The notes under the pieces: generated by a model | The model's database searches: none | What the model was told of the DNA's origin: nothing | Seen by the model: only the letters and a program-made list of their open reading frames with translations | Position numbers and translations under genes: made by a program | In this document: piece by piece, positions 1 through 64,000 of the stretch | Layout of the letters: the number at the start of each line of letters is the position of its first letter | Position numbering within the stretch: position 1 is the stretch's first letter | Source of the DNA: Mustelus asterias | Lineage: Eukaryota | Assembly: GCF_964213995.1 (NCBI RefSeq) | Contig: NC_135830.1 | Coordinates: 13,950,001-14,014,000, forward strand | DNA: 64,000 nt | Direction: 5' to 3'

Positions 1-79
1 TTATCCCATTCAGAAAGCCCATATCAGAAGAGACAACTCTTGGTTTGAGCTTGTGTGTAAATCCTCCCTTTCTAACCCC
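1..79 (-). other. 5' start of the coding exon of a ZNF gene continuing left of the window (ZNF-0)
   Basis: Minus strand reads TTAAACAG|GGGGTTAGAAAGGGAGGATTTACACACAAGCTCAAACCAAG, matching the acceptor and exon-start motif of other ZNF exons here (e.g. 26264, 28602). Confidence 0.55.
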
Positions 80-159
80 CTGTTTAAGAAAAAGTGTCCA
101 AAATCCATCACGATAGAAAATCGCAATATTATCTCAGGTACAAGTAATTCAGAAAGCTA

Positions 160-1204
160 TTATTTATTATGAGGGGAATTGAGTAAAAGCAGTGAAGTTA
201 TGTTTCAGTTGCACAGGGCATTGGTTAGACATATCTGGAGCAGTGTGTACATTATCGGTTTCCTTATTTAAGGAAAAATATGAGTGCATATTATTCTTTA
301 ACTGCTTTATGAGAAGCAGTTCATAGTAGGTTTAGTAGACTAACACCTGGAATAGGTGGATTGTCTGATGAGGAGCAGTGAGACAGTCTCTGCTCGAGTT
401 TAGCTTCTGCTCGACTTCAAAAGAGTAAGAGGCAACTTAATTTAAACCTTCAAGATTCTGAAAACTCTTGACAGGGTGGATATGGAGAGAAGGGTAAAAG
501 CAAATTACTGCGGATGCTGGAGTCTGAAACCAAAAGAGAAAATGCTGGAAAATCTCAGCAGGTCTGGTAGCATCTGTGGGGGAGAGAAAAGAGCTGAAGC
601 TTCGAGTCCAGATGACCTTTTGTCAAAGCATAAAAAAGGCATAGAAAGTGGGAGATGTTTACACTGTGAGGGAATGAAAGATGGGTCCAAGCCACAGGAA
701 CCAGGGGAAAGGATGCTAATGGCAGTCCATAGAGAGAATAGAAAGCGTGAATGGCCAAACAGCAGAGAAGCTGAAGAAGTTGTGATGGATGAAGATGGGG
801 GGGGGGGGGGGGGGGTGGATTGGAGGGAGGCAAAATTGAGAAAAAGGGGGAAAGGGGAAGCAAAGGGGGAGAAAAGGTGCTGCCTGACCTGCTGAGACTT
901 TCCAGCATTTTCTCTTTTGGATCTGGAGAGGATGTTTACTCTCAGGGGAGAATCGAGGGAGTCGCTGTTTTAAAAAACAGCATTGCCCATTGAAAACAGA
1001 GATGAGAAGTTTTTCTCTCAGAGGGTCATGAATCTTTGAATTCACGTTCTTCAAAAGTGGAAGTAGAGTCTGATTTCAATTAGATAAATCTCTTGGGGCG
1101 ACAGGGATCAGGGTATTGAATTTGATAATCAGCCATGACAATAATGAATGGCGGCGCATGCTCGAAGGGCCGAACGGCCGACTCCCAGCTTCTATTTTCT
1201 GTGT
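160..1204 (+). mobile_element. CR1 LINE 3' fragment (degenerate), interrupted by a Penelope pLTR insertion
   Basis: CR1 RT C-terminal DNA motifs (cagggcattggttagac, cagccatga...tgaatggcggcgcatgctcgaagggcc) and a short repeat tail. Confidence 0.8.
496..920. mobile_element. Non-autonomous Penelope-like element (family B pLTR with inverted partial copy)
   Basis: aaaatgctggaaaatctcagcaggtc near 540 is inverted at ~886-918; approximate TSD tggata/ctggagag at ~477-490 and ~918-930; the same repeat is joined to a GIY-YIG C-terminus at 5906-6530. Confidence 0.65.
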
Positions 1205-1218
1205 ATGTTTCTATGTAA

Positions 1219-1334
1219 GAAGTCTCACCAGGTTTACTTGGTAGCAAATACAAAATAAACCTGTTGGACTTTAACCTGGTGCTGTGAGACTTCTTACTGT
1301 GTTCACCCGAGTCCAACGCCGGCATCTCCACATC
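1219..1334. mobile_element. Mini hairpin Penelope (family A pLTR) with 14-bp TSD
   Basis: Inverted and direct pLTR ends identical in type to 41470-41658; TSD atgtttctatgtaa at 1205-1218 and 1335-1348. Confidence 0.85.
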
Positions 1335-1559
1335 ATGTTTCTATGTAAACATGAGGAGCCTGGGGCTGAAGTGTAACCAAAAGCTGTGTAACCGCTTTAG
1401 GTAACTATACAGGGATTGCAACCTCTCACACTGAATATGTACATGGCCCATGGACTCATCGAGGCTGCAAACAGCAGCTGCAGCCTGGGTGGGTGAAGCT
1501 GTTGAGAAACCTATTGCTCATTGTGCTATAAAACCGGGAGCTAGGACCTGGAGGGGAAG

Positions 1560-2750
1560 CAGAAACGTGAAGCCCCGCCCACTCGCTGTTGCGTCACCAA
1601 GACACCGCGCATGCGCTCTCCTCCCTGCTGAATCAAGATGGCGGCCGTTAACCTGAGCCTCGGCTCGGGAAAAAGACCGGAAGCTGCAAACACAGACCGA
1701 CGGGCTCATTTTCGAGATTTGAGGCCTTGACCAGGTATTTAGGAACCCTCTACGTCCATCCGCCGGTTCCATTACTCCCTCTATGTTTCCGCATCCTTAC
1801 CGGCTGCTGATGAGACAGAGGAACTTCGCTCCGATTGCTATCACCCACACTGTGCGTGCTGCAAACGCCGTTGCTTAATGCGCATGCTCCAGACTGTAAC
1901 ATTACTGCGCATGCGAACTACTTCCCGTGCGTTGTATGGGGACGCCTCAGCCCCGCCCCTCATTCACTCCGATTGGCTGGAGGACCAGCCGCTCCTGTTG
2001 GGTCCTCCAGACCCGCCCCTCATTCACTCCGATTGGATGGAGGACCAGCCTCTCTTGCTTGATCCTCCAGCCCCGCCCCCGCTTCCTATTGGTCCGAAGC
2101 AGCCGTCAATCTGTCCCCGGGGCATTGTGATGTGGAGCATGCGCAGTGTCATTGCTGTCCTTGGCGCTTGTTTGTCCCGGAGAAGCGGAGTCAGCGTTAG
2201 GCGGTGGCTGGGAGGATTTGGAAACACTTTGTGGATCCGCAAACCCTTCAGAATCATTGTCAGCTCCCTGGTTTGCAGCTGCGGGGCTTCTCCCTCCCTC
2301 CCTCCCTCCCTCCCTCCCGGGAACAGGCCCAGGTTAACGGCCCCATCCTGGCTCAGCCACCGTCTTTTACCAGGACCTCCTCACTGTCTGGAACAAGGTC
2401 GCCTTGCGACGCAGCTCTCCCCCGTCAGGAGTAGCAGCTCTCGTGCGAGAGCCGCTGCTCAGGAATCCGCTCCTCCAGCCGTATGACTTCAGGTGGCTGG
2501 CAGAGAGGAGGGCTGTGGACGCCGGGGTGACCTGAATTGGGGACGTGCTCGATGGCGGAGGGGCGGGCTGGATGAGTCCCCGTGTGCTGGCTGAGCCCCG
2601 CCCACCCCCACGTGGGCTCGGGTTCCGCCCCCTCATTGTCCACATGCGGCAGATTGACCAATGGCAACGCCTGGAGGACCGGATGAACGCTGGTCCTCCA
2701 GCCAATCAGAGTCCGGGCCCTGTGTCAATGGCCGCGCGGAGTTTCCTGTG
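1560..2750. promoter_or_regulatory. CpG-rich bidirectional promoter / first exons of ZNF pair 1
   Basis: CpG-dense; YY1 motif caagatggcggc (~1634), NRF1-like gcgcatgcgc (1607, 1907), repeated GC boxes and CCAAT boxes; minus-strand donor G|GTAAGG at 1800. Confidence 0.75.
1945..2100 (+). repeat. 60-bp tandem repeat (about 2.5 copies) carrying a GC box and inverted CCAAT
   Basis: cccgcccctcattcactccgattgg recurs at exactly 60-bp spacing (1952, 2012, partial 2072). Confidence 0.9.
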
Positions 2751-2764
2751 GATATGAATGTGGG

Positions 2765-3995
2765 GGTTCGATCAGTGAGTTTGCTGATGGTCCAAAAATT
2801 GGTGATGTGGTAAATAGCGAGGAGGAAAACCTTAGATTACAGGATGATGTGGACGAGCAGGTTCGGTGGGCAGAACAGTGGCAAATGTGATTTAACCCTG
2901 AAATGTCTGAGGTGATGCATTTTGGAAGGACTAACAAGGCAAAGGAACTCGGCCTTTTGGCTGAGATCGGGTGTAGTGTGGTCGGCAGCCCATGGTCGGC
3001 CGCACTTGGTCGGGGTCATTGGGTTGCGCTGGGGCTTCATGTGTTTCATATGAAGCAATTTTTAAAAGCGTCATCTCGGCCTTTTGGCTGAGGTGCAGAT
3101 GGGTTCAAGTCTTGGAGGAGGAGCCTCCCCCTTCTCCAATCAGCTTGGCTCATGTGGATCGGGCCCGGGACAGGGTGGTTTGGTCGCTCGCCCTGTCTTG
3201 TCGGCCTGGATCTGGGGTGTCTCAACTTGTTGGGACTCTGAATTGGATTTGATTTGATTGAATTGGAAAAGTATTAAAAAAAAGGAACAGATAATGAACA
3301 ATAGGACGCCAGGAAGTACAGAAGACCAGAGGGACCTTGGGGTGCATGTCCATTGGACCCCGAAGACAGCAGGACAGATTGATGAACTGGTTAAGAAGGG
3401 ATATGGGATACTTGTCTTTTTTAGCCAAGGCATCAAATATTTCAGCAGGCAGGTTATGATTGAGTGTATAAAATGCTGGAGTACTGTTTGCAGTTCGGGT
3501 CGCCACACTTTAGGAAGGATGTGATTGCACTGGAGAAGGTGCAGAGGAGATTCACCAGGATGTTGCCTGGGCTGGAACGTGTCAGTCATGAAGAGAGGCT
3601 GGTTAGGCTCGAATTGGTCTCCCTAAAGCAGAGAAGGCTGAGGGGGGGGCCTGATTGAGATGTACAAAAATATGATCCCTCAGTCCACTGACCTTTAGTA
3701 GCTGGGTCAATATCCAGGGACATAGATTTAAGTGAGGGGCAGGAAATTTAGAGGGGATTTGAGGGAAAAGATTTTCACCCAGAGGGTGGTGGGAATCTGG
3801 AACTCACTGCCTGAAAGGGTGAGAGAGGTGGGAACGCTCAACATTAAGAAGCATTTAGATAAGTACTTGAAGTGCCATAACATATAAGGCTGCTACTGAC
3901 CAAGTGGTGAAAGGTGGGATTAGAACAGATTGGTGCTTGAGAGCTAGCACAAATACGATGGGTCAAAGGGCCTCTTGCTGTGCTTTAAAACTCTG
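2765..3995 (+). mobile_element. CR1 LINE 3' fragment hosting the U2-headed insertion
   Basis: FADG/D, EVMHFG, RDLGVHVH, LEYCLQFGSPH and LEKVQRRFTRMLPGL motifs in fragmented frames. Confidence 0.9.
2948..3280 (+). mobile_element. U2-snRNA-headed short retroposon (dimeric, A-tailed, 7-bp TSD)
   Basis: U2 nt 8-39 match at 2948-2979 (28/32); second U2 nt 7-27 match at 3074-3094; A-rich tail; TSD aaaggaa at 2941-2947 and 3281-3287, and removing the insert restores contiguous CR1 sequence. Confidence 0.8.
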
Positions 3996-4798
3996 AGGAC
4001 AGAATTATGACAGTGTGGTTATGTGATAAATATTGGATGGATCTATAATAAAGTACATTTATTATTATTTCTTGTCTTGTAATGTAGTACTGTAGCTACG
4101 TTATATATTTCTAGTCAGAGTCATTACAGCAGAGGAGGAGTCCATTGGACAATTCGAGGCCCTGCTGACTCTCTGTCGAGCAATTCTGTCAGTCTGGAGA
4201 GGGTCCCATTCTGTACTCCTGCAGCACCCATCCAATCTCATTGAGAAATTACTGATCATCTCTGCTTGACTACCCTCACAGGCAGCAAGTTCAGGAGCAT
4301 GACTAATCACTACCCCCATATCTTAACCAACTTACAGATTTAGGGGAATGAGTGGGGAAAGAATGTTCTATCGAAACTAGAATTATCTGTTCTGAATTTT
4401 GATCCCGTAGTGACTCTGATGTCTGCTGCAAACTCCTTTTATAGGATATCAGAAGGTTAGGATCCATTGACAGAATCCCAAACCATATGCCACGTCAAGA
4501 TTTGACAGTCGCTCAATTCATCTGGACCTGAATACCATCGGCCTTTGCATCTAGAAGGAGAAATGTTTCTCTGTTCTGTCTGCTTCAGAAGGCGTTAAAC
4601 GTCAGTGTGACTGGAAATGCACCAACGCACACACACCCGAGTGAGAGTGTTCCAGTGCACTGACTGTGGAAAGAGCTTTAACCAGTTATATAGCCTGAAA
4701 ATACATCACAGCATTCACAGTGGGCAGAGACTGTACCTGTGTTCTGTGTGAGGTTTAACTGATTGTTTAACCTGGAGAGTCACAAGGACACCCGCACC

Positions 4799-5641
4799 AT
4801 GGAGAAACCGTGGAAATGTGGGGACTGTGGGAAGGGATTCAGATTCCCATCTCGGCTGGAAATTCATCGACGTATTCACACTGAGGAGTGGCCATTCACC
4901 TGCTCTGTGTGTGGCATGGGATTCACTTATTTCTCCAAGTTGTTGAACCACAAAGTCACTCTCACCAATGAGAGACCCTTTAAATGCTCCGACTGTGGGA
5001 GCAGCTTCAAAAGGTCGCAGGAACTGCTGAGACACGAGCGAATTCACACTGAGGAGAAACCGTTCAGCTGCTCTCAATGCTCAAAGAGATTTAGATCAAC
5101 ATCCAACCTGCAGGAACACCAGCGAGTTCACACCAGTGAGAGACCCTTTAAATGCTCCGACTGTGGGAGTGAATTCAAAAGGTCTCAGGATCTGAGGGAC
5201 CACCAGCACATTCACACCGAGGAGAGGCCGTTCAGCTGCTCTCACTGCACAAAGAGGTTTAGAACATCATCCCACCTGCAGAGACACCAGCGAATTCACA
5301 CTGGGGAGAAACCATTCACCTGCTCTGTGTGTGGGAAGGGATTCACTGATTCATTCAACCTGCGGGAACACCAGCGAACTCACATTGGGGAGAGGCCATT
5401 TATCTGCTGTGTGTGTGGAAAGGGATTCACCCGGGCATCCAGCCTGCTGACACACCAGCGGGTTCACACTGGGGAGGGGCTGTTTACCTGCTCTCACTGT
5501 GGGAAGGGATTCACTCAGTTATCCAGACTGCAGGTACACGTTCGAGTTCACACTGGGGAGAGACCATTCACCTGCTCTGTATGTGGAAAGGGATTCACTC
5601 AGTCAACATCCCTGCAGAGACACCAGCGAGTTCACAAGTGA
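4799..5641 (+). CDS. C2H2 zinc-finger protein ZNF-1 (10 fingers, one degenerate; no KRAB seen)
   Basis: ORF 4763..5641, first ATG 4799 (MEKPWKC); tandem CxxC...HxxxH with TGE(K/R)PF linkers; splice acceptor at 4443-4444. Confidence 0.85.
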
Positions 5642-5905
5642 TGACAGGAGTTGGATTCTGCTGTTATTGTTGCTGTTAACCACATCCAGGACTGAACCAT
5701 GTTCATTCTGACACTTGGTGAAGTGGGAGGGTCGGAGGGTTTCTTTCTGCTGGACTGGCCGGTCTCACAACTTTGCTTCCAATGGGCTGATGCTCTTTGA
5801 GCCTGGGAGAGCACATTTCCACTGAAATGATCCACAAAAGCTGATGGAGGACATTTATTTTATCCTGGATAGTAAATAGTGTTTTTCCTACCACTACAGG
5901 TAGAT

Positions 5906-6530
5906 CAAAAATAAATACAGAAAGAACTGAAAAAACACAGCAGGTCTGGCAGCATCTGTGGAGAGAGAAACAGAGATAATGTTTCACGTCCAATGAAACT
6001 CTACTTCAGAACTAAAGAGAGGGAGAAATGTGATGGGTTTGATGCTGCTGAGAAAGGGGGGAGGGGCAGGGAGAACAAAAGGGAAAGTCAGGAATTGGTT
6101 AGGGGGTGGGTGAGATTAAATGACAAAAATATCCCGGAACCCAAGGCAAAGGGAGGGGTAATGTTTGTGGTAAAGAAACAAAGCATTGGTCCACAGTAAG
6201 TGTTAATGGCAGAATAAAGGACAGCTCTGTCTGGAAGCAAAAAACATGAAAACAAGGTGTAGACTGGCACTCGGCAAAACAAAACAAATCGAAATGTAGG
6301 AGAGAGTTCAGGGTGTGAAGTTGTTGACCTAAATGTTGAATCCAGAAGGCTGTAAAGTGCCTCATCGGAAGATGAGGGGCTGTTCGTCCAGCTTGTGTTG
6401 GGCTTCTCCGGAACATTGCAGCAGGCCGAGGACAGAAATGTGAGTGTGAGAGCAAGGTGGTGAATTCTAATGGCAAGCGAGCGGAAGGTCAGGGTGATGC
6501 TTGTGGGCTGAGCGGAGGTGTTCCACAAAG
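5906..6530 (-). mobile_element. Penelope-like element family B, 3' end (GIY-YIG C-terminus plus pLTR)
   Basis: Minus strand reads VEHLRSAHKHHPDLPLACH*NSPPCSH...LQCSGEAQHKLDEQPLIFR*GTLQPSGFNI, the typical PLE endonuclease tail. Confidence 0.75.
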
Positions 6531-7886
6531 AGGGCAGGGAACAGGCTACAGATGAATTAAAGAGAAACCATTTGTGTCCAGAACATTGTGAACATCCTTT
6601 TACTCTGGTTGTCTTTGATCCTCAAGTCATTTTCTGTTTGTTTTAACCATGTTCTGTTTCATTAATAAACTTTTATCAGTAAAAATATTTGATTTTTCTG
6701 GACTTTTCCTGATGAGATTGATGCACTTTAGGGAAAGTGGGTGAGAGGGGTTGGCAGGCTCTTTAACAGAAAGTCATCCCTCTAAGGAATTGGCAAAGGA
6801 GCCAGAGGGGGAGATGAGATTTTATTTTTTGACACTGAGTTGTTCTGATCTGCCTGAAAGCAGATTCAATAGTTTACCTCCAAAGGGTAAAGACTTGAGT
6901 GGGAAGAATTTGGGGAAAAAACAGTGCAGTTGGATGAATCAGAGAGTTCTTTCAAAGAGATAACAGGAGGACGATGGGCTGAATGGAGTCCTCCTGTAGC
7001 CTGTCAATCTCATCCTCCAGCTTTTGTGCGTGTTAAAAGGGGCAGATTTCATTGCAGCCTCTTCCCTGTATATGTATTTAAAGAGACGAGTTTCTCTTTA
7101 GCTCTGAGTGACCGATATAACAATTGGTTGGAGGCCCATTTCTCACTCAGTCCTCCAGCACCTTCCTGTCTCTCGATTACTGCAACATACATTGCAGTTT
7201 TCCAACTGGGCCGCAGGCCTCATTATTCTCAGCTAAATTCAGCCCTCAGCTCCGTCGCCTGGCTGTCATTGACAAGAGCAATAGAGAGACAGAAAGGTGC
7301 CCCAGGCTCAAATGGGAAGTCAAAACACAGGGCTTTGAATGAATTATTAGGATCTCTGTAATGATCAATAATTTAGAGAAATGAATTCTAAACTCAATGA
7401 GTAAATCAAAGAATCACATGACAAAACTTCAAGTTTTATGACTTCTCCTCCAACAAACTGGAAGCAACAATGACTAAACACTTTTTTGTCGGGAACATAA
7501 CCCTTAAACTGTAAAATTGAACTTTGCCCTTTTACTCTTAACACCATCAAATGTCGCACTCAATGGGTATATTTTATTCCATCTTGGAATGTTCACACTC
7601 AATTCTCCAAGAATGAGCCCAAAGTGATTCTTTACTCCCCAAGAGTTTATTTCCATTGTTTTCCTTTTCCAATCTGGCAACCTTTTAATCCCAGAACTGT
7701 CCTTCACAGTGATGGTTCTCCTGGACATTTTCCCACGAACACAAGCAAGGTGAATCTTCCAGCCTTGTTTCACAATTCTCAGAAATTTGTGACCAACATT
7801 CGACATTGGAGCAGAAGTTGGCCATTTGGCCCTTTGAGTCTGCTCCACCGTTTATTTACATCATGGCTGATCTGTTTGTGTTGCGT

Positions 7887-8477
7887 TGTGGGAAATTTAC
7901 CACTTCGGAGTCAGACTTGGAGGTTCAACAAAACAGTTTTATTTCGGACAAAGCTTTGGGAGAAAGCATTGGTACTCCGCAGTACTTGGCAGCGACCTTC
8001 TCAACTACACAATGGTAGTTGAGCATCTTTATACCTTTTAGACAATAGATAGTACAGACATTAGCCGTTAACACATCGTTACAAGTTGAGTAGGCAGATA
8101 CGGACATCGACAATTAACACATCGTTCCAAGCAGACAGGTACGGACATGGACAGTTAACACATCATTATACATAGAATGGATACATTTATGCAGTTATGT
8201 CCTCTATCAATGACTGGTTTCGATATATACATTTATGTATTCATGTCTCCATCAGTGGCGGATTTTATCAAGCTCATTGTTCTGGGTCTGCTCTTATCTC
8301 AAGTCTTAAAGTGCCCCAGGTCTGACCAGCTTCCTGCAGCAATTCAGATACTGCAGGTTTTAACTCTTTGTGTAACTGTCTGTGCCCAAAGCCAGTGCCT
8401 TTTAATGTCCCTTCCCAGAGTCCATTTTGTGTGCCAGGTAACCATTTTGTGTCCATCATTTTAATTTCACCATAACA
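7887..8477 (-). mobile_element. Solo-LTR-like element, TGT...ACA ends, 7-bp flanking direct repeat
   Basis: gttgcgt at 7880-7886 and 8478-8484; minus-strand AATAAA (~7940) and TATA-like (~8030); splits a CR1-type 3' tail. Confidence 0.6.
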
Positions 8478-9764
8478 GTTGCGTTCCACATTCTCGTTCC
8501 ACACCCGATATTTTTGATGCCCTTATCCAACAACAGTTGGTATAAAGGCAAAATTCTGCTGTTGTTGGAATCTGAAACAAAAACAGAAAATGCTGGACAA
8601 TCTCAGCAAGTCTGATATCATCTGTAAAGAGAGAATAGACACAACATTTTGAGTCAGGATGACTTTTTGTCAGAGGTGAAGACAAGGAAAATTGGACAAA
8701 ATTTATCCTGTGAGGGTCAAGAATTGGGAAGCAATCTATTAAACCTCCTCTGAACCACTCTCAATGCATTTGTATCATTTCTTAAATAGGAGACAAAACT
8801 GCAGCCCCTATTCAAGATGCAGTTTCAGCAACGCCCTGTATAACTGAAGCAGAACATCTTTACTTCTCTGTTCAATTTCTCTCGTAATAAAGGATTGCAT
8901 TCCATTTGTAAGAACTTTGATTTATTTGAACTAAGATTTATGGGGGTTCTCTTGTTTACAAAAACCTCCCTCATCGTAAATCACACCAGGTTCCAGTGTC
9001 TCAACCATGTGGCTAGACAGAACAATTTAAATGGTGAATTCAGAAAGTTAATTAACCATTAAAAATGTAACAAGTCAGAATGATAAAAGGCAAAGTATCG
9101 ATTAACAGTTAATAGAGAAAGCTTAACATTAACAATTGAACAGACTTCTCTCCATCCCTCTCAGACCAGGACATGAAGTGATGGCTCTGAAAACGTGGAT
9201 AACTTGTAAAACCAACAGCTCTCCACACCTCTCTGTAAACATCTCTCCCTCCACCTCTCTCTACCAAATTGCCTTCTCAAGACCACTTTTTTATACTTTA
9301 AAAATGTCAAAAGCCCATCTTAGCCAATTCCCATAAATCTTCAATTATAAACTAAAATAGACACGAGTTTTCAGATGATTTGAAAAGAAATGAACTGTCT
9401 GCTGAAAGGGTTAACTTTTCTACAGAACCTAAAGGGATGGGGAGTGAGCAGAAAAAAATTGGCACACAATAATCCCACTTTACACAAGTATAAAAATCAA
9501 AACAAACTCGATTGTAAACTTCAGCTCTTAATTTTTTTGTTATATTCCACAACCTAATTATTTTTATTTGATCAGTTTTTGTTAGGGATGGGTAACTTCT
9601 GTTCTTTATAAACTGGTTCACTCATTTTGTTGATTCTCCATGAACTCGGAGAATCAGAACCCAGACTTTATCATCCTTATCCTTTTTCTCCCTTTGCCAC
9701 CACTCCCTCTGTTTTGCGGGAGGGTCGTGGGGATTCCAATCAGAACTAATCATTTTATCATAAA

Positions 9765-9945
9765 AGTTAAATACTGCAGATTCTGGAATCTGAAACAAAA
9801 ACAGAAAATGCTGGAAAATGTCAGCAGGTCTGACAGCGTCTGTGGAGAGAGAATAGAGCCAATGTTTCAGATATGGATGACCCTTTACAAGAGCTGTTAT
9901 GAAGTGTCTTCCAGACTCGAAACGTTGGCTCTATTCTCTAATAAT
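9765..9945. mobile_element. Penelope family B pLTR hairpin
   Basis: gagaatagagccaatgtttc is inverted at gaaacgttggctctattctc; further family B copies at ~8550-8690, ~12895-13045 and ~22020-22160. Confidence 0.65.
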
Positions 9946-11347
9946 TTTATCGATAAGTTTCTTGTTCTTAGTTTCCAAATAGCAGGTAAGAGATCTGTCC
10001 AGTCCCCACTCAAGTTCTGATTTTTCACTGGCCATGCTTGGGTCAGTTTATAACCATTAGAATCTACTCTGAGGTCTGCTTTTCAGTCCAGTGCTATTTG
10101 GAGTATACCGTTACTTCACCGACTAACGGGTCACAAGTCCCTCAAAGTTCTTATCACAAATTTGGGATAAAATAATTTAAATAATGCCTGAGAACGCTTA
10201 TTAACTTCTTAACCAACTATCTGCCACTGTTTGTTGATTGGTCAGACCTCCTCTTCACAGATTCGGGTATCTCAGCCGCTGAACACCAGCCGGTCCTGGA
10301 ACAAGTTTAATTCTAACTCATTCTGAGTAAATATTCTCACCAGCTCCTCTGTCGGGGCCCTGCTAAGCAGCTTTAATGGTCCGTGATTGCAGTAACTGAG
10401 CAGTCACAGGAATGTGGTCAAGATAGTCCAGTCCCATAATGCCTCACATTCAATCTGCAGTCCTTCAATTATAACAGAATATGTGGCTGTCTGTAGCTGC
10501 CTCGGCCATGGTCAACCCCAACACTGCCTTCTTGAACTGTTATAATGCCTGAGGTGTAAGTACACCCACAGTGCTGTTAGGGAGCGATTTCCAGCTACAC
10601 ATTCCAGACTTTCACGAGACTGTAGGTGGATTCCAGATTGATATATTCCATTCAACCACACCCAAGGTGAGTTATTGCAATTTCTTTATTGTCCAGGATA
10701 ATATATTCACAATATCTTTAAAACAGAAATTAAACATTCCCATTTGATTTCAGGTATTAACATATTCTGTTAGTTTGTTCTTTATTGTCAATGTCAGGCT
10801 GGGGTTGTTCCCCTTGGAGCAAAGGAGGTTGAGGGGAGATTTGATCGAGGTGGACAAGATTCTGACAGGTTTAGATAAGGTGGACAAAGAAAAGCTGTTC
10901 CCATTAGCTGATGGGACAAGGACGAGGAGGACACAGATTTAAGGTTCTGGATCAGAGATGCAGGGGGGATGTGAGGAAGAATATTTTGATGCAGCGAATG
11001 GTAATGACCTGGAACTCGCTGCCTACGAGGGAGGAGGAAGTGGAGACAATAAACAATTACAAAGGAAATTGGATGGACATTTGTGGGGTTTCAAACAGAA
11101 ATGCTGACTAATTATCTCTTAACCTCCAAATAACCTGTCACTCTGTGATCCTTGTGAAATCTGAATCCAGGTATTCACAAAAGGCTCAAAGAGCATCGGC
11201 CCCCTGGACGAAAAGTCATGAGACCGGCCAGTCCAGCAGAAAGAAACCCTCTGACCCTCCCCATTGATCAACTGTGAGAATGAACAAAATGCAGTCCTGG
11301 ATGTAATTGAGAGCAGAAACAATCACAGCAGAATCCAACCCCTGGAA

Positions 11348-11936
11348 TCACTCGTGAACTTGTTGATGTTTCAGCAGCTGAGATGAAACTATGAATCGCT
11401 TCCCACACTGAGAGCAAGTGAACGGCCTCTCCCCAGTGTGAACTCGCTGGTGTCTCTGCAAGTCTGAAGACTGAATGAATCCCTTCCCACACAGAGCAGG
11501 TGAACGGCCTCTCCCCAGTATGAACTCGCTGGTGTCTCCGCCATTCAGAATACAAAGCGAATTCCTTTCCACACTGAATGCAGATATACGGCCTCTCCCC
11601 AGTGTGAACTCGCTGGTGTGAATGCAGGTGGGATGATTGACTGTAATTCTTCCCACACTGAGAGCAGGTGAACGGCCTCTCCCCAGTGTGAACTCGCTGG
11701 TGTGTCTGCAGGCTGGATAACCGAGTGAATCCCTTCCCGCACTGAGAGCAGGTGAATGGTTTCTCCCCAGTGTGAACTCGCTGGTGTTGCTGCAGGTGGC
11801 CTGACTCAGTGAATCCCTTCCCACACTGAGAGCAGATGAATGGTCTCTCCCCAGTGTGGCTGCGCCGATGAGCTTCCAGCTCTGATGGGGCTCTGTATCT
11901 CTTCCCACAGTCTGCACATTTCCATGGTTTCTCCAT
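11348..11936 (-). pseudogene. C2H2 ZNF-2 (7 fingers), 2-bp frameshift in finger 6
   Basis: ORF 11268..11936 gives five fingers then leaves frame at ~11490 (TGCTCTGTGTGGGAAG); the last fingers are in the frame of ORF 11348..11971; acceptor at 12373-12374. Confidence 0.8.
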
Positions 11937-13684
11937 GGCTCAGATGGACAATCAGTTAAAGCTCCATCCACACACAGAACACGGGTAGAGTCTCTTCCCT
12001 TTGGGAATGGTGTGATATTTATTCAGGCTGTGTAACTGGTTAAACCTCTTTATTCAGTGCACTGGAATACTCTCACTTGAGTGTGGCAGTGTGTTGGTGC
12101 TTTTCCAGACTTACTGGTGTTTGAAATCTTTTCAAATCGGCAGACTGGATAACCATTCCTCCTTCTAGACTCAAGGCCGATGATATTCAGGTCCAAAGGA
12201 ATTTGACTCTGTCAGATCTGGACATGACGTTTGAGATTATGGCCTGTGATTCCTCTTTCAATATCCTGTAATATCCTCCTCCTAGATTCAAAGGCCGATG
12301 TTAAGGTCCCGATGAATTGGGAGACTCTGTCAAATGTTGACTTTTGTCTGTAAATCCTCACCTTCTGATATCCTGTAAAAGGAGTTTACAAAAGAAATCA
12401 GAGTCAGTACAGGATAGAAATTCAGAACAGACAATTCTAGTTTCTATTGAATATTCTTTCCTTTCTCATTCCCCAAAAGCTGTAAATCTCCATCCCACAC
12501 ACTCTCCCTCAATTCTCACTCTGCTGTATCTAATATTCACCCTCCCAATTCTCCTGAAGGGACCAATTCTTGCTGACCAACAGATCCATGCTCACCGATT
12601 TTATGTGTTAACTGGACTAAAAAACCCATGTAATACACAGTATTGTGTTACTGGATATATGGGGGATGAGTGGAAGAACTTGATTTCAGCAGCATGTGGA
12701 AGTGGAGGTAGATGGCACCAGAAGGTAATAAACTGGCAAATTTACTTGCAATGGGGATATGGAGGGGTAACGGGACTGACTGAATGTAACCAGGACTTGA
12801 AAATTATGAGAGGCCGAGAAAGGGTAAAAAGGACTGACATGTTTCCCACAGTCGAGGAGCGATTAACAGGGAACATAGGCATAACACTGAAAATGTCAGA
12901 GGTCAAGAGTCTGATGAAGGGTCAACCAGACTTTAAATGTTGGCTCCATTCTCTTGCCACTGATGCTGTCAGACCTGCTGAGATTTTTCAGCATTTTCTG
13001 TGTGTTTTTTTCAGATTGCAGCATCCGCACTATTTTGCTTTTTTGCATAGATTTAAAGTGACTGGTAGATGGTTTACAGGGGGCAAGAGGAAAAACCTTT
13101 TCTCCCAGAGGGAGGTCAGCATCTCAAATGCAGCCGAAGTTGAGATGAAGCTGAAACGAGATTCGGCATGGACTTGTATTACTGAATGAACTCCTTCTGT
13201 GCTGTAATGACCAAGACTGGAAATGTATAACATATCTACAGTATTATATTACAAAACCAGACATAATAATAAATGTATTTCATTACAGAACCATAAATAA
13301 TACATCTAATCTGTCCCATAAACAACACTAGACATATCTCTGTCCTATATTAATTTATTGTCCCCTTAAATGTCAGTCATCTCCTGGGGAAACCAGCGCT
13401 TTAATTCGGAAAGAGATCATGCTTTGAGCCAGACAAATAAATGTGTCAAGCTGCGGGAGCAAAGGATGTCAATGTCTTTGAAAGAGAGAGACCTGGGCCA
13501 ACCTTTCCAGAGTCTGCAGCGTCCCTGGATTCACTTTCTTTCCCTTCAGTTGCTGCAACTCCCCAATTTCCCCCCAGAATGAGAAAAGAAATGGAAAGGG
13601 GGAGAAAAGAAAGTGTTTTACTCACAGATGCTGAAGACAGGAGGAAGTTTGAGTCTGTCTGTACTCAATCTTCATTCACAGAGA

Positions 13685-13864
13685 CCTCTTTTTAGGTCAA
13701 ACCAAGTAAACAAACTCAAATTAAATCAGGACAAAGTAAAAGGGGCAGCTCCCCTAAAAGGAGGGGGAACAGCCCGAACAGAAATCAAAATGCAAAGGAA
13801 ACTTAAAAACATCAAATTAAAATGTGGTTATTAGGGTCAATAATGCACCCCAACCCCTGCGGTG
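13685..13864 (-). mobile_element. Tx1-clade non-LTR retrotransposon 3' fragment with 14-bp TSD
   Basis: Minus strand encodes PQGLGCIIDPNNHILI* followed by a T-rich 3' UTR; TSD ttcattcacagaga at 13671-13684 and 13865-13878. Confidence 0.65.
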
Positions 13865-13899
13865 TTCATTCACAGAGAGAGCAGCAGCTTTCCGGGTGA

Positions 13900-14350
13900 A
13901 CAAGCTCATTGTCCTGTTTCCGCGTTCAGACAATGGGGAAGGTCTGGTTGGCGGCAGGAGAAACTTACTTCCGGTCCTCCAAGTCTTCCCATTGGTCAAT
14001 ACCTCAGCATTGACGTCGGGGGGGAGTGGGCCGATCTCCGCACATGCGCAATTGCCCCTCTCCCTTGGACATGCGCAGTCCCTGGTAGTGGGGGGGAGAG
14101 CACCGAGCGGCTTCTCGCTCTGGCCGGAGCCGCCAGCCGGTTGCCTGGAAACCTTGGCTCGAGGAGGTGCTGGGGGAGGGGAACATGGGTGGGGGCGGGG
14201 TTCCCGCGTCCGCTCGCCGAGCCTGCGCACTGGAACCCCAGGACGTCATCGCGGAGCAGGCTGATGTCTATTGGTTGATTCAGGCAGGGCTCCGTTGTGA
14301 CGTCACCGTGCGGATGTTGTCCAATGAGCTTCAGACCGAAACTCCCTCCT
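13900..14350. promoter_or_regulatory. CpG-rich bidirectional promoter of ZNF pair 2
   Basis: ETS-like acttccgg, NRF1-like catgcgca twice, CRE tgacgtca (~14298), CCAAT boxes; minus-strand donor at 13625. Confidence 0.7.
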
Positions 14351-14983
14351 CTGCACCATCTGGGAGGAAATCAATGTTTTCCCCCTTTCCATTTATTTTC
14401 TCATTCTGGGGGAAATTGGGAACTTGCAGCAACTGAAGGTAAAGGAAGTGAATCCAGTCTGTACATTCCACACATTGTTACTCCAGTCATATAGACATAT
14501 ATCTGTCTGGCCGCCTGCATGGAGATTTCCAGCTCTCTGTGTCCAGGGCAGGCGATTCCCTTCTTTTTGAGGTCTGCCCATTTTGATCTGTCCCACATTT
14601 AATTTAATTTGGTCCACTTGTTTTGCCAAAAAGATTAACAGAATAGTTAGTGATTTCTTTCAAGTTTAATTGTTTTGCCAAAAAGATTCAACAGAATGTT
14701 TATTTGTCCTCAGTTGATTTGATTTAGTTTAATTGTTTTACCGAAAAGATTGACAGGAAGCAGTGAGCATGGATCTGTCAATCAGCCTCAATCAGCACCT
14801 TCAGGAGAATTGGGAGGGTGAATATTAGATACAGCAGAGTGAGAATGGAGGGAGAGTGTGTGGGATGGAGATTTACAGCCTTTGTGGAATGAGAGGGGAA
14901 AGAATGTTCCTTAGAAACTAGAATTATCTGTTCTGAATTTCTATCTTGTACTGAGTGATTACTTTTGTAAACTCCTTTTACAG

Positions 14984-15280
14984 GATATCAGGTGACAGAA
15001 ATCTCAAAGCAAACGTCCCGTCCTCACTCAATTCATCAGGATCTGATTATCATTGGCCTTTGAATCCAGAAGAAGAAATGCTTCTCTGTACCGTCTGCTT
15101 CAGAAAGTTTTAAACATCAATGGGAGTGGCAAATCACCGAGACACACACATACTCGAATGAGAGTGTTCCAGTGCACTGACTGTGGAAAGAGCTTTAACT
15201 AGTTACACAGCCTGAAAAAATATTACAGCATTCACAGCGGGAGAGACTCTACTCGTGTTCTGTGTGTGGATAAGGTCTCA
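14984..15280 (+). pseudogene. Truncated ZNF-3 exon (relic fingers only)
   Basis: Acceptor ccttttacag|gatatc, then the shared leader gtgttccagtgcactgactgtggaaagagc; array lost at the SINE/CR1 insertions that follow. Confidence 0.7.
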
Positions 15281-15372
15281 ACTTTGAATCAAAATAATTC
15301 TGTGATTTCTTTTACTCATTCGTGGGACATGGGCGTCGCTGGCTGGCCAGCATTTATTACCCATCCCTAGTT

Positions 15373-15714
15373 GCGGCACGGTAGCACAGTGGTTAGCACT
15401 GCTCCAGGGACCTGGGTTCGATTCCCGGCTTGGGTCACCGTCTGTGTGGAGTTTGCACATTCTCCTCGTGTCTGCGTGGGTTTCCTCCGGGTACTCCGGT
15501 TTCCTCCCACAGTCCAAAGATGTGCGGGTTAGGTTGATTGGCCATGCTAAAATTGCCCTTAGTGTCCTGAGATGCGTAGGTTAGAGGGATTAGTGGGTAA
15601 AATATGCATGGGTATGGGGATAGGGCCTGGGTGGGATTGTGGTCAGTGCAGACTCGATGGGCCGAATGGCCTCTTTCTGTGCTGTAGGGTTTCTATGTTT
15701 CTATGGTTTCTATG
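15373..15714 (+). mobile_element. HE1-type tRNA-derived SINE
   Basis: A/B-box head ggtagcacagtggttagcact...gggttcgattccc, core gtctgcgtgggtttcctccggg, CR1-like tail with ttctat repeats. Confidence 0.85.
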
Positions 15715-15837
15715 AGTCAGAAGGTTTTTGTTTTAGTTTAGTTCGGGCACCATGATCGGTACATCATAGAGTACATATGGAGAAGGAAAGGAGAGGGATT
15801 CAATGTAGAAGTATTGAACAATCTGGAATCAGTGCTT

Positions 15838-17280
15838 ATAAGAACATAAGAACTAGGAGCAGGAGTAGGCCATCTGGCCCCTCGAGCCTGCTCTGCCATT
15901 CAATAAGATCACGGCTGATCTTTTCGTGGACTGAGCTCCACTTACCTGCTTGCTTACCATAACCCTTAATTCCTTTACTGTTCAAAAATTTATCTATCTT
16001 TGCCTTAAAAACATTCAATGAGGTATTTATTTTGTTTGAGACTCTCCCACTCGTGAAAATATCTCACCATCTACCTTGTCAAGCCCCCTCAGGATCTTAT
16101 ATGTTTCAATCACCCCTTTGTCTTCAAAACTTCAAGGAACACAGACCGTGACAATTTCCTCCCTCTTGATAGGACAACCCTCCCATCCAGGAATTAGCCT
16201 GGTGAATTTCCTTTTGGACTATGTTGAATATTACTGTATCCTTGTTTATGGAAGGGGATGAAAACTGTATGCACTATTCCAGGTGAGGCATCACCAACAC
16301 ACTGTACAGTTGCAACAAAACCTCCCTGTTTTTAAACTCCAACCCCTTTGCAATAAAAGCCAAAATGCCATTTTCCTTCTTACCTCATGTGGGACCTGCC
16401 TGCCAGCTTTTTGTGATTCATGCACAAGAACACCAAGATCCCGCTGTACTTCACTCACCGGCAGCCCCTTTCCATTTAGATCATCATCCTGTTGATTCCT
16501 CTGACTGAAATACATGACCTCACACTTTAAACTCCATTTGCCATGTTTTGGAGACAGAGGGGTGACTTTATTGCATCTTCCCCAACTCTTGACTCATCTT
16601 TCCCAGGCCCTATCCCTGTAGCCCCACATTTTCACCCCACTAATCCACCTAATCTACATCTATAGGGACACAAAGGGGCAATTTAGCATGGCCAATCAAT
16701 CTAACCCACACATCTTTGGACTGTGGGAAGAATCTGGAGCACTCAGAAATCCACACAGACATGGAGAGAATGTGCATACTCCACACAGACTGTCACCCAA
16801 GGCCGGGATTGAACCTGGGTCCCTGGCACTGTGAAGCAGCAGTGCTAACCACTGTGCTGCCGTGGCGCCCTTTTTAAATAAACTACAAGTACAGATTTCT
16901 CTTGATCTACCCTCCTTCTCACATCCTCAAACAATTCAAGGAAATTTGTCAAACATGATTTACCTTTCATAGAACAATGTTGACGAGGTTTGATTATATT
17001 CAGCTTTCCTAAATGATTAGCTATTTGCTCTTTGGTTATTGACTCCAGCGTCTTGCCAATAATAGATGTTAAATTAACTGACCTATAGTTCCCTGCCTTC
17101 TGCCTTCTCCCTTTTTGACCAAGGTCATCACATTGGCTGATTGCCAATCTTCTGATACTCTCCCGGAATCTAGGGAGTTACGAAAAATTTCAACAAAATT
17201 CTCCACAATCTCTTCAGCAACCTCCATTAAAAGCCTAGCGTGCAGTTCATTGGATCCTGGTGACTTGTCCACCCTTAGCC
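15838..17280 (-). mobile_element. CR1 LINE fragments with nested HE1 SINE (~16602-16870)
   Basis: RDLGVLVHES, GNYRSVNLTS, KGKSCLTNFLE and DKSPGSNELH motifs; aagaacataag tail. Confidence 0.8.
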
Positions 17281-17339
17281 ACTGAAGGGAAAGGAAGTGA
17301 GCCCAGTCTGTATATTTCAGACATTTTTGGTCCAGTCAG

Positions 17340-18819
17340 AGGGTAGTTCCAGCTGATTGGAAAACGGCTACTGTTACGCCGCTGTTTAAAAAAGGAAGTA
17401 GACAAAAGGCGGGTAACTACAGGCCGGTTAGCTTAACGTCTGTAGTTGGGAAAATGCTGGAATCCATCATTAAAGAAGGAATAACAGGCCATCTGGATAA
17501 GAATGGTTCGATCAAGCAGACGCAGCATTGATTCATGAGAGGAAAGTCGTGTTTGACGAACTTACTGGATTTTTATGAAGATGTGACTAGTGCGGTTGAC
17601 GGAGGGGAACCAGTAGATGTGGTGTTTTTGGATTTCCAAAAGGCATTCGATAAGGTGCCTCACAAAAGGTTGCTGCAGAAGATTGGGGCACACGGAGTTG
17701 GGGGTAGGGTGTTAGCGTGGATTGGGGATTGGCTATCTAACAGGAAGCAGAGAGTTGGAATAAATGGGTGCTTTTCTGGTTGGCAGATGGTGACTAGTGG
17801 CGTGCCGCAGGGATCGGTACTGGGGCCTCAACTGTTTACTATTTACAGAGATGATCTGGAGGAGGGGTCTGAGTGTAGGGTAACAAAGTTTGCTGATGAC
17901 ACGAAGATGAGTGGGAAAGTGAATTGCGTGGAGGAAGTGGAGGGTCTGCAGAGAGATTTGAATAGGCTGAGTGAGTGGGCGAGGATCTGGCAGATGGAGT
18001 ATAACGTTAGCAAATGCGAGGTTATCCACTTTGGAAGAAATAATAGTAAATTGGTTTATTATTTAAATGGAAAAAAATTACAACATGCTACTGTGCAGAG
18101 GGACCTGGGGGTCCTTGTGCATGAGTCGCAAAAACTCAGTCTGCAAGTACAACAGGTGATCAAGAAGGCAAATGGGATGTTGGTATTTATAACCAGGGGG
18201 ATAGAATATAAAAGCAGAGAAGTCTTGCTGCATCTGTACAAGGCATTGGTGAGGCCGCAGCTGGAATACTGTGTGCAGTTTTGGTCCCCTTACTTGCGAA
18301 AGGATATATTGGCCTTGGAGGGAGTGCAGAGAAGGTTCACCAGGTTGATACCGGAGTTGAGGGGTGTAAATTATGAGGAGAGATTGAGCAGATTGGGTTT
18401 GTATTCGTTGGAGTTTAGAAGGTTGAGGGGTGATCGTACAGAGGCATATAAAATAATGAAGGGGCTGGATAGGGTAGAAGTGGAGAGATTCTTTCCACTT
18501 AGAAAGGAAGCTGGAACTAGAGGGCACAGCCTCAAAATAAAGGGGGGTCAGTTTAGGACAGAGTTGAGGAGGAACTTCTTCTCTCAGAGGTGGTGAATCT
18601 CTGGAATTCTCTGCCCACTGAAGTGGTGGAGGCTATCTCGTTGAATATGTTTAAATCACGGAGAGATGGATTCCTGATCGGTAAGGGAATTAGGGGTTAT
18701 AGGGACCAGGCGGGTAAGTGGAACTGATCCACTTCAGATCAGCCATGATCGTATTGAATGGCGGGGCAGGCTCGAGGGGCTAGATGGCCTACTCCTGCTC
18801 CTATTTCTTATGTTCTTAT
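17340..18819 (+). mobile_element. Young 5'-truncated CR1 LINE (RT domain open 17535..18596)
   Basis: [30 protein letters not shown]; terminal frameshift; ttcttatgttcttat tail. Confidence 0.95.
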
Positions 18820-18820
18820 A

Positions 18821-19412
18821 AGCTGCAGGAAAGGATGTCCCGAGGCATGGTACATTGGGGAGACAATGCAGATGTTACGACAACGGGTGAATGAACACCG
18901 CTCGACAATCACCAGGCAGGAGTGTTCTCTTCCTGTCGGGAAACACTTCAGCAGTCACGGGCACTCAGCCTCTGATCTTCGGGAAAGCGTTCTCCAAGGC
19001 GGCCTTCACAATACACGATAACGCAGAATCGCTGCGCAAAAACTGATAGCCAAGTTCCGCACACATGAGGACGGCCTAAACCGGGATCTTGGGTTCATGT
19101 CACACTATCTGTAACCCCCACGACTTGCCTGGACTTGCAAAATCTCAGTAACTGTCCTGGCTGGAGACAATACACATCTCTTTAACCTGTGCTTAACCCT
19201 CTCTCCACTCACATTGTCTATACCTGTAAAGACTTGATTACCTGTAAAGACTCGCATTCCAACCATCATCTTGTAAATTGAGTCTGTCTCGATGTATGCC
19301 TTGTTTGTGAACAGAACTCTTCACTCACCTGAAGAAGAAGGAACACTCCGAAATCTTGTGCTACCAAATAAACCTGTAGGACTTTAACCTGGTGTTGTCA
19401 GACTTCTTACTG
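18821..19412 (+). mobile_element. Penelope family A 3' fragment with pLTR
   Basis: CRKGCPEAWYIGET GIY-YIG segment homologous to 40744-41420; degenerate hammerhead core at ~19326-19360. Confidence 0.9.
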
Positions 19413-19599
19413 GGTTCAATCGCACAGTCACTGGTTCCTCTCTCTGTCCCTGATGCTGATTATTCACTCTTTTACAGAATGATACAGCACAAATAGAAAC
19501 CATTAGGCTCATTATCTCTGTACTGGCTCTCTGGAAGATCTATCCAATTAATTCCACAGCCAGAACAATGTATATCTGCTGTAGTATTCTGAGGCCTTA

Positions 19600-21170
19600 A
19601 TGGAAAAGGTTTTCCAGTCGGATAGTTCTCAGACACAATCAGTCCTGTGGAAAGATTGATTGCCTAATTCATTGAGAAGATATAAAGTGCCCATTAAGCA
19701 CATAAAGTGCCTGGCAGAGTTTAATTGTATATTTCTGCAGACCCCAAATACGGCAGTGACATTATCCTAAAGGGCCAATGGTTGAATTATGGAATTACAA
19801 AGAAAAAGCGTTCACGTCCTGAATCTTCATAATTATTACTTGGCTGGGATGTTTCAGTATGAAAGAATCCTACGTCTCAGTCAGGCAAAAGGGGTCATGT
19901 CCGATGGACCTGTTAAAGACAAATAACTATTACATTGCACTGGGGTTTATGTGATCATGTGTTGGTTTTATGAACAAGGTTTGTATCAGAGTGGAGCTGT
20001 GTGTTTGATTCTCCACAACAATTGTAGTATCCTTACTAAATATCCACCATAATCGCAACAGTTAGCCCAGAACTCTGAGGTTATTGCGGTCACAGCCGTT
20101 CAAACTGTTACCGACATAATCATCAAATATTCTGAAAGCTACGTTGGTTGTAATTCCCTCAGAAAACCTACCCCTCTGGGGGAGGAAACACAACTTCTCC
20201 ACAGCAGAAAGGAAACCACTGCTCACCACTCCAAACTCTGAATGATTGGGAATGTTACTGGATGTCCAGGACAAATTGCTATTTGCCAGGTGAAGGTGGA
20301 TCAGCAGCAGGAGTTAGTGAAGAGTGACGGTAATAACCAAGCAGACTGACTCACCAGGAAAGCTGCTCGAGAGGAGATTCCATGGGATCCACCCAAAACA
20401 CAACTGTTGGGACTGGTACGACAGACTCCAGTTAAATGTCATTTAAAAACTTGTCAGGACACTGACCTAAGATGACTGTGGGTAAAAAGGGTTGGCACCA
20501 TAGAGAAAACTTTCCCTCATCATTCACAGCAAGTAAGGACTCACTCATCTGACACAATGAAGTTTTCTTTCACAAATATGGTTTAACTTTGACTTCAGTC
20601 ACAACTCGATGGCTTAGAAAGGAATTAGTATATTTGATGGATCAAAGCAAGGCGTATTTCTTGTTTTTTGACTCCTCAATATTATACAACATGATCACAA
20701 TATCAGTGGCTGAGGAGACATCAGAATGTCCATCAGCACCTGAAGCTGTGCCTCATGTGTTCAAACTAATCAGATTCTGCAAAATGCATTGTCCCAATTA
20801 ACTTGTTCCACATTATTGATGTTCCCTGGGAAACACTGCAGCTTGATTATACAGGCCCACTCTCCACACTAAGAGGAGACTGGTAGATCCTGCTAATTAC
20901 AGCTATGTTTACCTGGTGGATTGAAACTTTTCCTGTTTGTAAAAATGATGCAGACACAATAGCTAAAATCCTGGATGAGGCTTCCTGAAATGGATGGAGA
21001 ATGACAATAGTTCTCATTTCACAGCAGAAATAGTGTAATCGCTCTCCAAAAGGAAAAATCCAGAAGAATAATTTTGAAAAAAAGTTGATTAATTTCATAT
21101 TTATCCAGTTGAGTTAGGATGGTTATTACTGTCAGAAACAAAACCTGACTCTCAGAATGAACATTGTTCA
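19600..21170 (+). mobile_element. Degenerate LTR-retroelement/ERV pol relic (RNase H and integrase)
   Basis: From 20821 reads VPWETLQLDYTGPL...ILLITAMFTWWIETFPV..NDADTIAKIL, then NDNSSHFTAEIV; GNNQAD RNase H motif at ~20330. Left boundary uncertain. Confidence 0.7.
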
Positions 21171-21179
21171 GTCCAACTG

Positions 21180-21375
21180 GGTGGCATGGTAGCACTGTGG
21201 CTAGCACTGCTGCCTCACAGCGCCAGGGGCCCGGGTGTGATTCCCGGCTTGGGTCACTGTCTTGTGGAGTCAGCACGTTCTCTCCGTGTCTGCGTGGGTT
21301 TCCTCCGGATGTTCTGGTTTCCTCCCACATTCCGAAAGATGTGCTGGTTCGGTGCATTGTCCATGCTAAATTCTC
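21180..21375 (+). mobile_element. HE1-type SINE (3'-truncated)
   Basis: Same head and core as 15373. Confidence 0.8.
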
Positions 21376-21399
21376 CCAAATTCAGTGTACCTGAACAGG

Positions 21400-24310
21400 C
21401 AAATTTAGCAACCATACCTTCAATTCCTTCATCTGAGTCATTGATATAAATGGTAAAAAGGTTGAGGTCCCAGCATTGATCCCTGTGGCACACCACTCAT
21501 CACATCCAGTCAACTAGAAAAAGACCCATTTATGCCAATCCTGTTTCCTATTAACTCGCCAATCTTCTTTCCGTGCCAATATGTTACCATTCCCCCCGCC
21601 CCACTAGGAGTTTTCATTTTCCACAATAACCTTATAAATGCATTCTGGAAATCTCAGTACATTCACCTTTCTGCACCTTTGGTTCCCCTTTATCCACAGC
21701 ACATGTGACTCATTCAAAGAACTGAAAAAATAGGTTGAATATGATTTCCCTTTCTCAAAACCATGTTGACTCTCCTTCATAGCCTGGATTTTTCTCACTG
21801 CCATGCTGTAACATATTTAATAATAGCTTCTAACATTTTTCCTATGGCATGTTAAGTTAACTGTCCTGTAGTTTCCTGCTTTTGGTCTCTCTCCTTCTTT
21901 GAATAAAGGAGTTACATTTGCTACTTTCTAATCTAATGGAACTTTCACCAAAACCAGAGAATTTTGGAAAATTAAAAACAATGCATCAACTATCTCACCC
22001 CAGTCGTTTCTACCCCTCTTCAGCTAAAGAACAGCCATATGGCCTCAAAATTTCAACTCTGTTTCTCCCTCCACAGGTGCTGCCAGACCTGCTGAGTCTT
22101 TCCAGCATTTTCTGTTTTTATTTCAGATTTTCAGTATCCGCAATACTTTGCTTTTATCTGACGAGCTGCTTCTTTTCAGAGCCGAGAATGAAGTCCATCA
22201 GGGTCCGGGATTTGTCAGCCGACAGCTCCAACTATTTGCTCAGTACCACTTCATAAGTGACAGCAGTTTTCCTGAGTTCCTCTCTCCCTTCCACACCCCG
22301 ATAAGATATTACTTCTATCCTCGATACTATCGGGTACAGTACTAAACTATAGTGAAGACTGATACAAAGTACCTGTTGAATTCATCTGTCACCTCCTCAC
22401 TTTCCATTATTAATTCCCCGGAATCACTTTCTCTTGGACCAACATTCACTTGGATAACTCTTTTTTTATTCAAATATCCAGAGAAATGTTTACAGAACAA
22501 AGAGAATTACAGCACAGGAACAGGCCCTTCTGCCCTCCATGGCCCTGCACCGACCATGCTGCCTCACTGAACTAAAACCCCTACACTTCCAGGGACCATA
22601 TCCCTCTATTTCCATCCGATTCATGTAAAACTCAAGATGCCCCTTAAAAGTCACTATCGTATCCGCTTCCACTCCCTCCCCCGGCAACGAGTTCCAGGCA
22701 CCCACTACTCTCTGCGTAAAAAATCTGCCTCGTACATCTCCTTTAAACCTTGCCCCTCGCAGCTTAAACCTGTGCCCCCTGGTCATTGACTCTTCCACCC
22801 GGGAAAAAGCTTCTGACTATCCACTCTGTCCATGACCCTCATAATCTTGTAGACTTCTATCAGGTCGCCCCTCAACCTCCGTCGCTCCAGTGAGAACAAA
22901 CCAAGGTTCTCCAACCTTTCCTCATAGATAATGCCCTCCATACCAGGCAACATCCTGGTAAATCTTTTCTGTACCCTCTCCAAAGCCTCCATATCCTTCT
23001 GGTAGTGTGGCGAACAGAATTGAACACTATATTCCAAGTGCAGCCTAACTAAGGTTCTATAAAGCTGCAACATAATTTGCCAATTTTTAAACTCAATACC
23101 CCGGCCGATGAAGGTAAACATGCTGTATGCCTTCTTGACTACCTTCTCCACCTGCATTGCCACTTTCAGTGACCTGTGTACCTGTACACCCAGATCCCTT
23201 TGCCTATCAATACTCTTAAAGGTTCTGCCATTTACTGTATATTTCCTATGTATATTAGACCTTCCAAAATGCATTACCTCACATTTGTCTGGATTAAACT
23301 CCATCTGCCATTTCTCCACCCAAGTCTCCAACTGATCTATATCCTGCTGTATCCTCTGATGGTCCTCATTGCTATCCGCAAATCCACCAACCTTTGTGTC
23401 GTTCGCAAACTTACCAATCAATCCAGTTACATTTTCCTCCAAATCATTTACATATATTAGAAACAGCAAAGGTCCCAGCACTGATCCCTGAGGAACGCCA
23501 CTTGTCACAGCCCTCCATTCAGAAATGCACCCTTCCACTGCTACCCTCTGTCTTCTTTGACCACGCCAGTTTTGTACCCACCTTGCCAGCTCACCTCTGA
23601 TCCCATGCGACTTCACCTTCTGCACCAGTCTGCCATGAGGGACCTTGTCAAAGGCCTGACTGAAGTCCATGTAGACAACATCCACTGCCCTACCCTCATC
23701 AATCATCTTCGTCACTTCCCCGAAATACTCGATCAAGTTCGTGAGACATGACCTCCCCTTCACAAAACCATGTTGCCTCTCACTAATACGTCCACTTATT
23801 TCCAAGTGGGAATAAATCCTGTCTCGAAGAATCCTCTCCAATAATTTCCCTATCACTGATGTAAGGCTCACCGGCCTGTAATTACCCGGATTATTCTTGC
23901 TACCCTTCTTAAACAAAGGAACAACATTGGCTTTTCTCCAATCCTCTGGGACCTCCCCGGTAGCCAATGAGGATACAAAGATTTCTAATTTACTATCCAT
24001 CTTTATATTTCTAGCTGCCTTTCTCTCGTACTCCAATTCTTCTCCTTATTTAATCTTTTTATCATTCTTTGCTGTTTATATTCTGTCTAGTTTTCTGACC
24101 TGCCACCCATCTTTGTGCAATTGTTTACTTTTTTCTTTAAGTTTTATACTATCTTTAACTTTTTTAGTGAACCACGGATGGTGGATCCTCCCCTTGGAAT
24201 TTTTCTTCTTCACTGGAATGTATCTGTTCTGGGTTTTCTGAAATAACCCTTTCAAATCTGCCACTGCACCTCTATTGACCTGTTCCTTAACCTCATTTGC
24301 CAGTTCACTT
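21400..24310 (-). mobile_element. Old CR1 LINE with a younger CR1 nested at ~22490-23982
   Basis: ORF 22783..24036 carries the CR1 RT motifs (its first ~16 aa come from the older host); degenerate CR1 continues on both sides. Confidence 0.9.
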
Positions 24311-24369
24311 ACATTGAACATAGTTCGGTCCTCGATGTGATTAACAGGAAAGTCCAATCACTGTGGTTA

Positions 24370-24650
24370 GTTGTAAACTCGCTGGTGACTCAGCAGTGTG
24401 GATGACCGAGTGAATCTCTTCCAAAACTCAGGGCAGTTAAATGGTTTCTCCCCAATGTGATCAGCTCAGAAGACTGAGTGAATCCCTTCCCACACTCAGA
24501 GTGGGTGAATGGCCTTCCCCCAGTGTGAGTGCGCCACTGAGTTTCCAGCTCTGACGGGTAACTGAGTCTCTCCTCACAGTCTCACATTTCCATGGTCTCT
24601 CGCTAATGTGACTGTGGTTGTAAACGGTGCTGTTTCCTTCCAGGTTCAAA
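24370..24650 (-). pseudogene. Short degenerate ZNF relic downstream of ZNF-4
   Basis: ERPWKCE and broken fingers followed by the shared 3' motif at ~24320-24345. Confidence 0.6.
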
Positions 24651-24856
24651 AATCTCTGCTTTTCATGTTACGATAAATTGTGTGGCTCCATCCAATCCTG
24701 ATCTGATGTTTTGTGTGAGTTTCCTGACCCCAAATCCTTCATTCTCAGACCAACAATATTAACACCTACAGCAGGGCTGGAGTCACTTTTCAATTCAGCA
24801 GAAACAGACCCAAATGAACATGGTTCAGTCTGAATATGATTCACAGCAAAATTCAA

Positions 24857-26203
24857 TCACAATAGTTCCTTGTGAATTCGCTGGTGTTTCAGCAGATTTG
24901 ATGACTGACTGAATCCCTTCCCACACACAGAGCAAGTGAACGGCTTCTCCCCAGTGTGAACTCGTTGGTGACCCTGCAACGTGTGTGAGTGAGCAAAGTC
25001 CTTCCCACATTGGGAACAAGTGAACATCCTCTCCCCAGTGTGAATCCGTTGGTGTATTGCTAGGTTGGATGATTGACTGAATCCCTTCCCACACTGGGAA
25101 CAGATGAATGGTCTCTCCCCAGTGTGAACTCGCTGATGTGTCCACAGATTGCCTGAGTGTGCAAATCCCTTCCCACACTGGGAGCAGCTGAAAGGCTTCT
25201 CCCCAGTGTGAGTTCGCTGGTGTGCCAGCAGGTGAGATGAGTCAGTGAATCGCTTCCCACACTGGGAGCAAGTTAACGGCCTCTCCCCAGTGTGAACTCG
25301 CAGGTGTATCAGGAGGTTGGATGAGCGAGCAAATCCCTTCCCACACTGGGAGCAAGTGAATGGCTTTTCCCCAGTGTGAACTCGCTGGTGTAATGATAGG
25401 TTAGATGACTGACTGAATGCCTTCCCACAAACAGAACAGCTGAATGGTCTCTCCCCAGTGTGGGTCCTCTGGTGTATGTGTAAGCTGGATGACTGAGTGA
25501 ATCCCTTCCCACACTGGGAGCAGATGAACGGCCTCTCCCCAGTGTGAATTCGCTGGTGTGTCAGCAGGTTGGCTGAGAGCGCGAATCTCTTCCCACATTG
25601 AGAACAGCTGAATGGCCTCTCCCCATTGTGAACGTGCTGGTGTTTTGTTAGCATGGATGATGCTTTGAAGCCCTTCCCACACACAGCGCAAGTGAATGGT
25701 CTGTCCTCACTGTGAATTCGCTGGTGTTTTGCTAGGTTTGATGATTGATTGAATCCCTTCCCACACACAGAGCAGGTGAATGGTTTCTCCCCCGTGTGAG
25801 TTCGCTTGTGCAATGCTAGGCTGAATGACCGATTGAATGCCTTCCCACACAGAGAGCAGGTGAATGGCCTCTCCTCAGTGTGAGTCCTCTGGTGTATATG
25901 TAAACTGGATGACTGAGTGAATCCTTTCCCACAGTGGGAGCAGGTGAATGGCCTCTCCCCTGTGTGACTACGTTGATGAATTTCCAGCAAGGATGGGGAT
26001 TTGAATCCCTTCTCACAGTCCCCACATTTCCACAGTTTCTCTCTGTTGTGACTGCAATTATGTTCCGAAAGGTCAGATGATTGGCTGAAGTCTTGTCCAC
26101 ACACAGAACATGTGTACAGTTTCTCTCCACTGTGAATAGTGCTATTTTCTTCCATGTTCAAAATGCAATGATATTCAGGGTACAATAAATTGGCCGACTC
26201 CAT
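24857..26203 (-). CDS. C2H2 zinc-finger protein ZNF-4 (15 fingers, intact)
   Basis: 448-aa ORF of uninterrupted fingers; acceptor at 26265-26266. Confidence 0.92.
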
Positions 26204-26799
26204 AAGGTGCTGATACCAGGCTTGGTTTCAGTTTCCAAACTGCAAATCCTCCTCTTCTAATACCCTGTGAAATTGAATTAAAACAGAAAAAGGGAGTGAG
26301 AGAGAACCCACAAAAACACAAAGGCAGGTTGTGAAATTGAGCTGAATGAACCTGGTAATTTGTGGGGACAGCACTAGGAAAAAGTGACCATGAAAACTGC
26401 TGGATTGTCAAAACACCCAATTGATTTCCTAATGTCCTTCAGGGAAGGGAACCTGCCATCCAGTCTGGGCACTATGGGAAAAGACAGAGAGAAATAGGAG
26501 AGATCGGGAATGAAGGAGAGGGATTTTATACATCTACAACTCAATGAGAACATTGATAGAATCTCCCAAACCCTCAACTTCCACCACCTCGAAGGACCAA
26601 GATAGCAGGTAAATGTGAGCATCATCAACTCCAAGTTCCCCTCCAACTCATATCTTGACTTGTCTGACATCCAGTACTAAAAAACAGAAATTTCTTTCAA
26701 AAAATACTGGGAAAACTGAACCCATTGTGTTCAGTCCCCACTACATTTCCGGGGTTTGGGTTTGAACAACATGTTTACAAAGCCTCTCCACCCACCCGC

Positions 26800-27420
26800 C
26801 ACATTTATCATTCCCCGCGCGCCGCTCTCTACCTCGTATTGATCTCGCTTCCAAATTAAAACCGTCCGCCTCTCCGTCGCCATTACCGGCACTGCGCATG
26901 CTTCAGGTCCCGCCCTTTATTCACTCCGATTGGTTGGAGGACCAGCCGCTCCCGCTCGGTCCTCCAGCCACGCCCCCTCTTCCTATTGGCCCGGAGCTGC
27001 CGTCAATCAGCCCCCGGGCATTGTGATGTGGAGCATGCGCAGTGTGTGTATGCAGCCAGTGAGTAAGTGCCGGGTGAGCGGGAAGGATGGCGTCGGAGGG
27101 AAAGGTTTAGAAATCAGTGGTGTCGGCCACAAAAACCAGAACAGAGGCGGTCGTGTTAAATATCAAGCGGGTGAGTAACGTCTGAGAGCGGAAGGGAGCT
27201 GGAGCCGGTGGGTGTGTGCCGATGTTTCAGATAATCCTCGATAGAGGCCGCAATCCCGGAATGAGAAGCAGCCGGTTCCACGGTTGGAAGACCCGGATAC
27301 CGACCGCCATCTTTGTAGGAGGCAATGTGTAGAAAAGCGCATGCGTAGCGCCATCTTTATCAGTAGCAGTGCACCAGCGCGCGTGCGCAGTGCTCCCTTC
27401 AGCAGGCGGACTGAGTGATG
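26800..27420. promoter_or_regulatory. CpG-rich bidirectional promoter of ZNF pair 3
   Basis: 26890-27045 is homologous to 1990-2150; YY1-like cgccatcttt twice, NRF1-like gcgcatgcg; candidate donors gtgagt at 27059 and 27171. Confidence 0.75.
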
Positions 27421-27877
27421 GATTTTGGAAACTCTTTTACAAGGGGATGGTTTCCACACAGCAAACTCAAATCAAGAGAATTATTTGTCTCTTCTGAATG
27501 GAATTAGCAGTCAGAATGTTTGTTGATCTATCTAATACTGGGAACCATGAACACACAAACTTCTTATTGTTGTGTTCTCTACCTGAAGGCTGGTCTGACC
27601 AAAGTGTCAGGATCTCCGCCATGGGTCGGGCAAAGAGGCAGAACCCAAATTCACCCCAGCCAGAATGGGGATTGAACCCCGTGCTGTCGGCACCAATCTG
27701 ATCCACACCGGCCAGCTAGACCCCACAAGGAACCAGGCTGCAATGGCAACAGAAACTTTTATATCCGCTACCCGTGGAGCCATGGATAGTGATGGGAGAG
27801 GCTCCAAATTATTTCCATCATATGACTGACCAGGAATCTCTCCCGCTCTTATTGTCTATCATTGGTGTATGTTCAAA

Positions 27878-28195
27878 GGGCAGCATGGTGGCACAGTGGT
27901 TAGCACTGCTGCCTCACAGCGCCAGGGATCCAGGTTCGATTCCCGGCCCGGGTCACTGTCTGTGTGGCGTTTGCACATTCTCCCTGTGTCTGCGTGGGTT
28001 TCCTCCGGGTGCTCTGGTTTCCTCCCACAGTCCAAAGATGTGAAAGTTAGGTGCATTGGCCATGCTAAATTGCCCTTTAGTATCAGGGGGACTAGCCTGG
28101 GTCAATGCCTGGGGATAGGGCAAGGGTGGGATTGTGGTTGGTGCAGACACGATGGGCCGAATGGCCTCTTTCCGCACTAGTGATTCTATGAATGA
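27878..28195 (+). mobile_element. HE1-type SINE
   Basis: Full head, core and tail. Confidence 0.85.
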
Positions 28196-28790
28196 TTTAC
28201 AGTTTGGCCACATTATGAACACACCTTCCTCGGCCATGTACTCTGAGTGGGACTGGAAACCAGAGCTTCTGACTCAGAAGAAGGGTCACTCCCCACTGCA
28301 CCACATCTTCACAGTGCACAATCCAGACTAATAAATCCAACAGGAAAACAGGAGACATTTCTTTTCACAAACAGTTGTTAAAATGTGGAACTGACTGGAA
28401 GTAGTTGAGACAGATAACTTAGATTTTTTCAAAAGGAAACGAGATGAGAATGAGAGAAAAGTAAAGCTGAAAGGCTGAGACGAGGTTAGCAGAATGGGAG
28501 GAGACTCGTGTGGAGTAGAAACTCCGTACAGACTAGATTGCCCGAATGGCCTGTTTGTGTATTATATAGTCTATGTAATTCTTCGTGAAATTATTTTGCA
28601 GGGTAATGGAAGAGGAGGATTTGCAGTCAGGAAAAACAAACCAAACTTTGTGTCACAATTGGAAAGTCAATTCGTCAGGATGTGAAGATTTGTACACCTG
28701 AAGGGATTTAATTGACTGTCTCAGCAGGAAGCTGGTGAGAGTCTGTAAACCTGCTCTTCCTGTGGGGAGGGATTGATACAGCTGGAAAAC

Positions 28791-30131
28791 ATGCTGACAC
28801 GACAGCGAACTCGCAATAGTGAGAGTTCATTCACCTGCTCCGTGTGTGGGAAGAAATTCATGTGTTCGTCCAACCTGCTGGCTCACCAACTCGATCACAT
28901 TATTCAGAAGCCTCTTCAAAGCTCTGACTCTGGGGACAGCGTTGAAACGCCTGAGGAACAGATCCAACACCAGCTCCTTCACACTGACGAGAGACCGTTC
29001 AGCTGCTCCCACTGCGGGAAGAGGTTCAGCCAGTCCTCCCGCCTTGCAGAGCACCAGCTCCTTCACACACACGAGAGACCGTTCAGCTGCTCTCACTGTG
29101 GGGAGTCGTTCAGCAACTCAGTGCATCTCACTGAGCACCAGCAAGTTCACACCAAGGACAGGCCATTCAGCTGCTCCCAGTGTGGGAAGAGATTCTCTCA
29201 GTCCTCCCACTACACTGAGCACCAGCTCATTCATTCTGATGAGAGAAGTTTTAAATGCTCAGAGTGTGAGAAGACCTTTAAAACGAACAATAGTCTCCTG
29301 AGACACCAGTGCACTCACAGTGGGGAGAGGCCGTTCCCGTGCTCTGTGTGTGGGAAGAGATTCAATTATTCATTCCACCTTCTGAGGCACAAACTTGTTC
29401 ACACGGGGGAGAAACCATTCACCTGCTCCGAGTGTGGGAATGGATACACTCGCTCATCTCATCTTGTGATTCACCAACGAATTCACACCGGAGAAAGGCC
29501 GTTCACCTGCTCCGAGTGTGGGAGGGGATTCACTCGTTCAACGCACCTTGTGATGCACAAGCGGATTCACATTGGGGAGAGGCCATTCTCTTGCTCTGTG
29601 TGTGGGAAGAGATTCACTCAGTCATCCGCCCTGCGCACACACAAGCGAGTTCACACTGGGGAGAGACCGTTCACCTGCTTCGTGTGTGGGAAGAGTTTCC
29701 CTCGTTTGTCCCATGTTGTGATACACGAGCGGGTTCACACCGGGGAGAGGCCGTACATTTGTCATGTGTGCGGGAGGGCCTTTACTTGTTTACACCACGT
29801 GCAGAAACACCAGCTTGTTCACACCGGGGAGAAGGCCTTCATCTGCTCCGTGTGTGGGAAGCGTTTCCCTGAGTTCTCCAGCCTCCAGAGACACGAACGC
29901 ATCCACACTGGGGAGAAGCCCTTCACCTGCTGTGTGTGTGGGAAGGGATTTGTTCAGTCGTTCGACCTGGTTAAACACCGGCGAGTTCACACTAGGAAGA
30001 AGCTGCTCACCTGCTCTGTGTGTGAGAAGAGATTTACTCGGACATCCCGCCTGCTGAGACACCAGAAACTTCACATCTTACCGACAAAGCTGGACTCTGC
30101 TGTTGCTGCTGAGAATCACACCCAGGACTGA
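28791..30131 (+). CDS. C2H2 zinc-finger protein ZNF-5 (14 fingers plus 1 degenerate, intact)
   Basis: ORF 28773..30131, first ATG 28791; acceptor at 28600-28601. Confidence 0.92.
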   Translation: MLTRQRTRNSESSFTCSVCGKKFMCSSNLLAHQLDHIIQKPLQSSDSGDSVETPEEQIQHQLLHTDERPFSCSHCGKRFSQSSRLAEHQLLHTHERPFSCSHCGESFSNSVHLTEHQQVHTKDRPFSCSQCGKRFSQSSHYTEHQLIHSDERSFKCSECEKTFKTNNSLLRHQCTHSGERPFPCSVCGKRFNYSFHLLRHKLVHTGEKPFTCSECGNGYTRSSHLVIHQRIHTGERPFTCSECGRGFTRSTHLVMHKRIHIGERPFSCSVCGKRFTQSSALRTHKRVHTGERPFTCFVCGKSFPRLSHVVIHERVHTGERPYICHVCGRAFTCLHHVQKHQLVHTGEKAFICSVCGKRFPEFSSLQRHERIHTGEKPFTCCVCGKGFVQSFDLVKHRRVHTRKKLLTCSVCEKRFTRTSRLLRHQKLHILPTKLDSAVAAENHTQD

Positions 30132-30394
30132 ACCTTTTCTCCTTTCTAACTCGAGATTATTTCAGTCTCATACCTTCAATTACTCTCATGGACAAGTCCC
30201 AGCTCCCCATACCTTCCAGAGTGTCTCTCCCAGCCTCGAGATCCAGGGAAGATTTCAGTAACATTCCTGGGATCAATGAACACAAAACACAGTTTGTGAA
30301 TCACTTTCAGCGACTGGGCTCAGTGTGTGTCTCACAGGATCTCACTCACCTTCTGTATGTGAATGGAATGTCATGTCTGCAAACCAGGTTTAAA

Positions 30395-31030
30395 CTGAAT
30401 TTGATTTGATTTATTATAGTCACATGTATTAGTATTGTTTCTTGCACGCTATACAGACAAAGCATACCGTACATAGAGTACATAAGGGGAAAGGAATGAT
30501 TTGATTTATTGTCACATGTATTGGGATACAGTGAAAAGTATTGTTTCTTGTGAACTATACAGACAAACATCCTGTTCATAAAGTACAAAGGGGAGAAGGA
30601 AAGAAGAAGATGTCCAATATAATATTACAGTCATAGCTAGGGTGTGGAGAAAGATCAGCTTAATATGTGATAGGACCATTCAGAAGTCTGATGGCAGCAG
30701 GGAAAAAGCTGTTCTTGACTCGGTTGGTACGTGATCTCAGACTTTTGTACGTGACCTCAGACTTTTGTATCTTTTTCCTGATGGAAGAAGGTGGAAGAGA
30801 GAATGTTCAGGGTGCGTGGGGTCCTTGATTATGCTGGCTGCTTTTCTGAGGCCATGGGAAGTGTAGACAGAGTCACTGGATGGGAGGCTGGTTTGCGTGA
30901 TGGACTGGGCTACATTCCCAACTCTTTGTGGTTTCTTGTGGTCTTGGTCAGAGCAGGAGCCATACCAAGCTGTGATATAACCAGGAAGAATGCTTTCTAT
31001 GGTGCATCTGTAAAAGTTGATGAGAGTCGT
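30395..31030 (-). mobile_element. Rex1/Babar non-LTR retrotransposon 3' end
   Basis: Minus strand reads NFYRCTIESILPGYITAWYG...IIKDPTHPEHSLFHLLPSGKRYKSL...NSFFPAAIRLLN; (aaatc)n tail with a duplicated 3' end. Confidence 0.8.
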
Positions 31031-32079
31031 AGCCTTTTAGATCAGAGCTGAGGAGAAGGGAGTTCTGAATTGACTGCATTATCTCTGTTCTCCAGATCGA
31101 ATTCCTGTTTTAAAAATGTAATGGTATTTTATTCAAGAAACACATTCACAGCCCAAAGACTTAACTGCTGTGTAACTTACGTCAAAGATTCATAAAATTA
31201 AAGATACAACAGTGGAAATATGTGACAATCCTGTAATAACAATAAACAAATTGATCAGGTAACAGGAAAGTGGTGGACATGATATTAAAAGAAGGAACAT
31301 TGAATTAAAGTTACAGACCAATACACCATTCCTATGTTACAGGCTCTGAAATGCATATAAATTTTATCATTTCAGTACTTCGTTGAGCACTGGAACCATG
31401 TGAGGAATTACTCTGTCTGTATTATTGCAGCGCAGTTAATAAAGTCAGTAAAAGACAATCTGTTGTTGGGAATTTGATTATCTGGTGTTTGAAACCACAA
31501 GATTCAAATATTTAGAGTCAACAAGATGAACAAGGAAATACATCAGGGCCCAAAACTCCAGCTGGATATTCACAGGAGAAAGTCTGTTATTTAATACCTC
31601 AAGTGGACAGAAGAAAGATCTGAACTAAAAACCCTCCAATCATTTGTAAACATGTTTCAAATGCTGAGAGATTTCAACAGTGAGTTTCCATCACATTGAA
31701 GTCAATGGAAGGTGAGAGATGGTTAAAGGTTCCAGACAGAAATGTAACTTGATGTTTCCATTGCCTTACATTGGTAGATTCAGGAATTCACACTAACATT
31801 TTAAATCTCTACTTTTTTCAGACTGGAAACTTAAACCTGCCGTTTCACTCAGTCAGGAACAGATCCCAGTTTTACACCAATCTCTGATTTGACAGCATGT
31901 TTCCAGCAATCACTGTTGTTCTTCCTGACTCTAAACACAGTTGTAAAGGAGCTTTTGTTCCATGTCTAGGAGCTCTGAAACATGGAAGAGAGCGACTGAG
32001 ACACATTTCTTACACACCTCGGGATTAACCCACATGTTCAATCCTAACTGCAGCATTAGCCAAATCCAACTCCTGCACT

Positions 32080-33125
32080 CATTTGTGAACTCACTGGTGT
32101 CTCAGTAGGTTGGATGATGCAGCGAGTCCCTTTCCCACACACAGAGCAGGCGAATGCGCCCTCCTCAGTGTGAACTTGCTCATACGCCAGCAGCTCAGAT
32201 GAGTCAGCAAATTCCTTCCCTCACCTGGAGCATCTGAACAGCCTCTCCCCGAATGAACTTGCTGGTGTGCCGACAGACTGGATAACTGAGTAAATCCATC
32301 TCCACAAATGGAGAAGGTGAAAGTTCTCTCCTCAGTGTGACTGTGTTGATCATTTCCCAGTTGAAACGGGTAAATGAATCACATCCCTCAATCCCCATAT
32401 GTCCATGCTTTCTCCATGGTGCTGGTGTCCTTGTGTCTCTTCAGGTTGGATGATCAGTCAAAGCTTCATCCACACACACAACACGTATACAGTCTCTCCT
32501 CGCTGTGAATGCTGTGATGTATTTTCAGGATGTGTAACCGGTTAAAGCTCTTTCCACACTCAGTGCACTGGAACACTCTCACTCGGGTGTGTCTGTGTCT
32601 CGGTGCTTTTCCAGTCACACTGATATTTGAAATAGGGCGGCACGGTAGCACAGTGGTTAGCACTGCTGCTTCACAGCTCCAGGGACCTGGGTTCGATTCC
32701 CGGCTTGCGTCACTGTCTGTGTGGAGTTTGCACATTCTCCTCGTGTCTGCGTGGGTTTCCTCCGGGTGCTCCAGTTTCCTCCCACAGTCCAAAGATGTGC
32801 AGGTTAGGTTGATTGGCCAGGTTAAAAATTGCTCCTTAGAGTCCTGAGATGTGTAGGTTAGAGGGATTAGCGGGTAAATATGTGGGGGTAGGGCCTGGGT
32901 GGGATTGTGGTCGGTGCAGAGTCGATGGGCCGAATGGCCTCCTTCTGCACTGTAGGGTTTCTATGAAATCTTTTCCCACAGACAGAACAAACAAACATTT
33001 CTCCTTCCACATTGAAAGGTTAATGATATTCAGGTCCTGATGAATCGAGTGATTCTGTTAGATCTCAATGTGATGTTTGGCTATAAGTTCCCTCCCTGTA
33101 AATTATTCCCTGCTAATACCCTGGG
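32080..33125 (-). pseudogene. ZNF-6 pseudogene exon
   Basis: Shared leader and MEKAW start with several frame-disrupted fingers; interrupted by an HE1 SINE. Confidence 0.75.
32634..32963 (+). mobile_element. HE1-type SINE with 6-bp TSD
   Basis: TSD tgaaat at 32628-32633 and 32964-32969. Confidence 0.9.
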
Positions 33126-33468
33126 AATAATGTTCACAAGAATCATCAATAACCAGCCTCTTGTGCTGTTTGGGTTTCTGTTTCTCTTCCTGTACAATGT
33201 AACCCTGCCCTCATGTTCTACAGACATCCATTTCCCAAACACTGATCTGCTCGAGGGGGTTCCACCAACCCAAATGTCTGCCTCTGTACCAGGGTTACAT
33301 TCACGGCTGGGTGGCCTTGGAAAGGGAGCACGTGGTGTCCACTGCCACTGCCAGGCCTTCCATGACTGGTGGGTTCTTGTGGGGTCTGGGCTGCATCATC
33401 AATCCCGGCCCCCCAGTAATGACATTTTAGTCTCATTAGTTACCTTTCACCCTCATTCTGTTTCATGT

Positions 33469-33787
33469 CACAGAATCATAGAATCCGTACAGTGCATGAG
33501 GCCATTCGGCCCATCGAGTCTGCACCGACCACAATCCCACCCAAGCCCTATTCCCGTAACACCACATATTTACTCTCCTAATCCCCCTGACACTAGGGTC
33601 AATTTAGCACGGCCAATCAACCTAACCTGCACATCTTTGGACTGTGGGAGGAAACCAGGGCACGCGGAGGAAACCCACACAGACACGGGGAGAACATGCA
33701 AACTCCACACAGACAGTGACCCAAGGCCAGAACTGAACCCAGGTCCCTGGCGCTGTGAGGCAGCAGTGCTAACCACTGTGCTGCCCA
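33469..33787 (-). mobile_element. HE1-type SINE
   Basis: Reverse-complement head, core and tail. Confidence 0.85.
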
Positions 33788-34242
33788 TTCACTTCTGGTT
33801 TATATTAAACAACATTTTAATTAATTTTCATACATTTTCTTTGAAGTTCTGTCTTTTTGTTACAATGATGTTTTGAGGAGATTTCACTTGTTAATTAGTT
33901 TATTTGTTTTACTGGTATAAAAAACAGAACACAGATCAGAGACCTCACTGACTTCAACCCAAAGTGGAACCACAGGAAGAGGAGACTCCACAAACATCCC
34001 TATTCTCAATGATGGGTCCAGCACATCAAGACTGGGTTTTGCTTTGACTGAGGCCGAGTGTGTTATCACTCCCTTCACTGATTCCCCAGGTGAGGAGAGA
34101 CGTTCTGGAAGGTCTGGGTCCAAGAGAATAGCTAAAGGTCCGCAACTGAAATGATCCAGACAGTGAGAAAGGAGAAACACATACTCACAAATGGAGCAGC
34201 CAGTAACAGGATATCGAATAATCTCTTATCCTGGAGAAATAA

Positions 34243-35377
34243 GAACATAAGTACATAAGAAATAGGAGCAGGAGTAGGCCATCTAGCCCCTCGAGCCTGC
34301 CCCGCCATTCAATAAGATCATGGCTGATCTGACGTGGATCAGTACCACTTACCCGCCTGATCCCCATAACCCTTAATTCCCTTACCGATCAGGAATCCAT
34401 CCATCCGCGCTTTAAACATATTCAGCGAGGGAGCCTCCACCACCTCAGTGGGCAGAGAATTCCAGAGATTCACCACCCTCTGGGAGAAGAAGTTCCTCCT
34501 CAACTCTGTCTTAAACCGACCCCCCTTTATTTTGAGGCTGTGTCCTCTAGTTTTAACTTCCTTACTAAGTGGAAAGAATCTCTCCGCCTCCACCCTATCC
34601 AGCCCCCGCATTATCTTATAAGTCTCCATAAGATCCCCCCTCATCCTTCTAAACTCCAACGAGTACAAACCCAATCTCCTCAGCCTCTCCTCATAATCCA
34701 AACCCCTCATCTCCGGTATCAACCTGGTGAACCTTCTCTGCACTCCCTCCAATGCCAATATATCCTTCCTCATATAAGGGGACCAATACTGCACACAGTA
34801 TTCCAGCTGCGGCCTCACCAATGCCCTGTACAGGTGCATCAAGACATTCCTGCTTTTATATTCTATCCCCCTCGCAATATAGGCCAACATCCCATTTGCC
34901 TTCTTGATCACCTGTTGTACCTGCAGACTGGGCTTTTGCGTCTCATGCACAAGGACCCCCAGGTCCCTTTGCACGGTAGCATGTTTTAATTTGTTTCCAT
35001 TGAGATAGTAATCCCATTTATTATTATTTCCTCCAAAGTGTATAACCTCGCATTTCTCAACGTTATACTCCATTTGCCATATCCTCGCCCACTCACTCAG
35101 CCTGTCCAAATCTCTCTGCAGATCTTCTCCATCCTCCACACGATTCACTTTTCCACTTATCTTTGTGTCGTCTGCAAACTTCGTTACCCTACACTCCGTC
35201 CCCTCCTCCAGATCATCTATATAAATGGTAAACAGTTGCGGCCCGAGTACCGATCCCTGCGGCACGCCACTAGTTACCTTCCTCCAACCGGAAAAACACC
35301 CATTTATTCCGACTCTTTGCTTCCTGTCGGATAGCCAGTCCCCAATCCACTTTAACACACTTTAACACACTACCCCC
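34243..35377 (-). mobile_element. Young 5'-truncated CR1 LINE with intact RT C-terminus
   Basis: ORF 34339..35358; closely similar to 17340-18819; possible TSD aaataa at 34237-34242 and 35378-35383. Confidence 0.95.
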
Positions 35378-35530
35378 AAATAAAGGACCCGACTGTGTGT
35401 CTGAAATAATATTAGTTCATTTGACACGCATCGGAATACTAAACTGCAGCAAGTTATGAAGATTATTAACATCAGCATGAAGAAACTCCAGCTCTCAGGC
35501 TGAACATGTTTCAGGCTTGGATGTGATTAA

Positions 35531-35765
35531 TCTGGAATTAAAAGTCAACTGATGACCATGACAATTGTCGGAAAAACCCATCTGGTTCACTAATGTCCTT
35601 TAGGGAAGGAAATCTGCCGCCCTTACCTGGTCTGGCCTACATGTGATCCCAGAGCTACAGCAATGTGGTTGACTCTTAGATGGCCTCTGAAATGGAGGGT
35701 AATTAGGGATGGGCGATAAATGCTCGGCCCAGTCAGCGACCCTCACGTCCTGTAAAATGAATTTT
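35531..35765 (+). mobile_element. SacSINE1/DeuSINE-type fragment
   Basis: Core aaaacccatctggttcactaatgtcctttagggaaggaaatctgcc. Confidence 0.7.
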
Positions 35766-35796
35766 TAAAGATAACAGCAGAATCCAAATCCTTCTG

Positions 35797-36720
35797 TCAT
35801 TTGTGAACTTTCTGGTGTCTCAAAAGATGGGATGAGTGGATGAATGTCTTCCCACAGTCGGAGCAAAGGAATGGCCTCTCCCCAGTGTGAACTCGCTGGT
35901 GTGTCAGAAGATTGGCTGAATGAATGAATCCTTTTCCACACGTGGAGCAGGTGAACGACCTCTCCCCAGTGTGAACTCGCTGGTGTTTCTGGAGGCTGGA
36001 TGACAGAGTGAATCCTGTCCCACACACTGTACATCTGAATGGCCTCTCCCCATTGTGAACTCGCTGGTGTGTCAGCAGGTCAGTTGTGGTTCTGTAAGTC
36101 TTCTCACACTCAGAGCATTTGAAAAGTCTTTTATCCGTGTGAACCAGTTGGTGTTTAGCGAGGTGGGATGATCGTGCAAATGCCTTCTCACACACAGCGC
36201 AGGTGAAGGGCCTCTCCCCAGTGTGAACCCGCTGGTGTATCAGCAATTCACTTGTGGTTTTATAACTCTTCTCACATTCAGTACATTTGAAAGGTCTGTT
36301 ATCAGTGTGAACCAGACGATGTGTAGTGAGGTAGGATAATCGCGTGAATCCCTTCCCACACACAGAGCAGGTGAATGGCCTCTCCCCAGTGTGAGTGCGT
36401 TCATGTTCGATGAGGTTCTGTGATCGTATGAACCCCCTCCCACAGTGAGAGCAACTGAACTGTCTCTCAGTGTGAACAACCTGGTGCGTAACCAGGTCCT
36501 CCGAGATTTTAAAGTTGCTTTCACAGTCCGAGCGGTTTAACAGCTTCTCATCAAGGTGAACTTGCTGGTGTGAAAGCAGGTGGGATGACTGAATGAATCC
36601 CTTCCCACACATGGAGCAGGTGAATGGTCTCTCCCCAGTGTGACTGCGTTGATGATTTTTAAGCTGGGAAGGGTAACTGAACCCCTTAGCGCAATATGCA
36701 CATTTCCACTGTTTCTCCAT
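35797..36720 (-). CDS. C2H2 zinc-finger protein ZNF-7 (10 fingers plus 1 degenerate, intact)
   Basis: 307-aa ORF; acceptor at 37063-37064; putative first-exon donor at 41951. Confidence 0.9.
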   Translation of the reverse strand: MEKQWKCAYCAKGFSYPSQLKNHQRSHTGERPFTCSMCGKGFIQSSHLLSHQQVHLDEKLLNRSDCESNFKISEDLVTHQVVHTERQFSCSHCGRGFIRSQNLIEHERTHTGERPFTCSVCGKGFTRLSYLTTHRLVHTDNRPFKCTECEKSYKTTSELLIHQRVHTGERPFTCAVCEKAFARSSHLAKHQLVHTDKRLFKCSECEKTYRTTTDLLTHQRVHNGERPFRCTVCGTGFTLSSSLQKHQRVHTGERSFTCSTCGKGFIHSANLLTHQRVHTGERPFLCSDCGKTFIHSSHLLRHQKVHK

Positions 36721-37459
36721 GGTGCTGGTGTCCTTGTGTATCTCCAGGTTGGATGATCAGTTGAAGCCTCATCCACACACAGAACACGTCATGTTTTCTC
36801 CTGGCTGTGAATGTTGTGATGTTTTTTTCAGGCTGTGTAACTGGTTAAAGCTCTTTCCACACTCAGTTCACTGGAACACTCTCACTCGGGTGTGTGTGTG
36901 TCTCGGTGCTTTTCCAGTCACACTGATGTTTGCAAAACATTTCTGCTTCCACATTCAAAGGTCGATGATAATCAGGTTCTGATGAATGGAACAATTTTGT
37001 TGTATTTTTTGTGTGATGTTGTGTTTGAGTTTCACATTTGCAAAACTTCCTCTTCTAATACCCTGTAAAAGGAGTTTACAAAAATTATCATTGTAACATG
37101 ATAGAAATTCAGAACAGATATTTCATTTTTTATTGAATATTCTTTTCCCTTGTTTGTTTCCTCAAATATGTAGTCCAAACAAACTAAAAGAAGAAAAAGA
37201 TCAGCAACAAAGTACCAACAAGAAGAAAGGTTAGCTTCCTAATGAACCAGAATGTTGTTTCCAATGTCTTGAAGTTACTTTGTACCCTGCGATGCTCATC
37301 AGTTGTGGAAGGTAGCAAGTGTATCAGTGGACACCACATGCTCCCTCTCCAGGAGAGACTGCAAGGATATGCGACATCCACCCAATTGCTATGGACACTG
37401 CTCATTCAGCTTCAACAAATTGTTGTTTGAATCTGGCCCAAGAGCAGGTCCAGGAGAAG

Positions 37460-38503
37460 ATACTCTGATCTTGGTTAAGCTACATTTGGAGTATTGCATG
37501 CATTCCTGGCCACCATACTACCAGAAGGACCTGGAAGCTTTGGAGAGAGTGCAAAGAAGGTTCACCACGATGTTGCCTGGTCTCGAGGATGTTGGCGAGG
37601 AGAGGTTGAATAGGATTTTTCGCTGGAAAGACAGAGGCTGACGGGAGACCTGATAGAGGTCTACAAAGTTATGAGAGGCATTGACAGGGTGGATAGTCAG
37701 AGGTTTTTTTCTTAGAGTGGAATTATCAATTACAAGGTTCAAGATGAGAAGGGGAATGTTTAAGGGAGATGTGCAGTGAAAGTTTTTCACACAGAGTGGT
37801 GGGTGCCTGGAACATGCTGCCAAATAGGTGGTGGAAGCAGGCAGATTAGCAAAATTTAACAGGAATCTGGATGGGTACTTGAATAGGGAGGAATTAGAAA
37901 TTATCGCTCGACTATTAATCCAGAAACTCAGCTAATGTTCTGGGGACCCGCATTCAAATCCTGCCACGGCAGGTGGTGGAATTTGAATTCAACAAAAAAT
38001 ATCTGGAATTAAGAATCTACTGATGACCATGACCATTGTCGATTGTCGGAAAAATCCATCTGGTTCACTGATGTCTTTTAGGGAAGGAAATCTGCCGTCC
38101 TTTTCTGGTCAGGCCTACATGTGACTCCAGAGCCACAGCAATGTGGTTGACTCTCAACTGCCCTCTGAACAAGGGCAACTAGGGATGGGCAATAAATGCT
38201 GGCCAGCCAGTGACACCCATGTCCCACAAATTAATTTTTAAAAATCCCACCCAGGGCCAATTCCCGTAACCGCACACATTTACTTTACTAATTCTCCTGA
38301 CACTCGGGTCAATTTATCATGGCCAATCAACCTAACCCGCACATCTTTGGACTGTGGGAGGAAACTGGAGCACCCGGAGGAAACCCACACAGACACGGAG
38401 AGAATGTGCAAACTCCACACAGAAAGTGACCCAAGGCCAGAATTAAACCTGGGACCCTGGAGCTCTGAGGCAGCAGTGCTAACCACTGTGCCACCATGCT
38501 GCC
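37460..38503. mobile_element. CR1 fragment (+, 37460-37890), SacSINE1-type SINE (+, 37900-38240) and HE1 SINE (-, 38244-38503)
   Basis: LERVQRRFT motif, Deu-type core and HE1 head, respectively. Confidence 0.8.
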
Positions 38504-39182
38504 CAGAGGGATACAGACCGAGCAAAGGCAGAAGGTTTTTTGTAAATTAGGGTATCATGATTGGCATAGACTTGGAGGATCAAAGGGTTTGTTCCTGTGC
38601 TGTACTTTTCTTTGTTCTCCCCAACTTCCCCCCACACAGCCAAAGACTAGGAGGTTGGGGCGAAAGTGTTAACAAAGGTTGCGGAGCAGCTCCTTCAGGT
38701 AACTATACAGGGCTGCAACATCTCACACTGAATATAGAATCCCGACAGTGCAGAATATGCCATTTCACCCATTGAGTATGCAATGACTCTCTGACAGAGC
38801 ATCTTAGCCAGGTGTTCTTCCTCACCCTATCCTGGTAACCTCACAATTTCCCATTTAACCTGCACGTCTTGGGACACTAAGAGGCAATTTAACATGGGCA
38901 ATCCACATCTTTGGGCTATAATATAATATTAATATAATGTAAACATGGCCCATGGACTCCTTTGGGCTGCAAACATCAGCTGCAGCCTGGGAGTGGGTGA
39001 AGCTGTTTAAAATCTGTTAACACAGTAAGAAGTTTAACAACACCAGGTTAAAGTCCAACAGGTTTATTTGGTAGCAAAAGCCACACAAGCTTTCGAGGCT
39101 CTGAGCCCCTTCTTCAGGTGAGTGGGAATTCTGTTCACAAACAGAACTTATAAGACACAGACTCAATTTACATGAATAATGG

Positions 39183-41039
39183 TTGGAATGCGAATACTTA
39201 CAACTAATCCAGTCTTTAAGAAACAAAACAATGGGAGTGGGGAGAGCATCAAGACAGGCTAAAAAGATGTGTATTAGAACGGATTACTGCAAAGAAGTGT
39301 ACCGACAACTCAACAACGAGGAACACTACAGACAGTTACCTGCAGATCCGACCAAAGAACACACCCGTCAACTCAACACTCTGATCAAGACCTTTGATCC
39401 GGACCTTCAGAACACCCTCCGTGCTCTCATCCCACGTACTCCCCGCGTTGGAGATCTCTACTGCCTCCCGAAGATACACAAGGCAAACACACCCGGCCGT
39501 CCCATCGTATCGGGCAATGGGACCCTGTGCGAGAACCTCTCCGGCTATGTCGAGGGCATCCTGAAACCCATTGTACAAAGAACCCCCAGCTTTTGTCGCG
39601 ACACGACGGACTTCCTACAGAAACTCGGCACACATGGAGCAGTTGAACCAGGAGCGCTCCTCGTCACAATGGATGTCTCAGCACTCTACACCAGCATCCC
39701 CCATGACGATGGCATTGCTGCAACGGCCTCAGTGCTCAGCGCCAACAACTGCCAGTTTCCAGATGCAATTTTACATCTCATCCGCTTCATCCTGGACCAC
39801 AATATCTTCACCTTCAACAACCAGTTCTTCATCCAGACACACGGAACAGCCATGGGGACCAAATTTGCACCTCAATATGCCAACATCTTCATGCACAGGT
39901 TCGAACAAGACTTCTTCACCGCACGGGACCTTCAACCGGTGCTATACACTAGATACATCGATGACATTTTCTTCCTTTGGACTCATGGTGAACAATCACT
40001 GAAACAACTCTATGATGACATCAACAAGTTCCATCCCACCATCAGGCTCACCATAGACTACTCTCCGGAATCGGTTGCATTCTTGGACACGCGCATCTCC
40101 ATTAAGGACGGTCACCTCAGCACCTCACTGTACCGCAAGCCCACGGATAACCTCACGATGCTCCACTTCTCCAGCTTCCACCCTAAACACGTTAAAGAAG
40201 CCATCCCCTACGGACAAGCCCTCCGTATACACAGGATCTGCTCGGATGAGGAGGATCGCAACAGACACCTCCAGACGCTGAAAGATGCCCTCATAAGAAC
40301 AGGATATGGCGCTAGACTCATTGATCAACAGTTCCAACGCGCCACAGCGAAAAACCGCACCGACCTCCTCAGAAGACAAACACAGGACACAGTGGACAGA
40401 GTACCCTTCGTTGTCCAGTACTTCCCCGGAGCGGAGAAGCTACGGCATCTCCTCCGGAGCCTTCAACATGTCATTGATGAAGACGAACATCTCGCCAAGG
40501 CCATCCCCACACCCCCACTTCTTGCCTTCAAACAACCGCACAACCTCAAACAGACCATTGTCCGCAGCAAACTACCCAGCCTTCAGGAGAACAGTGACCA
40601 AGACACCACACAACCCTGCCACAGCAACCTCTGCAAGACGTGCCGGATCATCGACACAGATGCCATCATCTCACGTGAGAACACCATCCACCAGGTACAC
40701 GGTACATACTCTTGCAACTCGGCCAACGTTGTCTACCTGATACGCTGCAAGAAAGGATGTCCCGAGGCATGGTACATTGGGGAAACTATGCAGACGCTGC
40801 GACAACGGATGAATGAACACCGCTCGACAATCACCAGGCAAGACTGTTCTCTTCCTGTTGGGGAGCACTTCAGCGGTCACGGGCATTCGGCCTCTGATAT
40901 TCGGGTAAGCGTTCTCCAAGGCGGCCTTCGCGACACACGACAGCGCAGAGTCGCGGAGCAGAAACTGATAGCCAGGTTCCGCACACACAAGGACGGCCTC
41001 AACCGGGATATTGGGTTTATGTCACACTATTTCACATAA
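39183..41039 (+). CDS. Penelope reverse transcriptase / GIY-YIG endonuclease (N-terminally truncated)
   Basis: LPKIHK, RPIVS, DVSALYTSIP, GTAMG, RYIDDIF, NVVYLIRC...YIGET; no internal stops. The first ~30 codons come from the inverted pLTR. Confidence 0.92.
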   Translation: MECEYLQLIQSLRNKTMGVGRASRQAKKMCIRTDYCKEVYRQLNNEEHYRQLPADPTKEHTRQLNTLIKTFDPDLQNTLRALIPRTPRVGDLYCLPKIHKANTPGRPIVSGNGTLCENLSGYVEGILKPIVQRTPSFCRDTTDFLQKLGTHGAVEPGALLVTMDVSALYTSIPHDDGIAATASVLSANNCQFPDAILHLIRFILDHNIFTFNNQFFIQTHGTAMGTKFAPQYANIFMHRFEQDFFTARDLQPVLYTRYIDDIFFLWTHGEQSLKQLYDDINKFHPTIRLTIDYSPESVAFLDTRISIKDGHLSTSLYRKPTDNLTMLHFSSFHPKHVKEAIPYGQALRIHRICSDEEDRNRHLQTLKDALIRTGYGARLIDQQFQRATAKNRTDLLRRQTQDTVDRVPFVVQYFPGAEKLRHLLRSLQHVIDEDEHLAKAIPTPPLLAFKQPHNLKQTIVRSKLPSLQENSDQDTTQPCHSNLCKTCRIIDTDAIISRENTIHQVHGTYSCNSANVVYLIRCKKGCPEAWYIGETMQTLRQRMNEHRSTITRQDCSLPVGEHFSGHGHSASDIRVSVLQGGLRDTRQRRVAEQKLIARFRTHKDGLNRDIGFMSHYFT

Positions 41040-41321
41040 ATATTTCTGCTTTTTTCCTCCTGAGTCTTTATCATGCGATCCTAGAATCAGAATTTATGTC
41101 ACACTATTTGTAACTCCCACAGTTGCGTGGACCTGCAGAGTTTCACTGGCTGTCTTGTCTGGAGACAATACACATCTTTTTAGCCTGTCTTGATGCTCTC
41201 CCCACTCCCATTGTTTTGTTTCTTAAAGACTGGATTAGTTGTAAGTATTCGCATTCCAACCATTATTCATGTAAATTGAGTCTGTGTCTTATAAGTTCTG
41301 TTTGTGAACAGAATTCCCACT

Positions 41322-41358
41322 CACCTGAAGAAGGGGCTCAGAGCCTCGAAAGCTTGTG
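41322..41358 (+). ncRNA. Minimal type I hammerhead ribozyme motif in the Penelope pLTR
   Basis: cac CTGAAGA a ggggc tcaga gcctc GAAA gctt gtg: core boxes, stem II, palindromic stem III and cac/gtg stem I. Inverted copies at 39084-39120 and ~57400-57434. Confidence 0.7.
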
Positions 41359-41469
41359 TGGCTTTTGCTACCAAATAAACCTGTTGGACTTTAACCTGGT
41401 GTTGTTAAACTTCTTACTGTGTTTACCCCAGTCCAACGCCGGCATCTCCACATCATAAAATCTGTTAAC

Positions 41470-41658
41470 ACAGTAAGAAGTTTAACAACACCAGGTTAAA
41501 GTCCAACAGGTTTATTTGGTAGCAAAAGCCACACAAGCTTTCAGAGCTCCGAAAGCTTGTGTGGCTTTTGCTGCCAAATAAACCTGTTGGACTTTAACCT
41601 GGTGTTGTTAAACTTCTTACTGTGTTTACCCCAGTCCAACGCCGGCATCTCCACATCA
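41470..41658. mobile_element. Mini hairpin Penelope (inverted plus direct pLTR ends)
   Basis: About 73-bp near-perfect inverted arms; followed by a third target copy at 41659-41672. Confidence 0.9.
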
Positions 41659-41699
41659 TAAAATCTGTTAACTCAGCTATGTATCACCGGGCACTAGGA

Positions 41700-42130
41700 C
41701 CCAGTTGGGAACAGAGACCCTGAGGCCCCGTCCACTCTGTTACGTCACCTGAACGAAGAGGCATGCGCACTCCTCGGCTATGAACCAAGATGGCGGCCAG
41801 TAACCGGGGCTTCGTTTCGGTAAAAAGACCCGGAGCTGCAAACGCGGCACCTTCAGGTTCGTCTAGGGGGTGAGAGCATTCACCCGGTGTTTACAAACTC
41901 TTCCCAACCAGAATCGCCTCCGTTACTCACTCCAGGTTTCCGCATCCTTACCGACTGCCTGTTAACCAAAGAAACGTCTTTGTCTCAGGAGACATCACTC
42001 ATACTGCGCATGCTCCAACTGGATGAGCATTGGGCCTGCGCACTACTCTCCTGCAGTGTCGAAAGGGGACTTTCAGCACCGCGGGGAATGCTGGGTATAA
42101 AGCCCGCCATTGACAATCCCAATGAGTGAG
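41700..42130. promoter_or_regulatory. CpG-rich bidirectional promoter of ZNF pair 4
   Basis: Homologous to 1540-1920 (caagatggcggc, catccttacc donor, tgcgcatgctcca); plus-strand donor gtgagt at ~42126. Confidence 0.75.
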
Positions 42131-42942
42131 TAGTGATTATTTTTGCTGTGTTGTGGAGATTGTGGCGGGTGGGGAAACCGATAAAATTAGGAACAAAATC
42201 ATAAATTACACCAAGTGTACAGACCCTTAATTATCAACCAGAAAGAAGGAAAATGGGGATTGCTGAAAGACTGTCCTTTTAGGTATTGAAAATATATTTA
42301 TAATGAGAAGAAAATCAATCTGTGCAGCTTTAGTGAATATCGATATGCAAAGAGTAAGATGAAAGACTTTTAATCACCTCAAACACTTGGCATAGAACTG
42401 TCTGAAACTCAAAACAGAAGCTTCAGGAAATCAATGATAAAATGAGCATTTATAAATATGTAAATATATATATCTATATAGATATATATAAATGAGCATT
42501 TACACCGTTGACAGAAGACATTTTTAAATGTAAATTATTTACACTCAATCATTTTTGTATTCATTTGTGGGACATGGTTGCCAGCATTTCTTGCCCATCT
42601 CTAAGTTGCCCTTGGTGGGCATTTAAGATTCAACCACATTGCTGTGGCTTTGGTATCACATGTTTTAATGACAATGTTACAATCCATAATTATCCATGTG
42701 GCAGAATGTATCCCATCAGTGACTGGTTCTCTATTCTGAATTTCTGAGCTGAACTGACAGTGATGACATTTGCAAACTTCTTTTACAGGATATTAAAAGG
42801 GAAAAACTTGCCATAAGAAATCTCAAACCAAACTTCACACCAAGATCAGACAGAGTCACTCAATTTTATAGGATGGGGTAAACCATCACCCATTTTACCA
42901 TCCCTGTGACTGGAAAAGCACCGAGACACAGACACCGACACC

Positions 42943-43875
42943 ATGGGGAAACCGTGGAAATGTAAGGATTGTGGAAAGGGATTCAAGTCCCCATCTGAGT
43001 TGGAAATTCATCGACGCAGTCACACCGGGGAAAGACCATTCACCTGCTCTCAGTGTGGGAAGAGATTTACTAATGCATCCGACCTGCTTACACACCAGCG
43101 AGTTCACAGCGGAGAGAGGCCATTCACCTGCTCTGTGTGTGGGAAGAAATTCAGCATTTCATCCAACCTAGTGAGACACCATCGAGTTCACACAGGGATG
43201 AGACCATTCAGCTGCTCAGTGTGTGGAAAAAGATGCAGAGATTCATCCACCCTACTGGTACACCAACAAGTTCGCACCAAGGAGAGGCAATTCATCTGCT
43301 CTGACTGTGGGAAGAGATTCACTCGGTCCTCCAGTCTGCAGAGGCACCATCGAGTTCACACTGGGGAGAGACCACTCACCTGCTCAGAGTGTGGGATAGG
43401 ATTCAGAGATTCACCTGACCTGCTGGCACATCAGCGAGTTCACACTGGAGAGAGGCCGTTCATCTGCTCCGTGTGTGGAAAAGGATTCGGAGATTCCTCC
43501 ACCCTGCTGACACACCAGCGAGTTCACACTGGGGAGAGGCCGTTCACCTGCTCCAACTGTGGGAAGGGATTCACTCAGTGAGCCAACCTGCTGAGACATC
43601 AGCAAATTCACAGCAGGGACAGGGAGAGGCCTTTCATCTGCTCGGAGTGTGAGATGGGATTCTATGAGTTATCTACCCTGCTGACACACCAGCGGGTTCA
43701 CACTGGGGAGAAGCCATTTATCTGCTCTGTGTGTGGGAAGGGATTCAATCGGTCATCCAACCTGCTCACACACCAGCGAGTTCACACTGGGGAGAGACCA
43801 TTTACCTGCTCTGTGTGTGGGAAGGGATTCACTCAGTCATCCCACCTGCTGAGACACCAGCGAGTTCACAAGTGA
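42943..43875 (+). pseudogene. C2H2 ZNF-8 (11 fingers) with one in-frame TGA
   Basis: ORFs 42943..43581 and 43654..43875 are in the same frame, separated only by TGA at 43579-43581 in finger 8; acceptor at 42787-42788. Confidence 0.8.
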
Positions 43876-44369
43876 TGACTGGGATTGGATTCTGCTGTTA
43901 TTGCCGCTGTTAATCACATCCAGGACTGAACCATGTTCATTCTGACAGTTGATGAAGTGGGAGGGTCGGAGGGTTTCTTGCTGCTGGACTGGCCGGTCTC
44001 AATTTTCATTCCAGTGGCTGATTCCCTTTGAGCGAGGGCACATTTCCACTGAAATGATCCACAAAAGCAGGTGTCAGATGAGACTGAGATGAGGAAAAAA
44101 ATTCTTAACTCAAAGGGTAGTGAACTTGTGGAATTCTCTACCACAGAAGGCTGTGGAATCCAAGTCACTGAATATATTCAAGGAAGAGATAGGTTTTGTT
44201 TTAGATTTTAATGGCTTCAAGCGGTATGGGGAGAATATGGCATTGAGATCGAGGATCAGCCATGATCATATTGAATGGTGGAGCAGACTCAAATGGCCTG
44301 CTCTTAATTTCTTATAGTACATTAATTTTATCCTGAATAATAAATAGTCTTTTTCCTACCACTACAGGT

Positions 44370-44875
44370 GTCTTGTCGTTCATCCATCCTCGTTCTGAGG
44401 ATTGGCTGCACTCTAAACAGTTTTTCTTCACTGATTTCTCAGCTGCTTTCACTGCCTGTCCCATCGAGAGGCCGGTCCACATTCTAATATTATCCACCCA
44501 TCTCGGGCCTTCCTTGCACACATTTTCCAGGTGTTCTGTCTCACATTACCTCTTTTTCCAAACACTCCCTCTCTATTCACAACACGTCTAAAATAGGTGA
44601 GCTTCCGGGATGTCAGAGCCTCAGACAGGTTCCGGTGAACACCAGCTTTCTCCAGCACCCACTCATTCATCCACTTTGCCGTCCGTGACACACAGAATAT
44701 CCGTCCGAGTCCTTTCATTTCAAACACTTTTATTGGAGCCTCGTCACTCTTATTGATGGTCCAGCTTTCACGGACACACATTGTCACCGGCCACACAAGG
44801 GCTTTCAGAAGGTGAATATTCATTGTAACTGAGATGTTGTGTCTGCTCCATACTGTTTTCACTGAGATCACAACA
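44370..44875 (-). mobile_element. RTE-clade (BovB-like) LINE 3' fragment
   Basis: LLKALVWPVTM..ESWTI......IKVFEM...RIFCVS.TAK..NEWVL motif series. Confidence 0.75.
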
Positions 44876-45454
44876 CCATGATCCTTAAGACTGGTCTGAG
44901 TTTGTTTGATCGATCCTGCAGTCAGATCTCAGATAAATACATGAGTCTCTGTTCCATTGACTCTCCAGCACAGGGCCGGGCCAGCCGGCTCAATCGGTCT
45001 GTCAGTAATTTGCTCCACATCAGCCTCCACCTACCCCACTGCATCTCCTCCCTATCAGCATATCCTTCTGTTACTGTGTCCCTCATGTGTGGATCTAACT
45101 TTCATTTCAATGTATTCATGCTGTTCACCTCAACCACTCACCATGGACCAAGTTCCATATTCTCTGTGATTTGGGGTCAATAATGAATTCCCCTTCTGTA
45201 CTCTTTAACATCGAAATTTGGATCAAATTATCAAATTAAATGAATGGGAAGGCGGGGGGGGGGGGGGGGGGGGGCGGAGAATCCTTTAAAGGGACAGCCA
45301 CAAACTAAACCCTGAATGAAAAGTTACAAATGTAAAACTATGATGTGGTTCTGGGGAGGAATGAAGCTCTCCAGCCCCCACAGTGCCCACTGAAGACCTT
45401 GTGTTGGTCGTCACCACATGCTTCCTTTCCAGGGACACCTGGTCGCAAACATGG

Positions 45455-45850
45455 GCTGACATGGTGGTTCGCACTGCTGTCTCACAGCTCCAGGGAGCCG
45501 AGTTCAATTCCAGCCTTGGGTGATTGTCTGGATGGAGTTTGCATGTTCTCCCCATGTCTGCATGGGCTTCCTCCGGTTAGTGTCACAAGTAGGTATACAT
45601 TAACACTGCAATGAAGTCACTGTGAAAATCCCCTAGTCGCCACACTCCTGCACCTGTTCGGTGACACTGAGGGAGAATTTGGCATTGCCAATGCACCGAA
45701 CCAGCACGTCTTTCAGACTGTGGTAGGTAACTGGAGCACCTGGAGGAAACCCACACAGACACGGGGAGAACACAGACAGTGACCCAAGCTGGGAATCAAA
45801 CTCAGGTCCCTGGCACTGTGAGGCAGCTAACTGCTGTGCCACCGTGCCAC
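45455..45850. mobile_element. Two opposed HE1-related SINE fragments
   Basis: Plus-strand head at ~45460-45580; minus-strand head ending ~45850. Confidence 0.7.
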
Positions 45851-46299
45851 CAATGATCCACGTGAATGTTAAATAAGAGACAGACCAGAATTATGATCTC
45901 TCAACTATTATAATGGTTTATTCAAAAAAGAGTAAATAATACGAGAGAAATTAAAACAATGAGTCTCACTGCCTTCTGCCTGTCAGGGACCCTTCTGACG
46001 ACAGCTGGTCTGGAGCTCGAGAGGTCCTGGCAACATTCGTGATCCCGGTCCAAGGTGACTACCAACGTACCCGGGTCGAAGCCCCGCCCCCCCGTGTTTT
46101 ACAGTGCGGCACAAACAACCTGACAGGAGATTTGGTCAATTCCCAGGCTTGGGAAACAATATACAAACACAGCACTGGAAGGTCAGCTTGTTTCTGTAGC
46201 ACAGCTGCTTCTTTAGGTTCTCACAGCATGAATAAATGCTGAGTTGACTGGTGAATATCTTAACTCTTTACTTTCTATACATTACATCCTGAGATTCAG

Positions 46300-48505
46300 C
46301 AGTCAACGCAGCAATCCCATCTGTACCTGTATAAGTTCCTTCACAGCAATGACCTGTGTGAACAATGCACGCACTCTGCACCACAAGACAATTAAAATGA
46401 ACAAAAGGGTACAAAGACGCAGTATGACAACAGGATGTAACATTAAAGTAAAAACAGCGGATGCTTTGGATGACCATCCATTAAAAACACCCCACCAAAG
46501 GTGAAAACTGAGGCAATTAAGTTCATCCGATGTTTGGTGAAGTTTGCCTTAAGCACAGGTCATTTCCACACTCTGCCTAAGAAGATGTTGCCTGTCTTGA
46601 CTTAGGTGTGCAGAAACTTGAGTATTTTGTTCAATAAACCTGCATAATTTATCAAGTTCAATTGAAGGCAGATGCACAATACCGTGGGTGTGTCTATATC
46701 AAATAATATGTTCTATTAGTATGTACATCAAATATGTCCCATGCATCTTTCCAACATTGGTTTACAGGGGGTTCAAGCTATCTGGCATTCAGATGTACAT
46801 TGAGAGTGCTGGTAATGCAGACATAGTTTTTAAAAAATTATTCGTGGAGTCACATGTGGGCCAGACCAGTTAAGGATGGCAGATTTCCTTCCTGAAAGGA
46901 CATTGTGAATCAGATGGGTTTTTTTCTGACAATCGACCATGGTTTCATGGTCATCAGTAGATTCTTATTTCCAGATCTTTTTCATTAAATTTCACCATCT
47001 GCTGTGGTGGGATTTGAACCTGGGTCCCCAGAACATTAGCTGAGTTCTGAATTAGTAATCTAGCGATAATATCACGAGGCCATCGCCTCCCCACCAAACT
47101 TGTCCAAATTCATGCATAATAGTATCATTAACTGGCGATAATTCCTATTGACATTGGCCATGACTCAGCTGTAAGGTACAAGCTTCATGTATGAGGAGTT
47201 ATGGAGAGGACATACCACCACAAAAGGCCATTGGCTACAATCCGCCACATTGAGCACGGATGCCTGGACAGTGATGTTATACAAATAATATTTCTGTCCT
47301 TCTGCACAAGTACATTTGTTTTGAGTGCATATTTTACTGGATGCCTTCCATCCCCCATGCATCGGGAGTGAACGCAGCTTAGGAGATACAAGCCAAGCAT
47401 GTCCAGCAGCAATTATTTCCCCTTTTCTGTGGGGTTTGGTTTGAGATATGTACCCACACCTTGCCACCCTTACATACAGGTGTGTCATATTCCCTGTCTG
47501 GAGGAAGAATTGAAGGGACAGGTTGTTTTATCATCTTACTCAAGAGGGTTCATAGAATCCCTACAGTGCAGAAGGAGGCCATTCGGCCCATCCAATCTGC
47601 ACCGACCACAATCCCACCCAGGCCCTACCCCCATAACCATACTTATTTACCCTATAACACCCTGACACTAAAGGGCAATTTATCATGGCCAATCAACCTA
47701 ACCCACATCTTTGGAGTGTGGAAGGAAACCGGTGCACTTGGATGAAACCCACGCAGACACGGGGAGAATGTGCAAACTCCACACAGACGGTGACACAAGC
47801 CAGGAGTCAAATCCAGGTCCCTGGTGCTGTGAGGCTGCAGTGCTAACCACTGTGCTGCCGTGCCACCCCTCCTTTTTGTGGCCTATTATTCAAATTATGT
47901 AAGGCCTTTGCCACTCTTTGAGTGTGTGGTCAAGCTTGATTTGTTGTTTCAATAGCCCATTCATGTGTTCAATCGGGCCAGGCTAGGGAATGTGCAATAC
48001 CCAATGTATTCCATTCATTGACTCCTATGTGATACAAATGTCATCCCAACTTGATTTTTACACGGTGAGATCTTATTCCTTCGCACCTTATCACATTATT
48101 ATTCTTGATCACTCGAGCTCTGATTTTTCACTGGCCATGCTAGGGTAGGATTATAACCATTCATTAGAATCTACTCTCGCTTTTCAGTCCAGTGCTACTT
48201 GGAGTATACCGTCACTTCAGTGACTATTGGGTCATAGCCCCTCACAGTTCTCATCACAAATTTATGATAAAATAATTTAAACAATGCCTGAGAACGCTTC
48301 TTAACTTCTTAATCAACTACCTACCACTGTTTGTTGATTGGTCGGACCCCCTTTTCACAGATTTGGGTATCTCAGCCACTGAACACCAGCCAGTCCTGGA
48401 ATAAGTTTAATTCTAACTCAATGAGGAAATATTCTCACCAGGTCCTCTGTCAGGGCACTGCTAAGCAGCTTTAATGGTCCATGATTGCAGAAACTGAGCT
48501 GTGGT
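46300..48505 (-). mobile_element. Degenerate endogenous retrovirus: integrase and env relics, with nested SINEs (~46822-47092, ~47550-47868)
   Basis: NGIHWVLHIP*PGPIEHMNGLLKQQIK and ALHNLNNRP at ~48018-47875; HLWWGVFNGWSSKASAVFTLMLHPVVILRLCTLLFILIVLW (membrane anchor) at 46503-46381. Confidence 0.65.
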
Positions 48506-48508
48506 CAA

Positions 48509-49755
48509 ATTTGATTGAGTTTTTTGAAGGGGTAACTAAGAAGATAGATGAGGGCAGTGCAGTTGATGTTGTCAACATGAACTTTAGCAAGATCTCTGAC
48601 AAAGTACCGCATGGTAGGTTGTTGCATAAGGTTAAAATCTCACGGGATCCAGGGTGAGGTATCTAAATGGATACAAAATTGGCTTCTTGACAGAAGCCAG
48701 AGGGTGGTTGTAGAGGGTTGTTTTTCAAACTGGAGGCCTGTGACCAGCAGTGTGCCTCAGGGATCAGTGCTGGGTCCACTGTTATTTGTCATTTATATTA
48801 ATGATTTGGATGAGAATATAGGAGGCACGGTTAGTAAGTTTGCAGATGACACCAAGATTGGTGGCATAGTGGACAGTGAAGAAAGTTATCTCTGATTGCA
48901 ACGGGATCTTGATCAATTGTGCCAGTGGGCTGACGAATGGCAGATGGAGTTTAATTCAGATAAATGCGAGGTGATACATTTTGGGCGATCGAACCAGGGC
49001 AGGACTTACTCAGTTAATGGTAGGGTGTTGGGGAGAGTTACAGAACAGAGATCTAGGGGTACAGGTTCATAGCTCCTTGAAAGTGGAGTCACAGGTGGAC
49101 AGAATGGTGAAGAAGGCATTCGGCATGCTTGGTTTCATCGGTCAGAACATTGAATACAGGAGTTGGGATGTCTTGTTGAAGTTGTACAAGACATTGGTAA
49201 GGCCACACGTGGAATACTGCGTGCAGTTCTGGTCATCCTATTATAGAAAGGGTATTATTAAACTAGAAATAGTGCAGAAAAGATTTACTAGGATGCTACT
49301 GGGACTGGATGGTTTGAGTTATAAGGAGAGGCTGGATAGACTGGGACTTTTTTCTCTGGAGCGCAGGAGGCTGAGGGGTGACCTTATAGAGGTCTATAAA
49401 ATAATGAGGGGCATAGATCAGGTAGATAGTCAATATCTTTTCCCAAAAGTAGGGGAGTCTAAAACTAGAAGGCATAGGTTTAAGGTGAGAGGGGAGAGAT
49501 ACAAAAGTGTCGAAAGGGGCAATTTTTTCACACAGAGGGTGGTGAGTGTCTGGACCAAGTGCCAGAGGTAGTAGGAGAGGCGGGTACAATTTTGTCTTTT
49601 AAAAAGCTTTTAGATAGTTACATGGATAAGATGGGTATAGAGGGATATGGGCCAAATGCGGGCAATTGGGATTAGCTAAGGGGTTTTAAAAAAAGGGCAG
49701 CATGGACAAGTTGGGCTGATGGGCCTATTTCCATGCTGTAAACCTCTATGACTCC
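48509..49755 (+). mobile_element. 5'-truncated CR1 LINE
   Basis: RT motifs with stops and frameshifts; absent from the paralogous site at ~10420. Confidence 0.92.
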
Positions 49756-50256
49756 ATAGTCCAGTCCTATAATGCCTCACATTCAAACTACAGTCCATCA
49801 ATTATAACAGAATATGTCAACCCCAACACTGCCTTCTTGAACTACTGCAATGCCTGAGGTATAGGTGACCCAAAGTGCTGTTCCGGAGGGATTTCCAGCG
49901 ACACATTCCAGACTTTCACTAGTCTGTAAGTGGGTTCCAGATTGATATATTCCATTCAACCACACCCAAGGTTAGTTATTCCAATTCCGTTATTATCCAG
50001 GACAATATATTCACAGTACCTTTAAAACAGAAATTGAACATTCCATTTGATTTCAGAAGGTAACATATTCTGTTGGATTGATCTTTATTGTCAATGTCAG
50101 GCTGGGGTTGTTCCCCTTGGAGCAAAGGAGGTTGAGGGGAGATTTGATAGAGGTGGACAAGATTCTGACAGGTTTAGATAAGGTGGACAAAGAAAAGCTG
50201 TTCCTATTAGCTGATGGGACAAGGATGACAAGCAAATTTAAAGTTTTGGGTGGGAT

Positions 50257-50573
50257 CATAGGATCAGAGGCCATTTGGCCCATCGAGTCTGCACCGACCA
50301 CAATCCCACCCAGGCCCTACCCCTACACATTTACCCGCTAATCCCTCTAACCTCCACATCTCAGGACTCTAAGGGGCAATTTTTAGCATGCCCAATCAGC
50401 CTAACCCACACATCTTTGGACTGTGGGAGGAAACCAGAGCATCTGGAGGAAACCCACACAGACACGAGGAGAATGTGCAAACTCCACACAGACAGTGACC
50501 CAAGCCGGGAATCGAACCCAGGTCCCTGGAGCTGTGAAGCAGCAGTGCTAACCACTGTGCTACCGTGCTGCCC
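50257..50573 (-). mobile_element. HE1-type SINE
   Basis: Absent from the paralogous site at ~10950-10970. Confidence 0.88.
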
Positions 50574-50919
50574 ATGTGAGGAAGAATATTTTGATGCAGC
50601 GAATGGTAATGACCTGGAACTCGCTGCCTACGAGGGAGGAGGAAGTGGAGACAATAAACAATTACAAAGGAAATTGGATGGGCATTGGGGCGTTTCAAAC
50701 AGAAATGCTGACTAAATATCTCTGAACTTCCTAACATCCTGTCACTCTGTGATCCTTGTGAAATCTGAAACCAGGTATTCGCAACAAAACTCAAAGAGCA
50801 TCAGCCCAATGGAGGCAAAGTTGTGAGACCGGCCAGTCCAGCAGAAAGAAACCCTCCAACTCTCCCCATTGACCGATATAATTGAAAGCAGAAACAAGAA
50901 CAGCAAAATCGAACACTGG

Positions 50920-52218
50920 AACCACTCGTGAACTCGCTGGTGTACCAACAGCTGAGATGAAAGACTGAATCTCTTCTCACACACAGAGCAGCTGAACGGT
51001 CTCTCCCCAGTGTGAACTCCCTGGTGTGTCTGCAGGCAGAATAACCGAGAGAATCCCTTCCCACACACAGAGCAGATGAACGGTTTCTCCCCAGTGTGAA
51101 CTTGTTGGTGTTTCTGCTGGCTGGATGAATCACTGAACCGCTTCCCACACAGAGCAGGTGAATGGTCTCTCCCCAGTGTGAACTCGCTGGTGCCTCCACA
51201 GGTGGGATGAAGTTATGAATTCCTTCCCACACTGAGAGCAGCTGAACGGCCTCTCCCCAGTGTGAACTCGTTGGTGTGTCCGCAGGTTGGATGAAGTTAT
51301 GAATTCCTTCCCACACTGAGAGCAGGTGAACGGCCTCTCCCCAGTGTGAATTCGCTGGTGTGTCCGCAGGCTGGATGACCGAGTGAATCCCTTCCCACAC
51401 TGAGAGCAGGTGAACGGTCTCTCCCCAGTGTGAACTTGCTGGTGTGTCCGCAGGCTGGATGAAGCTCTGAATCCCTCCCCACACTGAGAGCAGGTGAAGG
51501 GCCTCTCCCCAGTGTGAACTCGCTGGTGTATCAGCAGGCTGGATGAAGCTCTGAATCCCTCCCCACACTGACAGCAGGTGAATGGTCTCTCCCCGGTGTG
51601 AACTCACTGGTGTGTCCGCAGGCTGGAAAACTGACTGAATCCCTTCCCACACTGAGAGCAGGTAAATGGCCTCTCCCCAGTGTGAACTCGCTGGTGTGAC
51701 TGCAGATTGGATAACCGAGTGAACTTGTTCCCACACTGAGAGCAGGTGAACGGTCTTTCTCCAGTGTGAACTCGCTGGTGTTTCTGCAACGTGGATAACA
51801 GAGCGAATCCTTCCCCACACTGAGAGCAGGTGAATGGTCTCTCCCCGGTGTGAACTCGCTGGTGTGTCCGCAGGCTGGAAAACTGACTGAATCCCTTCCC
51901 ACACTGAGAGCAGGTGAATGGCCTCTCCCCAGTGTGAACTCGCTGGTGTGTCTGCAGATTGGATAACCGAGTGAACTTGTTACCACACTGAGAGCAGGTG
52001 AACGGTCTCTCTCCAGTGTGAACTCGCTGGTGTTTCTGCAACGTGGATAACAGAGCGAATCCCTCCCCACACTGAGAGCAGATGAATGGCCTCTCCCCAG
52101 TGTGACTGCGCCGATGAGCTTCCAGCTGAGATGGGGCTCTGTATCTCTTCCCACAGTCCGCACATTTCCATGGTTTCTCCATGGTGCAGGTGTCCTTGCC
52201 GCTCTCTTGGGTGGACAA
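50920..52218 (-). pseudogene. C2H2 ZNF-9 (15 fingers) with nonsense codon and frameshift
   Basis: CGA>TGA at 51604-51606; 2-bp frameshift at ~51150; acceptor at 52531-52532; paralogue of ZNF-2. Confidence 0.85.
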
Positions 52219-52766
52219 TCAGTTGAAACCTCGTCCAGGCACAACACCAGTACGGTCTCTCCTCACTGTGAATGGTGTGATATTTATTCAGGCTGTGTAA
52301 CTGGTTAAAGCTCTTCAGTCAGTGCATTGGAACACTCTCACTCGAGTGTGGCAGTGTGTTGGTGCTGTTCCAGTCACACTGATGTTTGAATTTTTTTTCA
52401 AATCGACAGACTGGACAAACATTTCCCCTTCAAGATTCAAAGGCCGATGATATTTCACTCCCAAGGAATATGACTGCCAGATCTAGACGTGACATTTGAG
52501 ATTTCAGCCTGTAATTCCTCTTTCAATATCCTGTAAAATGAGAATATCATGATGTGTTTCGAGGGAGGTTTCTGTTCTGTTTATTTGTAAACTGTGAATG
52601 TTTCTATTTAATAGGGACTTCGGAATCAGAGGAACAAAGAACAAAGAAAATTACAGCACAGGAACAGGCCCTTTGGCCCTCCAAACGTGCACCGACCATG
52701 CTGCCCGACTGAACTTAAACCCCCGACCCTTCCGGGATTCCCATCCTATTCATAAAAAAGTGTTTT

Positions 52767-52851
52767 AGGCTCGGCCAGGATACGAACCCAAGTTCTATCG
52801 CATCTAAATGCAATTGTCCCAAGCGAGAATCATACCCCAGACCAACGAGCC
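52767..52851 (-). tRNA. tRNA-Pro-like gene with a 14-15-nt anticodon-loop insertion, probably a pseudogene
   Basis: GGCTCGTTGGTCTGGGGTATGATTCTCGCTTGGG-ACAATTGCATTTAGA-TGCGATAGAACTTGGGTTCGTATCCTGGCCGAGCCT, with a T6 terminator 7 nt downstream; A14 missing and stems mismatched. Confidence 0.8.
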
Positions 52852-53228
52852 ACAAACATGGTAAGCTGTACGCCTGCTGTCTGTGTGACGCTTCACGGCG
52901 AGGTTTGACGGATATTTGGTGTTAGCAATCTATTTCTCGGCTTGATTTTAAAATCCAGATTTGATTATAGAGGAATACAGAACTGATTAGTAGCAGAAGG
53001 GACGATTTAATTGATGCATTGACTATGTGATGGACCTGTCGCCCTAATTGATTCTGCAGTTTGTTTTCTCAGCCTCTCCTGGAACCAGTTGGGTGACAGT
53101 TGATCCGAGGTGAATGTGGTTTCCTGTCAGCGCATGTTTGAGCGGCTGACAGCGCCGCTGCTCATTGTGGCTGCATCTGCCAGAAGTTCTATACAGCAGC
53201 GAGGAGCTCTAACTTATCTTGCTGAGAC

Positions 53229-53267
53229 AGTTTTTGTACAGGAGTCAGGCTGCTTTCCATCACTGTG
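53229..53267 (-). other. V(D)J recombination signal sequence, 23-bp spacer
   Basis: CACAGTG (53267-53261), 23 nt, ACAAAAACT (53237-53229). Confidence 0.97.
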
Positions 53268-53725
53268 AGGCTGAAAGCGCAGTAATACACGGCCGCGTCA
53301 GACAACTGCAGATCCGAGATAGTCAAACTGATGGATTTCTTCGAGGTCTGGAGATCAGTCGAGAAACGGATTTTAGCAAAATCTGCTTTATATTCATTAC
53401 CCTCCGAATATTTCCTCAGAATGTACTCGGGCTGGGAGTCTGGATGCTGTCGATACCAGTATAAATAATAGTAGGTTTCTGCAGTATCATAGTTGCAGTT
53501 TAATGTCACCGCGTCTCCTTCTGTCTTAACATCTGAGGACAGCGACTGAGTGACAGAATCTCCATGGGTCAGATCTGGAAAATATGTTCAAATAGATAAA
53601 GAATAGAGTGACGTGACTCAACAGTAAGATTCAACCCAAATTTTGGAAATGAGAAAACATACGTGATGTACAGAAATACCTGTTAGAAATGCCCCCCACA
53701 CAATCCAGATGCCGAGTACCCGCAT
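53268..53725 (-). CDS. TRAV/TRDV: T-cell receptor alpha/delta-type variable gene segment, intact
   Basis: Leader exon 53725-53680 (MRVLGIWIVWGAFLT, 46 bp), GT-AG intron 53679-53575, V exon 53574-53268: DLTHGDSVTQ...VTLNC...LYWYRQ...LTISDLQLSDAAVYYCAFS. Confidence 0.93.
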
Positions 53726-53784
53726 TGTCTCTGTCCGCTCTGTAAAGGAGGAATCCGATATTTGAAGAAACCCATTCTAATCCC

Positions 53785-53835
53785 CACCCTTTATAATCTG
53801 ATGACGTGTCTCAGAATGCTCATGCGTCAATTCCG
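53785..53835 (-). promoter_or_regulatory. Putative V-segment promoter
   Basis: TTATAA at ~53791 and CRE-like tgacgt / tgcgtca sites 75-105 bp upstream of the leader ATG. Confidence 0.45.
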
Positions 53836-55272
53836 TGTCTCACCAGTGCCACCGTGAGATTGGTAGTTGATAAGAGGACTGTCAGTGAATGGAAGCTCTC
53901 CAACTCCCTGTTGGGCGATTTGTTCCGCTTTGGAAACGGGATATCAAGAAAAAGACCTTCATTTTGTTATTGGAACGGAAGGGCAAGGAGTGTTGATGGA
54001 TTTGGTGGATTTCCAATCAGTGTTCTGTGCACATTCTCTTAGCTTTAGCATCCGAGCATTCGTGCCTGTGACTCCAGTGAGAGTCCAGAGAACGGTGGAG
54101 GCTTTGGGTCACAGAATAAGTTTAAAGCTGAGTGAAACCAACATTTTAACTAAAATTTATGTCACGGTTCATGAGGATCAATGCAGTAAAGTGGATTTAA
54201 AAGGAAGATCAGATGAACTGTAATCTGACTGAAGGGTCGAGCGGATTCGCAGGCAGCCTAAGTTTTATGTTCCAATGTTCAGATATCGGTGGATGGGCTT
54301 TGTAATCGTCCTTGTTTTACTAAAGGAACAGGGAAATCGATCAGTGAGCTCTAGTTACCTGTTTATTGTTCCTGAGATAATGTAAAACGCGTACTGTGGA
54401 TGCTGTACTGAAACCTGACCATGCCTGAAATCAGTAGGGTTAGGATAGCAAATTGTCATGGTGCAGCTAATTATGACACTTCCTTTTCAAAGGTCCACTC
54501 AGGGACGACAAGATGCACTTTGTAGTTGTGGCCCCATTCTCATATAATATACTGGGACGAGTCAACTTCAAGAACTTCCGCTTTTTCTTCTTAATCATTA
54601 TCAACATGGGGTCACGGACAAGTAGTTCAGGGACCCAGAATTATGCTTTGGGAAAAGTAGTTCAATCCCATCATATCAACTGGTTACATTTAACTTCGAT
54701 TTTGGATAAAAGCAGTCAAAATTCTACCCCAGCAGCTGGTTCAATGTAAATGTGATTAATTGATATTGAAAGCTACTCGCATTGATGGTTGCGAACGCTG
54801 TCACTGCAAATCCGCTTGGTTCACTAATGCACTTTGTGGAAGGAAATCTGCCTTCCTAGCCTGGCCTTGTCTGTGTGTAACTGCAGATCAACAACCATAT
54901 GACTAACTCTCAAATTGCCCAGGCCGTTTCGAGGACAATTAGTGATCGACAAAGTCTTGGTCTTGTGACTGACGCCCAATTAATAATTTTTAAAAGAAGA
55001 GTAGTCATCATTTGACGAATAGCAATACCTAAATTACAACAGTCACGATAACAGCATGTTCTTTACTTTTAATTGGGAAGGAAACGCTAATTGAAAAAGT
55101 GAAAAATATTGACTGCTGTCCTTCTGCTTCCTTCTCCCGAATCAGTAACGCTGCAGTTCAGGAAATATTCTCCTGGAGTGGAACTGCAGACTCACGCCCG
55201 CACAACGCCCATAGCTCCGCCCGCATTTCTGATACAACCAGTGCCAAACAAGTAATTCGACAGAAGTCTCTT

Positions 55273-55558
55273 CATAGAATCACTACAGTGCCGACGGAGG
55301 CCATTCGGCCCATTAAGCTTGCACCGACAACAGTCACACCAAGACCCTATCCCCGTAAGCCCACGTATTTACTCACCTTATTCCCCCTAATTTAGCATGA
55401 CTAATCCACCTAACTTGCACATTTTTGGACTGTGGGAGGAAACGCACGCAGACACGGGAAGAACGTCAAAACTTCACACAGTTGCCCAAGGCCGGAATTG
55501 AAACTGGGCCCCCTTTGCAATGAGGCAGGACTGTTAACCACTGTGCCAGCGTGCCGGC
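55273..55558 (-). mobile_element. HE1-type SINE (diverged)
   Basis: Reverse-complement head, core and tail. Confidence 0.75.
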
Positions 55559-56359
55559 CATTTCGTAATGGGGGGCACGTGAGGTGGACCAGAGAGAGAG
55601 GGAGCAGAAAAATGGGACTGCGGATGTTACTGCCAACAGCAACGGTATGCGAATGGTACTATAGGTTTTGTCGCCATCATTTAAAGTTGGGAGAAACACG
55701 TGACGACAACGCCCTCTGATGGTGACTCAGGGTACGTGACACTGTCCGCAAGTGCAAGGTTGTCGATGGACCGTCGCTGGCGGTCTTTTATTGAGAGACG
55801 TGTTTTCAAATAATTCAACTACATAAATAGACGCTAGGGAAATAGGAGTAATTTGAAAGAACAATGCATTCTGGGTCGTTTCTGAATCTCTTCCTTTCTG
55901 TCCTTCTCGCATCATTTGGTTGTGTATTTCGCACTCGTAATGTCTCACTTTCTTTCAATTCTCCTTCCATACTTTTTTAAATTTGTTGTCCTCTGCCCGT
56001 ACTCATAAACAGAAAATGAATTCCAGAATTTTGACGCAAGGGAGCGGCGATATGGTTCAAAATGAGGATGGTGTGCGGCTTGAAGGGGTGCCCGCAAAAT
56101 ATGGTGTTCTCATGCAGCTGTTCCTCTTATCCTTCTCGATGGAAGAGATTCCGGGTTCGCAAGGTGCTGTCGAAACAGGCTTGACGGATTAATATATTCA
56201 GTTTCAAGTGCATACATTAAATTCTGATGGAAGATTGTTGTTTTGTTGGTTAACAAATAAGGAATTGTGGCTGCCATTATTTTTAATCAGATTTTTTTAT
56301 TGATGAAAAACGTTATGCAACCATTGTTATCCAGACTGCCCAGTCACATCGGAATACAC

Positions 56360-56960
56360 TAGAACAATGAACAAAGAAACTTACAGCACAGGAACAGGCC
56401 CTTCGCCCTCCAAGCCTGCACCGACCATGCTGCCCGACTTAACTAAAATCCCCTACCCTTCTGGAGACCATATCCCTCTATGCCCATCTCATTCATGTAC
56501 TTGTCAAGACGCCCTTAAAAGTCACTATCGTATCCGCTTCCACTACCTCCCGCGGCAACGAGCTCCAGGCACCCACCACTCTCTGTGTAAAAATTCTGCC
56601 TCGTACATCTCTTTAAAACCTTGCCCCTCACACCATAAACCTATGCCTCCGAGTAATTGACTGTTCCACCCTGGGAAAAAGCTTCTGACTATCCACTCTG
56701 TCCATGCCTCTCATAATCTTGTAGACTTCTATCAGGTCCTCCTCAACGTCCGTCGCTCCAGTGAGAATAAACCAAGTTTCTCCAACCTCTCCTCATAGCT
56801 AATGCCCTCCATACCAGGCAACATCCTGGTAAATCTTTTCTGTAACCTCTCCAAAGCCTCCACGTCCTTCTGGTAGTGTGGCGACCAGAATTGAACACTA
56901 TATTCCAAGTGCGGCCTAACTAAGCTTATATAAAGCTGCAGCATGATTTGCCAATTTTTA
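56360..56960 (-). mobile_element. CR1 LINE 3' end
   Basis: LVRPHLEYSVQFWSPHY; same subfamily as 22490-23982; a further short 3' end at ~52630-52750. Confidence 0.9.
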
Positions 56961-57343
56961 GTGTCCACTTTCTAAGCCTCTTGTGACATCCACCTCCTCC
57001 TCTTCCAGTTACCATGCCCTAAGAGGGAATTGGTGAACATGGACGTCCATTAGATCATTCTGTGATTGTTCATTTCAAAGTACTCCAGCGGTTTGCCATT
57101 GACCTCTGCAGTTTTGTTGACCAGGAATCTGCTCCGCCCCTATCACCAGTCTTCAGCAATACTGAAAGGATTTACAGGCTGATAATCAACATGTTCGACC
57201 ACGGTAAGAACGTGACCATAAAGTTTGGAAGTTTGTGTTCTGTGGAACAAAGGAACCTTGGCGGCTTTGGCCACAGATCTCTGAAATCGGAAGGGCATGT
57301 TAGTAGGATGATGAAAAAGGCATAAGGTCTTTATCAATCGACG

Positions 57344-57835
57344 TAAGACGCCTCACAACACCAGGTTAAAGTCCAACATATTTATTTGGTAGCACAAGCC
57401 ACAAGCTTTCGGAGCACTGCCCCTTCATCAGGTGAGTGGGTGTTGTGTTCACAAACAGGGCATATAAAGACACAAACTCAATTTACAAAATGCTGAGAGG
57501 ATGTTTCCCCTCGTGGAAGCGTCTGGGAACAGGGGACATCGTCTCAGAGTAAGCGAGCGCTAATTGAAAACTGAGAAGAGGAGCAATATCTTTTTTCAGA
57601 GAGTTGTGAGTGTTTGGAACTCACTTCTACAGCGAGCTGCGCGGGTAGAGTCATTGTGTATATGTAAGACAGATTTCGATAGATTTTTGATCAGTAAGCG
57701 AATCGAAGGTTACGGGGAACGGGCAGTAAAGTGTACGTGAGGAATGTTGGAACAGCCATGATTCCATTGAATGACAGGGCAGGCTCGAGAGGTCGAGAGG
57801 CCTAACCCTGGCCTTTGTCATTTGGTCTTATGGTT
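57344..57835. mobile_element. Penelope pLTR fragment (-, 57344-57490) within a degenerate CR1 3' region (+)
   Basis: Family A pLTR with hammerhead core CTGATGA...GAAA on the minus strand; CR1 tail to ~57835. Confidence 0.75.
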
Positions 57836-58292
57836 AAAGGCTGGTTATTTTAAGCTCAAAACACTGGGCTGCCAATTCTGTCAGAAAACATTCAATCGAA
57901 AGGAAAATAAACATTGATTTAACTAAAGAGTGTAATCGGTACATTGTGAAACGCATTAATTTTCTATAAACTGTCTAAACCAACAGCACGGTCTAATCAT
58001 ATAGACACTATGCACCGGCTCTGATAAATGGGATACAGAGAGTAGAGATTGAGAATGTTTTGCTCATTAAATCAGATAGACAGGAAAAGATCATGAAAAT
58101 ACAAAACGTGAGTGAGGGCATAATAAATTGATTTGCAAAATAATTTTGCAGTATAAATGTTAGTTACAACACACCTAATACAATCCCTCTGTTGCTGCTC
58201 ATCTGTTCATGTTGAATGTTGTGTTGTGTTATTTTAGTTACGACCTTGAACTCTCACAGGCTAAATAATTGCTTCTGTTTATCAGTGCGGGC

Positions 58293-58309
58293 GCGCCCTC
58301 TGCTGACCA
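58293..58309 (-). promoter_or_regulatory. CTCF-like motif downstream of the V pseudogene
   Basis: TGGTCAGCAGAGGGCGC; related motifs at 55709-55722 (-) and 59619-59632 (+). Confidence 0.55.
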
Positions 58310-58351
58310 CTAACTGGAATTCCCAGTCTGGGGTTCGCTATATCTCTGCAC

Positions 58352-58751
58352 CAGTGTGGGCTCCATGGCACAGAAATACAGTGCGCTGTCAGAGAGAAGC
58401 GTTCCGGCGATACTTAAAAGGACCGCTTTGTTTCTTTTGTACAAACAGCAGAAAATCTATTCGGAGAATCTTCAGCGATGTCTCCTGTGTTAAAAATCGT
58501 CAATAAATAAATCGGAGCTTCCCCATGAGACTGGATGTACCAGAGCAGTAACTGCAGTGCAGTGTTATGGTCTGTCCTTCCTGAACCGTTAATTTAGGGG
58601 GATCTTGGGACACTTCATCTTTGCCTGCAACAAATTACAGAATCTCTTAAATATCTGGTGGAGAACGCTGGGAACAGGCAGTGACTATTTAAACACAGAC
58701 TCACCGGGCAGGAAAACCAACCAATATTAGTAAAGAAAATTGGGAGAACAT
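58352..58751 (-). pseudogene. TCR alpha/delta-type V pseudogene
   Basis: Leader 58751-58705 (47 bp, out of phase); V exon from 58624: KDEVSQDP...ITLHCS / LLWYIQ...NRFSA / LLSIAGTLLSDSALYFCAME with CDR1 deleted and two frameshifts; heptamer CACACTG at 58358-58352, no nonamer. Confidence 0.85.
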
Positions 58752-59686
58752 GCTTCCTGCTTAAGAATTCCACAAAATCAGCAGAATTGTAAAATTATGT
58801 CAACTCTTGTACTCTGATGTAAAAAAGTAATTTTATATCATGGGCAGTCTTCACTCATTGGGAAACTAAGGGGCGTTGCCCAATGAAAGGATTGGCTTGT
58901 TGCTCAGTGTTGTCAAGAATTGGCCATCGAACAACATTGATTGTAGCCCAATGACTTTATCTAACTGTTTCTATGTCTACTCCTGCCTGTCTATCTCTGT
59001 GCCTCGTTCTCTGTTCACCTCGGTGTCCATGCTGCACTCTCAATATTTTGGCCGCTAGCATCTGTCTCGTCTCTGTGTCTCAAAGCCCCTCTCTCCCTCA
59101 ACCGTTTTCCAGGAGCGTGCAGAATTTAGAACATACAATTTCTCCCAGTCTCCCATTTCAATAAATTCCCCAAGCCCCATTAGAGGACAGCTGATATGGT
59201 AGCCAAAACATCATAATGACAACTCTGAGGAAAGTTTAAAATTGAAGCAGGTGCACTGAAATCCGACAATCTGTCAGATAAATGTGAGGTTGGAGTCAAA
59301 TTTATATCCTTTCAATGTGTGGAGAGAACTTTATTAAGAGTTCGAATCTTATCAGCATTGCGTGGTTTCAAATTTTGTAACACGAATATAGTTTAACAGA
59401 AATGCCTGGAACATTCAAAACAGCTAAAGCAATGAATTGATGAGGATTCAGACTGAAGTTTGTGTTAGTTCCGTGCATGGTTACACCTGAATGTAAGTAT
59501 GTTATAATAAGAATCATGAGAACAAGAAAAAAATACAGCAGCAAAATCCTGCAACAAGATCCTTCAGTAATCTGAGAATTTACTGATCTCCCCAGAAGAG
59601 GCCATTTACCTCACATCACCACCAGAGGGCGATCCCTCGCCGTGTTTTTGTGTACACTGTTTCAGGAGCGGGTTGCAAAACAAATT

Positions 59687-59970
59687 GATATGTTAGGGAG
59701 CCATAATCCAAGAGAACAGGATGAATTATTCAATTACACAGTGAAATGATAGAGAGCAATAATGTAGGAGAACTGCTTTAATTGTTGGAATACACAATGA
59801 TATGTTACAGAGCAGAAATCTAGGAGAACTGAATTAAACATGATGTGTCACAGAGCAGTTGCCCAGGAGAACTGGATTAATTGTTAGATTACAGACCGAT
59901 ATGTTGCAGAGCAGTAATCAAGGAGAACTGGATTAATTGTAAGAATACACTGTAATATTTACTGAGCAGA
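59687..59970 (+). repeat. Degenerate ~55-bp minisatellite (about 5 copies)
   Basis: Recurring gatatgttacagagcagtaatc.aggagaactggattaattgtt.gaatacac. Confidence 0.75.
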
Positions 59971-60005
59971 TATGGATGATAAATTTGCAGACAACACAAA
60001 GATAG

Positions 60006-61008
60006 AAACATAGAAACATAGAAAAACTACAGCACAAACAGGCCGTTCGGCCCACAAGTTGTGCCGAACACATCCCTATCTTCTAGACTTACCTATAACC
60101 CTCCATCCTATTACGCTCCATGTACTCATCCAGGAGTTTCTTAAAAGACCCATTGAGTTCGCCTCCACCACCACTGACGGCAGCCGATTCCACTCGCCCA
60201 CCACCGTCTGTGTGAAAAACTTACCCCTAACATCTCCCCTGTACCTACCCCCCAGCACCTTAAACCTGTGTCCTCTCGTAGCAGACATTTCCACCCTGGG
60301 AAAAAGCCTCTGAGAGTCCACCCGATCTATGCCTCTCAACATCTTATACACCTCTCATCCTTCGTCTCTCCAAGGAGAAAAGACGGAGCTCCCTCACCCT
60401 ATCCTCAGAAGGCATGCCACTCAATCAACACCCTTGTAAATCTCCTCTGCACCCTTTCAATCTTTTCCACATCCTTCCTATAGTGAGGCGACCAGAACTG
60501 AGCACAGTACTCCAAGTGGGGTCTGACGAGGGTCTTATATAGCTGCATCATTATCCCCGGACTCCTAAACTCAATCCCTCGATTGATAAAGGCCAGCACA
60601 CCATACGCCTTCTTAACCACTTCCTCCACCTGCGGGGCCGATTTTAGAGTCCTATGGACCCGGACTCCAAGGTCCTTCTAATCCTCTACCGCACTAAGAG
60701 TCTTTCCCTTTATATTGTACTCCTTCATCCCATTTGACCTACCATAATGGACCACGACGCATTTATCTGGGTTGAAGTCCATCTGCCACTTGTCCGCCCA
60801 GTCTTGCATCCTATCTATGTCCCTCTGTAACTTCTGACATCCCTCCAGACTATCTACAACCCCACCAACCTTCGTGTCGTCGGCAAACTTACCAACCCAT
60901 CCCTCCGCTTCCTCATCCAGGTCATTTATGAAAATGACAAACAGCAAGGATCCCAGAACAGATCCCTGGGGCACACCACTGGTGACCGACCTCCATTTAG
61001 AAAAAGAA
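60006..61008 (-). mobile_element. 5'-truncated CR1 LINE nested in an older CR1 fragment
   Basis: PQGSVLG and KFADDTK motifs; possible TSD aaagatag at 59998-60005 and 61009-61016. Confidence 0.9.
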
Positions 61009-61819
61009 AAAGATAGGTCTTAAATAAATGGTGAAGTGCGTGTAAGAAGAAGATAAAGGGACATAAATCGGGTAAATTAATTGGCAAAGCCCCGCCAAGT
61101 TGAGTATAATGTGGTAAATTGTGAAAACGTCCAATTTGGCAGGATGAATATAAAATACGTTTAATATTTAAACGGTGAAAGATTACAAATTCTGAGGTAC
61201 AGAGAGAAGGCCAGCTTCTGACAACTATATGCATCCGTGTAATACTGCACACAGGTCCGAAACTCTAGACACACTGAGCTAAATGTCAGAATGTCAAAAT
61301 GCTAACTGTGATCAGCTAAAAGTCTTCTTTTTAGTGGAATCAACATCGCTTCTCATCCAAATGGTAATGTGTTCAACTCCCATAACAGATGCCTGAATTT
61401 ATGATTCAACCTTTGGTCCTGTGCTCAAGGAGAGTGGTAGTTTCAGTTGTTCCACTTTAGATGTGATGATATTCCTCGAGGTAGTATAGCATATAGTATA
61501 GTATATAATTACTAAATTCGTAATCCACAATCTTGAAACAATGCTCTGGAGATAGGAGTTCAAATTCTACCCGAGTTGCTGGGGAATTTCAATTCAATTC
61601 ATTGAAGAAGCTGAAACAAAAATCCTTATGCAATTAATATGAATGACAAAGGTGCCAACATTTCGTCAAATCTTTTCACTAATGTCCTTCAGGAGCGGGA
61701 ACTTTCCATTTTACTTAGAAAATATATAAAATTGCAAAATAATTAGCAAGTCTGAGGCTTGGAAGCCTTTTAGATTTCAACAAAAGAGGATGGGAAAAAT
61801 GACTGCGAGAAGGTCGAGC

Positions 61820-64000
61820 AAACTGTCGGCAGTACGAGGGTGCAGGGTACTGCTGCAATGGAGAAATCAAAGAGAAACGTAGTAGTAATTGGGGATAGTG
61901 TAGTTAAGGGCATAGACACTGTTCTCTGTGACCAGGATAAGGAATACCGGAGGTTGTGTTGCCTGCCTGGTGCTCGGGTCCAGGATGTATCATCTGGGCT
62001 GCAGAGAAATTTGGAGTGGGAGAGTCAAAATCCAGTTGTCGTGGTCCATGTAGGTGCCAATGACATAGACAAAACAGGAACTAAGGATCTGCAGAGGGAG
62101 TACGAAGAGCTTGGGAACAAATTAAAAGCAGAACCAACAAGGTGGTAATCTCTGGATTACTACCTGAGCCACGCGCGAATTGGCGCAGGGTTAATAGGAT
62201 TAAGAAGACGAATGCATTGCTCAAGGATTGGAGTGGAAGGAATGGTTTCGAATTCATGTGGCATTGGCACCAGTATTTGGGCAGATGGGACCTGTATAGA
62301 TGGGAGGGTCTCCGTTTGAACCGTGCTGGGACCAGAGTCCTAGCGCATCGTATCACGAGGGCTGTAGATAGGGCTTTAAATTAATTTATGGGGGGAGGGT
62401 GCAGAGGTCAGAGGAATTACGAAATCAATGGTAGAGGAGAGGGAGCGAGTGCAAGTGAATGAGGGCATTCAAGTAGTTAAAGGAGGAGAGGGCGAGGGAG
62501 AGGTTGATAGCATTTCATCAAATCGGGTCCAGATAAAAGCTGGAATAAAGACACTTTGCCTGAATGCACGAAGCATTCGGAACAAAGTTAATGAGTTGAT
62601 GGTGCAAATCAGCACAAATGAGTATGATCTAGTGGCCATTACAGAAACGTGGCTGCATGGAGACCAGGACTGGGAGATGAATATCCAGGGGTATCAGGCA
62701 TTTAGGAAGAATAGACAGGAAGGAAAAGGTGGTGGGGTAGCTCTGTTAATAAAAGATAATATCAGGGTAGAAGTGAGGGATGACATAGGCTCGAAGGAAC
62801 AAAACGTGGAATCGTTATGGGTAGAGATAAGGAATAGTAGGGGGAGAAAGACACTAGTAGGCGTGGTCTATAGGCCCCCAAATAACAATGTTGAGGTGGG
62901 AAGGCTATAAACAAGCAAATAATGGATGCGAAAACGGAACGGCAATAATCATGGGGGACTTCAACCTGCATATCAAGTTGGAAGGGGTGGGATGGAGGAA
63001 GAGTTCTTAGAATGCTGTCGGGATAGTTACCTTGAACAGTATGTTACAGAACCGACGAGGGAACGAGTTATCTTAGATCTGGTAATGTGTAACGAGGTAG
63101 GTAGAATTAAGGATGTTTTTGTGAAGGACCCTCTTGGGTCAAGTGATCACAATATGGTCGAATTGCTGATACAAATGGAAGAGGAGAAAGTAGACTCCCA
63201 TACCAGTGTCCTCTGTTTGAACAGAGGGAAGTACGATAGGATGAGGGCTGAATTGGCTAAGGTGGACTGGGAGAGCAGCTGGTAGGTAGGACAGCTGAGG
63301 AACAGTGGAGGATTTTTAAGGAGATCCTTTTCAGTACTCAGCAACAATATACTCCGGTGATAAAGAAGGACTGTCAGGAAAGGGACAACCAGCCGTGGAT
63401 AACGAAGGAAATTAAGGAAAGTATTAAATTAAAGACCGATGCGTACAGAGTGACCAAAAATAGTGAAGAATCGGAAGATTGGGAAAACTTTAAGAAACAA
63501 CAAAGAACGACTAAGAAAGCGATAAAGAAAGGAAAGATAGGTTATGAAGCCAGGCTAGCTCTAAATATAAAAAATGATAGTAAAAGCTTTACAAATATAT
63601 AAAAAGGAATAGAGTGGCAAGAGTGAATGTTGGACCGTTGGAAGACGAGAGGGGGGATTGAATAGTGGGAAATGAGGAAATGGCTGAAACTTTAAATAAG
63701 TTTTTTGTGTCGGTCTTCATGGTGGAAGACACAAATAGTTTACCGAATATTAACGATAGAGGGTTGGTAGGAGGAGAGGTACTCAATACAATTAATGTTA
63801 CCAGGGAGGCAGTGCTTGGTAGACTAACGGGACTGAAGGTGCACAAGTCACCGGGCCCGGATGGAATGCATCCCAGGGTACTGAAAGAAATGTCAGAGGT
63901 AATAACGGATGCGTTAGTGGTTATTTGTCAAAATTCGTTGGATTTTGGGGTAGTGCCGGCGGATTGGAAAACGGCTAATGTTACGCCACTGTTTAAGAAA
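61820..64000 (+). mobile_element. CR1 LINE 5' half: ORF1 SGNH esterase and ORF2 APE endonuclease, frameshifted, continuing past the window
   Basis: VVVIGDS, CCLPGARVQDV, VHVGAND (ORF1); LNARSI, AITETWL, GGGVAL, VYRPP, LDLV, SDH (endonuclease). Confidence 0.92.

Follow-up and report, generated by a model that had tools for sequence, protein, structure and literature searches.

Sense-strand A>G changes in a U2-headed SINE of the shark Mustelus asterias point to ADAR-type editing of its RNA before retrotransposition

The closest described relatives in design of the element reported here are SINEU-1 to SINEU-3 of crocodilians, which are likewise short and non-coding, with a U2-derived head, repeated U2 segments, internal T runs, an A tail, target duplications, tandem insertions and a probable Tx1 partner (Kojima 2015, PMC4494074, in its available part). 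Keno, of the Tx1 clade, and Utopia are autonomous elements with a downstream U2 flank starting at nt 38/39 (PMC4640811, in its available part), the same flank that is found in M. asterias. With regard to editing, A>G clusters thought to be made in RNA and carried through reverse transcription are known in Rous-associated virus, avian leukosis virus and HTLV-2 (PMC12925331), and deaminase clusters in genomic copies have been detected for APOBEC-edited endogenous retroelements by comparison with subfamily consensus sequences, in a screen that selected G-to-A and filtered against A-to-G changes (PMC4866542, PMC2873906). The double-stranded RNA of human Alu, also a SINE, is an ADAR substrate; ADAR1 edits it mainly in polymerase II mRNAs and not in polymerase III Alu transcripts, and the restriction of L1 and Alu is editing-independent (PMC5974252); for all these systems the statements refer to the available portions of the papers.

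Anatomy and insertion site of the copy

The window, that is the whole 64,000-nucleotide stretch of NC_135830.1 that was analysed, contains at 2948-3280 a young SINE in which two segments derive from U2 snRNA; this copy is 5'-truncated and lacks the first 7 nt. The empty site, with a single target copy, is present in 11 block paralogues (93-97% identity) and therefore defines the insertion as 2948-3280, so that the element extends beyond position 3240, at which the initial annotation had ended it. The 8-base target duplication is one base off from the empty allele, and the older repeat that was split by the insertion is presumably CR1-like, a label taken over from the first annotation. The features are the following:

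2770..3990, + strand: older repeat split by the SINE, without A>G excess (paralogue comparison)
2941..2948, + strand: left target-site duplication, AAAGGAAC, whose final C is also the first base of the element (sequence and empty-site paralogues)
2948..3280, + strand: U2-headed SINE copy with 22 sense-strand A>G changes (family and paralogue comparison)
2948..2979, + strand: head 1, U2 snRNA nt 8-39, with A>G at 2963, 2969, 2970 and 2978
2948..3033, + strand: predicted long hairpin of the U2 head with about 3004-3033, with further A>G at 3013, 3021, 3026 and 3032 (fold of the A-restored RNA; 25 aligned copies)
3036..3073, + strand: short hairpin and A/T-rich linker, with A>G at 3041
3075..3094, + strand: head 2, U2 snRNA nt 8-27, with A>G at 3090 and 3093
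3098..3236, + strand: body with three predicted hairpins
3237..3280, + strand: conserved 3' tail and short A tract, without A>G here and without excess across the family
3281..3288, + strand: right target-site duplication (sequence and empty-site paralogues)
4763..5641, + strand: C2H2 zinc-finger reading frame, a neighbour in the duplicated block (context)

In the body, A>G is found at 3098, 3102, 3123, 3156, 3161, 3167, 3203, 3215-3217 and 3233. The U2 5' motif occurs twice, at 2948 and at 3075, where chance would give 0.07 occurrences; at the Rfam gathering score there is no match in the window, the U2 match being a weak one (E 0.76). The linker segment 3057-3068 resembles the region of the U2 Sm-binding site in the Rfam alignment, and a shielding of this segment from editing by Sm binding is a speculative extension of that resemblance.

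The window belongs to a zinc-finger cluster that was duplicated recently and has many paralogues (87-100%), and further C2H2 frames lie at 24857-26227, 28749-30131 and 35797-36756; a repetitive open frame of 392 aa on the minus strand (50801-51979), with a weak TMP-repeat match, is probably a tandem repeat. A search of the same genome (3.68 Gb) identified eight near-identical filled places on six contigs, which show 0-22 differences in about 2,850 bases and thus represent one insertion duplicated afterwards to eight places. A sequencing or assembly artefact is extremely unlikely: the evidence is that of the assembly and not of raw reads, but the same changes recur at these eight places, and their direction tracks the strand of the element and not that of the contig.

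A>G changes in the copy and across the family

The six mismatches to U2 in the two heads had been reported as exclusively A>G, and this holds (6/6) both with L184, where the genome has an intact U2 gene (175.5 bits), and with the family majority as the reference. Since the U2 gene has A at the head sites, A is the ancestral base there, and the reversed polarity, in which an older, G-rich state survives in the window copy and G disappeared from the majority by CpG decay or APOBEC action, is refuted for these positions. Elsewhere G is a true subfamily allele at 3028 and 3033, as that account would predict, but the changed sites vary among copies and occur on many haplotypes, and the divergence of the window copy other than A>G amounts to 2-3 bases only; the probability of reversed polarity is negligible.

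When the copy is compared with the majority of 22 other insertions, selected by their likeness to it, 22/25 differences are sense-strand A>G, the family consensus having A and not G at these sites; the figure is 24/27 against 93 anchor-sampled copies, where the two extra sites are the subfamily alleles at 3028 and 3033, and 20/22 against the 7 nearest relatives. The count of 8 A in the 93 nt of 2948-3040, 7 of them after C or G, was correct; the G before one of these A (2964) is an edited A as well. The observation that linker and tail keep their A is valid for the window copy (23/23 kept, including 11/11 in the linker at 3048-3073, vs 22/49 changed elsewhere; p 5e-5, for regions picked post hoc), but the linker is edited in some other copies of the family.

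The changes are confined to the element, in which 22/72 A are changed to G vs 4/481 in the flanks (Fisher p 1.4e-17), the latter showing 28 changes in 1,679 columns against 13 paralogues. In particular, the host repeat has no A>G excess (3/255 A vs 2/194 T for T>C), as the initial annotation predicted for an edited transcript; this control is based on empty-site paralogues, a first control having been too divergent, with no columns in the 5' flank. These data bear on the timing of the changes, which might have arisen after insertion by strand-biased DNA mutation, GC-biased gene conversion, or conversion from edited read-through cDNA. The exact time of the changes cannot be read from a static genome and, at site 3203, the most diverged of the eight paralogues, L008 (G000:C229), has A where the seven others have G, so that at least one site was altered after insertion, whether from A to G or from G to A; the A of L008 may be a CpG-decay reversion or a later change. 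A post-insertion origin is nevertheless very unlikely, because the other 21/22 changes are common to all eight paralogues, the changes end at the boundaries of the element, the excess of T>C, A>C or T>G expected from biased conversion is not seen, and inverted neighbours are not enriched near edited copies (3/34 vs 4/55 for unedited ones), the window copy having none in the 64-kb window.

The family to which the copy belongs is about 340 bp long, with a non-U2 body shared across copies and mosaic subfamilies. Exact matches in the own genome number 980 for an A-free internal 30-mer and at least 3,849 for a 22-mer of the tail, with 0 for the controls, and many copies are 92-93% identical without gaps. 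Many of them are inserted in tandem, and they show 5' truncations, target duplications and short A tails. The family shares with the SINEU type a U2-derived head, a length below 500 bp, many copies, a shared body, an A tail and target duplications. Two copies, L138 and L186, have longer or doubled U2 heads at their 5' ends, which suggests repeated template switching to U2 RNA.

The family-wide sample draws on the internal anchor, with 90 among its first 100 listed places, and on the tail anchor, with 30 places, all on the two largest contigs, and comprises 133 copies when tandem neighbours are included (3/218 copies were removed as duplicates). In these copies A>G affects 145/7,228 sites vs 67/9,972 for T>C (odds ratio 3.0, p 1e-14), in agreement with the A>G enrichment over T>C that the initial annotation had predicted, and is overdispersed (variance-to-mean 4.8 vs 1.15). 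At least four changes are carried by 12 copies for A>G and by 1 for T>C after symmetric flank trimming; before trimming the numbers were 17 vs 7, at least four of the T>C cases being 5'-truncated copies with a misaligned flank. The A>G signature had been regarded as that of one copy, and it proves instead to be recurrent, with clustered A>G in 12/133 copies, or about one in eleven (95% interval 5-15%); if the sample is typical, there would be a few hundred hyper-edited insertions genome-wide. In the same 133 copies G>A is as frequent as C>T (no significant difference, p 0.58; variance-to-mean 1.3), and sense-strand G>A clusters, the mark of APOBEC DNA editing, were not detected. Two other repeats from the flanks, which belong to older families and are weak controls, gave 11.7 vs 23.3 and 33.8 vs 22.9 per thousand for A>G vs T>C.

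The excess is also regional: in the 93 internal-anchor copies A>G vs T>C per thousand is 35.8 vs 2.2 at 2948-3045 and 19.4 vs 3.4 at 3116-3236, with no A>G excess in the tail, the linker or head 2. The four A>G changes of the head, within a 20-base pattern, recur at 22 places that differ in subfamily body and flanks (two share flanks), and in the copies with this pattern as many as 23 changes, further or total, were called per copy; one inherited variant is therefore insufficient to explain a four-change head on many bodies with varied further changes. In four copies (L192, L193, L200 and L204) nearly every A is changed through the linker and head 2.

Some sites behave as hot spots, with G in 22/74 copies at 3021 and in 12/71 at 3026, on several haplotypes. 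In addition, in a subfamily of 165 matches (L268-L297 among them), G occupies the otherwise invariant U2 nt 35 in 69 among the first 100 listed, across several haplotypes, and is the majority base at the equivalents of 3021 and 3026. A single edited master for all G-bearing copies was considered and is unsupported, as G at 3021, 3026 and U2 nt 35 occurs on several haplotypes; subfamilies are mosaic, however, and G alleles may have been inherited, the hot-spot G being compatible both with frequent editing of selected sites and with an origin of the copies from edited sources.

Neighbour bias and predicted RNA fold

The neighbour test was performed on the 31 copies with at least four changes, omitting the selected head bases. 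The share of A changed depends on the 5' neighbour, being 47/172 (27.3%) after U, 81/433 (18.7%) after A, 46/472 (9.7%) after C and 33/454 (7.3%) after G (p 1e-12; p 2e-5 with sites as units), and the full 5' order of ADAR is U>A>C>G. In the window copy alone the neighbour bias foreseen at the outset is present only in part: the 5'-U preference is detectable (7/11 vs 15/61, p 0.03) but the 5'-G depletion is not, 6/21 A after G being changed. Depletion of an upstream G is an ADAR signature shared across animals, and the downstream preference is for G in some lineages, including mammals and reptiles, and for A in others (PMC5625713). In the edited copies the 3' order is A 17.7%, G 15.6%, C 10.1% and U 9.1%, and is not G-first, with A runs as a confounding factor.

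The RNA with A restored is predicted to fold with a z of -9.6 (40 shuffles), the U2 head lying within a long imperfect hairpin, and the copy as inserted with a z of -6.2; across 25 aligned copies the stems are kept and the loops are variable, with a two-sided change in 1/95 pairs, which is weak covariation. The A>G excess falls on the two domains of predicted long hairpins, and the sparing of the tail may be due to weak pairing, protein cover or selection for copying. The expectation that changes are confined to predicted stems fails at the level of single bases, with 11/44 paired and 11/28 unpaired A changed in the window copy (p 0.29) and no enrichment of paired bases in the pooled edited copies (35/418 paired vs 31/242 unpaired); several changed A are in internal loops, and the fold leaves 3123 and 3215-3217 in single strands. 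Of the hairpin positions initially cited for G opposite T, G3233 is a true change in the hairpin at 3219-3236; G3167 is the sole one in the longer hairpin, where the G that comes next is the subfamily majority base. A single predicted fold does not account for the near-complete change of linker and head 2 in the four copies mentioned above, for which an antisense partner may be responsible, or a different fold in which head 2 pairs with the anti-head arm (predicted -29.5 vs -37.1 kcal/mol).

The same observations could be accommodated by RNA deaminated before insertion by a non-ADAR relative of the ADAT or ADAD type, or on an antisense duplex instead of its own hairpins. The genome contains several multi-exon loci with an adenosine-deaminase domain (A_deamin), which could be of ADAR, ADAT or ADAD type, a long perfect duplex would suit those copies in which linker and head 2 are changed almost completely, and the 3' order departs from G-first. 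The 5' order, on the other hand, fits ADAR, a full antisense duplex would not spare the tail, and an antisense duplex would still be the work of ADAR, only the substrate step being different, so that this version too has a very low probability. Editing of the SINE RNA by an ADAR-type enzyme, followed by retrotransposition, is the best reading and can be held with high confidence, and the initial proposal of a hyper-edited transcript that was reverse-transcribed and inserted is supported by the family majority, the A>G excess, the clean flanks and the pooled neighbour bias. What the sequences show is the strand, direction and clustering of the changes, the neighbour bias, the confinement to the element and its predicted hairpin domains, and the absence from the LINE described below.

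U2 loci, proposed mechanism and known systems

At 5 places, some of them inside U2 arrays, the SINE tail is directly followed by U2 from nt 38/39 onward, and at one locus (L185) the 3' end of a LINE with a zf-RVT domain occupies the same U2 site. The LINE, which has zf-RVT and ZCCHC3-type domains and in which no 3' tail shared with the SINE was seen, is the probable partner as a Tx1/Keno-like element, judging from the shared U2 site and adjacency only. Its 3' ends show no A>G excess (35/6,833 vs 45/6,651 for T>C, p 0.22; 28/31 copies with usable columns), in contrast to the SINE (p 5e-16), which argues against reverse-transcriptase error. U2 is heavily modified, and a reverse transcriptase that is error-prone or misreads modified nucleotides of U2, with C placed opposite A, would indeed predict sense-strand A>G limited to the inserted sequence. 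However, the 28 LINE copies without excess contradict this explanation if the LINE is the partner, 16/22 changes lie outside the U2-derived segments, and the changes are clustered in few copies and limited to domains, which leaves it even less probable than a post-insertion origin.

Some further observations concern these loci. SINE or U2-head sequence follows within 50 bases in 6/30 sampled LINE 3' ends (L209, L218, L221, L224, L230 and L235), which suggests that target sites are shared and that insertions occurred in series. A variant U2 gene forms tandem arrays with a unit of about 600 bp (L183 and L184, on G000:C14 and C21), in which some units have the SINE at nt 38/39 and are candidate source copies. 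A piece of about 1 kb (L181:700-1700; G000:C1, about 80,334,100-80,335,100), with a 10-base duplication at its bounds, combines a LINE tail, the U2 remainder, array spacer, a U2 head with the SINE, a short U2 piece and a LINE 3' end, and has the appearance of a U2 array's read-through transcript that was retrotransposed.

In the proposed mechanism, source copies inserted in U2 genes at nt 38/39 would be transcribed by polymerase II as U2-SINE read-through RNA, which would fold into long imperfect hairpins. An ADAR-type deaminase in the nucleus would then convert adenosine to inosine, to an extent that differs for each molecule, and during target-primed reverse transcription, likely by a Tx1/Keno-type enzyme, inosine would template C and be fixed as G; the block with the insertion was later duplicated to eight places. 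Transcription of the SINE by polymerase II would explain an editing record unlike that of typical SINEs. A further, tentative idea, which is possible but rather doubtful, is that editing acts as a heritable mutagen steering SINE evolution, edited copies returning to U2 genes and founding subfamilies, with ADAR rewriting the germ-line template of the element and of the U2-gene heads.

The family offers a genomic record of RNA editing entering inherited DNA at scale, in which every insertion captures, for one RNA molecule, the ADAR activity of the germ line and the fold of that RNA. It bears on the question whether ADAR edits the transposing RNA or merely binds it and also on the transcription of promoter-less snRNA-headed SINEs, because transcription by polymerase II from U2 loci would agree with editing; moreover, editing can distort the age and subfamily calls of SINEs. 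A literature search, with most subscription journals and Repbase outside its reach, found no paper on a shark U2 SINE, and a search similarly limited with respect to subscription journals found none on ADAR-edited SINE insertions or on genome-fixed ADAR-edited retrocopies. The passage of edited RNA into DNA has been reported for some retroviruses, as have APOBEC clusters in genomic elements; ADAR-edited SINE insertions were not found in the literature searched.

As for the known systems, SINEU is stated to be exclusive to crocodilians and to prefer Mariner-N4, whereas the M. asterias SINE belongs to another lineage and is found in U2 genes at the Keno site; the available part of the SINEU paper describes no editing, and the likeness of the two refers to their design (PMC4494074). 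Compared with Keno and Utopia, the 3' 1.5 kb of the local LINE is without editing signature. The retroviruses with A>G clusters are infectious (PMC12925331, available part), whereas here a non-LTR element of the host is involved, fixed in the germ line and with an estimated hundreds of copies. The APOBEC cases covered by the available text consist of G>A on cDNA, mostly in LTR elements, as opposed to A>G on the RNA strand in the M. asterias SINE (PMC4866542, PMC2873906). Finally, unlike the case of Alu, in M. asterias the transposing RNA itself appears to be edited.

What the first reader, a model, noticed from the sequence alone, without database searches (positions are those of the whole stretch)
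2941..3287. Dimeric U2-snRNA-headed short retroposon: candidate shark SINEU-like family
Seen: a 333-bp insert splits a CR1, is bounded by the TSD aaaggaa, ends in an A tail, starts with U2 snRNA nt 8-39, and carries a second U2 5' copy (nt 7-27) at 3074. Each U2 piece is followed by non-U2 hairpin-forming sequence. Known: the U2-targeting non-LTR elements Keno (Tx1 clade) and Utopia insert near U2 nt 37-38, and snRNA-headed SINEU elements are described from crocodilians. Inference: this is a non-autonomous element born from a U2 gene carrying a target-specific insertion, transcribed from the U2 promoter and retroposed away from U2 loci. I do not know of such a family being described in sharks.
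Basis: partly seen in the sequence, partly recalled or inferred. Interest (0 to 1): 0.8.

Follow-up and report, generated by a model that had tools for sequence, protein, structure and literature searches.

The report
U2-headed fish retroposon, apparently RNA-edited copy
This is one copy of an abundant short jumping element of cartilaginous fishes that carries two pieces of the U2 splicing RNA, a type I found in print only for crocodilians, and the copy shows a one-way run of A-to-G changes suggesting its RNA was chemically edited before being written back into DNA.

Summary
Observation confirmed. A 333-bp insert (2948-3280) with a 7-bp duplication splits a CR1; uninterrupted CR1 relatives join across it. 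It holds U2 nt 8-37 and nt 7-27. Parts are far deeper than single contigs in runs of four organisms, with poly-A ends and varied 3' flanks shown in two: a real, dispersed SINEU-type family. The host is a cartilaginous fish. It is not a dimer: the two bodies are unrelated.

New: this copy has G where relatives have A at 13 of 17 shown places in the insert (flanks 5 of 22; no C/T counterpart), and 5 of 5 differences from U2 are A-to-G. The best reading is ADAR editing of the folded RNA before retroposition (about 70%); the 3'-G preference fits, the 5'-G depletion does not. In relatives an octamer motif lies in the second U2 piece.

Birth from a Keno insertion in a U2 gene is possible but unshown; the partner LINE and promoter are unknown. 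Ten paper searches found no such shark family; Repbase and Dfam could not be checked. The scan noted a U2-headed SINE once before, on apparently arthropod DNA.

The parts
2781..2947 (+). CR1 LINE fragment (ORF2 C-terminal part), left half of the interrupted host element; its start is approximate
   Evidence: translation; CR1-type contigs lie on it in all four runs
2941..2947 (+). left copy of the 7-bp target-site duplication
   Evidence: empty-site joint 2940 to 3281 with 7 letters fitting either side (table 5)
2948..2977 (+). first U2 piece, U2 nt 8-37 (stem I and the start of the branch-site recognition region); differs from U2 at 2963, 2969, 2970, all G for A
   Evidence: Rfam alignment
2975..3006 (+). 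12-bp hairpin of the first body; its three non-Watson-Crick pairs are all G.U
3034..3056 (+). 10-bp hairpin, one G.U pair
3059..3063 (+). run of five T, a possible RNA polymerase III stop (two T4 runs lie in the U2 pieces)
3074..3109 (+). second U2 piece: nt 7-27, then 7 other letters, then (in the state of relatives) a repeat of U2 nt 24-31; 3093-3100 reads as the octamer motif in relatives, not in this copy
   Evidence: table 3 rows 3090, 3093, 3098, 3102, 3104
3112..3139 (+). 10-bp hairpin of the second body, one G.U pair
3156..3211 (+). long stem of the second body, holding four of the G-for-A places (3156, 3161, 3167, 3203)
3219..3236 (+). terminal 8-bp hairpin; complementary throughout when 3233 is A, as in relatives
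3237..3275 (+). 3' end with short GAATT/GATTT-type repeats; holds the deepest bin in all four runs; relatives in organisms B and D carry an AATAAA before the A run
   Evidence: tables 2 and 7
3276..3280 (+). short A tail (5 A, running into the AAA of the right duplication copy)
3281..3287 (+). right copy of the 7-bp target-site duplication
3288..3990 (+). CR1 fragment, right half (end of ORF2 and 3' region); its end is approximate
   Evidence: translation and matches to other CR1 copies of the window

Best explanation
The insert is one retroposed copy of a high-copy, non-coding, SINEU-type element of cartilaginous fishes. Shown: insertion into an old CR1 with a 7-bp duplication and an A tail; two 5' pieces of U2; a strongly folded RNA; many relatives in four organisms. 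Inferred from the anatomy and from crocodilian SINEU: the element grew by successive addition of U2 5' pieces, probably by template switching during reverse transcription; it is transcribed by RNA polymerase II (T runs inside, AATAAA and poly-A at the end of relatives, an octamer motif inside); and an L1/Tx1-clade LINE inserts it by target-primed reverse transcription at an A-rich nick. Inferred from the substitution pattern: the RNA that gave this copy, or the founder of its subfamily, was A-to-I edited by ADAR on its hairpins. Reverse transcription read inosine as G and fixed at least 16 A-to-G changes (about 5% of the element) in germline DNA. Odds: family and retroposition about 0.9; editing about 0.7; Tx1/L1-type partner about 0.65; octamer functional about 0.25.
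For: Duplication and empty site. Abundance: summed contig depth over the insert bins 2960-3284 is 42,000 to 1,350,000 in X2 and reaches 1,470,000 in X6, 203,000 in X5 and 188,000 in X7, against 3-66 for the single contigs listed and at most 81,000 for any CR1 bin (the tool warns that this is no copy number). Dispersal: loose ends behind 3267/3268 in 132 contigs of X5 and 54 + 105 of X7, median 130-255 letters, agreement about 0.6, consensus A-rich (table 7). One X2 contig joins a tail (3283) to a head starting at 2948 with 11 letters between (table 5c). Direction of change: of 17 places shown inside the insert, 13 are window G / relatives A, none the reverse and none window C / relatives T; in the CR1 flanks 5 of 22 rows (Fisher p = 0.0013; strand asymmetry p = 0.0016). 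Against U2, 5 of 9 A positions differ, all to G, and 0 of 41 other positions (p = 6e-5), so A is the ancestral letter. A 30-letter loose end of X6 differs from 3011-3040 at 9 places, 6 of them window G / relative A (read by eye). G follows 9 of 16 changed sites against 12 of 50 unchanged A (p = 0.03), as for ADAR (PMC4365171). U2 A23, opposite C, is changed in both U2 pieces. Setting 17 sites to A costs 6 kcal/mol against a mean of 26 for random G sets (0 of 200 as good). In five non-U2 stems, all 8 non-Watson-Crick pairs inside the stems are G.U.
Against: No depletion of G before the changed sites: 5 of 16 against 15 of 50 (p = 1), whereas ADAR sites are depleted. The 3'-G excess weakens to p = 0.10 with the six X6 sites added. 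Changed sites are not more often in duplex than unchanged A (11 of 16 against 33 of 50), nor more often opposite U than other G (7 of 17 against 21 of 91, p = 0.14). Only 40 of 195 difference rows were shown. Three of the 13 G letters (3123, 3161, 3215) are shared by 11-25% of the depth in X2, so they may be subfamily variants. Position 3104 is T where three runs show A, a change that editing does not give. The whole-stretch tallies (G>A 38, 72, 36, 59 against C>T 19, 26, 16, 21) are close to the G:C ratio of 228:123 and add little. No listed contig matches the CR1 flanks closely, so the runs are probably other species and lineage divergence is mixed in. No contig spans the element, and 2985-3034 has no cover in X5 and X7. 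No partner LINE, master copy or transcript was seen.
Confidence: 0.65

Rival explanations
1. One reading: a U2 gene with a Keno (or Utopia) insertion at nt 37-38 was transcribed from the U2 promoter, lost its inside and became the master copy; the body is Keno 5' and 3' untranslated sequence.
For: The first U2 piece ends at nt 37-39, the Keno/Utopia site. Crocodilian Tx1-Mar groups with Keno, and some members carry U2 heads (PMC4494074). This would explain polymerase II transcription.
Against: The second piece ends at nt 27 with a repeat of nt 24-31, not at the site. This copy is in a CR1 and, by eye, its target has little likeness to U2. Flanks of relatives are varied. The crocodilian study ascribes such heads to template switching. 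No Keno sequence could be compared.
Confidence: 0.3
2. The G letters are ordinary divergence of a lineage-specific subfamily, favoured by selection for stronger stems or by a mutational bias, with no RNA editing.
For: The runs are probably not the window's species (table 8). No 5'-G depletion and no duplex enrichment. Seven of 17 sites pair with C in the window's fold. Some G are shared with 11-25% of X2 depth.
Against: Double-strand processes predict window C / relative T as well: 0 against 13. Seven other sites turn A-U into weaker G.U pairs. The older CR1 flanks of the same locus show no such bias (5 against 4 reverse). U2 pieces change only at A.
Confidence: 0.2
3. A one-off chimera: a U2 fragment and the first body were joined to a common, shorter element during this one insertion, so the two-headed form is not a family.
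For: Depth over 2960-3034 is about a tenth of that over 3035-3084 in X2, under 900 in X6, and at most 36 in X5 and X7; no contig spans the element.
Against: That part still has depth 42,000-85,000 in X2; X6 has a related sequence for 3011-3040; a second head starting at 2948 follows a tail in an X2 contig. Low cover is expected where the query is dense in changes and where U2-like, hence human-like, contigs are filtered out.
Confidence: 0.12
4. The G letters are ancestral and relatives lost them by APOBEC-type G-to-A editing or CpG decay.
For: Three of the 13 places (and 2969) are in CG context in the window; G-to-A editing of retroelements is documented (PMC2873906).
Against: U2 itself has A at five of the sites; 10 of 13 places are not CpG; A dominates in every run that covers most sites.
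Confidence: 0.03

Closest known systems
SINEU-1 and SINEU-3 of crocodilians (Kojima 2015, PMC4494074; parts 1-4 of 5 of the text read; figures and supplements not seen)
   Same: Short non-coding retroposon with U2 5' pieces, more than one snRNA piece per element, partial duplication inside a piece, inner T runs, poly-A tail, short duplications, head-to-tail copies.
   Different: Cartilaginous fish (the paper found none outside crocodilians); apparently far more abundant than the 137-7,700 copies given there; this copy is in a CR1, not in Mariner-N4_AMi; relatives hold an octamer motif, whereas no promoter-like sequence was found in SINEU; A-to-G changes were not reported in the text read. Homology of the bodies could not be tested.
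Keno (Tx1 clade) and Utopia, U2-targeting LINEs (PMC4640811 and PMC6136364, passages; Kojima and Fujiwara 2004 not read)
   Same: U2 sequence ending near nt 37-38 directly before non-U2 sequence.
   Different: They are protein-coding, sit inside U2 genes and are followed by U2 from nt 39; here there is no ORF and no 3' U2 flank.
tRNA-headed SINEs of cartilaginous fishes: SacSINE1, CmiSINEs (PMC5499810, passages); HE1 (recalled)
   Same: Abundant short retroposons of the same animal group.
   Different: tRNA heads with polymerase III boxes and L2 tails (HE1: CR1-type tail, recalled). The word snRNA does not occur in PMC5499810; no tRNA gene was found in the window.
ADAR hyper-edited repeat RNAs, and APOBEC-edited retroelements fixed in genomes (PMC4365171 and PMC2873906, passages)
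   Same: A cluster of one kind of mismatch on one strand in a folded repeat sequence.
   Different: A-to-G clusters are described there in RNA reads and G-to-A clusters in genomic copies; here the A-to-G cluster lies in a genomic insertion. A-to-G hypermutated retroviral proviruses are recalled from older literature and come from no call.

Membership tests
SINEU (structural class) | 5' head derived from U1 or U2 snRNA | tested here: met
   U2 nt 8-37 at the 5' end and nt 7-27 inside
SINEU (structural class) | short (under 500 bp), non-coding | tested here: met
   333 bp; no sense-strand ORF of 130 aa over it (one antisense stop-to-stop frame, 3140-3622, overlaps it and runs mostly over the CR1)
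SINEU (structural class) | 3' poly-A tail and signs of LINE-type insertion | tested here: met
   A tail and 7-bp duplication with empty-site joints; A-rich loose ends in X5 and X7
SINEU (structural class) | many dispersed copies | tested here: met
   depth and varied 3' flanks (tables 2 and 7); flank rows were shown for 2 of the 4 runs
SINEU (structural class) | copies share one fixed structure (not a sum of independent chimeras) | tested here: inconclusive
   all 29 bins covered in X2 and X6, 27 in X5 and X7; no contig spans the element; one tail-to-head joint at 2948
SINEU (structural class) | oligo-T inside, no polymerase III promoter | tested here: met
   T4, T5, T4 runs; no tRNA gene found; no Rfam family at gathering score; A and B boxes were not scanned separately
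crocodilian SINEU-1/-2/-3 (families) | sequence homology of the non-U2 body | not testable with these tools
   consensus sequences are in Repbase and in figures; supplement unavailable
crocodilian SINEU-1/-2/-3 (families) | [quoted passage not shown] | tested here: inconclusive
   this single copy is in a CR1; the preference is only 13-23% for SINEU-1 and -2; the partner could not be searched
Keno / Utopia | encodes endonuclease and reverse transcriptase | tested here: not met
   333 bp, no such ORF
Keno / Utopia | inserted in a U2 gene, followed by U2 from nt 39 | tested here: not met
   both flanks are CR1
dimeric SINE (Alu-type, two homologous monomers) | monomer bodies homologous | tested here: not met
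   score reached by 288 of 1000 shuffles, 121 of 1000 with A and G merged
ADAR hyper-edited sequence | cluster of A-to-G on one strand | tested here: met
   13 of 17 shown places; 5 of 5 against U2
ADAR hyper-edited sequence | double-stranded substrate | tested here: met
   z = -6.2; but no enrichment of changed sites in duplex over unchanged A
ADAR hyper-edited sequence | G enriched 3' of the site | tested here: inconclusive
   p = 0.03 for 16 sites, 0.10 for 22
ADAR hyper-edited sequence | G depleted 5' of the site | tested here: not met
   5 of 16 against 15 of 50; the sample is small, and neighbours that were themselves changed may be miscounted as G
ADAR hyper-edited sequence | editing seen in RNA against DNA of the same animal | not testable with these tools
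   no RNA holder listed; contigs only

The most novel reading that the evidence does not exclude
Cartilaginous fishes independently evolved a very abundant snRNA-headed retroposon family. It carries its own snRNA-type enhancer (an octamer made by a small insertion in the U2 piece), which would answer how SINEU-type elements are transcribed. Its hairpin RNA is routinely hyper-edited by ADAR in the germline and then retroposed, so that RNA editing acts as an inherited mutagen, leaves a countable record of edited copies and seeds new subfamilies.
Probability: 0.22. Interest if true: 0.82.

Novelty: new variant of a known kind. Interest (0 to 1): 0.62.

Why it matters
In the papers I could read, snRNA-headed SINEs are a crocodilian oddity whose transcription is called an open question (PMC4494074). 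A second, apparently much larger and probably independent family in cartilaginous fishes would show that the design recurs, and would give thousands of copies with which to find the master copy, the promoter and the partner LINE. A copy with strand-specific A-to-G changes would be direct evidence that germline RNA editing can be written into DNA through retroposition. With many copies of one short, folded element, the rate and site preference of that process become measurable from a genome assembly alone.

Tried and rejected
No whole genome is held for the window. There is no second copy in the 64-kb window: only the inner 18-nt repeat and short low-complexity matches. Pattern scans found nothing in metagenome contigs, viral contigs or prokaryote genomes, so no full second copy could be read. 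No RNA holder listed; this is no evidence on expression. Of 17 runs listed, 4 were laid (X2, X5, X6, X7); the small shares of the other 13 were not used. Rfam gave no family at gathering score in the window and only U2 plus chance hits at E up to 10. The dimer reading was rejected. Position 2978 was counted among 17 sites and dropped (16 sites) because it lies at the edge of the U2 match. Whole-stretch substitution tallies were set aside because they follow base composition. The G.U pairs at 2985, 2999, 3002, 3041, 3118 and 3168 look like further A-to-G changes but were not among the 40 rows shown, so they were not counted. A Sm-site-like reading of 3057-3065 was dropped: it lacks the closing G of the recalled consensus and Rfam gave no U4 or U5 hit. 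By eye I saw no PSE-like sequence inside the element. The V-segment search gave no named relative; the CR1 search served for the animal group. Earlier notes of the scan: none by sequence, by place or for edited retrocopies; one by words. The SINEU paper's supplements were unavailable; they and its Fig. 1B may bear on head lengths and body homology.

Full report
Observation. The sequence has AAAGGAA at 2941-2947 and 3281-3287 around a 333-bp insert. The flanks translate as the C-terminal part of a CR1 ORF2, and taking out the insert with one repeat copy restores one frame across the site. Laying contigs of four public runs on 2760-3480 (4 of the 17 runs listed) showed CR1 relatives that join 2940 to 3281 with 7 letters fitting either side (2 contigs in X2, 1 in X5). 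Their consensus after 2947 lines up without a gap with the window from 3288, so the repeat is a true target-site duplication. The 7-mer occurs 23 times in the window. The A tail is short: 5 A, 8 with the duplication.

U2 pieces. Rfam finds no family at gathering score in the window. At loose thresholds U2 is the top hit by bits, with weak scores. The printed alignments show 2948-2977 as U2 nt 8-37 with three differences and, read on by eye, 3074-3094 as nt 7-27 with two. In the letters that relatives carry (rows 3102 and 3104), 3102-3109 repeats U2 nt 24-31, so the second piece holds a small insertion and a partial duplication. The two bodies are not homologous (288 of 1000 shuffles reach the score; 121 of 1000 with A and G merged). 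The element is a composite with two U2 pieces, not a dimer. Its RNA folds into a row of hairpins, z = -6.2, with 0 of 100 shuffles as stable.

Host. Named relatives of a CR1 protein of the window are closest in cartilaginous fishes (bamboo shark 69%, stingray 67%, chimaera 66-67%, skate 66%) against about 40-56% in birds and turtles. The window is therefore from a cartilaginous fish; 'shark' is likely but not shown. It holds C2H2 zinc-finger exons, CR1 copies, a Penelope-like ORF and a T-cell receptor V segment. The insert lies between a GC- and CpG-rich stretch (1700-2750) and a zinc-finger exon at 4763-5641, probably in an intron and in sense (inference).

A real family. There is no second copy in the window, no genome is held, and four pattern scans were empty. 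In one search the summed contig depth over the insert bins is 42,000 to 1,350,000 in X2. It peaks at 1,470,000 in X6, 203,000 in X5 and 188,000 in X7, always at 3235-3259, against 3-66 for single listed contigs and at most 81,000 for a CR1 bin. The tool warns that this is no copy number; thousands to tens of thousands of copies is my inference. Behind 3267/3268, 132 contigs of X5 and 54 + 105 of X7 run on into A-rich and then disagreeing sequence (median 130-255 letters, agreement about 0.6), as dispersed poly-A insertions would; both show AATAAA before the A run. Such rows for X2 and X6 were not among the 24 of 1,533 shown. One X2 contig joins a tail to a head that starts at 2948. Limits: no contig spans the element; 2985-3034 has no cover in X5 and X7; contigs resembling human DNA, which an unchanged U2 head would, are filtered out; and no listed contig matches the CR1 flanks closely, so the runs are probably not the window's species.

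The copy is A-to-G shifted. Of the 40 of 195 difference rows shown, 18 rows (17 places) lie in the insert and 22 in the flanks. In the insert 13 places are window G / relatives A, none the reverse and none window C / relatives T; the other four places (3071, 3104, 3110, 3248) have window T. In the flanks 5 of 22 rows are G/A and 4 the reverse (p = 0.0013; strand asymmetry p = 0.0016 given the G:C content). U2 fixes the direction: 5 of 9 A positions differ, all to G, and 0 of 41 others (p = 6e-5). An X6 loose end adds 6 G/A among 9 differences over 3011-3040 (by eye). Ten of the 13 places are not CpG. A one-strand, one-way change on a folded RNA is what ADAR gives. For it: G follows 9 of 16 sites against 12 of 50 unchanged A (p = 0.03); A23, opposite C, is changed in both U2 pieces; A26 is changed only in the piece where its partner U7 is present; the A state keeps the fold (-142 against -148 kcal/mol; random sets -123; 0 of 200 as good). 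Against it: no 5'-G depletion (5 of 16 against 15 of 50), which is the main ADAR motif (PMC4365171; PMC2873906); the 3' excess fades to p = 0.10 with 22 sites; no duplex enrichment; three G are shared by 11-25% of X2 depth; 3104 is not an editing-type change. I put editing at about 0.7 and cannot tell whether it struck this copy's RNA or a founder's.

Octamer. With the A that 93-99.6% of the depth shows at 3093 and 3098 in all four runs, 3093-3100 reads ATGCAAAT, the octamer of snRNA distal elements (name and role recalled). It occurs nowhere in the window as it stands. A given 8-mer turns up in 333 bp on either strand about once in a hundred times (my estimate), and I noticed it after the fact, so it is a lead only. 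It matters because no promoter-like sequence was found in crocodilian SINEU.

How it most likely works. Shown: insertion with duplication and A tail, U2 pieces, structure, many relatives. Inferred: polymerase II transcription (inner T runs; AATAAA and poly-A in relatives), from a flanking or U2 promoter or helped by the octamer; mobilisation in trans by an L1/Tx1-clade LINE, since a 7-bp duplication that starts with A and a poly-A end fit that clade better than CR1 or L2 (established knowledge, not tested); growth by 5' addition of U2 pieces through template switching, as argued for SINEU; ADAR editing of the RNA before reverse transcription.

Comparison and novelty. It works like crocodilian SINEU-1 and -3 and meets the structural features that I could test; homology with those families could not be tested, and an independent origin is likely (inference). 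It fails membership of Keno and Utopia. Ten paper searches listed no snRNA-headed SINE of sharks or rays and, by titles and abstract starts, no report of A-to-G edited SINE copies in genomic DNA. The library lacks most subscription journals and Repbase Reports, and Repbase and Dfam could not be searched, so the family may already have a database name (I put that near 0.4).

What I saw of each paper: PMC4494074, parts 1-4 of 5 of the text, no figures or supplements; PMC4640811, PMC5499810, PMC2873906, PMC5381603, PMC4365171, PMC4758252, PMC5786205, PMC13343379 and PMC6136364, passages around search terms only; all others, search listings only; Kojima and Fujiwara 2004, nothing (cited through others).

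Verdict. Real, a new variant of a known kind, interest 0.62: a SINEU-type family outside crocodilians, with a copy that probably records RNA editing.

Noticed in passing
window 53189-53587, minus strand: A T-cell receptor alpha/delta-type V segment in open frame, followed by a heptamer and a nonamer-like sequence at about 23-nt spacing, lies inside a C2H2 zinc-finger gene cluster; it may be an orphan V gene or the edge of a TCR locus.
   Followed up: partly
window 39180-41039, plus strand: An open frame of 619 aa that reads like a Penelope-type element (reverse transcriptase followed by a GIY-YIG-like end; family name from recall), with no stop, so probably young.
   Followed up: no
window 4763-5641, 11268-11939, 24857-26227, 28749-30131, 35797-36756, 42910-43581, 50742-52218: A cluster of C2H2 zinc-finger exons on both strands, some with frame breaks.
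   Followed up: no
window 3093-3100: Reads as the octamer motif in the letters carried by relatives in all four runs; lost in this copy by two G-for-A changes.
   Followed up: partly
run X2, joint 3283 to 2948: One contig joins the tail of one copy to the head of another with 11 letters between, a head-to-tail pair as described for SINEU-3 (table 5c).
   Followed up: no
window 3112-3139 and 3169-3200: Loose ends in X6 and X2 show other loop and stem letters here, in X6 apparently keeping the hairpin; these suggest subfamilies with conserved structure (table 7; read by eye).
   Followed up: no
window 17532-18596, 22783-24045, 34339-35361, 48975-49571, 62380-62910: Several further CR1 copies with long open frames, of at least two kinds by their peptides.
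   Followed up: partly
window 1700-2750: GC- and CpG-rich stretch with repeated CCAAT- and GC-box-like words just upstream of the CR1, probably the promoter of the zinc-finger gene at 4763 (inference).
   Followed up: no
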